This document shows positions 1 to 64,000 of a DNA stretch of 64,000 bases, piece after piece. The translations under genes and the position numbers were made by a program. The notes below the pieces were generated by a model that was not told the origin of the DNA, ran no database searches, and saw nothing but the letters and a program-made list of their open reading frames with translations. The stretch covers positions 68,448,001 through 68,512,000 of the forward strand of contig CM097886.1 in assembly GCA_044892525.1 (NCBI GenBank), given 5' to 3'. This DNA is from Schmidtea polychroa (taxonomy: Eukaryota). Positions within the stretch are counted from its first letter, which is position 1, and each line of letters starts with the position of its first letter.

Positions 1-755
1 GAAAGATCACCTTCAAAAATTTTGTATTCATGGAGTCCATGAAATTAATATAAATTTTTATAGCCAAGTTATAAGTGACATACAAGACAATTTTGCTAAT
101 AGATTTCAAGATTTCAAAAAATTTCAACCATTAATTAACTTTATTAAATATCCAGACAAGTTTGATATGGAAACTGCTAAAATTGATCAATTAGACTGGT
201 TACAGTTGGAGAATTTAGAAATGCAGTTGGCAGAGTTTCAATCAAGTTCTATTTGGAAGCTGAAATTTATAGAGTTAAGGCAAGAAATAGAAAATAATGA
301 AAAAAAAAGATTAAATGAAGAAGAATACGAAAACATGAATAATATGTTGTTGAAGACATGGTGTTCGCTCCCAGAAACATTTAATGCGATGAAGAAATTG
401 TCTTTAGCTATTCTAACAATATTTTCATCAACGTATAGCTGTGAAAGTCTATTTTCGATTATGAATAATATAAAATCTGATGTACGAAACAGACTTACCG
501 ATGAATGTGGGGAGGCTTGTATTTCATTAAAATTGTCAAACTATGATCCGGATATTGATGCATTATCGAGAAATATTCAGCAACAAAAATCCCATTAAAA
601 AACATGTCAGCATATTATAGAAATGAATCTATATATAATTTTTAAAAGCATGTATTTTCATTTAATAAAAATAATTTGTATTGGCACGCATGTATTTTCA
701 TTTTATAAAAATAATATTTATTGGCACGCAGTCAAAAAAAGGTTCGCCATCCCTG
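1..755 (+). mobile_element. 3' part of a Buster/SPIN-type hAT transposon (GTF2IRD2-like transposase C-terminus, ORF 167-598)
   Basis: ORF ends with the hAT dimerization motif FSSTYSCESLFSIMNNIKSDVRNRL...QQQKSH*. Terminal sequence ggttcgccatccctg (741-755) is a CAGGG-type TIR, followed by atctagac (756-763), which fits the Buster NNNTANNN target site. Left end lies outside the window. Confidence 0.85.
648..727. repeat. Two tandem 40-bp subterminal repeats of the hAT element
   Basis: gcatgtattttcatttaataaaaataatttgtattggcac followed by gcatgtattttcattttataaaaataatatttattggcac. Confidence 0.85.
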
Positions 756-1029
756 ATCTAGACTTACTTCATATTTATGATTTTTTTCCTTATAAAGCTC
801 CAAACTCAGCTCAAATATTTTAAAGCATTGCTCCCACTGCACTTCATCAAGTATCTGTTCAGCAGCGGTATAATCCCATTTTCAGTGCCAGTTGACCCTC
901 TAGCGCAAGAATCGAATTAAAAAAGCAGATGTTTTCCCCATAAACAACAAAATTGAAAAGTAAGAGGGCGTTTAAGTTAAAATTTATGAAAGAGCACGAT
1001 ATGCTATGATCTCTGGAAATGAAAAGAGA

Positions 1030-4000
1030 TTAGAAACACCAAATTAAATGAATGTTTGTTTGAAACTTTACTATTTGAATTATTTTTATACAACTTTGGA
1101 CACAGACAATTTCAATTAAAATTTGATACAAAATACAATCAGTCGTCGACTTGCTATCGGTCTGTCACAATCCATTGCGATTCTAAGTCAACGACTGCAT
1201 GTACGTCATACTATGTGGTTCATTCGAAGACAACGCACGTAAATAAACAAATACAATATTCTTACCATACACCCATCATATTCAATAGTCACATTGAAAA
1301 TTGGTCTTCCAAATTCATCTTTATATATTCTTTTATCCATATAACCTTCATTGGGTCCTAAACGTTCTCCTTTTGAAAGATCAATTGACTTGAAATCATG
1401 TGTCATTAGAACAGTCGCATATTTGAACTTGTTTTCTTCACCAAGCTCAGAATCGCCATATATCACACTTTGATCGCACAGGAATTCTATTTCTTGATAA
1501 GATTTAGAATTTTGATTCCTCAAAAAATTCATTTGAGTATGATCAACATACATTGAATGAAGCTAAATATAAAATATATTGTGTCATTTACATGAAAATG
1601 ATCCACAAATAAAAACCAGTGTCAAATGGGGTCTCTTTCAAAAATTAATTGGACAGAAACGTATATTTTCGAAACAACTTTTAAATACACTATTAAATGA
1701 AAATGGTAATTTTTTCATTTAAACGAAAGAACACCATTTTTTAAATATATATTTTCCCAATATATTTAAGCAGTTTGTCTGTAATCTGAGGCACTAAACA
1801 ACTTCTATAAAAATGATTATACTTATCGGTTTATGTGTAATTGCATAATTATATGCAAGGAATCCAATAAAATAATAAAAAAACAATAACTTTTAAATAA
1901 TAATTTATAACATTAAAACGTAATAATTAAAAAAGATTTATAATTTATTTTTTATTTCAAACCCTCGGAAACTAAGATGTAGGAACATAAAACTAATTCG
2001 TACAATATATTTATTGAAAGCGACACCAAATATCTGCTCCAGCAGTCAAGACTTCCATGAAAGCTTTGGTATCTGATCTGGGGATTGTACCAAGATTGTT
2101 GATGAGTTCAGCTTTGGTCATGTCGACTCCAGTATCGTACAATGTCAAAGTATTGAAATTTTTATCTCAAATAACTTTATTCATTAACTCCTTTTAGCTA
2201 TCCAAGACTGATGGGTTTGTCAAACTCTTGTAACGAAATTTATCAACAGCATCACTAGCGTTGGAAATCAATCCTCTAAGGAAGATTTCTTTGTTTGAAT
2301 AGAAGGTGTGGTTGATCAAGTCTTATCAACTGAGAGATTTCAGCTTGGAAATTAAAGGTTTCAGCTTCTCGAATGTTTGACATTATTTAATAGATTTTAA
2401 TAAGAATTAACGGAGGAGATGTTCGAAAGAAGCATGAATCTTATTTTTTTTAATATCTAAACAATCTGTTTTAATTTAATTAATTTAGTAATGTATTTTA
2501 AATTTAATAATTAAATTGATATATTTATTAATTTGCAAATCAGGGGCACTACATAAAGTTTGAAGAATTTTTACAAAGATCTTTTAATGACTTTATGTGA
2601 AGAAAATATTTTTGTTCATAAACCGATCCATGTCTATGTCAATTTAATTTCTTTTTATTAATTTGTAAATTTGCCACTCAACTAATTTGCTAATTGCACC
2701 TAATAATGCATTAAATATCTTGAACTTTTCAAATTTCTGACGAAATAGAAATTCACTAATATAGTCTTCCAAATGTTCTTCCCTTGATCCAAATTGATTC
2801 CTTAATTTTTTCTTCGCATGACATCCTGCTCAAGAATAAGTGACCAAAAGTATATAAACTTCACAAGCTTCTTTAATGGCAGTTTGGTGTCATGAGAAAG
2901 ATCGACTCCCAATACTTTTTGTTTTCCGGTTTCCATCTGACAGTCGGATATTTTTGTGCTCTGAAAAAAAAATCTTAAGATTCGGATGAAAAATTCTCTT
3001 CCATAATCTTTTCCATTGTTTTTTCGTTGGACACAAAAGTTGTGTTTTTGGTACGGATTATTGTTTTCTTAATCAATAAAATAAATTTTAGAATTGTATG
3101 TTTTTTTAGAATTGTATATACTAGGACATAACCCAAAGCTTTTACAGGTACTTCCGTGTTATCTTACCCCCAAAAATTAAATTAAAAAAGAACACATATA
3201 ATTATTATATTTATTTTCTAAATCACAGTTACAAACTCAGTAAAAGTTTGTAAAGAGTTTGTAAATGGTCATCCAGGTGGCTAGAAAACCACAATGTCGT
3301 TGAGAATATTGTCGAACACATCGGCACTGTTGCTTAGAACACGTTTGCGCTACATAAACTCACATAATCACATAAATCACAGATAGCCTTAATAAATTCA
3401 TGTTCAATAATGTTCAATAACGTCATCAATAACGTATTCTCTCATTTTTTATATTGTTATTTTAATTGTATTTTATAATTTAATTTTTGGGGGTAAGATA
3501 ACACGGAAGTACCCTTTTACACAGCAACATTTATTGATTAAAATTTAAAAATTTCAATAGAATGTATTTGTTTTATTAAATTATCGATACAATAGCTGTA
3601 ATTCCGATTGTGATCATACTTTCTATTAAAGAATGTATAAAAATATTTTTGCTTATGACATAGTTTGAACCAGTAACTTTGATTAGAAGATTATGATTTT
3701 CAATTAAAAGAACTAATTAATAAAGTTTATTTAATAAATTCTTTCACTTTTCAAATCAGTCACGCTTCGTTCAACTGCTTATTTAAACAATATTCTTCTT
3801 GAAACAATTACAAAGATATCTACAAGATTTGGAATGGAAAACATATCCATAGAGAAAACTAGGAGGAATATTTTCGCAGAACATAGTTCAACGTTATCTA
3901 TTCAAATGCTCAATTATTTAAATTAAAAAGATCATGCTGAAAGAAAAAAGGTTTTCTTTTTTTCGATTTTCTTTCGAATCAGAATTTGTGAAATTTGAAA

Positions 4001-7000
4001 ATATTTCAGCTGTTTAAATAATTATGAAAAATTTGTGATTGTCTTTTATTAGACTATATTTTTGAAAAATGCTTCCTTTTTAATTAAATAAATTTTAGAT
4101 AATTGTTTGTGGAATAAGAAATAATGAATAAAAATAACTTACATCAGGAGCTCGAGAAAGTGCCCCTTCTAATCGAAGTGAATTTTGCCAGTTAGTTTCA
4201 CCCTTCATTGGTTTTTTATAGTTGTATAATCCACCCTAAATAATATATTATATTATTAATAGTCAATTTAAAATTTCGTTTTAATAAATAACTGATAATC
4301 TAGATTCTAGATAAAATGATTATCAACCGATTTAGGCAAAGGGTCGAATTCAAAAATATTTACTCAATGGTTCCACACTTTAAAGGCTTAGAAATTTTAA
4401 TTGTATTTTCAGTTATAATATAAAGCAAATCATATATTTTTTGGAAATTCAATTTAAAACATTACAAAAAATATACTCGATGGGCCAAAGGTTGCTCATC
4501 ACTCTTTTCATAGATAGAATAAATAATGTTGGTAAAAAGGTTGCAATTATTAATCTAATTTATTAATTTTTAATTAATATTTATTTTTAAAAGTTTAAAA
4601 AAATAACAAACTTATTGCGACACTTAATTTTTCGATCCCTAAATTACTGTTTCTGGTTTTAATACATCATTTCAAAATTCAATTAACTTTAAGCATTAAA
4701 ATGTATATACTGCTCGATGCATGGTCACATACTTATTAGTAGTGTCCAATCGGAATCAAGGGACGATTATTGCCAAATACATCCTAACAAGATGAAAATT
4801 ATCACACAATTTTGAATTAATTTTACGTTGGTGTATTTTCTTTACATCCACAAAATGAATCATCTGAGTGTGAAGTGAAAATTGTGTGCTTATAGCAAAT
4901 TCAATTTGGAAATGAAGTCTATCAAAACAGTTTAATCGACTTCTTTCTCTACAATGACTTTTGAGTTTCGATTCTTTTTAAATCGCAAAAGTAACCATTT
5001 TTGAATTTTTAAAGAATTTTCAAATTCATCGTTAAAATAATTTTCTCTAATACAATTTCAACGATCTAATTTTTATCAATACTAATTTTTGTCAATACTA
5101 ATTTAAAATCCTATTTCCACCTAATTTTTGTCTATTCGATTGATGTAAATGTAATTATTGTACGCTCTTTTTGTGATTTCAACATTTGCTTTGACAGTAT
5201 CTTTTATCTTGTCCTTTCCTTTTTTATATATTGTTCATTTATAAAATTTATTAACGAATTACCTTTGGAAGCAACGCAGGCCCGTACCGTCGGGGGGCCC
5301 AGGAGGGCCCGGCCCCCCCCCCAAACGCAAGTCTGGCCCCCCAAATAAAAAACGGACATGAATAAAAAATTACATTCAATATGCAGTCTTCTGCTTTTGC
5401 TGTAGAAAATTTTCATTGCCCGGCTCTGCTGGCGAAAGTGCTTTCAGAACAGGAGGATTCCGAAATTGGAAATCGGCTTTAGAAAAAGGAAAAGGTTTTC
5501 AAAAGCATGAATCTTCTGTTGGCCACATCCATGCCATGGAACGCTGGAAAGAGAAACAGCTGAGATGTGAAAAAGGTGAGGAAGTTTGCACTTTGATTAA
5601 TGAAACACAGCTGAAGAACAACCGTTATTATGTCAACGAAATCGTTGACGTTGTAAAGTTTCTTGTGACAAATGAATTAGCCTTTCGTGGTGACAGTTTC
5701 AGTAGAGATGATATTGATGAGGATGATAAGCTTCCGTGTGGTCTATTTTTACGTTTCTTCGAATACACTGTTAAGAAAAATCCTGAGCTGGCTCGAATCA
5801 TTAAAACGATTCCCAAAATTGCCACGTACACATCACCTCGAATTCAAAATGAAATTATCGCGTTAATGGCATCAATAGTGCAAGAGTCAATTGTTAAGAA
5901 GTGCAAGTCTGCGGATGTTGAATATTTTACTCTGAAGGTGGATAGTACCAAAGATCGAACAGGGACTGAGAATGTGTCGATTGCCATAAGGTTTGTCTCA
6001 GCAAGACAACCTCAGGAGCACTTAATCTGCATTTCCCGAACAATTGCTCTCAATGCAGAGGCCTTCACAGATGTAACTTTGACAACCTTGAAAGAGGCTC
6101 AGTTGGATCCTAAAAATATAATTTCCCAATGCTATGATGGAGCCGCTGTTATGTCTGGACAGCATGGTGGGGTGCAGGCCTTGCTTCAGGAGCGTCTACA
6201 AAAAGAAATTCCGTATGTCCATTGCTTCAACCACAAGTTGCATTTGGTTGTTGTGTGTGCCGTTTCTGAGTGCCAAAAACTGCGGGACTTCTTCGACATA
6301 TGCAGAAACTTATACACATTTTTGTCATATCCTAAGGTTGCGGCCATATATCAAGGCGATAAATTGACACGGCTCATGGAAAATCGTTGGACAGGACACT
6401 TGCAGACGACTCAGACAATAACAACTAATTATGATACAATTGTGAATTTGCTTGAGATGTGTTCTAGTAGACATTCTCACTTTTCAATTGATATTCAATT
6501 GGAAGCTACTGGACTCTTGCATCGAGTCAATGAAGTGGAGTTTCAGTTCATTGCACACATGGTGCTCTCATTGCTGACTATCCTTGAAACAGCCAACAAT
6601 AGCTTGCAGGGTCAAGCAATGGACCTTTCTTCAGTGCAAAGTGTGAGTAGTGACTAGTCTGTTTTCATAAAATACTTAGTTTACACGAGAATTACTGGCC
6701 CCCCAAACGCAAGTCTGGCCCCGCCGTCAAAAGGTGTCACGGTACGGGGCTGAAGCAACGCGTAAATTTTCAACTCACTGTCAATCTTATCTTTAACAGG
6801 TTTCAATATAACTTTTTTATTTATATTTTTATTTTTTATTTATTCAATATTTGTACAAATTAATTAATATTGACTTTTATTTTTCTTAATTAATTAATTA
6901 ATTTTCATGTTGCTCTTATCCATTTTCTCAACTTATTTTTCTTTCTCCTATTTTACAAATATCAATAACAATATTTTTACTCCAATTATTTTGATTATTA

Positions 7001-10000
7001 ATAATTATTTTTATTTTAACCTTTTTGACTTTGTAAACATCGTTATGGTAGTAACTGTTACATAAAAACTATATAAACCTTATATAATTACATTTTCAAT
7101 CTCAATAATTTAAGGAGGTTTACATAAAATTGGGATTAACTATAAAACTCAAAGTAGGGATTAAAACAAGGTTATAGGAACTTTTTACCAGCAATTAAAC
7201 TAATGATAGAAATTAAAAAACTCCCATTGGAAGACCCGAACTTAGCTTTATTTTAATTGGTTTATTATAAAAATGAATAATTTTTAAATTTGACAAATGA
7301 ATAATTTCTTATTAAACTCACTTGTTGTTTTACAGATGATATACAAGTTTTCACTTCTTCACTGAATACACATTCAACTTCAATGGAATCTTTTCCCGAT
7401 CCTTCGTTTGGATCAATATAATACTGACCATCAGTAGAGTGTTTTCTTTGAAGTTTAATATCTGCACAGGTCCGTGCAGCAGAATCCTTATTAAGACCAG
7501 TAGGAAATCGGATTCTTTTGATTTTATTTGTTATTTTATCAACCTTTTCAAACAATGCATCGTTAATATCCACAAAAGATTGCGCTGAAGTGAAATTAAA
7601 TAAATTTACACAATAAAGAGCATAAACCTCTTGTTGATCTTTTATATCTTCCAGAAGATCCTTCTGGCGGGTTTCTGATTTTCACCTGACCCGGTGGACC
7701 TGGTTTACCTTGTCCCCCTCGGTCTCCCAAATCTCCAGGCAAACCTCTATCTCCTAAACAAGCAAATATATAATCATTAAGTCCGTTTAATCAGGCATGA
7801 AACGGGTCAAAACTGAAAACTTTATGCTTGGTAAGTGTAAAAAATAAATTAATATTACACGTTTAAGCTTTTATTTAATTATTATTTGATATTTATTAAG
7901 AAATAAAGAAATATTGTTGAAGAAATTGATTATCCCCTTAAGATTATTTATTACTGAAAAATAATTCCTATAAAAATGAAGAAAATCTACATAAGAAAAC
8001 AGTATCAAATAACTTGATGTGACGACGAAATTTAACTAATTAAAGTGGGACATAAGAAAAGCCTCAACGAGCTCCAGTAAAACTAAAGGCTGAACAAGCC
8101 AAATCACCAAATGTGGAATCGCAACATAATTTTTACACTTATATATAAATTTGATGACTTAACATTCGCAGTTGGTGTTGTTTTTATTTTTGTTTTAATT
8201 TTAGAAATTTAAATTCAATTCAAATAGTAAAGATTTTGTTTAATCTGATGATTTTTGGCATGCGCACTAGGTTGTGATAACTGCGCGGAACTTTCAAAAC
8301 GGCTGCATCGTTGCACGCGTTCGCAGTTGAGAGGCAAAGTTGGTCATCACAATAAAATAAATATCCAAATCACTTGATATAATTTTGTAATTAAAAGGCT
8401 TGAGATTCGCATATACCATAGAGTCCATATTGAAATTAATATTAGAATTAAATTAAATTAAAGAGCATTATAATAATTTGAAATCAGTAAAACCTTATAT
8501 TTTTGATTTTCAAGAAAACTAAATTTAAAATGAAATTATTTTTTCTTTATTTTATTATTTAAAATAAATTTATTCAATGAAATAATAATTAATTAAAAAA
8601 CCTGGTGGTCCTGGAGGTCCATAAGGTCCCAATGGTCCAGCTGGTCCACTTTCTCCATCTTCACCTACGGGGCCAACTGGACCCATCAAACCAGTTTCTC
8701 CTTTGGGGCCTGGATTTCCTCTTTTCCCTTGAGGTCCTGTTAAACCTGGTCCACCAGGTTCCCCTTTGCTACCGACAGCTCCAATTGTTCCTGGAGAACC
8801 TTTTATACCTTTTAAAAATCGTTCTCCTTTTTGACCTGGTTCTCCTACTTTACCCTGAATCAATAATATTTAAAATTATTTTTAAATAATAAACAAACAT
8901 CTAAGCCCCTAGATCCTTTTGGGCCAGGATTTCCAATAGGTCCCATTGGACCCTAAATTGAATTTAAAATTTAATTTCAATTATTATTAATTTACAATTG
9001 GGCCTGGTTGTCCTCTCGGACCATCAGGTCCAACAATCCCTATAGGTCCATTTGGCCCCCTTTGCCCCATATTACCAGCTATTCCAGGAGGTCCTCTATC
9101 ACCTCGTTCTCCTGCCTCTCCTTGTGTACCACTTCCACCTGCTGGGCCTTGAAGACCAGCTTTTCCAGGTAATCCAGGTGATCCTACTGGTCCATCATCT
9201 CCTGTTTGTCCTGAGCCACCCGGTGGTCCAGGGGCTCCATCTTTTCCAGCTGGACCCGAAGTTCCAACGGGACCAGGTAATCCAAGTGGACCAAGCTCTC
9301 CTTTCCTTCCCGGTGGACCCTATAAAACATAAGTAATTTATATTACATATAATAAAACAAACTTGAATGCCTAGATCTCCTTCAACACCCTGAGGACCAG
9401 AATTTCCTGTCGAACCTTGTCTTCCTGGTTTTCCTCTTCCCCCTTTAAGACCCTTTGAGCCAATTGGTCCAAGCGGTCCATCTAAACCTTGTTCACCTCT
9501 AGGACCAAGTATTCCTGCATCTCCTTTGGTTCCTTTTACTCCTGGTTGACCTTCTGCTCCAGAAGCTCCAGTTTTACCTGGTGGTCCAGCTTCTCCAATT
9601 CTACCTGGAGCTCCAGTTGGTCCAATAAGACCAATGTCTCCTTTTACTCCTTTTTCACCGCGTGGTCCCGGTTGTCCAGGAATACCCTTCAAGATGTTAT
9701 ATTCGAGAAAAATAATTTACATACATACCTGAACGCCAACTGGACCAGATGGACCTTGGGAACCTTGTTTTCCTTGTTCACCCTTTTCTCCATTAATACC
9801 ACCATCTCCTGGATTTCCTGGTTCTCCTGATACTCCCTGAGGTCCTCTTGATCCCATTAATCCTGTTTTGCCTTCACTTCCTTTTATTCCCTTAAATAAT
9901 TAAACGAAATTGTAAAATTTCGAAAGAAATAAATTGGAAAATTAAAAAACCTAATGTTGATGATTTCAATTTTTTTATTTTGTTAATGAAAATATTGTTT

Positions 10001-13000
10001 CTTTCAAAATTCTTTAAAATTGTAAAAATCTTCTATAACAAAATTTTTAAAGAAATTCCAAACTCAAGAATTAAACAAATTATAAAAGACTTTCAATTAT
10101 CTGGATTCTCATTAGCAAATGTAGTATTAGTTAAGTATTAGAAAATAAAACTGGTAAAATTGTGAATACTCAGATTTCTGAAATTCCAAAAAACTTTGGT
10201 TAGTGACAAAGAAAATAAAAAAAAATTCTTGTAAAGATTATCCAAATTTTTTATTTTTTCTAACTCCTCGAATAAACAAGAATCGACTGTAAGGTTAAAT
10301 TAAATAATTTCACATATATTGGAAATATTACAATGTAATTTTAACACTTTCGGGGACAGTTCTTTTCATTAAAAATTTCAATACTTTTTGTGTTTTCATT
10401 AAAAATTAATAGCAATCACAAATTTTACCGGTGTATCAGCCGAGATGTCAGATAATATTAAGTTTTCTGTACTTATTTCTTTAAGATTATGGATTTATGG
10501 AGACAGAATCTATTATTATTTTAATATAAAATTTTTCCGTAAAAAACTCTGCAAATCAAAAAACTAATTTGACAATATATATATTAGAAGAAATAAGACT
10601 TACAACTTCTCCTCGAGTTCCCTTTAGACCAGTTTTACCTAGAGGACCAACATCTCCTTTTTCACCGTCAGGTCCAATTGGACCTACTGAACCCTTTCTT
10701 CCTAATAAGCCACGAACACCTTTCTCTCCTATTGGGCCCTGTGGTCCAGGATTTCCTACCACGCCTTTCCCGCCCTTATCACCTGGACTTCCTGCAACTC
10801 CAATAGGTCCATTTGGTCCAGCGGGACCCGAAGGACCCTGAGATCCAGGATCTCCACGCTCACCTTTATCACCTGTTGGTCCTTGAGGACCTAATTTGCC
10901 TCTATCGCCTTTAGAACCGAGCTCTCCAGTGGGTCCTGATTGTCCTCTAGCTCCTCTTAATCCTTGTGGTCCTGGGTTTCCAGGTTGACCTCTTGGACCA
11001 AGATCACCCTTTGGTCCCTATATATTTAAATAAATAAAAATGTTACTCATTTAAATTTTCTGATAAAGTTAAATAATAAACTATGTCTTTAATCTAGAGC
11101 TTTTTATGATTATGATTCTTTATGATTCTTTACTATTATAAATTTTTATATAAAAGTTTCACTTACTATTAAACCTTCTTTACCATCAATTCCAGGTTTT
11201 CCTGGTAAACCAGATGGACCTCGAGTTCCTGGTGGCCCACGCTCTCCCATTGAACCTTGTTCACCTGGTTGGCCTGGTGGACCCTGCATGCCAACTGGAC
11301 CATTTTCACCTGGAGCTCCTGATTCACCAGTTTCACCTCTTTCTCCAGGATAGCCAGGTGGACCCGGGCGACCAGATGTTCCCTATTTTTAATAAAAATA
11401 ATACCAAAATCGTATAAAAATACCGGTGGTCCCGCTACTCCAATGAACCCAATTGTACCTCTTGGACCTACTGGTCCAACAGGTCCTGGCATTCCTGTAG
11501 GCCCTCCCGGTCCTTGCTCACCTTTTGAACCTAATGTGCCAGATGGCCCTGGTCCACCTCTTGGACCAGGAGAACCTAAAGGACCAACAGGTCCATTGCC
11601 ACCAGGTGTTCCAGAAATACCAGGATCACCTTTTTCACCATCTCTACCCTGATTACCTATAGGTCCTCTACTTCCTTTTATACCAAGATTTCCTGCATAA
11701 CCTGGTGGACCTACTGATCCTTCATCTCCCTAAAGAAATTAAATATTTTAATTCAAAATTAAAATTTACTTTATTTCCATCTTTTCCTCTAGGACCAGTT
11801 TCACCTTGTATTCCAATATCACCTTTAACTCCTGCAATTCCCTCGGGGCCTCGTGGACCTTGAATACCATTTTCACCTTTTACACCTTTCATTCCTACTT
11901 CTCCACGTGTTCCAACCTGCCCAGAAGGACCATGATCTCCTTTAGCCCCAGAGCTCCCCCTAATTCCTCTAGCTCCTTTATATCCCGATGGACCAGTAGT
12001 TCCCATTTCTCCAGGAGGACCTGACGGACCACCATCACCTTTTTCTCCCATATCACCCTGAAATCAAATTTTAAAATAAAGGCTTTTTGATTCTTAATAA
12101 AAATCATTAAAATGTAAACTTATTAAAGATATTTCAATTAAGAACTCTGAATTAATTCATTCTTAGATAAAAATGATCAACAAGTAGTTTCAAATATCTA
12201 ATTATATAAATTTCGATTTGGAGTGAATCTATTTGAGATCTAAAATCATTCAATTAATAAACACTATAGAAATGGCTTACCTATTTATTTTAATTATGTA
12301 CTTATTTATATCAGTGCTGTCTATTAGTTATTAGTTCAAGTAATTAAGAAAATTTAAAGAAAAAAATTTACTAACATAATTATTAATGAGAAAACTGCGT
12401 ATTTTTATGGGCAGCTACAAGGGCTTCGATATTAATATCAATTTGGATTGAAGAAACTCTTAAAATTTCTTCTAATGTTTTGTCGGCCATTGAAATTCTA
12501 TATTTAGATTTGATATATTTCGTGTCGGAAAAAGCTCGTTCACAAATATATCTACTACCAAACATAGAAAATAATTTTAAACACAAATCGCGCAATTTTG
12601 GATATTTTTCTTTTCGAAACATTTTGAATAAATTTAAGCCAGTCTTCGGCCTTGATTTAAAAAATTCGAATGCTTGCAATTCACATATTTCAATTTGATA
12701 CATAATATCGGTTTTTTCAAAGTCGACGGTGAACCGATTTGGTCAATATTGAGTTTAATTTTTCGCTTTTGTGTGCGATTTTTTTCGGAAATTGGATTTT
12801 TCTATATGTGCGCACAAAGGCTCGAACAAGGTATTATGAATTTTTGAGTGGTTTAATTTTCGATGATTATGAATTTTGGATTTATTTAGATTTTTGGACA
12901 TTTGTTTTGATTTGGAAGTTGTTTTAAAGAGGGGAATTTTTAAAAATTGTATTTTTTATTGTTATTGGTAAATAAAAGTTTGTGACGTTTATGATTTATA

Positions 13001-16000
13001 TGACAACCGAAACTAATGATACTTCCAAAATGTTTTATGATATTTCTTGTAAGAATGGATCTAATGGAGCTGAACTTTATGAGTTGTTACCTGAAAGCAG
13101 AATCGAATTTCTAATTCACGATGGCAGTGATGGATCTGAGTCTGCGATGACAATTTAAACAATTTTAAATCAAGTTTAATTAAGTTTAAAATCAGAAAAT
13201 ATTTTTCCAACATCGGTATAAAATTTTCATATTTAATTGAGGACCGATTTCTTGGATTTTGTGATCAAGTTTATTGCAACACTGAAGTGCACCAAGTTGT
13301 TATTGATCAACTTCGACCGAAACAAACGTAGCTTATTGGCCTACCAGATAACTTATGTTTTGGTCTATGCTTTGCAAGTTTTTTTTCAAAATATACAAAT
13401 ATTCGGTAATATCTGCTAAAGTTTAACTTCTTTACGAAATCGAAAATACCTTTTTAGGCATTTCCATGCGCTTAACCAGCAAACTTGACTATGTATAAGT
13501 AGGTCAGCATATTCGGCATCAACTTCCTCAAGAAACTCTTAAAATTTACAATGGGTGAGTGCACGGTTTCAGCCTTTTATTGCATTTGTTATTTTCATAA
13601 CAGTACTCATCGTGCAACTTAATTCCAAAATGTTTCCACATAAAGCTTGCCGATAAATAATACAGTACAACATTTCACAATTAATCCCATCTTTTAGCGG
13701 TCCAGTGAGTCCTATATTTCCCATAACCAATGATTTTGCTCCATCAGTTGCAATGGCAGTGCATTTTTCAAAACCACCATACACGGACACAACATTTTTG
13801 AGTTACTCATAAATATCTACACATTTTGTTGTAGGAAAGTCAATTTCAGGAACTCATTCGAAACATAAAAATCTACATCCGCTGTTCATATAAAAATCAG
13901 CATTTGACCGTATGGGATATGTCAATAGTTTCATCAAGCGCAATTGAAAAATAAATACAATTTTTCACTATATCCGCTAATTTTTCAACTAAAAAGTTGA
14001 CCATATTTAAAATTCTTCTCGCAACGATTTAATGGGACAGAGAGAAATTGACTTGAATTTTTTTGCCATTTTCTTCTCTTCAAATGCTTGAGTCGTTTTG
14101 ACTGCACGCTTCTTAATAATTTCACGATTAGTAAATGTTTTTTTGGCTTTGGCAATTTCTTTTACATAAGAATCAGACACAAATACATCCTGAGCCTTAC
14201 TTGTGAAGGTGATAAGTGATGTTTGCCGCTTAAATTGTTTTTTTTTAATTTTCAATTAAGACGATTCTCGACTCACCTGTGTATTGAGAATATTTCTCTT
14301 TATTCTGTAATTGATAATGGGTCTTCAAATTATATTCTTTACATGTAATAGTATTCATCAGACATATCAAACATACATAATTTTCTTTCCATTTCACGAA
14401 CATATAATCTATTTCCTATCGTTCTTTAAATTCCCGATTTTCATTCGAAAATTTTCCTATTTTTTCGCACTCATTTTATGAAGATAATTTTCTATATGTA
14501 GTTACCTGTTTGATGTGTACACTAAGCATAAATATTGCACAAAACAAAATTAAAAAGCAAAACGCGTTTAGAAATTCTCAATATGTAATAAAAAATAAAC
14601 TTTATAGCATTTGTATGTATAGTTTCATGGCATACTAAACTGGATAAAAATACTACAAAATAGTACTGATATTAATTTGTATTGTGTGTGTGTGTGTATT
14701 AATTTTAATAAAATGCCAGAAATAGTAAAATCATTTATCTTTATGATTATCTATAGTAAAAAACTAAATGAAGATAAATTAAATTCAATGTAACAAATGT
14801 CAAATTATTGTTTTGCTTTAACACTTTCATTCAAACAGGCAATGAAAAAATGTGAGGGATTATTTAAAGTTAAAAATAAAAGCGGGTTACATTGGAGTTA
14901 AAATTTTTAAGTTATAAATTGATCCAAATCATTCGTTCGATATGGACCATACACTAAGAATGACGTAACTGACATTATAATATCTCACAATAATAAAATA
15001 ATTTACATTACCTGTTGGCCCGGATTTCCAGGGAGTCCAGCACTTCCCTGAACTCCTTGAGGCCCAGGAATACCCCTTGGCCCAGATGGCCCAGAAAGAC
15101 CTCTTCCTCCCTGTGGACCCATTGGTCCTTGAATTCCATTAGGTCCTCCTGGTCCGAAAGAACCTATTTCTCCTGGTTCACCTATTTCGCCTTTTGGTCC
15201 AGGAGGTCCATTTATACCAGATAATCCACGAATACCTTGAGGTCCTGGTGGGCCTCGTGGACCCTTAAAAATAAAAATATAGTGTTAATATTTATAACTG
15301 TGCAATAATACTTGAAATCCAGGAGGACCATTTTCTCCAGGTGGTCCAACGTCTCCTGGTCTTCCGCTTCCCCCGATTTCTCCACGTCGACCAAGAGAAC
15401 CTTTACTACCTCTTCCACCTCTATATCCTTTCTCACCTTTAGCTCCTGGTAATCCTAGCATACCAATATCCCCAGACCGACCCTTTTATAATATAATTTG
15501 AAATTATTCTATTTGGATAAGCTTTCAGTAAATTCACCTTCGGTCCAGTTAAACCATTACTTCCTCGTTCTCCATCAGTTCCAGATCTACCCTAATTAAA
15601 TAATTAGTAATAAATGAAAAATAAATTATTCTACATAGTTATTAAACATGAAAATGACAAATGTTCTTTAAAATAATATTAACTTGTGTACTCAGCTTCT
15701 TTAATAGTTCAGTTTGAATTCTTATGAATTATTAAAAACTTTGTTTAAAATAAATTATTATTCACTTAACGTACACTTTTGACACTTTTAAAGTTATAAC
15801 CGATAAATATTGTAATATAAATTCCATGCTAGCAATATTGTTTTATTTATTTCATAACATTTCACATTTAAATTAATTAAATAATTTAATTTAACTCCTT
15901 TTTATGAATTTCTCTTTTTTATTATGCATGCCCCGAGCCAAATATTCCAGACACGTACAATTATGGGAGAAACCCCCACTCCACCTAGTAGAGAGCAAAT

Positions 16001-19000
16001 TTTTTAATTTTATTAATTTTTAAATTTTTAATAAAAAAAGCCTAAAAATTCTGGCTCAAAAGTCCAAAATGATATTCTATTTATTGAGTATAACGCTTAT
16101 CAAATGTGACACTTATCGAGAATTCACTTTATTATAAAGTATTTAAGGTGTATCAAAAATAAAAAAATACAATTGTTTAAAACAAATTAATTATTTTTAA
16201 AACCAATTTATAAAACTTAATAAATTATTTTTTAATATAGCAAATTATATATTACAGAAGATAACAACTGTTAAACCGGAAATAAACTTATCTCACTTTA
16301 TTAGTTTTTTACAAAGGTTGAAAGCAAAATCAGACATTTAATAATAATAAGAATAAATTTTAGTATAATATGTCTTTATCCCTTGATCCATAAGCTGAAA
16401 CAAGATACTTCTAATTAAAACAAAATGTTTAATTTTAATAGAATAAAATAAAAATTCTGCAAAATATTTATTGATTTTCAATTTTTGAAAAATTCATTAC
16501 AGAAGTTTTTTGTGCTACTTTTATACGTTTTCCGCGAAAAAGAAAAATATTAAATTGTTATTATATAATCTTTTGCTAAACATTAAATCCATTTTAAAGT
16601 TTTTTCATTTTAAATTTGTCTTCTAAATTTCTAAAAAGAATTGCAAATATCTTACAGGTGGCCCTGGAATACCTCTCATTCCTCGAAGACCTCGTGGTCC
16701 AATAAAACCAGCATCTCCATTAGATCCAGGATCTCCTTTCACGCCTCTATAACCAACAGGTCCTTGAAACCCAGGAAGTCCCGTCATGCCCTGTGGTCCT
16801 CTGTTACCTTTAAGAAGTGACTAAACGAGTAATAATATCAAAATCTTTGTTTGAATTAATTTAAATTTAAATTATTTTCTTATTGACATAATATTATAAG
16901 AACATATTTTTACTTTTCACCTTTGATTTATTTTTAACTGGCATTGTATTTATAAAAAAATGGACAACGAATCAGTAAAGATATTAAAAAAACATCGATA
17001 ACTTTACTGATTCAGAATAAATTATTTTATAAATACAATGCCTATTGACAGAATGTTTATTTAACCACTTATGCTGAAATAACGGGCATAGTGTGTCGTG
17101 TGATCTTTGCTAGGTTGGCAGTTCTATCAACAATATCTACGTTGCATAGCTCCCAATTTACTTAAATAAGTTAAAATAAAATACCAACTAAATGCGAATT
17201 GCTGTCAATTACCACAAAGTTCTTTTAACCTTTTTGATAGCAAAAAGGACATTGCATCTTTATCTAAGTAATACTCTTACAGGATTTAAAATCAAGCCAA
17301 ATCATTCATTATAATCTCAATTACCGTTACGGTAGTCCTAGAACTAATAGGTCAAATAATATAGAATAATGCTATCCCATCTTTCAGATTCAATTAAAGT
17401 CTAGCAAAATGTATTAGCAGCCAAAGTAATTCATTCCAAATATTTAGCGTTTGTTTTAGTTAATTTATTTATTTACATAAATTTAATTTAAATTACCGCT
17501 GTTCGTTTAATACTTGTTCTAAATTGTGCAACTCGTCGGTTAGAATTTTCTTCGGAATCTGGCACTGGTAGGACAAAAATGTGTCCCGGTGCTCCAGGGA
17601 CTCCAGGCGTACCAGGAAGCCCATCTCTACCATTTTTACCCTGAATACTCACATTTATTTGTAATTGATATTATACATGAAATCACCTCTTGCCCTTTTG
17701 GCCCTTTTGGTCCTTTTGGTCCTGGTTGACCTTGAGGTCCCTAAATACACAAATAAGGTATTTATTTGACTAAAATCATAACAATTAAAATCTCCTAACT
17801 TTACAGTGCCTGAAATTTGTGTTAAATAAAAAAAACACATTGAAAGAAAGACGAAAAAATGAAAAAAATGAAGTAATGAAATAGAAAACAGAACACCACA
17901 GAGCCACAATGAAAACTTTCATTAAGTATTTTATTACTTTTTTGTATTCTTCATAATTTTTATAGTAATAATTCTTTTCTTCTATCATCATAGAGTTGCT
18001 AAAGTTATTATAATAAATTGATTCCTATATTTTAAACTTGAGCTAACTCATTTTTTAAGATTATAAAAAATATTCGGAAAAAAATTTTTTTTAAAAGGTT
18101 ACGACAAGTAAAGGAGAAATATATAAATTAAATTATTAAATGTAATAAATAAAGTCTATTGAAGTTAAATTTGCGGCAAATTATGTTATAACAAAAGAAA
18201 ATAATATAATTTTGAATATATATAATTTTCCTCATCCATTCATATAAATTTTCAAAATTAAAAATTTAAATTTAAATATGAATAAAACATACTCCAGTTT
18301 CTTCTTTCTTAGCAGGTCCCTAATNNNNNNNNNNNNNNNNNNNNNNNNNNNNNNNNNNNNNNNNNNNNNNNNNNNNNNNNNNNNNNNNNNNNNNNNNNNN
18401 NNNNNNNNNNNNNNNNNNNNNNNNNNNNNNNNNNNNNNNNNNNNNNNNNNNNNNNNNNNNNNNNNNNNNNNNNNNNNNNNNNNNNNNNNNNNNNNNNNNN
18501 NNNNNNNNNNNNNACGTCACTGAAATCGTTGTTACAGTCAGGATTGTATATTTGGCATTGTTTAAATGCTTCTTTTGCTCCGTCAACCAATAAAAGTGAA
18601 TCAAGAATTCCCTAAAATAAACCAAAAATATTATCCTGCATTCAATAAAAAATTGTTACTGTAAAGCTAGCATCGCCATTGTGATCTTGCAAAACATACA
18701 AAAATCCTCCAGATATTTCTAACGGATCCGAAGTTCGATTCAGTTTCAATGATCCAATAAATTGGCAGTCTATCAGTAATGACACTGATGATTTGTCTAC
18801 ACTGAAAGCTATTCGATGCCACCTAGAAAAAAGTTACATCTTAGTATGGATTAATAGAAAAAATAAATCAAAAAATAATGAAACATTTTATTTCTATGTA
18901 CAAATGCTATTTATAATGTTTATAAAGTCTTTTGCCTTAAAGGTGACGCAGCTTAGGAGAAACACATATAAACTTTCAGCAATTACCAAGAATATTGGAA

Positions 19001-22000
19001 ATAGTCCAAGTTTTGGTACAGGACAAATCCTTTCTATAAAATTTTCAAAAGACATTAGCAGCGCCGTGCTGTAACTTTTGGGGGCCCTGTGCAGAAACTA
19101 AAAAAATTTTTTTAATTTGAAGCAAAAAACAACTGAATTATTAGGTATATTTGTTTCAAATTAAATCGTTGCTAACTAGATTTTTTTGAAAGTTAAACGA
19201 ATTTTGAATTTTCAAATTTTTTTTTCTTTCAATTCGTAGTAATTTATGGTATTGGAGAAGTTTTTCTAATGTATTTAATATTTGGGGCCCCTCAAAAATA
19301 GGGGGCCCAGTGCGATTGCACTTGTTGCACTTGCGATAGTACGGCGCTGGACATTAGGCATTGTCAGAGTTTAAATGGTATCATTGAATTTCATTTTAAA
19401 AATAAAATAATAAAATAGTCGTAAATCATGAATTCAGATAATCAGAAAAATTTTTAAAAGTGATTAAATTTATCTTGCAACATTTTATCATAGCACCTGG
19501 CATAATANNNNNNNNNNNNNNNNNNNNNNNNNNNNNNNNNNNNNNNNNNNNNNNNNNNNNNNNNNNNNNNNNNNNNNNNNNNNNNNNNNNNNNNNNNNNN
19601 NNNNNNNNNNNNNNNNNNNNNNNNNNNNNNNNNNNNNNNNNNNNNNNNNNNNNNNNNNNNNNNNNNNNNNNNNNNNNNNNNNNNNNNNNNNNNNNNNNNN
19701 NNNNNNNNNNNNNNTTGAAAAATACTCAGTTTTCATTTTATTTCTATTAGGCAACAAATAAAATGATCAATATTTTTTATTGTTTTTGATCAGTACTTTA
19801 GGTAAAAAATGATCAGTAAAAAAATTTTTTATCAGTATTTTATTATAATGATCAATATTTTAATTAAATGATCAGTATTTAATGTCATTTAATCAGTTAA
19901 AAATTAATAAATGATTAGTATTAAAATGGTATTTGATCAAACAAAAATTAACAAATGATCAGTATAATTTTAATTTAATCTACTAGTTATGCTTTTGTTG
20001 TTTTCTTTGGTCTTCCTCGCTGAAGTTTCTCTCCGATTGGTATTTGTTTGGTAGCAGGTGGTTGCTTGACATATTTTAGACGAATAGATACACCAATTAC
20101 ATCCTTACATATGTGTTCTTTTTTATATTATTCTTTTCCATTTGGCACCATCTAACGAAATATATACAATCCACACAACCGAAGATCTTTTTCTAAAATA
20201 ATTGACTTCTTTAGACATAAAGACATTCTTAAAGTGACCGTAGGGTGCACATTTTGTAGTGTTGGTTAAAAATGTGAGATTACTTAAAAACAGACAAACA
20301 TGTGAAAATTATCTCATCAGAAACGTTCAAATCATTCTTCGCATTTTCAAAGCTACAAATATTTCGATAATACTTTAATAATTTAAAGTTCTTAACCTAG
20401 CCAATCCATAAAGGCCATATGCTGACCCATCGTTCAATGGAGGTATAATATATGTAACTTAGAGTGAATATTTGCTATTTTTGGAAGAAATTTGATCATT
20501 TAGTCAATTCAAAAAAATTGAATGGTATTGTTAAAATATATTTTAATATAGATTAAATAAAATGGAAAAAAATCAGTAGTGAAATTGGAAAAAAGGTTCT
20601 TATAATAAATTTAATAAAGTAATTTAACATGAAGTTTCTCAATGAGATTTTATTATATTTAACATCAAAGCTTTTTTAAGGAATACTTATGGCTCTACAT
20701 TTCAATAAATAATATCTTAATTTCGTAATTCCGTATTTCAATAACTCCAATAATTATGAGGTTATTTATATAGTGAGGTCTGGTGCCAAATGGCGTCCGT
20801 TGCCATAAGTCCTGGATACATGTCATGTTGTTTAACCTATATATGAGCACTTGTTCATGGTCTTGATTCAATTCGTTTCCATTTAATCTTTCATGGACCT
20901 TAAAAAGAATGTCACTAAACTACCAACAATCAATAATTTAAGGGTCAGTCAAGCAGAATGTACATCAAATGAAATATTTCATGATATTTCCAAATTCGTT
21001 GACCATGGTTGAACCAGACAGTCTTCATTTACATACTTGTAGTATTCAATTTATTTTACAGTTGTCTTTTTTAAACAAATATCATAAAACCTAAATGTAC
21101 ACATTTAAAATTAATCACTGTACATAAACTTTTTTGGAAACTACATGATCATAATAACAAGAATTGGCGGGACAGTAAAAGAACATATTCTTTAATTAAA
21201 TTAAAAGTTACTGTAATTAACAACATAATCTGCAATAAAATAATAATCAAGTTTCAAAGGTTCAGTTTTTTTATTTTTTCAATACTTAAAGTTTCCTAAA
21301 AAGATTTCAGTGAGGTATATTTGACAATAAAAAGTCAGTTATAATTGAGTTGTCTACTGATTGATGCTTTTTCAATTCATTTACTCTATGTTGCATACGA
21401 CAGAACATTGACTTTATTTGTCTATCACAGTGGTTCTCAAACCGTGTTCCGCGAAAAAAATGACATTTTATCTTTAAATTTGCATTTAAGATACATATCA
21501 TCAAAAACCTATATTAATTTTTTTATAAGATGATTCAATAAGAAAGCCGTTACACAGATATGTAAACATACAAATATAAAAGTGTTTTTATTGCTTGTTA
21601 TTGTTGCGCGTGGTATTTTCTTTGCTTATAAGAAGGCATTGTTTACGTTTATGACAGATTTATAGTAATTTGTGATTGGTCACTCATTGTGGGCAAGTAT
21701 TTTTTTGTCAGTGTTCTGCGTAAAAATAATCATGTGAATGGTGTTCCGCGCTTTTATATTAATTGAGAACCACTGGTCTATCATATTAAACAATTAAATG
21801 ATAATTTAAGCCTTTTGCTGGGATATATTTTCAATAAAATGAAAGAATTTTTAACTATAAAAATATTCCTTTTCAATTACCTTATCTATAAGCTTATACG
21901 TAAATGTTTATTCATGAAATGTGTAAGCAATAGAATTTTTAAGTTGAAAAGCCTATAAACTGAATGACAAAAAGACTTATGAAAAAGTTGGAACATCTTT

Positions 22001-25000
22001 TTAAAAAAGGTATTGAAAATCTTCTGGATGAAATATTAACATACTATAAAATTATAATGATTATAAAATTTTAATTGTATTCTGGATTTGTATGAAAATG
22101 CTATTTGAATTATTTGTAAAAAATGTCTCAAGGAAATTTCTTTTAAAAAATAACAATTAGAAGAGCTAATTAGATTTTCACAAATTACATTTAAATAATT
22201 TGATGAAGCTTATATTTTTTATTTAGTAACATGGAGTCCGATGAATTAAATAGGATTATGACTACCGTATTTTAGCGCGTATAACCCGCGGGTTATACAC
22301 AATTTTTTTTAGTTGTTTTGAAGGGCAAAATTTGGGTAAAAATGGGTGCGGAAAAAACGTTTTTAAATATTCTTTTTTATTTAAAATTTAAATTTTTATT
22401 TAAACTCATTGTTTTTAACAAAATTAAAATTTATTATATTTCTTCCATTATAAATTTTTGAATTTGATCAAACAACACAAATTTATGTAGTTATTATAAT
22501 AATATTAAGTAAGGTTTGATATTTCAAAATACATAACTTTTAAATAAAGAAGGAAAATATTACATAAAAACACTTTTCAGTGTAAAAAAAGAATTTTTTT
22601 TCAGAATAATACAAAATAAAAATTTTAAAAAATTAAAAAATTCATTTAAAAATACGGGGAAAAGTGAGTGCTGGTTATAGACGATTTTTTAAAATTTTTA
22701 AACATTTTCAGTGTTGGTTATACGCGCTAAAATACGGTAATTAAATATATATTTATTGCGAAATTATAAATATATTTAATTTATTAATTTTAAAATTATT
22801 TAGAAATTAATTATATCAAATTCTTCTATTCTTACTGTCCATCAGTTAAGTCAAATTCAAATGGAAGATTCATGAAAGATGTTGAAGACGGATCTCGATA
22901 TCTTAGAGTAATTTGCCTGCCATATGTAACAGCAAGAATAATGTTGTTATTTTTATTTCTTATTGAAAATACATCCTGAGAATCCAATGCCTCTGATTTC
23001 GCAGTGATCAAGATTGAGAATTCCTTTGGAAATTTCCCTGAATTTAATTTAATGTAAAAAAAATTATCACAATGAAAGATAATTGAAAAATTATGTACAT
23101 TTTTTGAGATTATTAAGAAAATGTCATCAATTCAAAAAATCAAATAATTTATTCAAAAATAATATTTACACTTTTCTTAAAATACATATTTTAAATACAA
23201 CAATGGGAACTAAAGGAATATTTTGGTTATTGGAAATATACTTCCAAAAACGATCCAACAGTTTATTGTTATTGGACATCAACATTTAATATATGTTTAT
23301 TTCAAATTTGATTTCATACTTTTTACATCAGTTTTAATATTTTCCCCGTCTCTCGATTGTATCGGTATGAACATTATTGACTGGGTCGGATAAACGAAGT
23401 TCCCCCTCCTTTAAATTGAAATTTTCGACTATTTTGCTCGCCATTCATTGGAATAAAATTGTGTTGTGTTTCGCATAAAGTAGCTCAAAATAAGTTGAAT
23501 GTGCAAATTGATAAAATGCCAAAACCAATAAAATCAAAATGACTTATTCCGAGGGAAATCGGCATGTACAGATAGTAAGCGCGGAGACGGGATAAGGATA
23601 CAATAATATGAAACCAATGGGTGGTACCCAGAAAAAGATATTCAAAAATATGAATTAATTAAAAATAAATAAATTATTAATTAGCTATGTGGAAAACCAA
23701 GCCATGTAGAAAACTTGAACCATGTGAGTTAAACAAGATGGCTATGAAATTAGACGTTTCAAAATCGATAAAAATTATTAGTTTTGAATTAGCGAGACGA
23801 GACGTTTGAACGAAAGCGAGTAGGCACCTAATTAATTGGTTTTTGCTTTCCACAAATTTTGGTGGATGGCTCATTCAATTATCTACAAATATACAAAGAA
23901 ATTACATAGTTGGGCAAAAGCCAGTTGATTGAAGAGAAGAAGCTGCGACATTTTGACGTAACGAGTAAAAAAATTAAATGTGTCAATTCAAATTTGTAAA
24001 AAAGGAAAAATGATAGTCAAATCTGATAAAAGCGATCCCTTAGGGTTACCTACTTTCTGATTTTCATAGATATACATGATCAGTTTCTTGAAACCTTTTA
24101 AAATTCAAATTTAAAATTCATTCTCAAATAAAACTAACAAATTTCAAAATGTATATTTAATCTTTAAGATCAAAAAACAACCTTTTTAGTCANNNNNNNN
24201 NNNNNNNNNNNNNNNNNNNNNNNNNNNNNNNNNNNNNNNNNNNNNNNNNNNNNNNNNNNNNNNNNNNNNNNNNNNNNNNNNNNNNNNNNNNNNNNNNNNN
24301 NNNNNNNNNNNNNNNNNNNNNNNNNNTTTAAGCCTTTTGCTGCAAATAATGTATTTAATGAAAGAATTTTGACTATGCGATAGTCCTTGTCCAATAACAA
24401 TAAACTGTTGGATCGTTTTTGGAAGTATATTTCCAATAACCAAAATATTTCTTTAGTTCTCATTGTTGTATTTATTCCATTGAGATTGACAAGGACTATC
24501 GTATAGTCGAAAATTCTTTCATTAAATACATTATTTGCAGCAAAAGGCCTAAATTATCATTTTATTGTTTTAAATAATAAATGCTGCTANNNNNNNNNNN
24601 NNNNNNNNNNNNNNNNNNNNNNNNNNNNNNNNNNNNNNNNNNNNNNNNNNNNNNNNNNNNNNNNNNNNNNNNNNNNNNNNNNNNNNNNNNNNNNNNNNNN
24701 NNNNNNNNNNNNNNNNNNNNNNNNNNNNNNNNNNNNNNNNNNNNNNNNNNNNNNNNNNNNNNNNNNNNNNNNNNNNNNNNNNNNNNNNNNNNNNNNNNNN
24801 NNNNNNNNNNNNNNNNNNNNNNNNNNNNNNNNNNNNNNNNNNNNNNNNNNNNNNNNNNNNNNNNNNNNCTTATAACATTAATAATTTACTAATAATTAAT
24901 GACAAAATGAACATTAAAATTAACCTTGAAATAAAACATCGCTTTTTGCCATTAGACTATTTCCAGATTCATATCTGAATGCTTTTCGTCGAGAATTTCC

Positions 25001-25313
25001 ACAAAATGGTTCTTCAGCAGTAGTTCCAATATTCTTATCCGAAATTTGCACAGCTGTCAACAAATCAACAACGCCATCTAAAATTATTATTGTTTTATGT
25101 AATTTTATGCCTTAAATTAAACAACTTATTTATATAACATTATCTAATTAAAAATTAAAATTTCGAAATTATAATGAAAATTGTTGAATATCTTTAAAGC
25201 TTACCTTGGTTAGAAAAGGCTTGAGTAGATGATAGATACAAAATCAACAAAATAGACATCAAAGACATTCTAGAAATTAAAACTCCTCTTTTAAATGAAA
25301 CGAGATTCAGCAT
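1030..25313 (-). CDS. Clade-B (type V/XI-like) fibrillar procollagen alpha chain, multi-exon
   Basis: Manual splicing. Exon 25313-25205 encodes a signal peptide (MLNLVSF...[17 protein letters not shown]). Exons about 25078-24927, 23037-22837, 18822-~18666 and ~18612-gap encode TSPN ([40 protein letters not shown]). The minor helix plus GHIFVLP is at about 17.5-17.74 kb. The major helix spans 14 exons between 16821 and ~7690, counted as 17+6+19+28+32+34+24+46+18+36+36+6+28+7 = 337 triplets (338 with GQV). Furin site RYKRS. COLFI exons are ~7590-7321 (ARTC...YYIDPNEG...ECVF...TCI), 4235-4143 and 1562-1266 (QMNFLR...IEFLC...YDGC). The final exon (1161-1030?) is uncertain, and some N-propeptide sequence lies in gaps. 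Confidence 0.93.
2016..2383 (-). pseudogene. HSP90: Truncated Hsp90 N-terminal fragment inside a collagen intron
   Basis: [19 protein letters not shown] / (frameshift) [33 protein letters not shown]...[28 protein letters not shown]. Contains one frameshift, in-frame TAA and TGA, and a deletion before GVAF. Confidence 0.9.
2740..3060 (-). mobile_element. Degenerate Merlin (IS1016/ISXO2-like) transposase relic
   Basis: Minus-strand pieces [14 protein letters not shown] and [17 protein letters not shown] resemble the N- and C-terminal motifs of Merlin/ISXO2 transposases. Frameshifted and internally deleted. Confidence 0.55.
3147..3513. mobile_element. MITE with 38-bp perfect TIRs and 8-bp TSD, Merlin-like
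   Basis: TIR ggtacttccgtgttatcttacccccaaaaattaaatta at both ends. TSD cttttaca at 3139-3146 and 3514-3521. The GGTAC terminus fits the Merlin GGNRM consensus. Confidence 0.85.
5277..6752 (+). mobile_element. Internally deleted hAT transposon (ZMYM1-like/DUF4371 transposase, ORF 5416-6657)
   Basis: 14-bp TIRs caggcccgtaccgt / cagccccgtaccgt. Perfect 8-bp TSD aagcaacg (5269-5276, 6753-6760). The 413-codon open frame has [36 protein letters not shown] and RW motifs, but no C-terminal dimerization domain. Confidence 0.93.
12383..14474 (-). pseudogene. Decayed Buster/SPIN-type (GTF2IRD2/EPM2AIP1-like) hAT transposase in a collagen intron
   Basis: Fragments in the correct order: IAKAKKTFT (about 14.1 kb), YFSIALDET (about 13.94 kb), ATDGAKS...CIIYRQALC (13569-13790), [15 protein letters not shown]...TQFSH* (12383-12703). 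Many stops and frameshifts. TIRs not identified. Confidence 0.85.
19059..19349. mobile_element. hAT MITE
   Basis: TIR cagcgccgtgct / cagcgccgtact. Perfect TSD gacattag (19051-19058, 19350-19357). Contains ggggccc subterminal motifs. Confidence 0.9.
19764..19965. repeat. Degenerate ~21-bp minisatellite with TGATCAGTA core
   Basis: About 9 spaced copies of (a/t)tgatca(g/a)ta in AT-rich spacers. Confidence 0.7.
19987..20450 (-). mobile_element. MULE/SWIM-type transposase C-terminal relic
   Basis: [40 protein letters not shown] matches the CKH..G.A.RLK...P..AK..PIG.KR.RGRP tail of invertebrate MULE transposases. Upstream sequence is decayed and may extend to about 21060. Confidence 0.65.
21428..21775. 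mobile_element. Buster/Charlie-type hAT MITE
   Basis: Perfect 13-bp TIR cagtggttctcaa. Perfect TSD gtctatca (21420-21427, 21776-21783) with central TA. Confidence 0.92.
22265..22737. mobile_element. Tc1/mariner (pogo-like) MITE
   Basis: Perfect 22-bp TIR ccgtattttagcgcgtataacc, flanked by TA on both sides. Confidence 0.88.
24328..24560. repeat. Foldback/inverted-repeat element (about 64-bp arms around a ~96-bp core)
   Basis: 24328-24391 is the near-perfect reverse complement of about 24488-24553. The core (24389-24470) is an inverted copy of 23196-23277. Flanked by assembly gaps. Confidence 0.7.
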
Positions 25314-26937
25314 AGTCGTTATGGGACTGCTGAATTGACAGAGAGATATATTTTAATTCCACAATTGGATTTTCGACTGATATTTTTTTTAATTGTTCGA
25401 TGTAAAAAAATATGACTAAATAGATAATAAAATGAAAATAATAAAATTATTAAAAAAATATATTCACATACATTTACAAAATAATATTAATGCCAGTTAC
25501 TGGATTCATTGGTAGGCAGCACTTTTTTGCCATGTACAACAGTTGAAAATCTGTAAATCGAATGATGCCATACAGGCCTAATGGACATTCATAGACAAGT
25601 CTGCATGTGCACAAATGTGTGGATGAAAATGCAATTTATCGATTTGGGATTTAGTAAAGGTTACAACTTTTTCTATAATTGTGCCATTTTTCAAATAATA
25701 TTAGACAAATCATTAGGAATTCCATCAATATTAGACTTTTATTATTTGAAAATTTGATATTGACGATTTGTATATATTATTTATATTTTTTTGTTTTAAT
25801 AATCGATATTTTATTTGCCGATTATAAGTGTACAAAATAATTATCAAACCTGCCATAATTATTTGACATTTTGCTAAATGTTACTTTACTTATTTCTCGG
25901 TGACAATTTTACGTTTGATCAAATTCTTCACAAAATTCTGATACATTTAAACTCTTGATTTTTCACGAGAAGAGAAGAAAAATTTTCACTTTATTATCAT
26001 TTTATGTATTTTATCATTTATTAACGCTTAACGCAATTTTGAACAGCAGATTTTCCTATTTTAAGATCGATGGGACAATTTTGATCATTAGGAATTTCAA
26101 TCTGGCCGGNNNNNNNNNNNNNNNNNNNNNNNNNNNNNNNNNNNNNNNNNNNNNNNNNNNNNNNNNNNNNNNNNNNNNNNNNNNNNNNNNNNNNNNNNNN
26201 NNNNNNNNNNNNNNNNNNNNNNNNNNNNNNNNNNNNNNNNAAGGTTTTTCTTCAATGAAATTATTTAATTATAATTTTAAAGTTAAGTAAGATACTTTTA
26301 AGAAACTTTGACTTCTGAGAAATCAAAGTAAATAAGTCAATTAAATTAATAATTTTAAATTAAAGTAATATATTATTTTAAGAAATGATGGGGCCTAAGA
26401 AATTTAAAAGTAATTTAATGAAATTTATAAATTTATTTTGAAATAATTTCAAAGTTAGTTTTAATGAAAGAAATTTTTGTAAAAATGTATCAAGTGATGT
26501 ATCAATAATAATAATTATTATTATTATAATGTTTGCGGCGGTTGTTATTTGTTGTTGATGTATGTGTGTAATAAGGAAATTTGTAGAGCCCAATAGAGTC
26601 TCCTTTAAAAAATAATGTTTCGGGACAGTTGGGGTACTTTTATATTAATTTTTATGAGCACAATAATAAAATGAATATTAAATTAACATAAAATGTAAAG
26701 AAAACAATAACAACGTTTATTACAAAAACAATAAACATAAACCATAGAATTTCCCTTTATATCCTATTATAGTTAAATGGATAGTAGTTGAGGATAAACC
26801 GTTTTCAAATCGTTATTTTATCTTCTAAAATTCTTGATTTTTCTTGTAAAATTGCTTGTAATTTTCCTTTTTAAATTTTCATTTTTATTGATTTTTTTAT
26901 TTTTGTAATTCTATATAGTTTATATTGTTATTAAGTG

Positions 26938-27160
26938 AAAGTGGTCCAACTAAATCCAGGTGAACTATTTCGAATGGTTTTGTTGTTGGGAATTTGACTT
27001 TTGTTGTAAATATTTTTGTAATTTTTTTTCTTGCATTTTATACATGAGTTGACGAAATCTTTTATGTCTTTTCTCATGTTTGGCCATATGACTTTTGTGT
27101 GCATGAGTTCGTATGTGGCTTTTGTTCCTGGATGGCAAATGTTGTGGAATTATTTGGTAA
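26938..27160 (-). mobile_element. Ty3/Gypsy integrase relic
   Basis: HPGTKATYELMHTKVIWPNMRKDIKDFVNSCIKCK (H2C2 zinc-binding) followed, after a frameshift, by PFEIVHLDLVGPL (rve start). Confidence 0.88.
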
Positions 27161-27803
27161 GTTCGTTTTTACATCCTCGAGTACTATAACTCTTTTATAG
27201 TTTTCGTTTGATACGTCTTGCCAAACTCCATCGATATCTTTTAGGTTTAATGAGTGGTGTTTTGGAAAGTTTTTTATAGTTGTCTCTTGTTTAATTTTGT
27301 AAAACTTTTGTAAAGAAAATTTTATAAAACTTTTTTATAAGAACCAGAACAATCCATAAAAATGACAAAATTCATCATGGCCACCAAACGACCCAATAAA
27401 AGAATATTTTAGTTAAAAATTATAAAATAAGAAAAAGATTAAATTTAACATGGAATGTTCTGGAAATGCCCATATCCATCATGGAGGCGAATCTAACAAA
27501 AATTAATTCAGAAATAAAATTTTGAAAATAAAAATAAAACTTATTACGTCAAAATCGCCATCAAAATTGATAAAAATTAAAAATCAAATGTTCTAGAATC
27601 TAGAATTAATCTTAATTCGAGTTTGTTTTACTGCACTAGTGCATGCACACAAACTTGCACACCAAAAATAGGGTATATATACCGACACATTTCAGTCACA
27701 AGTTACTCTTTATGCCAAAAAGTTTTTACTTGATCAAACTTAGTAGAACTCATTATTAATAAAATAAATAGTACAAGCTTTGTGATACCCAGTGCAAATC
27801 CCA

Positions 27804-27845
27804 ATAGTAGACTAGTTTCGAGCTTTTAGCTCTCATCAGTACTAT
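27804..27845 (-). ncRNA. Minimal type-I hammerhead ribozyme (Penelope/retrozyme-like)
   Basis: Minus strand reads AUAGUA-CUGAUGA-GAGC-UAAAA-GCUC-GAAA-CUAG-UC-UACUAU. It has a complete catalytic core, a 6-bp stem I, a 4-bp stem II, a palindromic short stem III (ACUAGU) and a GUC cleavage triplet. Confidence 0.9.
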
Positions 27846-29520
27846 GCAGGAGACGCACCAGGTAAGTATACAATATTGCTGATTCAACTCTATTGCATAC
27901 TTTCCCCGGTATATAGGAAATTACATCACTTGCAAATTAGCTTGGTCACAGAAAAAATCTGTAAACTTGTAAACATGGTGTATGAAAAATCATAATCACC
28001 TCTGTGGACTAAAAATTTAGTCGATACACAGAAATTGTTTACAAGTGCTTCAGATTACCTTTAGCATTTTTACTTCAAAACTTTTTTTTTTAGAAAAACT
28101 TTTTTGTTGGATGTCTCACTTGAATAAAATAAACAGTACAAGGCTGATTTCTAGTTTAATTGTATAATGTCATTTATGCTATATGCTTTATTAAAATCTA
28201 TGATATTCAGGTGTTTTTCTTTTTTTTTCTTTGTGTTCGTTAGATACACGGGATCCGAGCCAGTCTTGCGTTGATGGGTCCACAACCTACAACGACCTTC
28301 TAGGTCTATGACCTAGCATTCATCTAAATTGAAGATTATTTTTTACCAGGGGCGCTACAAACTATATAGTCCGATTATTGTGACTATGTGGGCAAATCAT
28401 GATAACTTATGGGTCTGACACTACTACAACGACGCTTTTTGTTGTAAAATCGACCAGCACACAACAATAGGACCTACCGTACCGAGCTCAGTGTGGCCGG
28501 GAAAGTAGGTAAATTTTAATTAAATTGACTTTCTGGGCATTAAATTACACACTTAATTTGGCATTCAAAGTATCATATTTACATAACCCTAGGAATTTAA
28601 AAAAACTGGGAATATCCCCTGACTCAAAAATATCACAATACAAGTATAAAGAAATGTAGTCGATTAAATTCCAATTAATTACTTATTTTTCCCGTTTTCA
28701 TGATTACTAAAATAATTGGGAAATCCCTGCCCAAATGTTCAAAAATAACTATACGACATAGTTAAATTCCTAAACTACCTATAAAATATAAGAATGGGTC
28801 AACAAATCGATAAACTCCCAATAATCACAATTCTGGCATACTAACCTAAATCTAGGATAAGTAGTGTCGAACAAAATCATAGCGCTAATTTACCACGTCT
28901 AATAAAGTTGATAGTAGGGTAGGAGTTGTTATTATCACTGAAGTTGTGGAAATTTCTAACAATATTTATCACTAAAATTCGTGCCAATAAACTCTTAGGT
29001 AACTGCCCACACAAATACTGCTACCTTAAACACTTACTCGTATCTCAAACCCACAAAATGAACACAATATGTCTTTAAACGTAATAGAAAATTCTCTAAT
29101 AGTCCACCCTCTCAACCCACCCCCTGATAGAATATAATGATATATATTACGGTGGTCAATTGGAAATTCCACCAATTTGGTAACGACTATCCTTATCATT
29201 CCTATTATTACGACCTACGTTACCGTCATTACTAATATTCTTGCTACATTGCTATCATTATCATTATTAGGAGGATTACGATGATCATTGTTATTATGAT
29301 TGTCCACCTAGTTATTATTATCATTTTCTACTCCTATCATAGTTATTGTAGTAAATTGTTATATTTTTATTGTTTTTATTATTTATAACAAAATCCCAAT
29401 TAGCATTATTTTTGTTATGACAGTGTTTGTTTCCAAAATGTCGAGGAAACAAAATGTTAAAAAAACTATATAGCGATAATTTACTACCGTAAAAATAAAA
29501 AATTAATAATACATTAGATA

Positions 29521-29972
29521 CGAAATTTCAAAGTGTGGATAATAAACAATAAAATTCTATCTATTCAACATTTCCAAAAATCTTTTATTTAACCAGATTA
29601 TTGTCTCGAATTCTATCCCTATTTTACTGGACAGAAGAAGAAAGAATAATTCCAATTCAAACTATATTAAGTTTCAAAGTGGTAAGTAATAAACAATAAA
29701 TTTCAACAGACTCAACATTTACTAAAAATCTACTATTTAACGAGATTATTGTCCTGAATTCTATCCCTATTTTACTAAACAGAAGACAAAAGGATAATCC
29801 CAATTCAAACTATACGAAGTTTCAAAGTGGTGAATAATAAGCAATAAAATTCTATCTATTCAACATTTTCTAAAAATCCTTTAATTATAGCGTAATTACA
29901 TTATAGAATTCTACCCCAATATTTTTGAACAGAAGAAGAATAAACAATCTCAATCTAAACTAGACGAAAGTG
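29521..29972. repeat. Three tandem ~147-bp repeats
   Basis: tttcaaagtg anchors at 29526, 29672 and 29820. Shared internal motifs include gaattctatccctatttt and cagaaga. Confidence 0.85.
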
Positions 29973-30259
29973 ATAATATTACGTATATTATATGATGCGG
30001 TGAATTGCTCCAGTTAAGGTATCACCGAAAATCCCTAATGCTAATTAAGGTCCTTTAATTTTTTTTCATTAGTAAAATTTGTAAAGTTGAATTTGTTATT
30101 CGTATTTTGTTAATTTGTTAATCTGTAAACATCAGCACAAACAACAACACACATTCACCCCAGCTGTCCTGAGACCGTTTTTACAGGAGACTCGGCTGGG
30201 TCCTAACAGAATTACTATACTACAACATACGACAAATAAACATACAACAAACGAGAAAA

Positions 30260-30780
30260 CTAACATAACAGTTTTCATTATTATTATTCTCGTTATTATC
30301 ATGATTATCATCATTATTACCGTGTGGTCAGTATTGTTATATGGCTATTATGATAAATATTGCCTTTCCTATCGAAAGAAAACCCCACTATTGTTAATAT
30401 TATTTCCTAGAATCATCATGATTTTTTTCATTACCATCGCATTATTGCTATTATCATGATTAGTATCGTTAAGCAGAGTTCCCTCAGTAGTACTATTGAG
30501 GTAAATGTTGATATTATGGCTTTATCATTCTTGGTATGGTTAGGATTATTAATAACTTCGATCATTATTATTATTATTATTAGCTTATTATTTTCTTAAC
30601 AAAGTTACCATTATTACCAAATGTTATCAATATCATTAGTATCACTATTTTACTATTATTATTATTATCATATTACTCTACTCCGATAACCATGTTTACT
30701 ATCATTATCATCATTATTTTGGTTAGTACGTAATCCTTAATTTTATCTTTAATCATTTTTTAAGATGCAGTTGACTATTT
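30260..30780. repeat. Decayed (ATT/ATC)n low-complexity tract (similar tract at about 29200-29420)
   Basis: Dense attattatc/atcatt trinucleotide-periodic sequence. Confidence 0.75.
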
Positions 30781-31259
30781 TACTTAAATTTTAAAAAAAT
30801 TACTAATTTAAGAATCCCCTTATCGCTAAAATTAGCATTAACAGACCCATCTCCCAATAAAATTACAGTAAAACACGAAATGCTATTTTTAGCAACAACC
30901 ATAACCCCTAACAACGAACAGAACCCAGAAAATTCAGCACTACCACATCTACCAGCTACACGCCACCTCAGAATAATTAGACAATCACCGTAGGCATAAT
31001 TTTCGTTTCCCATAGTAATTATATGAAAGTTTAACCGATTTATTCTAGGATGAGTCACAACAATATTCAGAACGTGCAGTGCGGATCCGGCCAATCATCG
31101 ATAGGATTCCCCCACGAAACTCAGCCATAATGGAAAGGGCCCCACACTGGGCCCGAGATATCACTAGTCAAGTCAGTCAACCGGCTCAGGACCGAGTGGA
31201 TCTGACACAAAATCCACTCGTGGGTTAACGAGGAATGAGCCGCGTCTGGTCGTTCCCTC

Positions 31260-31586
31260 ATGGTCATTGAGACGTCACGGGAACCTGAAGCCCCAATCTG
31301 GGTCAAGGAAGAGGTACAGAACAGACCAGCTCCAGAGGCTCGGATGCGAGCCGTGTCCAACGTGATATTGGCAGTGGCCAAACTCAGGGAGGTGGAGCAT
31401 CAGATCCGTACCGGCGAGCTAGAAGACTCGGGAGGAGAGGCCCTTCGGAGCACCGACGCAGATTGGCTATCGTCGGTCAAATGGGAGCTGGCACCACTTC
31501 CGGCAAATCCAAACACCACACAGCCATTTCCATCGGTAGTGCCTAAGAAGAAGGGAAACCTCCGGAAGACGGTGCCAAAGAACTGA
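31260..31586 (+). CDS. Orphan GC-rich ORF, copy 1 (108 aa), probably mobile-element derived
   Basis: ATG-started 327-nt ORF with ungapped protein similarity to 33387-33713. Family not recognised. Confidence 0.45.
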   Translation: MVIETSREPEAPIWVKEEVQNRPAPEARMRAVSNVILAVAKLREVEHQIRTGELEDSGGEALRSTDADWLSSVKWELAPLPANPNTTQPFPSVVPKKKGNLRKTVPKN

Positions 31587-33386
31587 AGGGTTTCTCCCAT
31601 CGATCTCTCCTCGGGGCAAGTGTGATCATATGTATTTACTGTGACGTAGTTATCGAAATTTCGTTTATTCTATTTGTAGATAAGTAGTGTTTTATATATC
31701 TTGAGTGTACGATGTTTATTCCTTTACGTATTTGTAATGTTCTTTATATACATTTAAAGCGTTTTGATCATTTGCATTATGGGTTTGCTCAGACAAGAAG
31801 TGACAATTATATAACCTGACCGGCCATGTTGTTGGAGGTCGAGTGAAGATAATCTAACGGCGGCAGAGGATAGAATTCATTCAGGTAAAGGTGCAGAGAA
31901 ATCTGGGAAAGTTTCTCGGTTGAAACATATGTGGTATGTTTTGGAAAGCGGAGAAATAAAACCATGATAATCGACTAATTAATCCTCAACTCCCCTAACA
32001 TAACGCAACCCTAACTTATGTAACAACTCCAACAACAATGTTCAAACGAATACTCGTAAGGAAAATAAATCCCGGCAATTTATTGGGGTAACTGTTGACA
32101 TACAGTACAATATTAAGTAAATTTTATTCACAGTTTACTTGAATTGATAAAATGTATTATAAATAAATCCTAAGTTAATTAACATTAAAGAAAAAGATCA
32201 TATTTTATTCAATCAAACTTAAACTATAATAAATCCAATCCCGCTTAACATAAAACAACTCCAAATAAGGAGAAAGATTATCTTCCATAGAGGGTAGAGC
32301 AAAAACTAACTTACAAGTATATCTCAAAGGGAAATTGATCTTCATAAAATCTATTATATCGATAAAAATATAAACCCAAAGGGGGTATTAGAAAATTTGC
32401 TGTGAACCGCATAAAAGATTAGAATTTTCATTACCTAAAAATCCTAAAATAACATAAATGAAAAAATTTGAAAAAGCCTCCACTAAGCGGAAGTATGATG
32501 ACAGATAAGTTGCAGTAAGTAGCAGCACCAGCGGGGAAACGTTGTGTCCAAAATCGGAGCCAATGAATCGCTGTTGGTGAAACCCTCTCTTGAAACCTAT
32601 AATTTTGGAAACAAAATAAAATTAGAAAAGCTCATTGTATTTTAAAATTAAATTAAAACAGTAAAACAATAGTATTTACGAGGGTGAAATTCTTAATATG
32701 GCAGGCTTACAAAAGACAAGATCATTTATGTTGATGATAAGATTTCAGTTTTGGCTAAACTAATTCTAAAAATGGAATATTGGAAATAAGGTAATTTCCC
32801 ATTATTAAACCAAATAAAAAACTTAAAATGGAGTTTAATTTTGGAATCGCGTTGAGATGGATAATTTATTCAACTTGTGATTTAAGAATAGATATTAAGA
32901 TTGAGATATTCTTAAATTATTTTTTACCGCAAGCAATTAAACCTGAGCTAGGCTTAATGATAGGAAAAAGGTACCTACCTTAGGATTAGGAGTTAAAATA
33001 AGGCACATTCGAATGCATGAGTGCGTGTTTGTTTAGGGTACATTAGAATGTGTGCATATGTTTGAAGATATGGGAATACGGTTGGGTGAGAGTGAGTGGT
33101 GAGCGGGATAAGAGTTAAAATAGAGCCGATGGGAGAGAGACGCTGTAAATTTATGTCATTTAGAAATACCCAATCAGAAAAGGAAGGAGGACAATTGCGA
33201 AGCCGGCCCGTCCTCGGCGAGTCGATATCGAGACGCCCAGTGGGAGCGAGAGGAGGCCCGAGCTTTCCAAACCCTCCTACGAAGAAGTCAATAACCAAAC
33301 CCCGATACGGGTGGAGTTGGCACAGAGTCCACTCGTGGAACGAAGATTACCCAATCGAGCCGAGTTGATGCTCAAAGGTTTTCCGA

Positions 33387-33713
33387 GTGGCGAGGGGAGG
33401 AACAGAAGGCAAAACCTTCACGATCCTCCTAAAACAGGAGCTGAGAATGAATCCGGCACGGATGGTTCGACTCCAGGCGCTCACAGACATCAGTCAAGCG
33501 ATCGCGCGCCTTCGACAGATTGAACGAGACATCCGGGTTGGCATGATTGAGAACACAGACGGGAATGTCCAGTGTCAAATAAGCACGGGTTGAATGGCGG
33601 AGATTGCCACACTACAAGGACAATCCAGCTGGGATTCTCGCTCAACCCAATGGCTTCAAGGAGAAGGTTCCAGGAAGCGCTGGAGACCCGGCAAGTGGGC
33701 CGATATGAACTAA
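33387..33713 (+). pseudogene. Orphan GC-rich ORF, copy 2 (108 codons, internal TGA at codon 69)
   Basis: GTG start aligned with the ATG of copy 1. TILLKQELRMNPARMVRLQALTDISQAIARLRQIERDIRVGMIE aligns to PIWVKEEVQNRPAPEARMRAVSNVILAVAKLREVEHQIRTGELE. TGA at 33591 aligns with TGG at 31464. Confidence 0.45.
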
Positions 33714-34909
33714 TATTGACTTGAATTTCAGCAAGCGAAAAAAATTATAATTACATAATAAACCTTGTTAATTAATTGAATCTTGTTGAAATGATTGCGG
33801 ATGTTTGTAAGGAGCAATAATGAATGTTATAATTTATTTAAACCTTGGTGTTTGCGGATTAAGAGTGTATCTCAAGGTATTGAATGTTGAAATTGAATGT
33901 GGGAAACAGGAAATGTCGAGCTATAGTGGAATATATGATCATCGAGACGACTATACATCTGTTGGGGCTTAACAAGAGAGGTACAAAAAATGAGGTGAAA
34001 AATCAATAAAAACACCAAATTCACAATAATAAGTTAAAGTACAAAAATATTAATTAAAAATTCAAAAAATTTAAAAATTAATATTTTCCGGGGCATACCG
34101 GTATGGGTGGTTACCGAATAATGAGACGAGTTCAAATATAATAAAATAAAATCAATGTACGCCACTAGAAGGAATTAATTACAAAAAATAAAAGTTAATA
34201 AAGAACCCGAGCTAATGGGAAACCCGAGACAATGGATAATCCGAGTGATGTGAGAAAACCTGAATGATCATTAAATTAGCCGATGAATAATTTAATTGGG
34301 GGAAAGCCGTCAAAGGAGAAACTCCTTAAAGTAAGTAGAGGACTTGAGTTGAGTTTTGAGTTAATTTCAAAAAGAACGCAAAGAAGTCAGACAGTGCCGG
34401 CTTGCCCAAAATACTCAACACATCTAAATACAGGGACATTTTGTTGAATGCGACCCCGAATAAAGAACTTAAACTGAAAAACCAGGGTTGATTTACACTT
34501 AAGTTATTTTCATATTGATTTGGATACCTTTAAGCTCAAATAAATTGAATTTCGTTTAATGATACAACTTATGTAGAAAATGAGCAACAACAAACTAAAA
34601 GTCTAGAACGAAGAATTACTAAATTCAAGGTGCGGTGCCGATAAGTGTTTAGCCCCACAGACATGCTGAAGCGCCTGACGCTGGTGCAGCAGCTGCAGCT
34701 CCAGGGCGCGCAGGATCAGAGCAAAATAAAGGTCCGGAAATGAGAAAACTAGCTCCACCAAAGGTACCTCGATCAAGATGTGGCTGAACAAATTAGCCCA
34801 GTTGCCGTGGAGCTGGCAGAAATCCACCCACCAGTTAGACAAAGAGGAAGCTCCCGGGTAGAGCAGCTCGGGAAAGGCTTAAGTGGACTCGCCTAGCAAT
34901 TTCCATAAT

Positions 34910-35550
34910 TTAGTGACGACACTTAAAGCTATGAAATCAGGCGTTGAAGCGTCATATGGTCACGAGGCAACATTATTTTCTGCTGATCTCATTCATGTTA
35001 AAAATTTTTGGTAATAATAAATTTACTATTTGAATGAAGGAATCACTTTTAAGTCGAACAAATGCATCAAGTTTGTTGCAATTTTTGCATTTACAAAATC
35101 AAGAATATGGTGGTTTAAATTTAGACTCATCACTAAAATTTGGACGTTTGAACAACGCAGTTATTGTATCTATGATAATTAAGGTTTCAAAATTGCTTGA
35201 AAGCAACAATTCGCCTGATTCGGAGTTGGAAAACGAAGTCGTTGGAAAAGATTATCTTAGTGACCTTGTGAGAAAAATTATAAAATGCTATAAAAAGGGA
35301 AACCATTTCTAAAATCATTTCCAAAACTCCAACATAGAAAAATGTTATAACCATATTCAAAAAAGAAATATCCATTATTGAAGTTGAAGGAAACCTGGGG
35401 TAAACCTTCAAATATGTTAAATTCAATACCACCAGCCAGTGTGGAGTCAGGAGTTTTCTCTGGATGTGAATAAATTGCTACAAAAATAACATCGTCCTTG
35501 AAGGATGAGACTGGATATATTATGCTTTTTAAGATCTCACAATTCAAGTC
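34910..35550 (+). mobile_element. Decayed hAT transposase C-terminal relic
   Basis: LVTTLKAMKSGVEA...ATLFSAD at the start and LNSIPPASVESGVFSGCE*IATKITSSLKDET at the end (SIP.TSVE.ER.FS...TK.RS.L dimerization motif). Confidence 0.7.
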
Positions 35551-36267
35551 CGAAAAGAAATAAGAAAAAGTTAATCAATTTTTGTTTGTAAAATGGAATG
35601 TTTACTGATGTTCCAAATTGTTGTTTCTTAAAGAACCAGTTTTTGACCAAATCCCGCAACAGAAAACCACTGAATGTCTTAGCCACCACGATCCTCTATC
35701 CAATTTTTAACTGATGTTAATGTTATTCTTACTCCTTCATTCTTTCAATCTTAAGAAAATGTTTCCATTATTTGGTGTAAGTGCTTTCCTCTATCAATTT
35801 TACCATTGTGGAATCAAACCGATACTTTTGGCAAATTCTCTAATGTTATTGGACAAATTAACCTCTTCAAGACCTTTTTTCTTAAATTCAAACATGTAGC
35901 TTATTCTTGCATAATATTGTCGATTAAAATTAAATAAATACTTTATTGATATATACTATCATCAATATATAATATAAAATTATAAATCAAAAAGAAGAAT
36001 AGGCAACAGTATCATCATTTTATTACTAATAAATACAATATTGGCCAATCGCAACCATCAACAAATTTTTCCAAAACTCGCATGTTGCGATTAAAATAAA
36101 TGACGGGACAATAAAATAAAATCACAAATAATTAACAAGTACTAAATCACTGTGTTGAAAGATAAAAATAGAGAGAGAGAGAGAGAGAGGTTTAAATATT
36201 CTGTACAAGGAAATTTACATTTATATTGCAGTTTGAATTTGTGCAACTTGCGGTATTTTGTGTCGGT

Positions 36268-39200
36268 TCAGCCGTCATTCAGTACAATGAGATCCTTATT
36301 GTCCTCGATTGGTCTATTTATTTTATTTATGCAGTAGGATAAATGGCGAAACCAAACTGAGAGATTTAATACTTGATTACAAGATGAAGTCGACTGAAGA
36401 CATTGTTCGTTTTCGGTGTCTGTTGTTTTATCGAGTGATTTTTTACGTTTGATGTTTAAATTACGGAATTTATAGATGGTTCCATATTCTTTGTCTATTA
36501 TGTAAAACCTTTTCACTTCGGTTTTCTTTTCATCGGGACTACTATCGACAGGAGATTCAGAAATGTTACGATCTGATTCGGGTAAATTACTATTGGATGA
36601 TGGTTTCTGTAAGCTGATGCTTACTCCTCGGAGATCTTGAACGTGACACTTTTTGTGTTTGAACTAGAATTCATCGGTTACATTATGTAATTAGAAGTAA
36701 AAAAAAGAAGAAAAAAATTTATCAATAGTTTCAAAAAATAAATATAATAAATTTTTTCCAGAAAACCAAACCGAATAGACAATTCGTTTATTTGCTGTTT
36801 ATAAACCATAAACAGCACGTAAATTTATTAAATGAAATAAAAGGATTTTTTTTATTGTAAAATAAGTCTAATTTTTGTTTTATATTTGTATTAAAATTTT
36901 TTTCGGTTCAAATAATCAATTGGACTATAGATAGAAATTAATATTATTATTAATTAATTAAAAAATTGTTTATATTATTAATCAATAGGATAATTGATTT
37001 GCAAAATTTAATTCACTTTCTCTTATGCAAATTCAGTAAACGATAGGAAATAGAAAAGAAATTAAACGATCGAAATTCTGAAATTAATGGAAAGTTGATG
37101 ACATTATTTATGTGATTTTATAATTAAATAAAGTGAGAGAATAACGCACTGTGCAAGAAAGTCAAATTAAGATGATAGATCATTTCATTGGGAAATTTGA
37201 ATAATTTGTAAATTGGATAATTATTTGGGTTAGGGTTTGATTTGATGTGAAATTTATATATAGTAAAAAAGTTGTCAATTGTGTCAGGCTTTGATGATCG
37301 ATTTATAGAGCCAGATATCAAAGATTTTCTCTATGAGATGGGCTCTATGTGTTGGACTGCATTTTTTGGACGAACAAGGGGAATTCTTTTTGGTAACCCT
37401 CTCCATATTTTTTTGTAGAGTAGATAGAAATGAGCTGTCTAACTCAGACTCAAATCCCCTATACAAATTTTAATTTTGTTTATATCGATGCTTACGTCAT
37501 AAATTTCATTTTTNNNNNNNNNNNNNNNNNNNNNNNNNNNNNNNNNNNNNNNNNNNNNNNNNNNNNNNNNNNNNNNNNNNNNNNNNNNNNNNNNNNNNNN
37601 NNNNNNNNNNNNNNNNNNNNNNNNNNNNNNNNNNNNNNNNNNNNNNNNNNNNNNNNNNNNNNNNNNNNNATTTCACCACTGATTTCTTTTCAATTCACAT
37701 AGTATTTATTAATAAGCTTAACTATGATCAGTAAATATATTGATGTTTTTTTGATATTCACAAATTTTCGGTCCTGTCGTGTTCGAGTCATTTGGATCGA
37801 AGTCATTTGAAAAATGCAGTGCCAAAAATTATTGAATATCAAAAAACATATTACTGATTCATAGTCAAGATTTCAATAAATTCGATTCTCTATTTAATGA
37901 GTCTATGGCATAATCAATGAAACATCATTGACTGTAATTTAAATAAAAAACAAAAATCGGTGTCCAGATTAGAGAAAAAATAGATTTTAAAAATTTAATA
38001 TTTTTTTAAAGCTAAAAATCTTTCCGAAATATTTTCGGTTATCTTCATTTCAACTATAGATAAAAATATATTTTATTAAACACAAATTTCTGTTTTTTAC
38101 AAATAATTATGTAAATAAGTTTTTTAATAATTTTTTTTATAGATAATTATGAAATAAGGTTTGAAAATCTGTAAAAAAATATTTATTTATAGTTGAAATT
38201 ATTTTCCTTTAAAATTTCACTTTACTTTCATTTCAAATAGATTTTTTTATATTAGAAATTTTAGCACTGCCTTTTTCAAAGTATTAATTATAGAATAATT
38301 ATTAAATAAACAGTAAAATAGACAACGCCGAAAAATTTTTTTAAATAGGGAAAACTATAGTCCATAGTCAAAATGAAGGTAAATGAAATTCTATAAGAAA
38401 AAAATACAGATTGAAATCGAAGAAAAGATAAATAATTTACCGATGTCTAATTGATGAAAAATTAAGTTCCTTAAAAGATTATGAATTAATGAAGTGTGAG
38501 CATATCAAAAACAAATTTTATTAAAAATGAATTTTGACATTAATATAAAAAAATTAAATTTCATAAAACTATTTTAAATTTTAACATCTAAGAATTTTTA
38601 TTTTAATTGGCTGATATATTAATTTTAATGATTTATAAATTTCATATTTATTGATTTTTGAATTTTAATGAATTTAAATATTTTTATACTTCAAAAATGA
38701 ATAACGAAATTGATTGCAATTCTAGTGCAAGTTTTGTTTTTCGGTACTGCAAATTATGAAAAAAATTATAACAAATATTTGCAAAATTTATAAATAAACT
38801 ATTAAACTGAAAAACAAAAGTTATTTTAATTTTGGAATTTAAAAAAATTCAGAATTGATTGGACCTTTTATTTGACAAAAATTTATAGTAACATAAATAT
38901 AAATACTTGAAATACATCAATTGTCAATGTTTATATAATCAATGAATCAAGTTCCTATATTGATTTTAAATAAACAAATTCAAATTAAAACTATAAAAAA
39001 TAACAATCCAAACATAGTCAATAATCAATTTCATCAAGATTTCTTGTTGATTTTTATTCCTTATTAGACATTTTTTATTACTTATTTTTATTATTTATTT
39101 TACAATTTTATAATATATAAACAAAAAATAATCTACAAACTGTTTTCAGTTTGGAATATCAAAATCAATTTATAGTTAATAATAATCAAGGGAAAAAAAG

Positions 39201-42200
39201 ATTTCAAAAAATTTTAACTGTTGAATCAGTAAAAATTTTTATCTTTTTCACTTTTGGTATATTTAAAATTTCATTTTCAATTTAATTTACAGATTATAGA
39301 GTATTTTTATAAATTCCCGGTTAAAATGGTAAAGGTTAAATATGTAATTAATATCATTAATATTATTTAATCAATATATAATTATATATTGATTAAATCA
39401 GCGATTCTCAACCTGTGGGGCGCGAGTATATTTAAAAACAAAATTAAAACTTTGTTGAAGGTTAAATAAAAGAAATTGTATAATTAAAAAATTAAAAAAT
39501 AATTACATATTACCAATAAATAATTTATTATATTTACTATTTAAGTTTATTAGTATGAAGCAAATACCTGTTAAATATGTTATGTTATTAATTAATGACT
39601 TCCTTGAGCCTGTTTTTCATTGCAAAGTTTTTGAAATGAAGGAGTAATACCAGATATTCTTTTTCTATATTTAACTGTGATTTGTATTTTGTTTTCAACG
39701 AAGCCACCACAGAAATCCGGTTTCGCAAAGATAAGATGTGGAAAACGGTAAAAGTATTTGAAAAGCTCTTCGTTTTAATGTCGCCAACTCGTCATCCAAA
39801 CCAGCCCAAAATTCAAAAATCAATTTCTTATTAAATTGTCTTTTGATTTCACTGTTTGTTGTAAAATCAATATAAGTTTCCTCTTCAGAAGTCGAGAGAT
39901 CATGTGGAACATTGTGATATGGGTCCCTAACCCACTCGTAACTCGCTAGAGATTTTTATTCAGCAAAAAAGTATTTTTTATAATCTTTTGCTAGCATGCT
40001 TAGATGTTTGTATGTCTTTACAAATTCATTTATATTCGGAAACATTTCCAATTGCCCACATACTGCACACACATACAATGGCAACCTCCCGAAACTCATA
40101 TGCATTCGGAATTAGCAGATGGGACAATACCCCAACCTCCCACTACTTGTGTTAGGCCTGTGTTTTAGTAGGCGTTGGTATAAAGGGTAGGAATAGACGT
40201 ATACAGGGATTGCATATTCGAAATTCGTTTTCATAAATATATTTTCGAATTTCGAAAATTTCCCAGCGAATTCCGAATTTAAAATTTATTTTTTCGTGCT
40301 ATCTCCAACTTGTAAATTGTGTTTTCGTTCTGTACATATTAATATTCTACATTCTATAAGAAGACATAAAAAAGACAATGCAAAAATACAGTTATTCTAC
40401 ATAATACAAGTAGGCATAGAGTAAACATTTCTAAATTGCAGCTAAACATTTAAACGGTTTCATTTCTTCATTTCATATCCATATGTAATAATAATAAATG
40501 TAAATTACAATATGTAATTACATTATGTAAATCACATTTATTACATTATGTAATGTAGCATAAAATTTCACACAACATTTTATATTTCGTATAACTTCGT
40601 GTTCGTGTCTTATATTTACGATTTGCAATAGTGTTGAGATTTGTTTAATCGAGTATAGTGTATATTGAAATATTTGGACTTTGTTTTCTGTACAATCATC
40701 AATATTTTTTAAATAGGTAAGTAAATAATAGCAGTTTTAATTTAATAATTAAACTATTTTTATTAGAATATCCCAAAATATCATCAAAAGAAATTTATTC
40801 GGAATACACAAAGCAATATAAAAATCAAAATTCTGTTTGGATTCATTTTTTGAGAGGATCAAAAAGAATAACTAATATGTAATGAAATAGTAAAAACTTC
40901 TTGTTCAACGGCAACACCGCAGCACACGCATTTAAGAACAATATACAATATTAATGTATTAAAACGTGATTTAGTGCAAGATAAAGTTCCAGAAAGCAGC
41001 TCATCAAAAATGATGATTACAAATTATTTAGTCAACAAAAAAGATGAACAACTTTCTGCAATTGTATCACTAATGTGTGCCTTAAAAAATATGCCATTGA
41101 AAGTTTTTTGTACGTCTATCGATTTGAGAAATTTATTTTTGATCTAGAGGCGCTCGAGATTATGTACTACCAAAATCACCTAACTCAATTCGCAAAATGG
41201 TTTTAGAATACGCACAAAAAATACGTACTAAAATGATGCAGGATTTAATTAATCTCAAAGAAGATGGAACTCGATTTTGCTTAACTATAGATGAATGGAC
41301 ATCATCAAGAAACCGATGTTATTTAAATGTAAATGTCCATGGCAAGAAACAGTTTTGGAATTTAGGTTTAGTTCGTGTTGAAGGACGTTTCCCTGCAGAG
41401 AAATGCATTACGGCCCTGAAAACCACATTGCAAGACAACAATCTAAATATCGATAAAGATATTACGTCCATAACAACTGATGAGGCAGCTGTGATGCAAA
41501 AAGTTGGGCGACATTTACGATGTAATCAGCAGTTGTGCTTTGCACATGCGATACATTTAGCTGTAGTTAATGTTTAAATAATTTTATGTTTTAATATTTT
41601 AAATAATATATTTTTAACTATTATTATATTGTTATGTAATAATTGAATTTGTGTACAATTTACATTTATGTTTATATTTCATTTTAAATATAATTTTATG
41701 TTCCATTTTTATTTTAAAAAAAGTAATATTATGCAATAAATAACAATAAATTATCTCAAATAATTTATTTTTATTATTTGTATAGACTTAAAAAATTAAT
41801 ATTTCGGAATTCGATAGAATTCCGATTTTTTTATTTTCCTCGAAATTTGCAATCCCTTTGCAATACATTACTGTGCATTTATAGTAAACAGTCGCATTTT
41901 ACCAATAAAATTAAATGTACGAATATCGGACCGTTTTCATTATGACACTATAATTTTCGATAGATAAAAAAGGGGGGTGCGAGAATATTTACGTTGGTAA
42001 ACTTGGTCGCAATAGCAGAAAGGTTGAGAAGCGGTGGATTAAATGATATTGATAATTATTATATCATCATGGCGATTTTGTAATTAGAAATGTTTTTTAA
42101 TTTTTTATTTTTACTTCGGTTTAAGCTTGACTTCTTAGTTTAAGATGTAGCACAAAGATCAATTATATAACTTGAATAAATCATAACAATTAATATTCCA

Positions 42201-45200
42201 AATAATCAAAGTTGTAATAATTGTAAGATAAGAAATAATACCGGTAGATTACAGCGCTATATTATTATGTTTGACGAGTTTGTTTTTTATTTTTTAATAC
42301 GTGATAACTTTATGAATAAACTGAATTTATTTTCGAATAAATTCTATTTTAATAATATTCATTTTAATTTTATATTTCAATTATAGATTTATATATTGAT
42401 ATTAAGAACATAAAGAACTTAATAAACTTACATCTTTTCGTTCTGAAGCTCTGTAATGAGAATTTTCAAAATAAACAAAGTACGCGTTGCTTCCTGACAT
42501 GATTAGGACAACCCAATAACGATTCCACGTGGTAAATGTGGGTTTTTTATTATTTTTAAGGCAAGTTTTTCTCGATAAAACTCCCTGAAAAATGTTTATA
42601 GGATATTATTGTAAATCCGGATGTACTTGACAAATTAATTTAACTGATTCTTGAATTTCAGAAGTCGGACTGTCGTCGTAACTGTTATCGTTACCATTCT
42701 CTGAATAAAGTGGTGGCTCGGGATAAAATGTATGAGTTTTTTTACTGTACTGAGCTGCCGTTTCGGCTGCTTGAGCAATTTTAACAAGGTTAACCATTTC
42801 AGTTTTACGGTTGCTTGAAGCTTTCGGTTTTAAATCAACAATGTCTATTAAAAAAAACAAAAAATAACTTTTTTTCGGACTTATTATTTTATATTTATTT
42901 ATTAATTAATTATTAAAAGATTACGAGATCCAACAGTAAATTCTTTAAATTTTTGTTCACCTTTTATCTGTTTTCTTTAAAAAAAGATCAAAAATGAATT
43001 CTATACAACACAAATTTTAAGGTGTCTTTATCAAGTGTTAAAAAAATTGAATGAAAATCGGATCAAAGTAATTCTGAACCGTGAACTATAAAAAATATGT
43101 GTAAAATAATCAATGAGTGTTCAATGGAATCATATTTTTATAACATTGTCTTGTTGTTATGACAGAATTTAAATAATGTACCATTACAAAATATAAATTT
43201 GGAATAAATCTGCTAAGAAAAAAATTATTTCTATAATTAAATTTCAAAAATATTATAATTTAAATTTTTCGTAAAAATCGATTTCTGTCCAGTGTAATAA
43301 ATCAATAGTTTTTTAATTATATTTTATGCAACAAATAATAAAGTATCCAAATCTACTGCAACGATTTCCTTTTNNNNNNNNNNNNNNNNNNNNNNNNNNN
43401 NNNNNNNNNNNNNNNNNNNNNNNNNNNNNNNNNNNNNNNNNNNNNNNNNNNNNNNNNNNNNNNNNNNNNNNNNNNNNNNNNNNNNNNNNNNNNNNNNNNN
43501 NNNNNNNNNNNNNGAAAATAAAAATTATCATCATCAATTACAACCTTGATATTCTGAACGTAAATTAATCATTCCAATAATAAATTACTTCAAATAAAAG
43601 TGTTTATTCATAAAATAAAATATTTCGACCTAAATTATGTCAAATTCACTTCAATACGAAATTTAATTAATTTTTTCATTCTTTTGCTTTTCTGATTGAA
43701 TATTTTCTTCTTCTCGTGGTATGATTTTTAAAATATTAAAATCCCAACAAAATTAAAATACTGTCAAAAAAATTTAACTTCCCAATATTATTACACTGTC
43801 AAAGTAGCTTACACAGTTATTTATTTGAATTATGTTTTTTATAAATTATTTTGCTATCGACAAATTATTTGAAAGTTTAAATAAATAACATTAATATATC
43901 AATTTTAATCTTTTATCTAAAAATACTAATTTCAATATTTGTCCTTTATACTTATAAATTACCCATCAATTATCCTTAATATCGTATGTAAGTAGGTCAA
44001 GGAGGCCACACATTTTTGAAGAGGAAACTTTTAAAAGTCATTGGTGAATTTTCTTATTTTATTTTTGGAAAAATACAAATAATAATCAACTTTATGTGCT
44101 TTTCATCCAAGAAAGAAATCATGAGAACATAATATTCAAAAATTCAAATTTAATCATAATGATTATCCTTGTGATTAAATTCATTTTTTATTGTTGTTCA
44201 CATTTGATCTGATTTTTGTTTCAAAATTTCATTTATTTTCCAATGTAACACACATTTCCAGTACTCCATTTTTATATAACAGTTCCGAAAGCTTGTGTTA
44301 CATAGGAGAAGAAATTCAATTATCCAGTCGTATTTATTTTCATTATTTCCAAATTTCCCTGAATTTATTGATCTTGAAAAATGAAGAAATAGAAAATATT
44401 AATAAAAGATAAATTCGCTTAATTACTATGTTATCTATAATTAAAAGCATATATAATTTTGAGAAAAATCATTAAAATTTGGTTTCGTAACTGACAGTGA
44501 AATTTGAATGATTTTTAATTGTAATCCAACAGCATATTTTGGATTAATAAGCTCAGTTTTACTCACCACAATAGATAAATGTACCTTTCATTCATTCATT
44601 TTTTTCAATTACTTTCTCACGATACTTACAGATAAATTGCATATTTATTCGTCCAGTATCATTTTAACTTAATGTTACCAAACAGAGACGCTATGAGTGT
44701 AGAAACACAATTTATCCATTTTCATCGAATTTCTAAAATTTTCAAACGTATTTTTCAGATATATTTTCTAATAAATTAAGGTTTAAAATAATATAACTTA
44801 ATCGAATCAAAATTATTTGTGCAAATAAATTTCCATCAATAACTTGCATCATAAATAATAAAAAAAATTTCAATCAGTCCAAAAGAACACTAAGAATTAA
44901 AAACTCATCTTGTTACTCTGAAGTCAAGAATTCGTTTTTTATTTTTTTTGTTATTCATAATTTTTTAAGTGGGAAAAATTTAGACATTAAAAATGAAAAG
45001 AAAAAATGAATTTTCAATTTTTATGCATTTCTATTGGCCGATTATTTTTAGATCAATAAAAGAGTTATAATGATTTGGGAAACAAAATATGATAGCAAAA
45101 TGTATAATTAACAAATTATAATAATAATAATAATTAAAAATCAATATTAATATTTATAATTAAAATGCACATTATTGATTAATTTAAGATGGAAAAAAGT

Positions 45201-48200
45201 GCAAACAATATCAAATAAAATGATTATTAAATGTAAAATTATAAAACTAACCTCCTTTAATTTTACATCTACAAATTGGAGGTGAACATAAAATTTCTTT
45301 TTGTTTCGTAGTCAATCCGGGATTACAGGTATCAGGGCGCAACAACTGTTGACCAGACACATCAGGCGGATGCACTGGCACTGAACAAGTGTCAGTTAGA
45401 GTGGCATCAAGATAACTATCATCCAATAAAGACATTGAATGCAAACCGGGGACATCTTTATCGATTGAGGCAGCATGACTCCCAGAACTAAGAGTTGCTG
45501 TTTTACTAGACACTTGTTGGTGTGACGATGACGACGAATCACGTTTAAACCTTATACTTTTACTACCAGCTCTGCGAATATTAATTATTTATAATATCAC
45601 CGGTTTGCTAATGTTACTTTTTTTTATAATTCGATTTCCTACCTCCTCCACCACATAAAAGCGATGAATGAACAGAATCATCTTCCTATAAAACAATTAC
45701 AAATTTAGATTTCAAAACGAATTAATAATGAATTTATGTAAACAACTACGGTAAAAAGAGTGATCTTACTTTAGTAAATTATAAAAACCAAACAGAGCAA
45801 TTCGATGGAATATAAAAGTTAGATGGTATGGTAAATTTAATGTGACAATTTTTTGAAATATTTAATTGTCATTTAATATAACCATAAATTAATAATCAAT
45901 ATAAATATATTGTTCAATAGTCATAAATTAATAATTAATATAAATATATTCAATAGTCATAAATTAATAATTAATATAAATTTAATATTCAATATAGTCA
46001 TAATTAAAATATCAAAAAGCACGAAATGTGATTTCTGAAGAAAAGCGAGAAATGATAATTCATTGGTATAAAACGATTAAAGAGTTTCAAAGTCTTCTGC
46101 AAACCATTCCTAGAAAATTCATTAATAACGCAATTAAAAAATTAAGTGTCTCAGAAGTAAGAATTATTAAATTGACCGAGGCGAATAAAAATTGGACTAG
46201 AAATTTGAATGAACTTAAAAATTTGACCATGGAATAAACTTGGTGTGTTATAAATATTAATTATATTTTCACTACTATCAAGATATCCGTAAGCAAATAT
46301 AATGGTGTGATATAATTATGGAATAACTTTACGGCCCAGCAAAATTATTTTCAAGGATAGTCTCTTTTTTATAGATGACGTAGAATTTTATCTTTTTATT
46401 AGGAGAGTGTAGAGGGTGCCTTTTCCCGGGTTTTTTTTTTCCCGTGAAACGGGAATTTAAAAAAAAATTTCCCGGGAATATCGGAAAACAGAAAAAAAAC
46501 CGTGAAAATTCTTTCTGGAGAAAAAGTTATAACCTTAAAATAAAAAAGGCATGTTTTTAACTAAAGTTTTAAAATAATATTCTAACCAATAAATAAATAC
46601 ATATTAATTGTATCTTTTTAAATTTATTGGTTTAAAAAATAAGTTTTTAAAAAACAAAGACAATCAAGCGAATGGTTGCTTAACGAAGTTCTTTTTTTGT
46701 ACAAAAATTTGACGACGCCGAAAATACCCTTTCACTTTCGAGTGAGCTGGGCTGTATCGTCATTAATTCATCCAATAAATCTTGCAAATTTTTTGTTATA
46801 TTTTTTGTACAACCGTATATTTGAAATTCTTGTTTTAAATTTTTTGTTCGAGTACCTGTAAATCTTTCTTCACACCTTTTAGCTTTTAATGCTGCATTTA
46901 TGGAACCATGTAGCTTTTCATTTATATCTAGAACTAAACAGTTTTGAGCTGCAGATGAATCTTCCTCGCAAAGTATATCGTCATCAACACCAGCGCATTG
47001 ATTCTCTTTTTCGAATAACCATATAAATATTTTGTTAGCACAGTGAATAATTGTAGCCATTGATGATAAAGGCAAGTCCAGTGTAAATTGTAAATCTAGT
47101 GTTTGAAGATACTTAATCAAAGTTACAAGATGTCGATTTCTCCGTTCTCTAATACGAATTATTAAACGTCCAACAACTCTTTTGAGATATTATTGTTGTT
47201 TCCACGCAAAGAGATTAACTGTTATTTAAAGTTTTAAAGAAAATTTTTTACAAATTAAAATATTGAATAATAATAAATATATAAACAATTACAATACGTA
47301 TTTGTTGCTTGTTAATTATGATTTTTTTCGAAATGATGTTAACATATAATTAGTAGAATTTATTCTAAAATAGATTTTTTAATAAAATTTGTATATACAT
47401 ATATTTATAAATATTGTATTGAGATAAAAATACTAAAATCTTATATATAGCAGTTTTATGTGTTGATAATTAAAAAAAATTATTTCTCGGGAGACACCCT
47501 CTAGGAAAGTGCAATGAATGTCATTGCTTGGTGAGTAAGTAATTAAGATAGTTTCAGCAGTATGAAATTGAATTTTTGACAGTAATGGAAAATTATTTGT
47601 TGTTGTAACGAGAACACCTCAAATTTCGAAATCCTTTTTAATGGAGGAAATTTATAGTTTGATCTATTTTGAATGAAAACTATAATGACTTGTTAAAAAT
47701 CAATTTTGACCATTGTTAAGTCGTAAAAAATGAAAAAAGAATATTATTCAAGAAAAAATGAAGTTCCAGCTAATTATTTAAGAAATTTAATTAAGTTTTT
47801 AAATGCAAATTCTAATTGTCTAGTCGACAAACCATAGTAGCGTTGATATGTATGGGAAAAATTGTTGCAATTTTCAGTAAATAAATAGTTTGACATCCAT
47901 TTTTATCATTTACTAAAAAAAATTTGAATAAAAATTTGTCGATTAAAAGGAAATAAATTGTAAACAGAAAACCGATGCAAAAATTAATAACTAAAAAATG
48001 TTTCATAAATTAAATTCGACTTATTTTTTGGAAAAAATGAAAAGAAAAAAATGAAAAATTTTCATTTGATAAATACCAGCACGCATTTCCGTGTTGAGAA
48101 ATTGGCAATTCAAAAATTTTCAAATGTAACAAACAGCTTTGATATAATGGCAAAATCGACAACCAGAAATATAATAATTTATCAAATTTGACTTCGAAAA

Positions 48201-49121
48201 TAATCTATTCAAATTTTTGATTTGATTTTAAGAATTGTGATGTTAAAATTAAATGAGAAATATATTTTAAGTAAATATTTTTCTATTTTTTTGATATTTT
48301 AAAATTTAAATGATTTTTTTCTCTCTAAGTGATTATTGATGCTTCACAAAAGTTATTTTAAAATCAAATAATTCGAATTTTTAGAATTTTCTCTAAAGTG
48401 TTCGATTTTCTAAAGTTTTTATAAGTAGAGAAATTCTAAGAATAGCAATAAAATATATATTTGAACATATTATATTGTATTGGTAATTTTGATTTATTAA
48501 GGAGGTCAGAAATGGTCAAATAACAAAAACTGAAGTGCAAATGTCATAGCGTTCTAATTAAAATGCAAAAAACTTCAATATTATCCTATTTCCGGGCTTA
48601 TCTCTAAAGTCTTCTTCATTTTGAAGCTTAATTTTTAAATATCACCTTCACTTCTTTTAAAGAATATCGATCAATATAACATTTGTGTTATCTTTTATTA
48701 ATTCTGAAATTATGCACCAGCTACCGTTATTACTCTAATTTACTATTAGATTATTATTGAGTCTTTCTAATCATTCCAGCATTTTCTAAGAAATATATTT
48801 TTGTGGGTTTCTTGGTTATATTTATGCTCAGTGGTGATATAATTGAATCAGGTGCAGATATGAAAAAATAAGATTGCAATTTCATAGGTCCGAACAATAG
48901 TTGAGAATAATTATTATTTTTATAAACAAAATGTTCTCAACGTTCAAAACTGGCTGATGTAAAATAAATAAAAATAATTAATGCTAGAAATGATTATAAT
49001 GATTAAAAATTAATAATAATAATAGTAAAAATAATAATTAAAAAAATAAATTAAATAATATTAATAATAAATAATAATAATAATTAAAAAATAAATTAAA
49101 TTATATTAATAATAAATTAAA

Positions 49122-49156
<35 letters not shown>

Positions 49157-50183
49157 AAAAAATTATTAATAATAAAGAAAAATAATATTAATAATAATTT
49201 ATTAACATTATTATAATTATTATTAATTTATTATTTATTATTAAAAATAATAATAATAATAAATAAAAATAATAATAATAATAATAATAAAAATTAATAA
49301 TTATTATCATAAAAAATAATAATAATAATTATAAACCAAATATTACCATATAAGCGTCGGAAACTGTCAAATTCTCAAACATTTGCACCTTGAGTACATT
49401 TGGATTGCAAAAACTCGTAACGGACTGTTGATTAGTACTCATGTTTAAATTATCACTTTCCTCTACATTACTAAATGAGACTGGTTCATCAACAGCTGTA
49501 TTGACTGGGTTGTCATTTTTAGCAATTGAATTTGTCGTTTGTTCTGACACTTCTTTGATTGATTCGTTCAATAAAGTAGATGACATGGGTTTCGGTGAAA
49601 TAGGTGATTGTAAATGACCGGTATCTTAAAAAGATAACACAATCAAATATTTATCCGAATCGATATTACTGGCTGAATGCTTGCAAGCATATGATGGAGG
49701 GGTTTTCTGAGGAGTAAGTGAATTGACAACGGGATAATCTGATTGCTGACGAGATGAAACAACTGATGAGTCAGCAATATTTGGTTCAAGTGACACGCTA
49801 GTTCGGTAATTATTTTCTTCGATAATTTTTTGAAGCTCTTCTATGTATCGTTGGTTATCAAAATACCGAAAAAGCGTAGAATTCTGTAAAATGTCTGTAG
49901 AAAGGAAACGAGAAATAATTTTTTTAAAAAAGCATTAAATGATTAATGAACCATATTCTGACTGCTGGAATTCTGATACTGTTCTCAGAATGTTATTTAT
50001 TTGATCTGTCTTGGTTTGTGATTCAAATTCACTCAGTTTTGAATGAGCAACATTTATATAAGTCAGATCTGTCAAGTAGAGACCTATTTTCAAAAAAAAT
50101 AGAAAAAGAATTTCTGACATTAATAATAAATTGAATAAATTAAATTGAGATATAACTTCATAGGTGACATTTTTGTCTTGATG

Positions 50184-50214
<31 letters not shown>

Positions 50215-53200
50215 CTTTCAACAATGTTATGTTTCATTGAATAATTAATAATGATAGAAAATAATCAAATTAATACTATTAAAAACTAATAAAAATAATA
50301 GTTAAAAAAATTTATAAAATAAAATATTAATAATATTAAAAATAAAAATTTTAAAAATTTTAAAAAACAAAAAAATAATAATAATATCAAAATAAATAAA
50401 AATAATAATTGAAAAAATTTAAAAATTTAAATTTAAAAAACAAATAATAATAATAAAATAATACTAGAAAAATAATAATATTATTATTAATATTAATCAA
50501 AATAAAAATTTAAAAAAACAAATTAAAAAAATAATAATATTAAAATTAATAAAAACAATAATTGAAAAAATTTTAAAATATAAATTAAAAAACAAAATAA
50601 TAATTAATTAATTATAAATTAATAATAATACTATTAAACAAAAATTTTAAAAAACANNNNNNNNNNNNNNNNNNNNNNNNNNNNNNNNNNNNNNNNNNNN
50701 NNNNNNNNNNNNNNNNNNNNNNNNNNNNNNNNNNNNNNNNNNNNNNNNNNNNNNNNNNNNNNNNNNNNNNNNNNNNNNNNNNNNNNNNNNNNNNNNNNNN
50801 NNNNNNNNNNNNNNNNNNNNAAGAAATATGGGGCGAACAGCAATTACGACAGAAACAGGATATTAGCTAAATAAATAAATCAATTCCAAGTTTAATTAAA
50901 ATTTAGATCATTACAGGGAAGGGAAAATAATAATTGAAGATTTGGTAAATCCATAAATAAAATCACATGAATAATATTAATTGTGTGCTGCCAGTAGACA
51001 TGAGAGAAAGTCTGGTGCAATCGTTTAATTTTGAAATTCATTCATTTCAATTCCGGGTTAATAAAATTATAAGCCAGTTAAATCGAGACGCCAACCCCAA
51101 TATGACACATAAATGAAATAATAAAAAGAAGATTTAAGTCTTACCTAGATACGGAATACACGGTAACTTGAGAAAATTAATATGCTCTCTCAATTGTTCA
51201 TAATTGTTTTCACCGGAATATAATTCTTCCATCCTACGAAATGTGGCTTTATCTTTCCCAGAAAGACTATTCCACGTTTGTTTTAGCCTATGTATACATT
51301 CAACTTGAAGGGCAGACATTAGAGCCATTCCAGAAGAGAGATTATTGTAATGGTCAACTAATTTCTAAACGGAATTTATGTTTAATATTTTTTTCTGAAT
51401 ATGTTTTAGATAAATGTGATCAAGTGAAAACTTACTACTTATACTTAAAATTTTTATTTATATCATTAATTTATCATTTCTTAACTTGCAGAATGGTACT
51501 CAGTTCGTTTTAGATATTTTAGATTTTATTTGCCATTCTATTATAGCTTTATAGGTGAAAAGGCTTTGATCAACCATACTGTAGCAGTTCATTTGTATCA
51601 TACTGCATGGAAATTATGTTTGATTGATGAAAAAAACTCGGCTCTCTTGCTGGATCACGAAAGTGTTGATAGCTATTAATGCTATAAAATGTCAGTTAAT
51701 GAATATTACCAAATTTTGCGCTGAATTAAGGATTTTATTTAATATAATACACATAATTCTGTTTTTACACGAATTAAAAAGAATTTTTCTCTCTTTTTAC
51801 ACGAATTGCTTTGTTTTAACACGATTTTCAATATTCTATGAATTTTTTTTTGATGTTCTATTAATTTTTTTTATTTTCATTTTTCACAAATTATGTATAC
51901 ATACATTAATATATGAATATCTTACAGAGAACTTTATAATGGTTTAACACGAAACCAAACACAATCTTTAATAACTGATTTCGTTCAAAAAAATTTTTGA
52001 CACAGGAGACTAGTGATAATAATACAAAAATAATTTCCCAAGACGATGAACAAAATAATTCGAGTGATAGCAGTAATATTGCAGTCTTGGGCAAACGTAT
52101 ACGTGTGTCAGAAAATGACAATGAATAAAATTTTGTTATGTTTATATTATTTTTCTTTTTTTATATTAATGAATTTCTGATATTTTCTTTTTTCCAAATC
52201 ATAATTTATTTTTTATATAATATATTTAATGAATGTGTAAGGACGAAAAATAAATTCTTTTGTGAACTCTAACAAGGATTTTTTATATTTATTATTATAC
52301 TTTTGTTTATTGTACTTTTGTTGCTTTTTGATGTTGGAACCAATCTACTATTTTTCCATTCAGCCAATATCTTTTTTACATGAATTTTTAGGAACGTATC
52401 TATCGTGTAAAACAGAATTAGGTGTATTCAGACCCGTGAGTTATCATTCCTAAATATTTATTCATTTACATATTGTAATATGTAGAGCTTTAGTTAAACC
52501 AAATTATTGTTATATTAACATTGCTTTTATGTATATTTGCATAATAAAAAATATAATTGTTCTAAACTAATTTTTTCAATCTTTAATCTATCTATTTATT
52601 TGACAATTTAGGAATCGATTTATTTATAAATATTATTTTTATAATTGATTACATTATGAAATAGATTGATAGATTAAGGAAATTATTAGTATTATAATAC
52701 ACCGTCAACCATAGAAAAGCAATTTAGTCTTAACATTAATCGCACATCTTAGTAAATGGGAGTTTTATTTAATTAGAAAAATCAAATAAAGAATTATTTA
52801 AGATCTACAAATAGTACCTTGTGGTTAGATAATCTTGACGTTCTGTTTCACGAACAAAATTGGAGAATTGGCAAAAAAAAGCAGGAAAAAAATCATTATA
52901 AAATATCAAAAGATTTTTTTTAAATAAGCATAGTATCTTATTTTTGTATTCCTATATGTTGTCCATAATTAATAAAGTAGCATTAAACATGATCCTGTTT
53001 CTTATTTCGCTTAATGAAGCAATAACAATTCCAAAGTTCCTTCAATTAATTTGAAATTAACTAACAACATAAATTAGCATCACCACTATATTAAAGTATA
53101 TATTTTGCTTACTAAGAGAACGACAAAAATATCCGCCATTGAATTTACCTAATCTTTGTATCAGAATCTATCCGTAAATCATTACGTTATAAATATAAAA

Positions 53201-56200
53201 TTAAAATTTTGCAATAATTTTATATTTCAATCGCCAATGTATTTTTAATTCAATGTTACCTGAAAATCGACTTATCTTTATCGAATAAAATATTCATTTT
53301 AAAACTATTTTAGTATGGTGAAAAATATCTTTTATTATAGAAACGGTAGTTAAATTTGAATTTTCATATATAGTTTCAAATATAATGATGCTAAACGAGT
53401 ATTTTTACTGAATTAGCATTTCGGGTAATAATCGAGTTGTTTATATAAATTACGCAACAATAAAATGACACAATAATAGAATGAATTGTTTCGGAATGTG
53501 AATATACAACTCAGAATCAATTGCAAGTGCAAATGACACAATTACAATAGCTTGCATTAAGTAAATATAGTCTGTAAACAACAATTCAAAGAAATATTCA
53601 TACATAGAAAACATAAAAAGAAATTAAATTAATAAAGATTGTATCTTCATTTTTCTAAATAATAATAATGACAATTTTCTTCTCTTTCTTTATAATCATT
53701 GGATAATAATATTGACATAATAAATGACTTATAAATGCAATTATGTAGATTTATAAAAATATAATTATTAATATGTTAAATAAGAAATTCCAGCCAATGT
53801 TTGCAATGATTATTCAGTTGTGATTAATGTTTTTTTTTGAAAAAATCTTTAGAAAATACCGCACGTTTTAGAAATCAATTTTGAAAAATAAACACAACTG
53901 TACATTTCACGATATCCCAGAGACATAAGCGCATCCACAGATCAATTGCAGATAGAAACAGCACATCGTGTGGATCAGAAACGGGGAATTTATATTTATT
54001 TATCGATACACTATGCCAACAACAGGATTTATAATTGTGTGTTTTATATTCATATTATATAAAATTATGTAGACATAGATATAGATATGCATTAAAATAT
54101 AGAATAATTCTAAATGTATTTACCTTGATAATACGAATAAGATAGGAAAGCATTTCAGCTCGCTTATTTAAATCGAAACACTCGAGAATGATTCGTTGAG
54201 CCCAGAAATTTAGTTGATTGAACCAACGAGTTGACGCGACTATTGCAGGAGCGTGAATATGTTTAGACAAGCCAGTCCATTTGAAAGACAAAAATTCCTA
54301 CGTTCAATTGTCAATTACATATATAATGATTTGAAAAAATAAAAAAAATCAGTAAAAATACAAAAATAAGATTTAATATTTGAAGAAAAAGCGAAAAAAG
54401 TCAACTCCATAATATTGATCCTGTAAAATATTCCTCAGAGAGTAAAGAAAAAGATATTGGTTGTACACAAAAGAGAAGCAATGCAAAGAAAGTGGATATT
54501 TTGATGAATAAAGAAGTTCTGGAAAGTGTATTTTGAAGTTTCCTAATATTTCTTGTATTTTACTTGTGTTAGAGCGTTTTTCCCACTATGAAAAACTTTT
54601 AGAGCATTGCGCGTTAAACGATGAAGTGTGACTTGAAATGGAAATAAACTATTTTTGGATAAAAATACAAGCAACCCCAAAAACTTAAGGGAAATGTTTT
54701 GAAAAATATTAATATTGGAGAAAGAAAATACGATATCAACATAATAATAATATTTAAGGTGAACTTAACAAAAAGTTATGTTAGAACTCCTTGAAATCTG
54801 AATAAATTTGAAGTTTAATTTAGGCACTTCAAAAATTGGAGCTGAAAATAATATTTATGGAGTGCTATTCAATACCTTAATAGATTGGTTGTCTGTCGTT
54901 CAACAATCGTTCACATCTCATGCATGAGCTAATATTAGCGAAATGAAAAATCTGATTTAATAAATAGATAGATTTTCCTGGAGAAATTTTCCTAGTTTGA
55001 CAAAACTATAATTTATTTTAAAAAATCGTTTATTTCTTCAATTTTTATGCTAATTTAGTTGAAAATTTATTGTGTAAGAAAAAGCATTAACATTACAATA
55101 AAATGTGCATAGAAGAGTTTATGTATGATTTCACTATTAAATGGAATTCGTCAAAGAAACGAAAATATTATTCACATTTGTCAAGGTCGAGATAAATTTA
55201 CATAGTTAGAATCTTTATTTCAATTATCAAAAATTAAGTCATTTGATTACGAAAAAAATTTTTTAAGCATTTAAAATGATAGAATTTCTTTTTTCTTTCA
55301 TATATTTATATGTTAAGAATTGCAAACCTGATGCATATATATTAAAGAATTCGAGATCGAAAAAATCATAGAAAAAATATTTAACAATCTATAAATAATA
55401 TTTGCAGACAATTTCTAAATTAGAATTGTAACTTATCAAATTTAATCAAGTTATGTAACCGAATAACTAAACTTAGTGCCAAAATAATTGAGAAAATTGT
55501 TTTGTTTAATTTTTTAAATCTCATCGATCATTTTCATTATCAAAATGATTAAAAAAAGGATAGATTTTAGTTTCTAAATTACAATATTTCTTATTGATTT
55601 ATAATCGATATTTTATTCTATTTTAACATCAAAAAATATTGAAATTTTATTGAGTTAAACCATAAAATGTTGGAACTTATATCTATGGGATCAGATGATG
55701 CAATTGATTTCCCTATTGAATTCCTTCGTACATTATTAATGCCCAATTTATTGGACCTGAAAGTTGGTGATTTTTGTCACGTTTCTAAGAAATCTTAATC
55801 CGAAGAAAAGGTTGAGTAATGGTACAAAATTGATTATTATTAGTTTGCATTTAAATTGCATCAAATCAAAACAGAAAATTGACGAAGAGATTTGCATTCC
55901 TGGAATTTAATTTGGTTCCAAGTGATAGTAGTATGCCATTTAAAAAAAGTGTCGATTTCCAGTAATATTGGCATTTGTTACAACAATTTACAAGACACAA
56001 GGCCAGCAGTAATTGTCTTTTTAGGATAAAATACTGATTGAGAAAAAGATCATTTACTTCATTAAAATCACTTTACTTTTCTATTTATAGTCAAGTATTT
56101 TTTTATATTAATTCCTCCTCTACTCTTGATTGCCTTGGAAAAGATTCTGTGTAAATCACATGATGAAAGTACCGATTTGTAAAGTCTAATATGGCAAAAA

Positions 56201-59200
56201 AAGTATTTTATCGAATCCTCCCTAAAATTTTGGTAGTGACAAAGTGTCCTTGCCTTTCGATTGACAAAAAATGGGTTACTTCATTAAAATAACTATTTTT
56301 TACTAACATCAAGTGTTATTTATTTTAATTTATTAGCAGTAAAAGATTTTTGTTGGAATTATAACATGTTCTCCAAATACCTGATTAGTAATTATTAATT
56401 GTATTAGCATCGATTTTTAATGTGCAAGATTTCTTTTATCGATTTTGAAATCAGCACAGGAAAAATCCCGCTGTCCTCCCCGGTTTCATCCCCTTGGATA
56501 CATTTTAATTGTTCTTTAGCGTAATTTAGCGTTCTAAAACCAAACCTTCTACGGAATAGAGTTAAGAGATGGAAGGGGGAAATACAAAAGGAGAACAATT
56601 TATTATGATATCAGAACGAATTAGTCATACTTTCTGAAGTTGTCCACTTAAAAAGTTCAGATAACTATAAAATTCACAGTAACTTATCCTTAGTTTTATT
56701 TTAAGAGCATTTTGGACTTCACTGTCGTTATTTCTCACTTTGTTTCAATGAAGGGGAACTACTGCCCCGAAAAAGGAGAATATTTTGAGGTCGATATTTT
56801 AGGACCTTTCCATATTTTAGATTCTAATTGATAACTCTACTGCATTGCTAGTTTGAGATATTGCTAAATATGTATGAAGGGGAACTTCTGCCCCGAAAAA
56901 GGATATCATTTTGAGATCGATATTTTAGAACTCTATTTTCATTGAAAACTGAAGACATCTTTTGAATTCTATACGATAACTCTACTTCAGTGTTGGTTTG
57001 AGATATTGCTAAATATGACATTGCCCAATAGAATCATTTTCATTTCATTGCCATTATAGCATAATCATTATAGTATATAATATTAATAAAAAATTACATA
57101 AAATAAAGTCCAGCAATCAACGAAAACTATCAACTATTTTGGTAAAAATTCCTGTATATTTAACTTATTATTTTGCTTATAATTTGTTATGTATTACTGA
57201 TAAATTATAAGTAAAATATTAAACCATATTTCTTTTTATTGTTATTTTCGAAAAATGTCATTTAAAAAATGCACCTACTCCATCGTTCCTTAATCAATAA
57301 TCTTCTAACACTAATTGCAATGTTAATGAGGAAAAGATTGGTTTCCTATCTCCTGAGAATATTTTCTATTACTGTTGCTGTAACCGTTTAAATATACATT
57401 CACCTTCATGCTACTACAATTCTTATATCATATTTTCAAAAGTTCTCTTTAGGTTGCTTTTATTTACCAGCTATAAAATTGAATTTAACTTAATATTATA
57501 CTTATAATTTATCAGTAATATATACTATTTAACATTATATATTGTTATAACCGGTTAAATAAGCATTTACTACAAGCATTATATCATATTTTCAACAATT
57601 CTCTTTAAGTAGCTATTATTTACCAAATATTACTCGCAACTGTTGCTCTTGTATATAATATGTCAACACGTCTTTCCGCGTGTTAATATTATAAGTTATC
57701 ATCTTTTCACATTTTATTTTTTACCAACTGCCTTTATTGTCATTTCATTTTAGATTATCGATCAATATTTTAATATGAATAAGATTATTATAATTAATTA
57801 AAATCCCTTGTATGTTAAATGATTTTGTTTCATATAAATTTAGTGAGAAAAAAAGAAAATATTTACCTCTGCTTTTACGGCTTTAAAATATGACAATTCA
57901 ATAACTGTGATTTGACCCTAAAGAAACATTTTCAACCGATGGATATATTTTATCATTCCTTACAGCAATTATAAAAGGATCCCATTTTCTAAAATCGATA
58001 CTGATTTGTTCATGAGTTCGACCTTCTGAATCGAATTCGGCTTCAAATGAAACTTGAGATATTCGTTTTAATTTGTTCATGTTATTTGGTGAATAAATTC
58101 GATTTTTAATTTCCGAATCTGTAGTTGACAGATTGAGATCTTCACAAACGTTACTTTGACTCCGGGGTTTCGGTTCTAGCATCATTTGTTTCCCGAGTGA
58201 GATTTTGTTGTCATAATTAAATGCCAATGTACCAGCCGAACCACAACTGCCCCACAGTCGAGAATGGCCTGCTTTTGAGTTGTTTTTAATTGCTCGTACT
58301 TGTTCCATATTTCTGGAACTAATAGGGCTAATTGTTCCAGCAAATGGTAGAGTTGAAATTAATTCAGAATTCGATACGTTCGATTTCACTTCTGGAGATT
58401 TGGTTCCGGTATTTTCAGATACCGGATGTCGCGATAGGGGAAAGTTACTCTTTTCTTTGATTTTAACATTGCTAACGACGGATTCCATTGAGCTCTAGAT
58501 GAGATATTTTTTATATGAGAGCTTATTTATTTTAATAAATAAAATTATTTAACTTTTTTTATAATTTATAGAAGTTACGCAAAAATATATAGACTTACAT
58601 AGGGAATAAAAGTCATATTAGTAAAAAATATATAGGATTTTAAAAACAAATTTAACGTCCAAAATTCGATAATCAATCGGAAGATATAACTCAAAATTAT
58701 TTTCAATCTGGAACATTATGAAACCCGATAAATTATCAATTTAAAATTTTTTATTAATTTTATAAGACCGATGAGAATTTTTTTAGGCGCGATCTTTATT
58801 TAAACTTTCAATTATTTATTTAAATTAATTAATAGGTTTCATTTTCTTAGACAAAACTATATATTTAAAAAAATTTTAATTATAATATTTAAATTTAATA
58901 ATATGATATGCCAAGGAATTTTACCCTTTAAAATGCTAAATTATTTTAAATAGAAGTTACTTGAAATTGATAAATGATAATAAAATGTATAAATACATTT
59001 GTGTATTATAAAAGTTTACGAGTGAGAACTAATCAAAAATACGTGTATATTATAAATAAAAATTAAAATATTCATTTAATTTTATTAAATTGAAAAATTT
59101 TAAATGTTTGATATAAGTCAAATTTATTTAGAAAAATAAAACTAACGCCTTCGTGATATCCCATATTAACGTTTACACATGCTTTAGAGCAAGAATTATT

Positions 59201-59605
59201 TTCACTATTTGGAGTACTCCATAATTTATCATTATATTTATTGCTCTCTGATGAATCAGTATGCGTAACTAAATGTAAATTATCACTAACATTCATTTCT
59301 ATAGATGTTTGTATGTGTCTAAAATCGAAAATTCGAGCTACTTCATTAGAATAGAGATTAGTGGTTGGAATATTTTTCTTTGCGCAACTGGACCGTTCTT
59401 TAGTGATCATAGCTGTATATTTAGAATTTCGATTTACTAATTTATCTAAATCATTCCATTCTCCTGTATCATTAACTGATAAATGATCTTTACTGGCATT
59501 GATAATTCCACAAGTAGAATTTGAGAAGCAAATAGTCGGAGGATAAAAATCAACAACAGTGGATTTATCTACAGATGTTAGCATTGGAGTAACCAAATTG
59601 CTCAT
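36268..59605 (-). CDS. RALGPS: RalGPS-type Ral guanine nucleotide exchange factor (CDC25/RasGEF + PH), about 1074 aa, 13 exons
   Basis: Phase-consistent GT-AG exons: 59605-59147, 58494-57964, 57917-57867, 54297-54124, 51364-51145, 50083-49952, 49894-49670, 49624-49347, 45685-45618, 45571-45252, 42844-42627, 42584-42432, 36663-36268 (3225 nt). Motifs: GQITVIE..FKAV, RWFNQLNFW, PCIPYLGLYLTDLTYI, YIEELQK, LLDDS, GVLSRKT.LK..KKPT..TW.RYW, IDKEYGTIYKF, WFRHLS. Confidence 0.93.
39399..42036 (-). mobile_element. Non-autonomous Buster-type hAT (ZBED5/FAM200-like C-terminal remnant) hosting a nested element
   Basis: 16-bp TIR cagcgattctcaacct / caccgcttctcaacct. Perfect TSD gattaaat (39391-39398, 42037-42044). 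Minus-strand remnants LCETGF and PSFQKLCNEKQAQGSH* at about 39590-39730. Confidence 0.88.
40204..41858 (+). mobile_element. Nested, internally deleted Ac/hobo-type hAT (BED remnant plus ORF 41197-41577)
   Basis: Inverted termini agggattgca at about 40205 and tgcaatccct at about 41857. ORF motifs CLTIDEWTS, ITTDEAAVM and CFAHAIHLAV. No clean TSD. Confidence 0.8.
46025..46400 (+). mobile_element. Possible Tc1-like transposase relic interrupted by the following hAT
   Basis: ISEEKREMIIHWY (HTH-like) and LTEANK..R.....W spacing resemble Tc1. Heavily decayed. Confidence 0.35.
46410..47503 (-). mobile_element. Internally deleted hAT (transposase C-terminus 46680-47120)
   Basis: TIR tagagggtg(c/t)c. 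TSD ggagagtg / ggaaagtg (1 mismatch). Dimerization motif LMTIQPSSLESERVFSASSNFCTK. Confidence 0.85.
48990..49330. repeat. (AAT)n-rich low-complexity tract (second tract at about 50230-50655)
   Basis: Long aataataat/aaaat runs within RalGPS introns. Confidence 0.85.
55690..56010 (+). mobile_element. Helitron PIF1-like helicase C-terminal relic
   Basis: FPIEFL...LKVG...RNLNPKK.L.NGTKLII...PSDSSMPFK...FPV.LAF..TI.KTQGQ, with frameshifts. Confidence 0.8.
56750..57018. repeat. Tandem duplication of a ~126-143 bp unit
   Basis: tgaaggggaact(a/t)ctgccccgaaaaagga ... ataactctact ... gtttgagatattgctaaatatg occurs twice. Confidence 0.85.
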
Positions 59606-60101
59606 AAACTTAATACGTTATTTCTAAAATTAGATGAAACAACCAAAATTACATAATTTTTTTAATTAAATTAGATTTCGATTTAAATTAGATAAATTTA
59701 TTTAACAGAAAATAAAATAAAAACTACACTTAAAATGGGGTTAAAATTCAGATAGCTTTGGCTTTTAAATTAATGATTAGGTTATTAAAACAAAAGTATT
59801 TAATCAATTTTATTTTAATTATACTGGCTTCATTTTAAGTAACTGTAAATGTGAGTTTTGGCAATAATTTTAAATCTAAATAAACATTTGATTTTAAAAC
59901 AATATTATTATAAAGAAATTTTAACTATAATTTTGATTTAAATTTAATTATATTTATAAATTAAAAATATTTAACACAATTTATAAAAAAGTAAATTTAT
60001 ATTTTACACTTTTAAAAATTATTCAAACTTGATATATTTAATATTACTTGTCAATATATATTTTATTTTTCCGATAAATTAGTTTATTTTAATAAAATTT
60101 A
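59606..60101. promoter_or_regulatory. Putative bidirectional promoter between RalGPS and kinesin
   Basis: Only 496 bp separate the two divergent start codons. No specific motif identified. Confidence 0.45.
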
Positions 60102-62792
60102 ATGAATGGCGATTGGATCGAAGATGATGATGCCATTATTAAAAACAAACCTTTAAACAGCCTTCCGCCTACGAATCATTGTGAAACTCGAACTTCTCCA
60201 GATAAAGATTTAAATAAATTTGAGTCTACAAATTTAATTTCCAAAGAAGTTGAGAAATATAGAATAGTTCAAAATCAGCTCCATAATAAAAAGCTTCCCA
60301 TAAGTTTTATTTCACCAAAGGATTGGCAGAAATATTTAAATTTTACCAAATCAGTTACAAATAAATTGGATTGTGAAACTTCAATTTTAAATTCCAGAGG
60401 TAAAAATGGTCGAATTCTTCGTTTGTTAAATTCATTTCATAAATTGTATGAAGAATACTCAGAACTATTTATAAGTTCTGATCAATGTGTTTTAAATTAT
60501 GGTGATAATAGAAGAATTTCCCAGCCAAATAATTACAATACTTTAAGTAATATTCATAATGAATCTACACCCGATTCTTATGATTCAGTCGACGAAAGTT
60601 TTTTAGATGTTGGTGTTCAAACAACTATAACTATGGACCAGATCGAGCTTTCTATCATTAATACAGGTGTACATAAAGATTTTCGTATTGAACAGTGCGA
60701 AAAGTTATCATTGACTTCTGATTCACTGATACCGTGGGGATTGAAAAATATTTTTAATCCAGCAAAAAGATTTGGTCGAAAATTAAAACTATTTACCCAT
60801 GGAAGACATAAAACCTCGAAGGTGTTTGATAAAATAGAAAAATTGGAAAACAATCTTATGCTAGAAGTGGTTGAAGAAGTTCATCAACAGTCTATAGTGT
60901 GTCATAGTCTCTCTTTAGATAATGATGAAAATAAATACAATATTCCTAAACTAAAATACCTTCAAATACCTTTGGCAGTTGAATTGTTATTACCGAAAAT
61001 CCAAATAAAAATCGAAAATATTCTTAACGATTGTCCTTTTCTCTGTGATCCGTTAGAAGTTGCTGCTGAATTACGACATTTTGGATATGATCAAAATGCT
61101 TGCATAAAATATTTTAAAATTACTAAATCTTTACGTTCAGTCATTGAAGAAATAATTCCTGCAGGCACTAATGAGAATTATAGTTACAAAAGCGCAACTT
61201 TGCAATTACCCAATAGAAATGATTCTATTAAGTCAGTAAAAAGTCACATTATTTCCAATGACCTAATTAACGAAACTACTGACACAATTAAAGATTATAA
61301 TTCAAATGTTAATCATTATATGATTGAAAATTTACAGAAAACCACAGATATTCTTACTAACATAATACCAAACACATTAAACCAAAAGTCACCCTTTTCA
61401 CCAAACCTAACTCCTACGAATAAACATGGCACATTAGTTACTATTGATGGCGTCGCTCAGACGAATATCATGCATTTCTGTATGGAAAATAAAAATGTAG
61501 AGACAATTTTTAACAAAATAAAAACTTATTTTGTCGTTGTTCGACAGCTTCATGCTGAAGCTAAAGATGAGATCGAATATTTGCATAAGCAATTAATTTG
61601 TGTTTTTACAGCTCTTAAAAATCATATGGCCTTATTAGTCAATCAAAATAATGAAAAATCTTTCTCAGATGAACAGAAAAGTAAAATGGTAACTTTATCC
61701 AGGCAAGTCGAAGAACTAAAATTGAAATTGAAAAAAGAAGAAAAAAAGCGTAGACATGCATATAATTTAATGCAAGAACAAATGGGAAATATTCGAGTTT
61801 ATTGTCGTTGTCGACATGTAACTGATGGGGGAAATATTTTAGAGTTTATAGGAAGTGAAAGCATAACGTTACAAATTGCTCCCAATGAAAGATTTGAGTT
61901 TGATAAAGTCTTTCATCCTGGAATGTCTCAAATAGAATTATATGAAGAATTCCGACCACTGGTAATGTCATTTATAGATGGATATAATGTTTGCTTTATT
62001 ACATATGGCGGAGAGGCTAGTGGTAAAACATTTACACTAATTGGTGGCAATGATGGCTCTAGTCAACATGGATTAATGCAAAGAGCTTTAACGACTATTT
62101 TAACAGAAGAACGATTGCGTCAGAGAGATTGCGAATATAAAATTACAGCATGTGTTGTAGAAATATATAATGATAATTGCATTGACGTTTTATCTGGAGA
62201 GACTAATATCCAACTATATGTTGATAATGGAATGGAAACTGCATACCAGAAGTTAAAAAGTGTTCCAATTACAAATGAAGCAGATGCTGAAGCTTTAATG
62301 CAAGTTTGCAAAGTAAAACGTAAAGTTGCAAGGACTGCTTTAAATCCAGCCTCTTCTCGATCTCATTTAATAACCTTTATTCGACTTCAAGGAAAAAGTA
62401 AAATTCATGGAGAAAATATCTGTAGTTTTCTTTGTTTATGTGACTTGGCAGGATTTGAAGATATAATCAAAGCTGAAACACAAACAAATAAGATACTTAG
62501 TAAAGAAGCTGGTTATATAAATCGCTCACTGACGGCTTTTAATAGAGTTTTTGTCAGTCTTCGAAAACAGGATCCAAATACGGTATCATACCGAGAGACA
62601 AAATTAACTCATTTACTAAAACCTTTTTTAACAAACTCAGGAAAATGTGCTTTAATAATCACAGTTCGAAATGACAAACGAAGCTTAGGTTCTACTCAGA
62701 ATACTTTAAGATTTGGCAGAGAAACAAGAGGAGTTTCTCTTGGAAAAGCCCGTCGACAAGTGAACCTAAATGGTCAAGTTTCTGTAGTGTGA
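60102..62792 (+). CDS. Kinesin-14-type (C-terminal motor) kinesin, 896 aa, single exon
   Basis: Coiled-coil neck RRHAYNLMQEQMGNIRVYCR, then FEFDKVF, DGYNVCFITYGGEASGKTFT, EIYND, NPASSRSH, DLAGFE, INRSL, YRETKLTHLL and STQNTLRFG. Confidence 0.95.
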   Translation: MNGDWIEDDDAIIKNKPLNSLPPTNHCETRTSPDKDLNKFESTNLISKEVEKYRIVQNQLHNKKLPISFISPKDWQKYLNFTKSVTNKLDCETSILNSRGKNGRILRLLNSFHKLYEEYSELFISSDQCVLNYGDNRRISQPNNYNTLSNIHNESTPDSYDSVDESFLDVGVQTTITMDQIELSIINTGVHKDFRIEQCEKLSLTSDSLIPWGLKNIFNPAKRFGRKLKLFTHGRHKTSKVFDKIEKLENNLMLEVVEEVHQQSIVCHSLSLDNDENKYNIPKLKYLQIPLAVELLLPKIQIKIENILNDCPFLCDPLEVAAELRHFGYDQNACIKYFKITKSLRSVIEEIIPAGTNENYSYKSATLQLPNRNDSIKSVKSHIISNDLINETTDTIKDYNSNVNHYMIENLQKTTDILTNIIPNTLNQKSPFSPNLTPTNKHGTLVTIDGVAQTNIMHFCMENKNVETIFNKIKTYFVVVRQLHAEAKDEIEYLHKQLICVFTALKNHMALLVNQNNEKSFSDEQKSKMVTLSRQVEELKLKLKKEEKKRRHAYNLMQEQMGNIRVYCRCRHVTDGGNILEFIGSESITLQIAPNERFEFDKVFHPGMSQIELYEEFRPLVMSFIDGYNVCFITYGGEASGKTFTLIGGNDGSSQHGLMQRALTTILTEERLRQRDCEYKITACVVEIYNDNCIDVLSGETNIQLYVDNGMETAYQKLKSVPITNEADAEALMQVCKVKRKVARTALNPASSRSHLITFIRLQGKSKIHGENICSFLCLCDLAGFEDIIKAETQTNKILSKEAGYINRSLTAFNRVFVSLRKQDPNTVSYRETKLTHLLKPFLTNSGKCALIITVRNDKRSLGSTQNTLRFGRETRGVSLGKARRQVNLNGQVSVV

Positions 62793-64000
62793 ATTAAAAA
62801 TATATTATTTTATTCTATTAAATTTTCCATTGAAATTTTATATTTTGTTAATGAAGAATCTGCTGAAGGTCCATTTAAACAATCTAATTTTAAAATATGT
62901 TTTATTCTATAAATGAATAAAATTCGTAAACTATGATAAAAAAAGCTGTGAATATTTCAGTGGCATATTGAGGGGGACTGTAGTGAGGAGATCTAACATG
63001 CCCTGGGAGCCAAATGTCCCACAATACAAACAAGATCTTCCGGAAAATTTCAAATTTTATTTAGATTTCTGTGAAATATATTTTAAATTAATAATTATTG
63101 TAATTAATTGTTTCCTTTCTTGATTTGTCTTGTCTGATAACAATCAAATATCTCCGTATACAAAATGTTCTTTCTTCTTTCTTTCTGAAGACTTTTTTTT
63201 TCTAAACAAAAGTACAGAAAATGCTACAGAAACACTCATTAAAATTTCAAACGTTCTGGAGTTCTAATATGTTGCTTATTTAAAATTCAGTAATAACCTT
63301 CAAATGATATCGAAATGATTATTCATGGATTCCGCATATTTCAGAATATGCGGAATGCTGTTGAAATGCTGTAAAATTTAAAGCCTAACTTGAGCCTGTC
63401 TCCCTATATATCCCGAAAAACAGTATAGTATTTTGTAGAAGCGTAGTTAGGTAGTGATTATTATAATATATTATAGTATTTTAATCTTATTATTATTTGT
63501 ATTATATTCTTATTACGATTATATTCTATTTATTATATTACTGTACGTTATTTGCGAGGGCTAACTGGCGCTAATTATGCTTGCTACGCCATTTTTTTAC
63601 ATTCTAAAAGTGTTGAATTTTCTATTTTTTAACAAAAATTGAAAATATTTGATTGGTATATACAGTAAACCCCTTATAACGAAGTTTCCTATAGTGTTCC
63701 TTCGATTAGCGTAGTTTTTGTTTCTGTTTGTCCCTTGACTTCGCTAAACGCCACCGCGCTATTGTTTTTATCACAATACAATAAGAAAATATTTTTTTTA
63801 CCATTTTTGTCTACCTTTATTGTTTGTTTTAAATATAATTAATATGTTTTCATTAATATCATAAAATAAAACATATTGTAGAAAAAGTTTGATAATTTTT
63901 ATTTAATTTTTTATTATTTATTCATTGTAGATTTACACATTAAAAAAACTGAATAAACTGCTGTGTTTGACTCCCTGACGCTTGCAATATCAAAAACATT

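What the first reader, a model, noticed from the sequence alone, without database searches (positions are those of the whole stretch)
27804..27845. Minimal type-I hammerhead ribozyme in TE-rich intergenic DNA
The full core CUGAUGA/GAAA/GUC is present, with stem I AUAGUA:UACUAU, stem II GAGC:GCUC closed by UAAAA, and a palindromic ACUAGU stem III. This is the architecture of minimal hammerheads in Penelope-like elements and retrozymes, which are thought to cleave as dimers. Predicted cleavage is between 27810 and 27809 on the minus strand. I saw no Penelope RT or GIY-YIG ORF and no second hammerhead in the window. It may therefore mark a solo pseudo-LTR or a non-autonomous retrozyme-like family at the edge of the unexplained 28-35 kb block.
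Basis: partly seen in the sequence, partly recalled or inferred. Interest (0 to 1): 0.8.

Follow-up and report, generated by a model that had tools for sequence, protein, structure and literature searches.

The report
Solo hammerhead ribozyme in retrozyme-like insert
The window really does hold a complete self-cleaving "hammerhead" RNA motif, sitting at the end of a small, tightly folded, repeat-flanked insertion in a flatworm-like genome; it looks like a stranded single copy of a known kind of ribozyme-carrying mobile element rather than something new.

Summary
The motif is at the stated coordinates on the minus strand. It has a full catalytic core, a 6-bp helix I, a 4-5-bp helix II, the palindrome ACUAGU in place of helix III, and cleavage after C 27810.

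The 42-nt motif alone is weak evidence. Rfam HH9 gives 22.5 bits against a gathering score of 52 (E 0.45 for the window). I estimate about 0.4-2.4 chance motifs of this kind per Gb of DNA this AT-rich.

- Helix I continues to about 22 bp with five G·U pairs; 1 of 3000 natural flank pairs does as well.
- The ribozyme closes a roughly 285-nt self-paired domain. The sense strand has z -6.3, the opposite strand -2.9. It is the only structured stretch in 26.3-29.7 kb.
- A 28-nt imperfect direct repeat brackets a 337-nt insert, with 365-nt spacing.

There is no second hammerhead, no tandem copy, and no RT or GIY-YIG ORF between 12 and 47 kb. I found no link to the 28-35 kb block.

Helix sizes match canonical metazoan type-I hammerheads of non-LTR retrozymes, not the Penelope min-HHR variants. 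My best reading is a solo monomer of a retrozyme-like (pLTR-related) element that could cleave only as a dimer.

No related copy could be fetched, so family conservation is untested. I rate it a new member of a known kind, of modest interest.

The parts
27804..27845 (-). It runs helix I 5' strand, CUGAUGA, helix II hairpin, GAAA, palindromic ACUAGU, C17, helix I 3' strand. The predicted cut is between 27810 and 27809.
   Evidence: Sequence read; only descriptor hit in the window; Rfam HH9 22.5 bits.
27786..27864 (-). Full hammerhead domain with extended helix I of about 22 bp. The pairings are 27864-27854 with 27796-27786 (11 bp), an internal loop, 27851-27847 with 27803-27799 (5 bp), a bulged C at 27846, then the 6-bp inner helix I. 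Five of these pairs are G·U. GC is 0.46 against about 0.25-0.32 around it.
   Evidence: Folds (78 nt: -28.6 kcal/mol, z -3.95). The flanks add -18.9 kcal/mol; 1 of 3000 natural flank pairs and 54 of 3000 shuffles of its own flanks reach this. GC.
27811..27816 (-). Palindrome ACUAGU (A15.1 to U16.1). It cannot form a hairpin within one molecule, but could give a 6-bp intermolecular helix III in a two-molecule hammerhead.
   Evidence: Sequence. The active-like monomer fold is -19.3 against an MFE of -28.0 kcal/mol. The same ACUAGUC element recurs in 15 natural metagenome loci.
27782..28065 (-). Self-paired RNA domain of about 285 nt, with the hammerhead domain at its 3' end. It contains a three-way junction, two further hairpins and the hammerhead arm.
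   Evidence: 365-nt unit: MFE -104.6, z -6.27 on the minus strand against -80.9, z -2.85 on the plus strand. In sliding windows it is the only structured stretch in 26.3-29.7 kb, and it is strand-asymmetric at 27750-28000. Circular fold z -6.5 to -7.9 with 66-67% of bases paired.
28066..28114 (-). A-rich, unstructured leader of the insert, lying between the upstream direct repeat and the folded domain.
   Evidence: Sequence; unpaired in the fold.
28115..28142 (-). Upstream copy of the imperfect 28-nt direct repeat. It is either a target-site duplication or the terminal redundancy of a more-than-unit copy.
   Evidence: Local alignment score 36. 0 of 300 shuffles (max 35) and 0 of 1500 natural 480-nt segments of the window (max 33) reach it.
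27749..27777 (-). Downstream copy of the direct repeat. It begins 9 nt after the 3' end of helix I. Start-to-start spacing is 365 nt.
26900..27334 (-). Neighbour, not part of the element: a short decayed piece of an LTR-retrotransposon integrase (zinc-binding H2C2 region and the start of the core). It is truncated at both ends and broken by stops and at least two frame changes.
   Evidence: Pfam Integrase_H2C2, E 4.5e-8 and 7.8e-14; three-frame reading.

Best explanation
This is a genuine type-I hammerhead ribozyme of the metazoan dimer-type class. It forms the 3'-terminal arm of a small (337-365 nt), AT-rich, highly self-paired non-coding unit that was inserted here and is bracketed by a 28-nt direct repeat. 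That makes it a solo (monomeric) copy of a non-LTR-retrozyme-like element, the class now thought to derive from Penelope terminal repeats.

Proposed mechanism:
- Minus-strand transcripts fold helix II and the long helix I in cis.
- Helix III cannot form within one molecule, and the monomer is predicted to sit in an inactive alternative fold.
- Two hammerhead domains, either neighbouring units in a tandem array or two separate transcripts, pair through the palindrome ACUAGU. Each strand is then cut after C17 (27810).
- In tandem family members this would release unit-length RNA that can be circularised and copied back into DNA by a helper reverse transcriptase.
- This copy has only one ribozyme, so it could at most cut its transcript once. 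It is most likely a dead-end relic.

Shown: the motif, the extended helix, the strand-specific folded domain, the direct repeat, and the absence of a partner ribozyme or helper ORF. Inferred: cleavage, dimer action, past retroposition, and the existence of a family.
For: - Complete core, canonical helix sizes and the G10.1-C11.1 pair.
- Best Rfam match is a hammerhead.
- Helix I extends to about 22 bp. The flanks add -18.9 kcal/mol, reached by 1 of 3000 natural flank pairs.
- The domain is far more stable on the ribozyme's sense strand (z -6.27) than on the opposite strand (z -2.85), because of G·U pairs.
- It is the only structured stretch in 3.4 kb.
- As a circle it folds with z -6.5 to -7.9 and 66-67% of bases paired.
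- A 28-nt direct repeat at 365-nt spacing exceeds all 1500 natural background comparisons.
- Unit size, low GC, a long target duplication and a self-paired RNA are the published traits of metazoan non-LTR retrozymes (PMC7229834).
- Monomer derivatives are common, intergenic, and 313-342 bp on average in invertebrates (bioRxiv 10.64898/2026.07.22.740005).
- Independent natural hammerheads share the ACUAGUC element, including a tandem pair whose helix I closes the unit (L005).
Against: - No related copy was found anywhere, so there is no covariation and no proof of a family.
- It is not tandem.
- The Rfam score is well below gathering (22.5 against 52).
- With its own GC-rich flanks shuffled, 1.8% of trials match the helix extension.
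- The direct repeat is short and imperfect.
- The loop-1 bases do not match the HH9 model, so tertiary contacts cannot be claimed.
- The monomer prefers an inactive fold by about 9 kcal/mol.
Confidence: 0.55

Rival explanations
1. It is the 3'-terminal piece of a 5'-truncated Penelope-like element (a solo pLTR fragment). The hammerhead would be the element's characteristic terminal fold, and the direct repeat the target duplication of that truncated insertion.
For: - Penelope terminal repeats carry type-I hammerheads, and most genomic motifs occur singly, 'probably related to truncated PLEs' (PMC4209133).
- The hammerhead is described as a 3'-terminal fold of such elements (PMC6431247).
- Here the domain ends 9 nt before the downstream repeat.
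- Retrozymes and pLTRs are reported to be related, so the two readings overlap.
Against: - No RT or GIY-YIG signal in stop-to-stop pieces between 12 and 47 kb.
- Helix sizes are canonical (6 bp and 4 bp, no extra base before 10.1) rather than the min-HHR form reported for metazoan PLEs.
- There is no second repeat copy.
Confidence: 0.2
2. It is a chance hammerhead-like motif inside an unrelated hairpin-rich repeat or decayed transposon fragment. AT-rich DNA throws up such motifs at about one per genome.
For: - My estimate is about 0.4-2.4 compact motifs per Gb by chance (plus scaling).
- Rfam E is 0.45 for the window.
- No family was found.
- The upstream half of the folded domain is symmetric on both strands, like a DNA inverted repeat.
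Against: - The motif would also have to coincide with a 16-bp continuation of its own helix I (p about 3e-4 to 0.02).
- That continuation has G·U pairs that work only on the ribozyme's strand.
- The motif sits exactly at the closing arm of the only structured domain in the neighbourhood.
- Jointly this gives well under 0.1 expected per Gb.
Confidence: 0.1
3. It is a host-retained (domesticated) hammerhead that processes a host transcript, in the way intronic or UTR hammerheads do in other animals.
For: The core is intact although the flanking repeat has diverged at about 4 of 28 positions. The best Rfam match is to HH9, an intronic family.
Against: - I estimate about a 9% chance that the intact core survived without selection, so selection is not needed to explain it.
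- No gene model is known to span it, and the surroundings are transposon debris.
- A hammerhead of this helix III type is a poor stand-alone cutter (PMC4209133).
Confidence: 0.07

Closest known systems
Non-LTR retrozymes of animals (small repeats with canonical type-I hammerheads; Cervera & de la Peña 2020, PMC7229834), including their monomer derivatives (bioRxiv 10.64898/2026.07.22.740005)
   Same: - Type-I hammerhead with 6-bp helix I, 4-bp helix II and a short palindromic helix III.
- Helix I continues into the body of the RNA.
- Unit of 337-365 nt, within the 170-400 nt range.
- GC 0.33.
- Highly self-paired RNA.
- A long flanking duplication rather than 4 bp.
- Intergenic position, and no ORF.
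   Different: - A single copy instead of a tandem array.
- No family members are available.
- Circular RNA and expression are unknown.
- Loop-1 and loop-2 contact bases cannot be recognised.
Min-HHRs in the pseudo-LTRs of Penelope-like elements (Cervera & de la Peña 2014, PMC4209133)
   Same: Type-I topology, helix III reduced to a palindrome so that a dimer is needed, frequent occurrence as lone motifs, and a position at the end of an element.
   Different: - Metazoan PLE min-HHRs are described with helix II of 6-8 bp, helix I of 4-5 bp and an unpaired base between positions 9 and 10.1. None of these applies here.
- There is no RT/GIY-YIG ORF and no second terminal repeat in the window.
Rfam Hammerhead_HH9 (RF02275) and clan CL00010
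   Same: The core, the 4-bp helix II with an A-rich loop, the 6-bp helix I, and a further helix beyond an internal loop all align over the full model.
   Different: Helix III and its loop are deleted. The score of 22.5 bits is far below the 52-bit gathering score. HH9 is a conserved intronic family of amniotes, not a flatworm repeat.
Sm-alpha / Sj-alpha SINE-like hammerhead repeats of schistosomes (as cited in PMC2770079)
   Same: Flatworm host, and a small non-coding repeat carrying a type-I hammerhead.
   Different: No sequence similarity could be tested, because no comparator sequence was obtainable through the tools. Those repeats occur in thousands of copies, whereas here only one copy is visible.

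Membership tests
Hammerhead ribozyme, type I | Conserved core: CUGANGA, GAAA, the A15.1-U16.1 pair, and H (not G) at position 17 | tested here: met
   All core bases are present at 27839-27833, 27819-27816, 27811 and 27810.
Hammerhead ribozyme, type I | Helices I and II flank the core, with a G10.1-C11.1 pair and helix I open-ended | tested here: met
   Helix I is 6 bp, continuing to about 22 bp. Helix II is 4-5 bp and starts with G-C.
Hammerhead ribozyme, type I | A stable helix III within one molecule | tested here: not met
   Only A-U closing the 4-nt loop CUAG can form. The active-like monomer fold is 8.7 kcal/mol above the MFE. This is the known dimer-type condition (PMC4209133), so it does not argue against the class.
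Hammerhead ribozyme, type I | Reaches the Rfam gathering score of a hammerhead model | tested here: not met
   HH9 scores 22.5 bits against 52.
Hammerhead ribozyme, type I | Loop 1-loop 2 tertiary contacts | tested here: inconclusive
   Loop 2 (UAAAA) resembles the HH9 model's A-rich loop. The internal loop or bulge in helix I does not match the model.
Hammerhead ribozyme, type I | Self-cleavage | not testable with these tools
   No activity or RNA-end data were available.
Non-LTR retrozyme (animal) | Tandem repeats of 150-450 bp, each with a type-I hammerhead | tested here: not met
   There is one hammerhead only, no tandem unit and no decayed neighbour copy. Monomer derivatives of such families are described.
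Non-LTR retrozyme (animal) | Unit of about 170-400 nt, GC below 50%, no ORF, no LTR/PBS/PPT | tested here: met
   337-365 nt between and including the direct repeats, GC 0.33-0.34, and no Pfam domain.
Non-LTR retrozyme (animal) | Highly self-paired RNA on the ribozyme strand | tested here: met
   z -6.27 linear and -6.5 to -7.9 circular, with 66-67% of bases paired. The opposite strand has z -2.85.
Non-LTR retrozyme (animal) | Target-site duplication longer than 4 bp, when present | tested here: inconclusive
   A 28-nt imperfect direct repeat is significant against the background. Without an empty site it cannot be told apart from terminal redundancy.
Non-LTR retrozyme (animal) | Multi-copy family in the genome; expressed as linear and circular RNA | not testable with these tools
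Searches of metagenome, viral, prokaryotic and protein collections found no relative.
Penelope-like element (pLTR hammerhead) | Adjacent ORF with RT and GIY-YIG domains | tested here: not met
   Pfam scans of ORFs and stop-to-stop pieces between 12 and 47 kb found only integrase H2C2, hAT and collagen matches plus a few weak, unrelated ones. No RT or GIY-YIG domain appeared.
Penelope-like element (pLTR hammerhead) | Two direct terminal repeats, each with a hammerhead | tested here: not met
   One hammerhead, and no long direct repeat around it.
Penelope-like element (pLTR hammerhead) | Min-HHR form: long helix II, short helix I, extra base before 10.1 | tested here: not met
   Helix II is 4-5 bp, helix I is 6 bp or more, and there is no extra base (compared with PMC4209133).

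The most novel reading that the evidence does not exclude
The copy marks an undescribed retrozyme family of a free-living (planarian-like) flatworm lineage. Its tandem members would be expressed as abundant small circular RNAs. Alternatively, this particular copy has been kept by the host as a transcript-processing ribozyme. I found no report of hammerhead repeats in planarians in the searchable literature.
Probability: 0.3. Interest if true: 0.45.

Novelty: new member of a known kind. Interest (0 to 1): 0.35.

Why it matters
If a family stands behind this copy, it would extend ribozyme-bearing circular-RNA retroelements to another flatworm lineage. It would also give a handle on which helper (a Penelope-type element or another) moves them there. 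In itself, a lone dimer-type hammerhead in transposon debris is an expected feature of invertebrate genomes. The practical lesson for the scan is that the 42-nt motif is not significant genome-wide in DNA this AT-rich. What separates a real ribozyme relic from noise here is the continuation of helix I, the strand-specific folding of the surrounding unit, and the flanking duplication.

Tried and rejected
1. Rfam at gathering score found nothing. In E-value mode it found only a sub-threshold HH9 match.

2. Search for a second or decayed hammerhead or a tandem unit:
   - The descriptor scan found none.
   - blastn of 27200-29000 against the window found none.
   - A relaxed alignment of the upstream region against the ribozyme region was not significant; 66 of 300 shuffles reached it.

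3. Search for related copies elsewhere:
   - The metagenome pattern scan gave 15 loci. They are other hammerhead families that share only the core.
   - The viral scan gave 4 unrelated hammerhead-like matches that share only the core with the window.
   - The prokaryote genome scan gave 0.
   - ORF pieces lying across the unit were used as bait in the protein collections and found nothing.

4. Penelope or other helper ORFs: none between 12 and 47 kb.

5. Link to the 28-35 kb block: no shared repeats, no Pfam hit, no homologue. I rejected it as related.

6. tRNA or SINE nature of the GC-richer stretch 28215-28520: no tRNA and no Rfam match.

7. Exact look-up of the kinesin ORF to name the species: not on record. 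The homologue search points to flatworms only.

8. Slips, disclosed. I disregard that result (no match) and draw nothing from it. In my reasoning I also wrote an approximate integrase zinc-finger motif from memory for an eye comparison.

Full report
**Observation.** On the minus strand, 27845-27804 reads as follows:
- AUAGUA
- CUGAUGA
- GAGC-UAAAA-GCUC
- GAAA
- CUAG
- U, then C
- UACUAU

This is the full hammerhead core with G10.1-C11.1, a 6-bp helix I and a 4-bp helix II (5 bp with an AAA loop in the MFE fold). The palindrome ACUAGU stands where helix III should be. The cut would fall after C 27810. My descriptor scan finds no other hammerhead on either strand of the window.

**Is the motif more than chance?**
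- Rfam gives nothing at gathering score.
- In E-value mode the only ribozyme match is Hammerhead_HH9, 22.5 bits against a 52-bit cut-off. E is 0.0049 for 701 nt and 0.45 for the window.
- The low score is largely the price of the missing helix III.
- In 48 Mb of Markov sequence with this window's composition (GC about 0.27), a loose descriptor hit 6 times and the compact palindromic form never.
- Scaling these counts, I expect about 3e-5 to 1.5e-4 such motifs per window, but about 0.4-2.4 per Gb.
- So the bare motif, picked out of a genome-wide scan, proves nothing on its own.

**New evidence from the flanks: helix I.** Helix I does not stop at 6 bp.
- After a bulged C (27846) come 5 more pairs (27851-27847 with 27803-27799).
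- Then comes a 2x2 internal loop, followed by 11 pairs (27864-27854 with 27796-27786).
- The total is about 22 bp, five of them G·U.
- With the 42-nt core held fixed, the real flanks add -18.9 kcal/mol.
- Only 1 of 3000 flank pairs taken from elsewhere in the window does as well, and 54 of 3000 shuffles of the real, unusually GC-rich flanks.

**New evidence from the flanks: the folded domain.** The hammerhead arm closes a self-paired domain of about 285 nt (28065-27782).
- The 365-nt unit folds at -104.6 kcal/mol, z -6.27, on the ribozyme's strand.
- On the opposite strand it folds at -80.9, z -2.85.
- In 150-nt sliding windows over 26.3-29.7 kb, this is the only structured stretch.
- At 27750-28000 the structure is specific to the minus strand.
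- Folded as a circle, z is -6.5 to -7.9 with two thirds of the bases paired.
- Structure that depends on G·U pairs exists only on one strand, and that strand is the ribozyme's. This is what one expects of an RNA element, not of a DNA inverted repeat.

**New evidence from the flanks: the direct repeat.** A 28-nt imperfect direct repeat lies at 28142-28115 and 27777-27749.
- Start-to-start spacing is 365 nt.
- It brackets a 337-nt insert whose 3' end lies 9 nt beyond helix I.
- Its alignment score (36) is reached by 0 of 300 shuffles.
- It is also reached by 0 of 1500 natural segments of the window, where the maximum was 33.
- Motif, helix extension and domain together bring the chance expectation well below 0.1 per Gb.

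**Surroundings.** The window is animal DNA of a flatworm-like organism.
- A single-exon kinesin-14-type ORF (60102-62792) has its best named relatives in trematodes at 46-52% identity.
- Its closest relatives are unnamed sequences at 90% and 68%.
- The very low GC suggests a free-living, planarian-like lineage. That is inference only.
- Around the finding lie hAT-type transposase fragments, collagen-repeat ORFs, and a short decayed integrase piece of an LTR retrotransposon on the same strand about 0.5 kb downstream.
- The integrase piece is truncated at both ends and broken by stops and at least two frame changes.
- Pfam scans found no RT or GIY-YIG domain. They covered the large ORFs, all minus-strand pieces of 45 aa or more in 24.9-31.7 kb, and all pieces of 70 aa or more on both strands in 12-47 kb.
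- Nothing ties the ribozyme to the GC-richer block at about 30-34.6 kb. There are no shared repeats, no Pfam match and no homologue.

**Relatives.** I could not reach the source genome.
- A metagenome scan for the core plus ACUAGUC, with free helix II, returned 15 loci where under one is expected by chance.
- These are several genuine hammerhead families. They include a tandem pair 727 nt apart whose helix I closes the unit (L005).
- They share only the core with the window.
- Viral and prokaryotic scans found nothing related.
- Two protein-space searches baited with ORF pieces lying across the unit also found nothing.

**What it is and how it would work.**
- The helix sizes (I = 6 bp, II = 4 bp, III = 1-2 bp with a small palindromic loop) are those given for canonical metazoan type-I hammerheads (PMC4209133).
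- Such hammerheads reside in non-LTR retrozymes: 170-400-nt, low-GC, ORF-less, highly self-paired units with long target duplications (PMC7229834).
- The Penelope min-HHRs differ. They have a longer helix II, a shorter helix I and an extra base before 10.1.
- A recent preprint reports that monomer derivatives of retrozymes are common and mostly intergenic, that units average about 313-342 bp in invertebrates, and that retrozymes are related to Penelope terminal repeats.
- The copy here fits a monomer derivative.
- As a monomer, its active-like fold lies 8.7 kcal/mol above an inactive alternative.
- Cleavage would need two domains paired through ACUAGU, as described for this class.
- With one ribozyme per transcript, no unit-length or circular RNA can arise from this locus, so it is most likely a relic.

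**Rivals.**
- A 5'-truncated Penelope end (0.2).
- A chance motif in a hairpin-rich repeat (0.1).
- A host-retained ribozyme (0.07).
- The intact core does not by itself show selection. Given the divergence of the flanking repeat, I estimate about a 9% chance that it survived unchanged without selection.

**Verdict.** It is a new member of a known kind, with interest about 0.35.

Noticed in passing
window 28215-28520 (read on the minus strand): A GC-richer stretch of about 300 nt ends in an A-rich run just upstream of the ribozyme unit. It looks like a retroposed SINE-type insert, but it has no tRNA and no Rfam match.
   Followed up: partly
window 29518-29968: A tandem array of about three 148-nt units at 77-84% identity. 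It holds no hammerhead and shows no similarity to the ribozyme unit.
   Followed up: partly
window ~30100-34600: A block with GC 0.37-0.38 sits in DNA of GC about 0.25. Two plus-strand ORF pieces (31239-31583 and 33369-33590) share a similar peptide stretch about 2.1 kb apart. There is no Pfam family, no homologue for the first piece and no DNA repeat. It remains unexplained.
   Followed up: partly
window 23192-23278 and 24388-24474: An 87-nt inverted repeat, 98% complementary, with arms 1109 nt apart and a masked N run between them. It is possibly the ends of a young DNA transposon or a foldback element. The N run was left as it is.
   Followed up: no
window 26900-27334 (-): A decayed fragment of an LTR-retrotransposon integrase (Integrase_H2C2, E down to 7.8e-14). 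It is truncated at both ends, with stops and at least two frame changes.
   Followed up: partly
window 167-598 (+), 5362-6654 (+), 12386-12742 (-), 41143-41577 (+), 46683-47189 (-): Several hAT-superfamily transposase fragments (Dimer_Tnp_hAT, DUF4371, DUF659) are scattered through the window.
   Followed up: no
window ~8500-12700, e.g. 9195-9716 (-): A GC-richer region (0.38, with strong negative GC skew) holds collagen triple-helix repeat ORF pieces. It is probably exons of a collagen gene on the minus strand.
   Followed up: no
window 60102-62792 (+): An uninterrupted 896-aa ORF with a C-terminal kinesin motor (kinesin-14 type). The best named relatives are trematode proteins at 46-52% identity, and an unnamed sequence reaches 90%. 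This is the basis for calling the organism a flatworm.
   Followed up: partly
window 48960-50660: Extremely AT-rich low-complexity arrays (AAT/AAAAT-like) run into a masked N run.
   Followed up: no
L005:319-1075 and L004 (~9014-9048 and 11003-11033): Metagenome contigs carry two type-I hammerheads each, all with the ACUAGUC element. In L005 they are 727 nt apart, and helix I closes the unit (z -2.3). In L004 they are about 2 kb apart. They look like tandem retrozyme-like elements of unknown marine hosts.
   Followed up: partly
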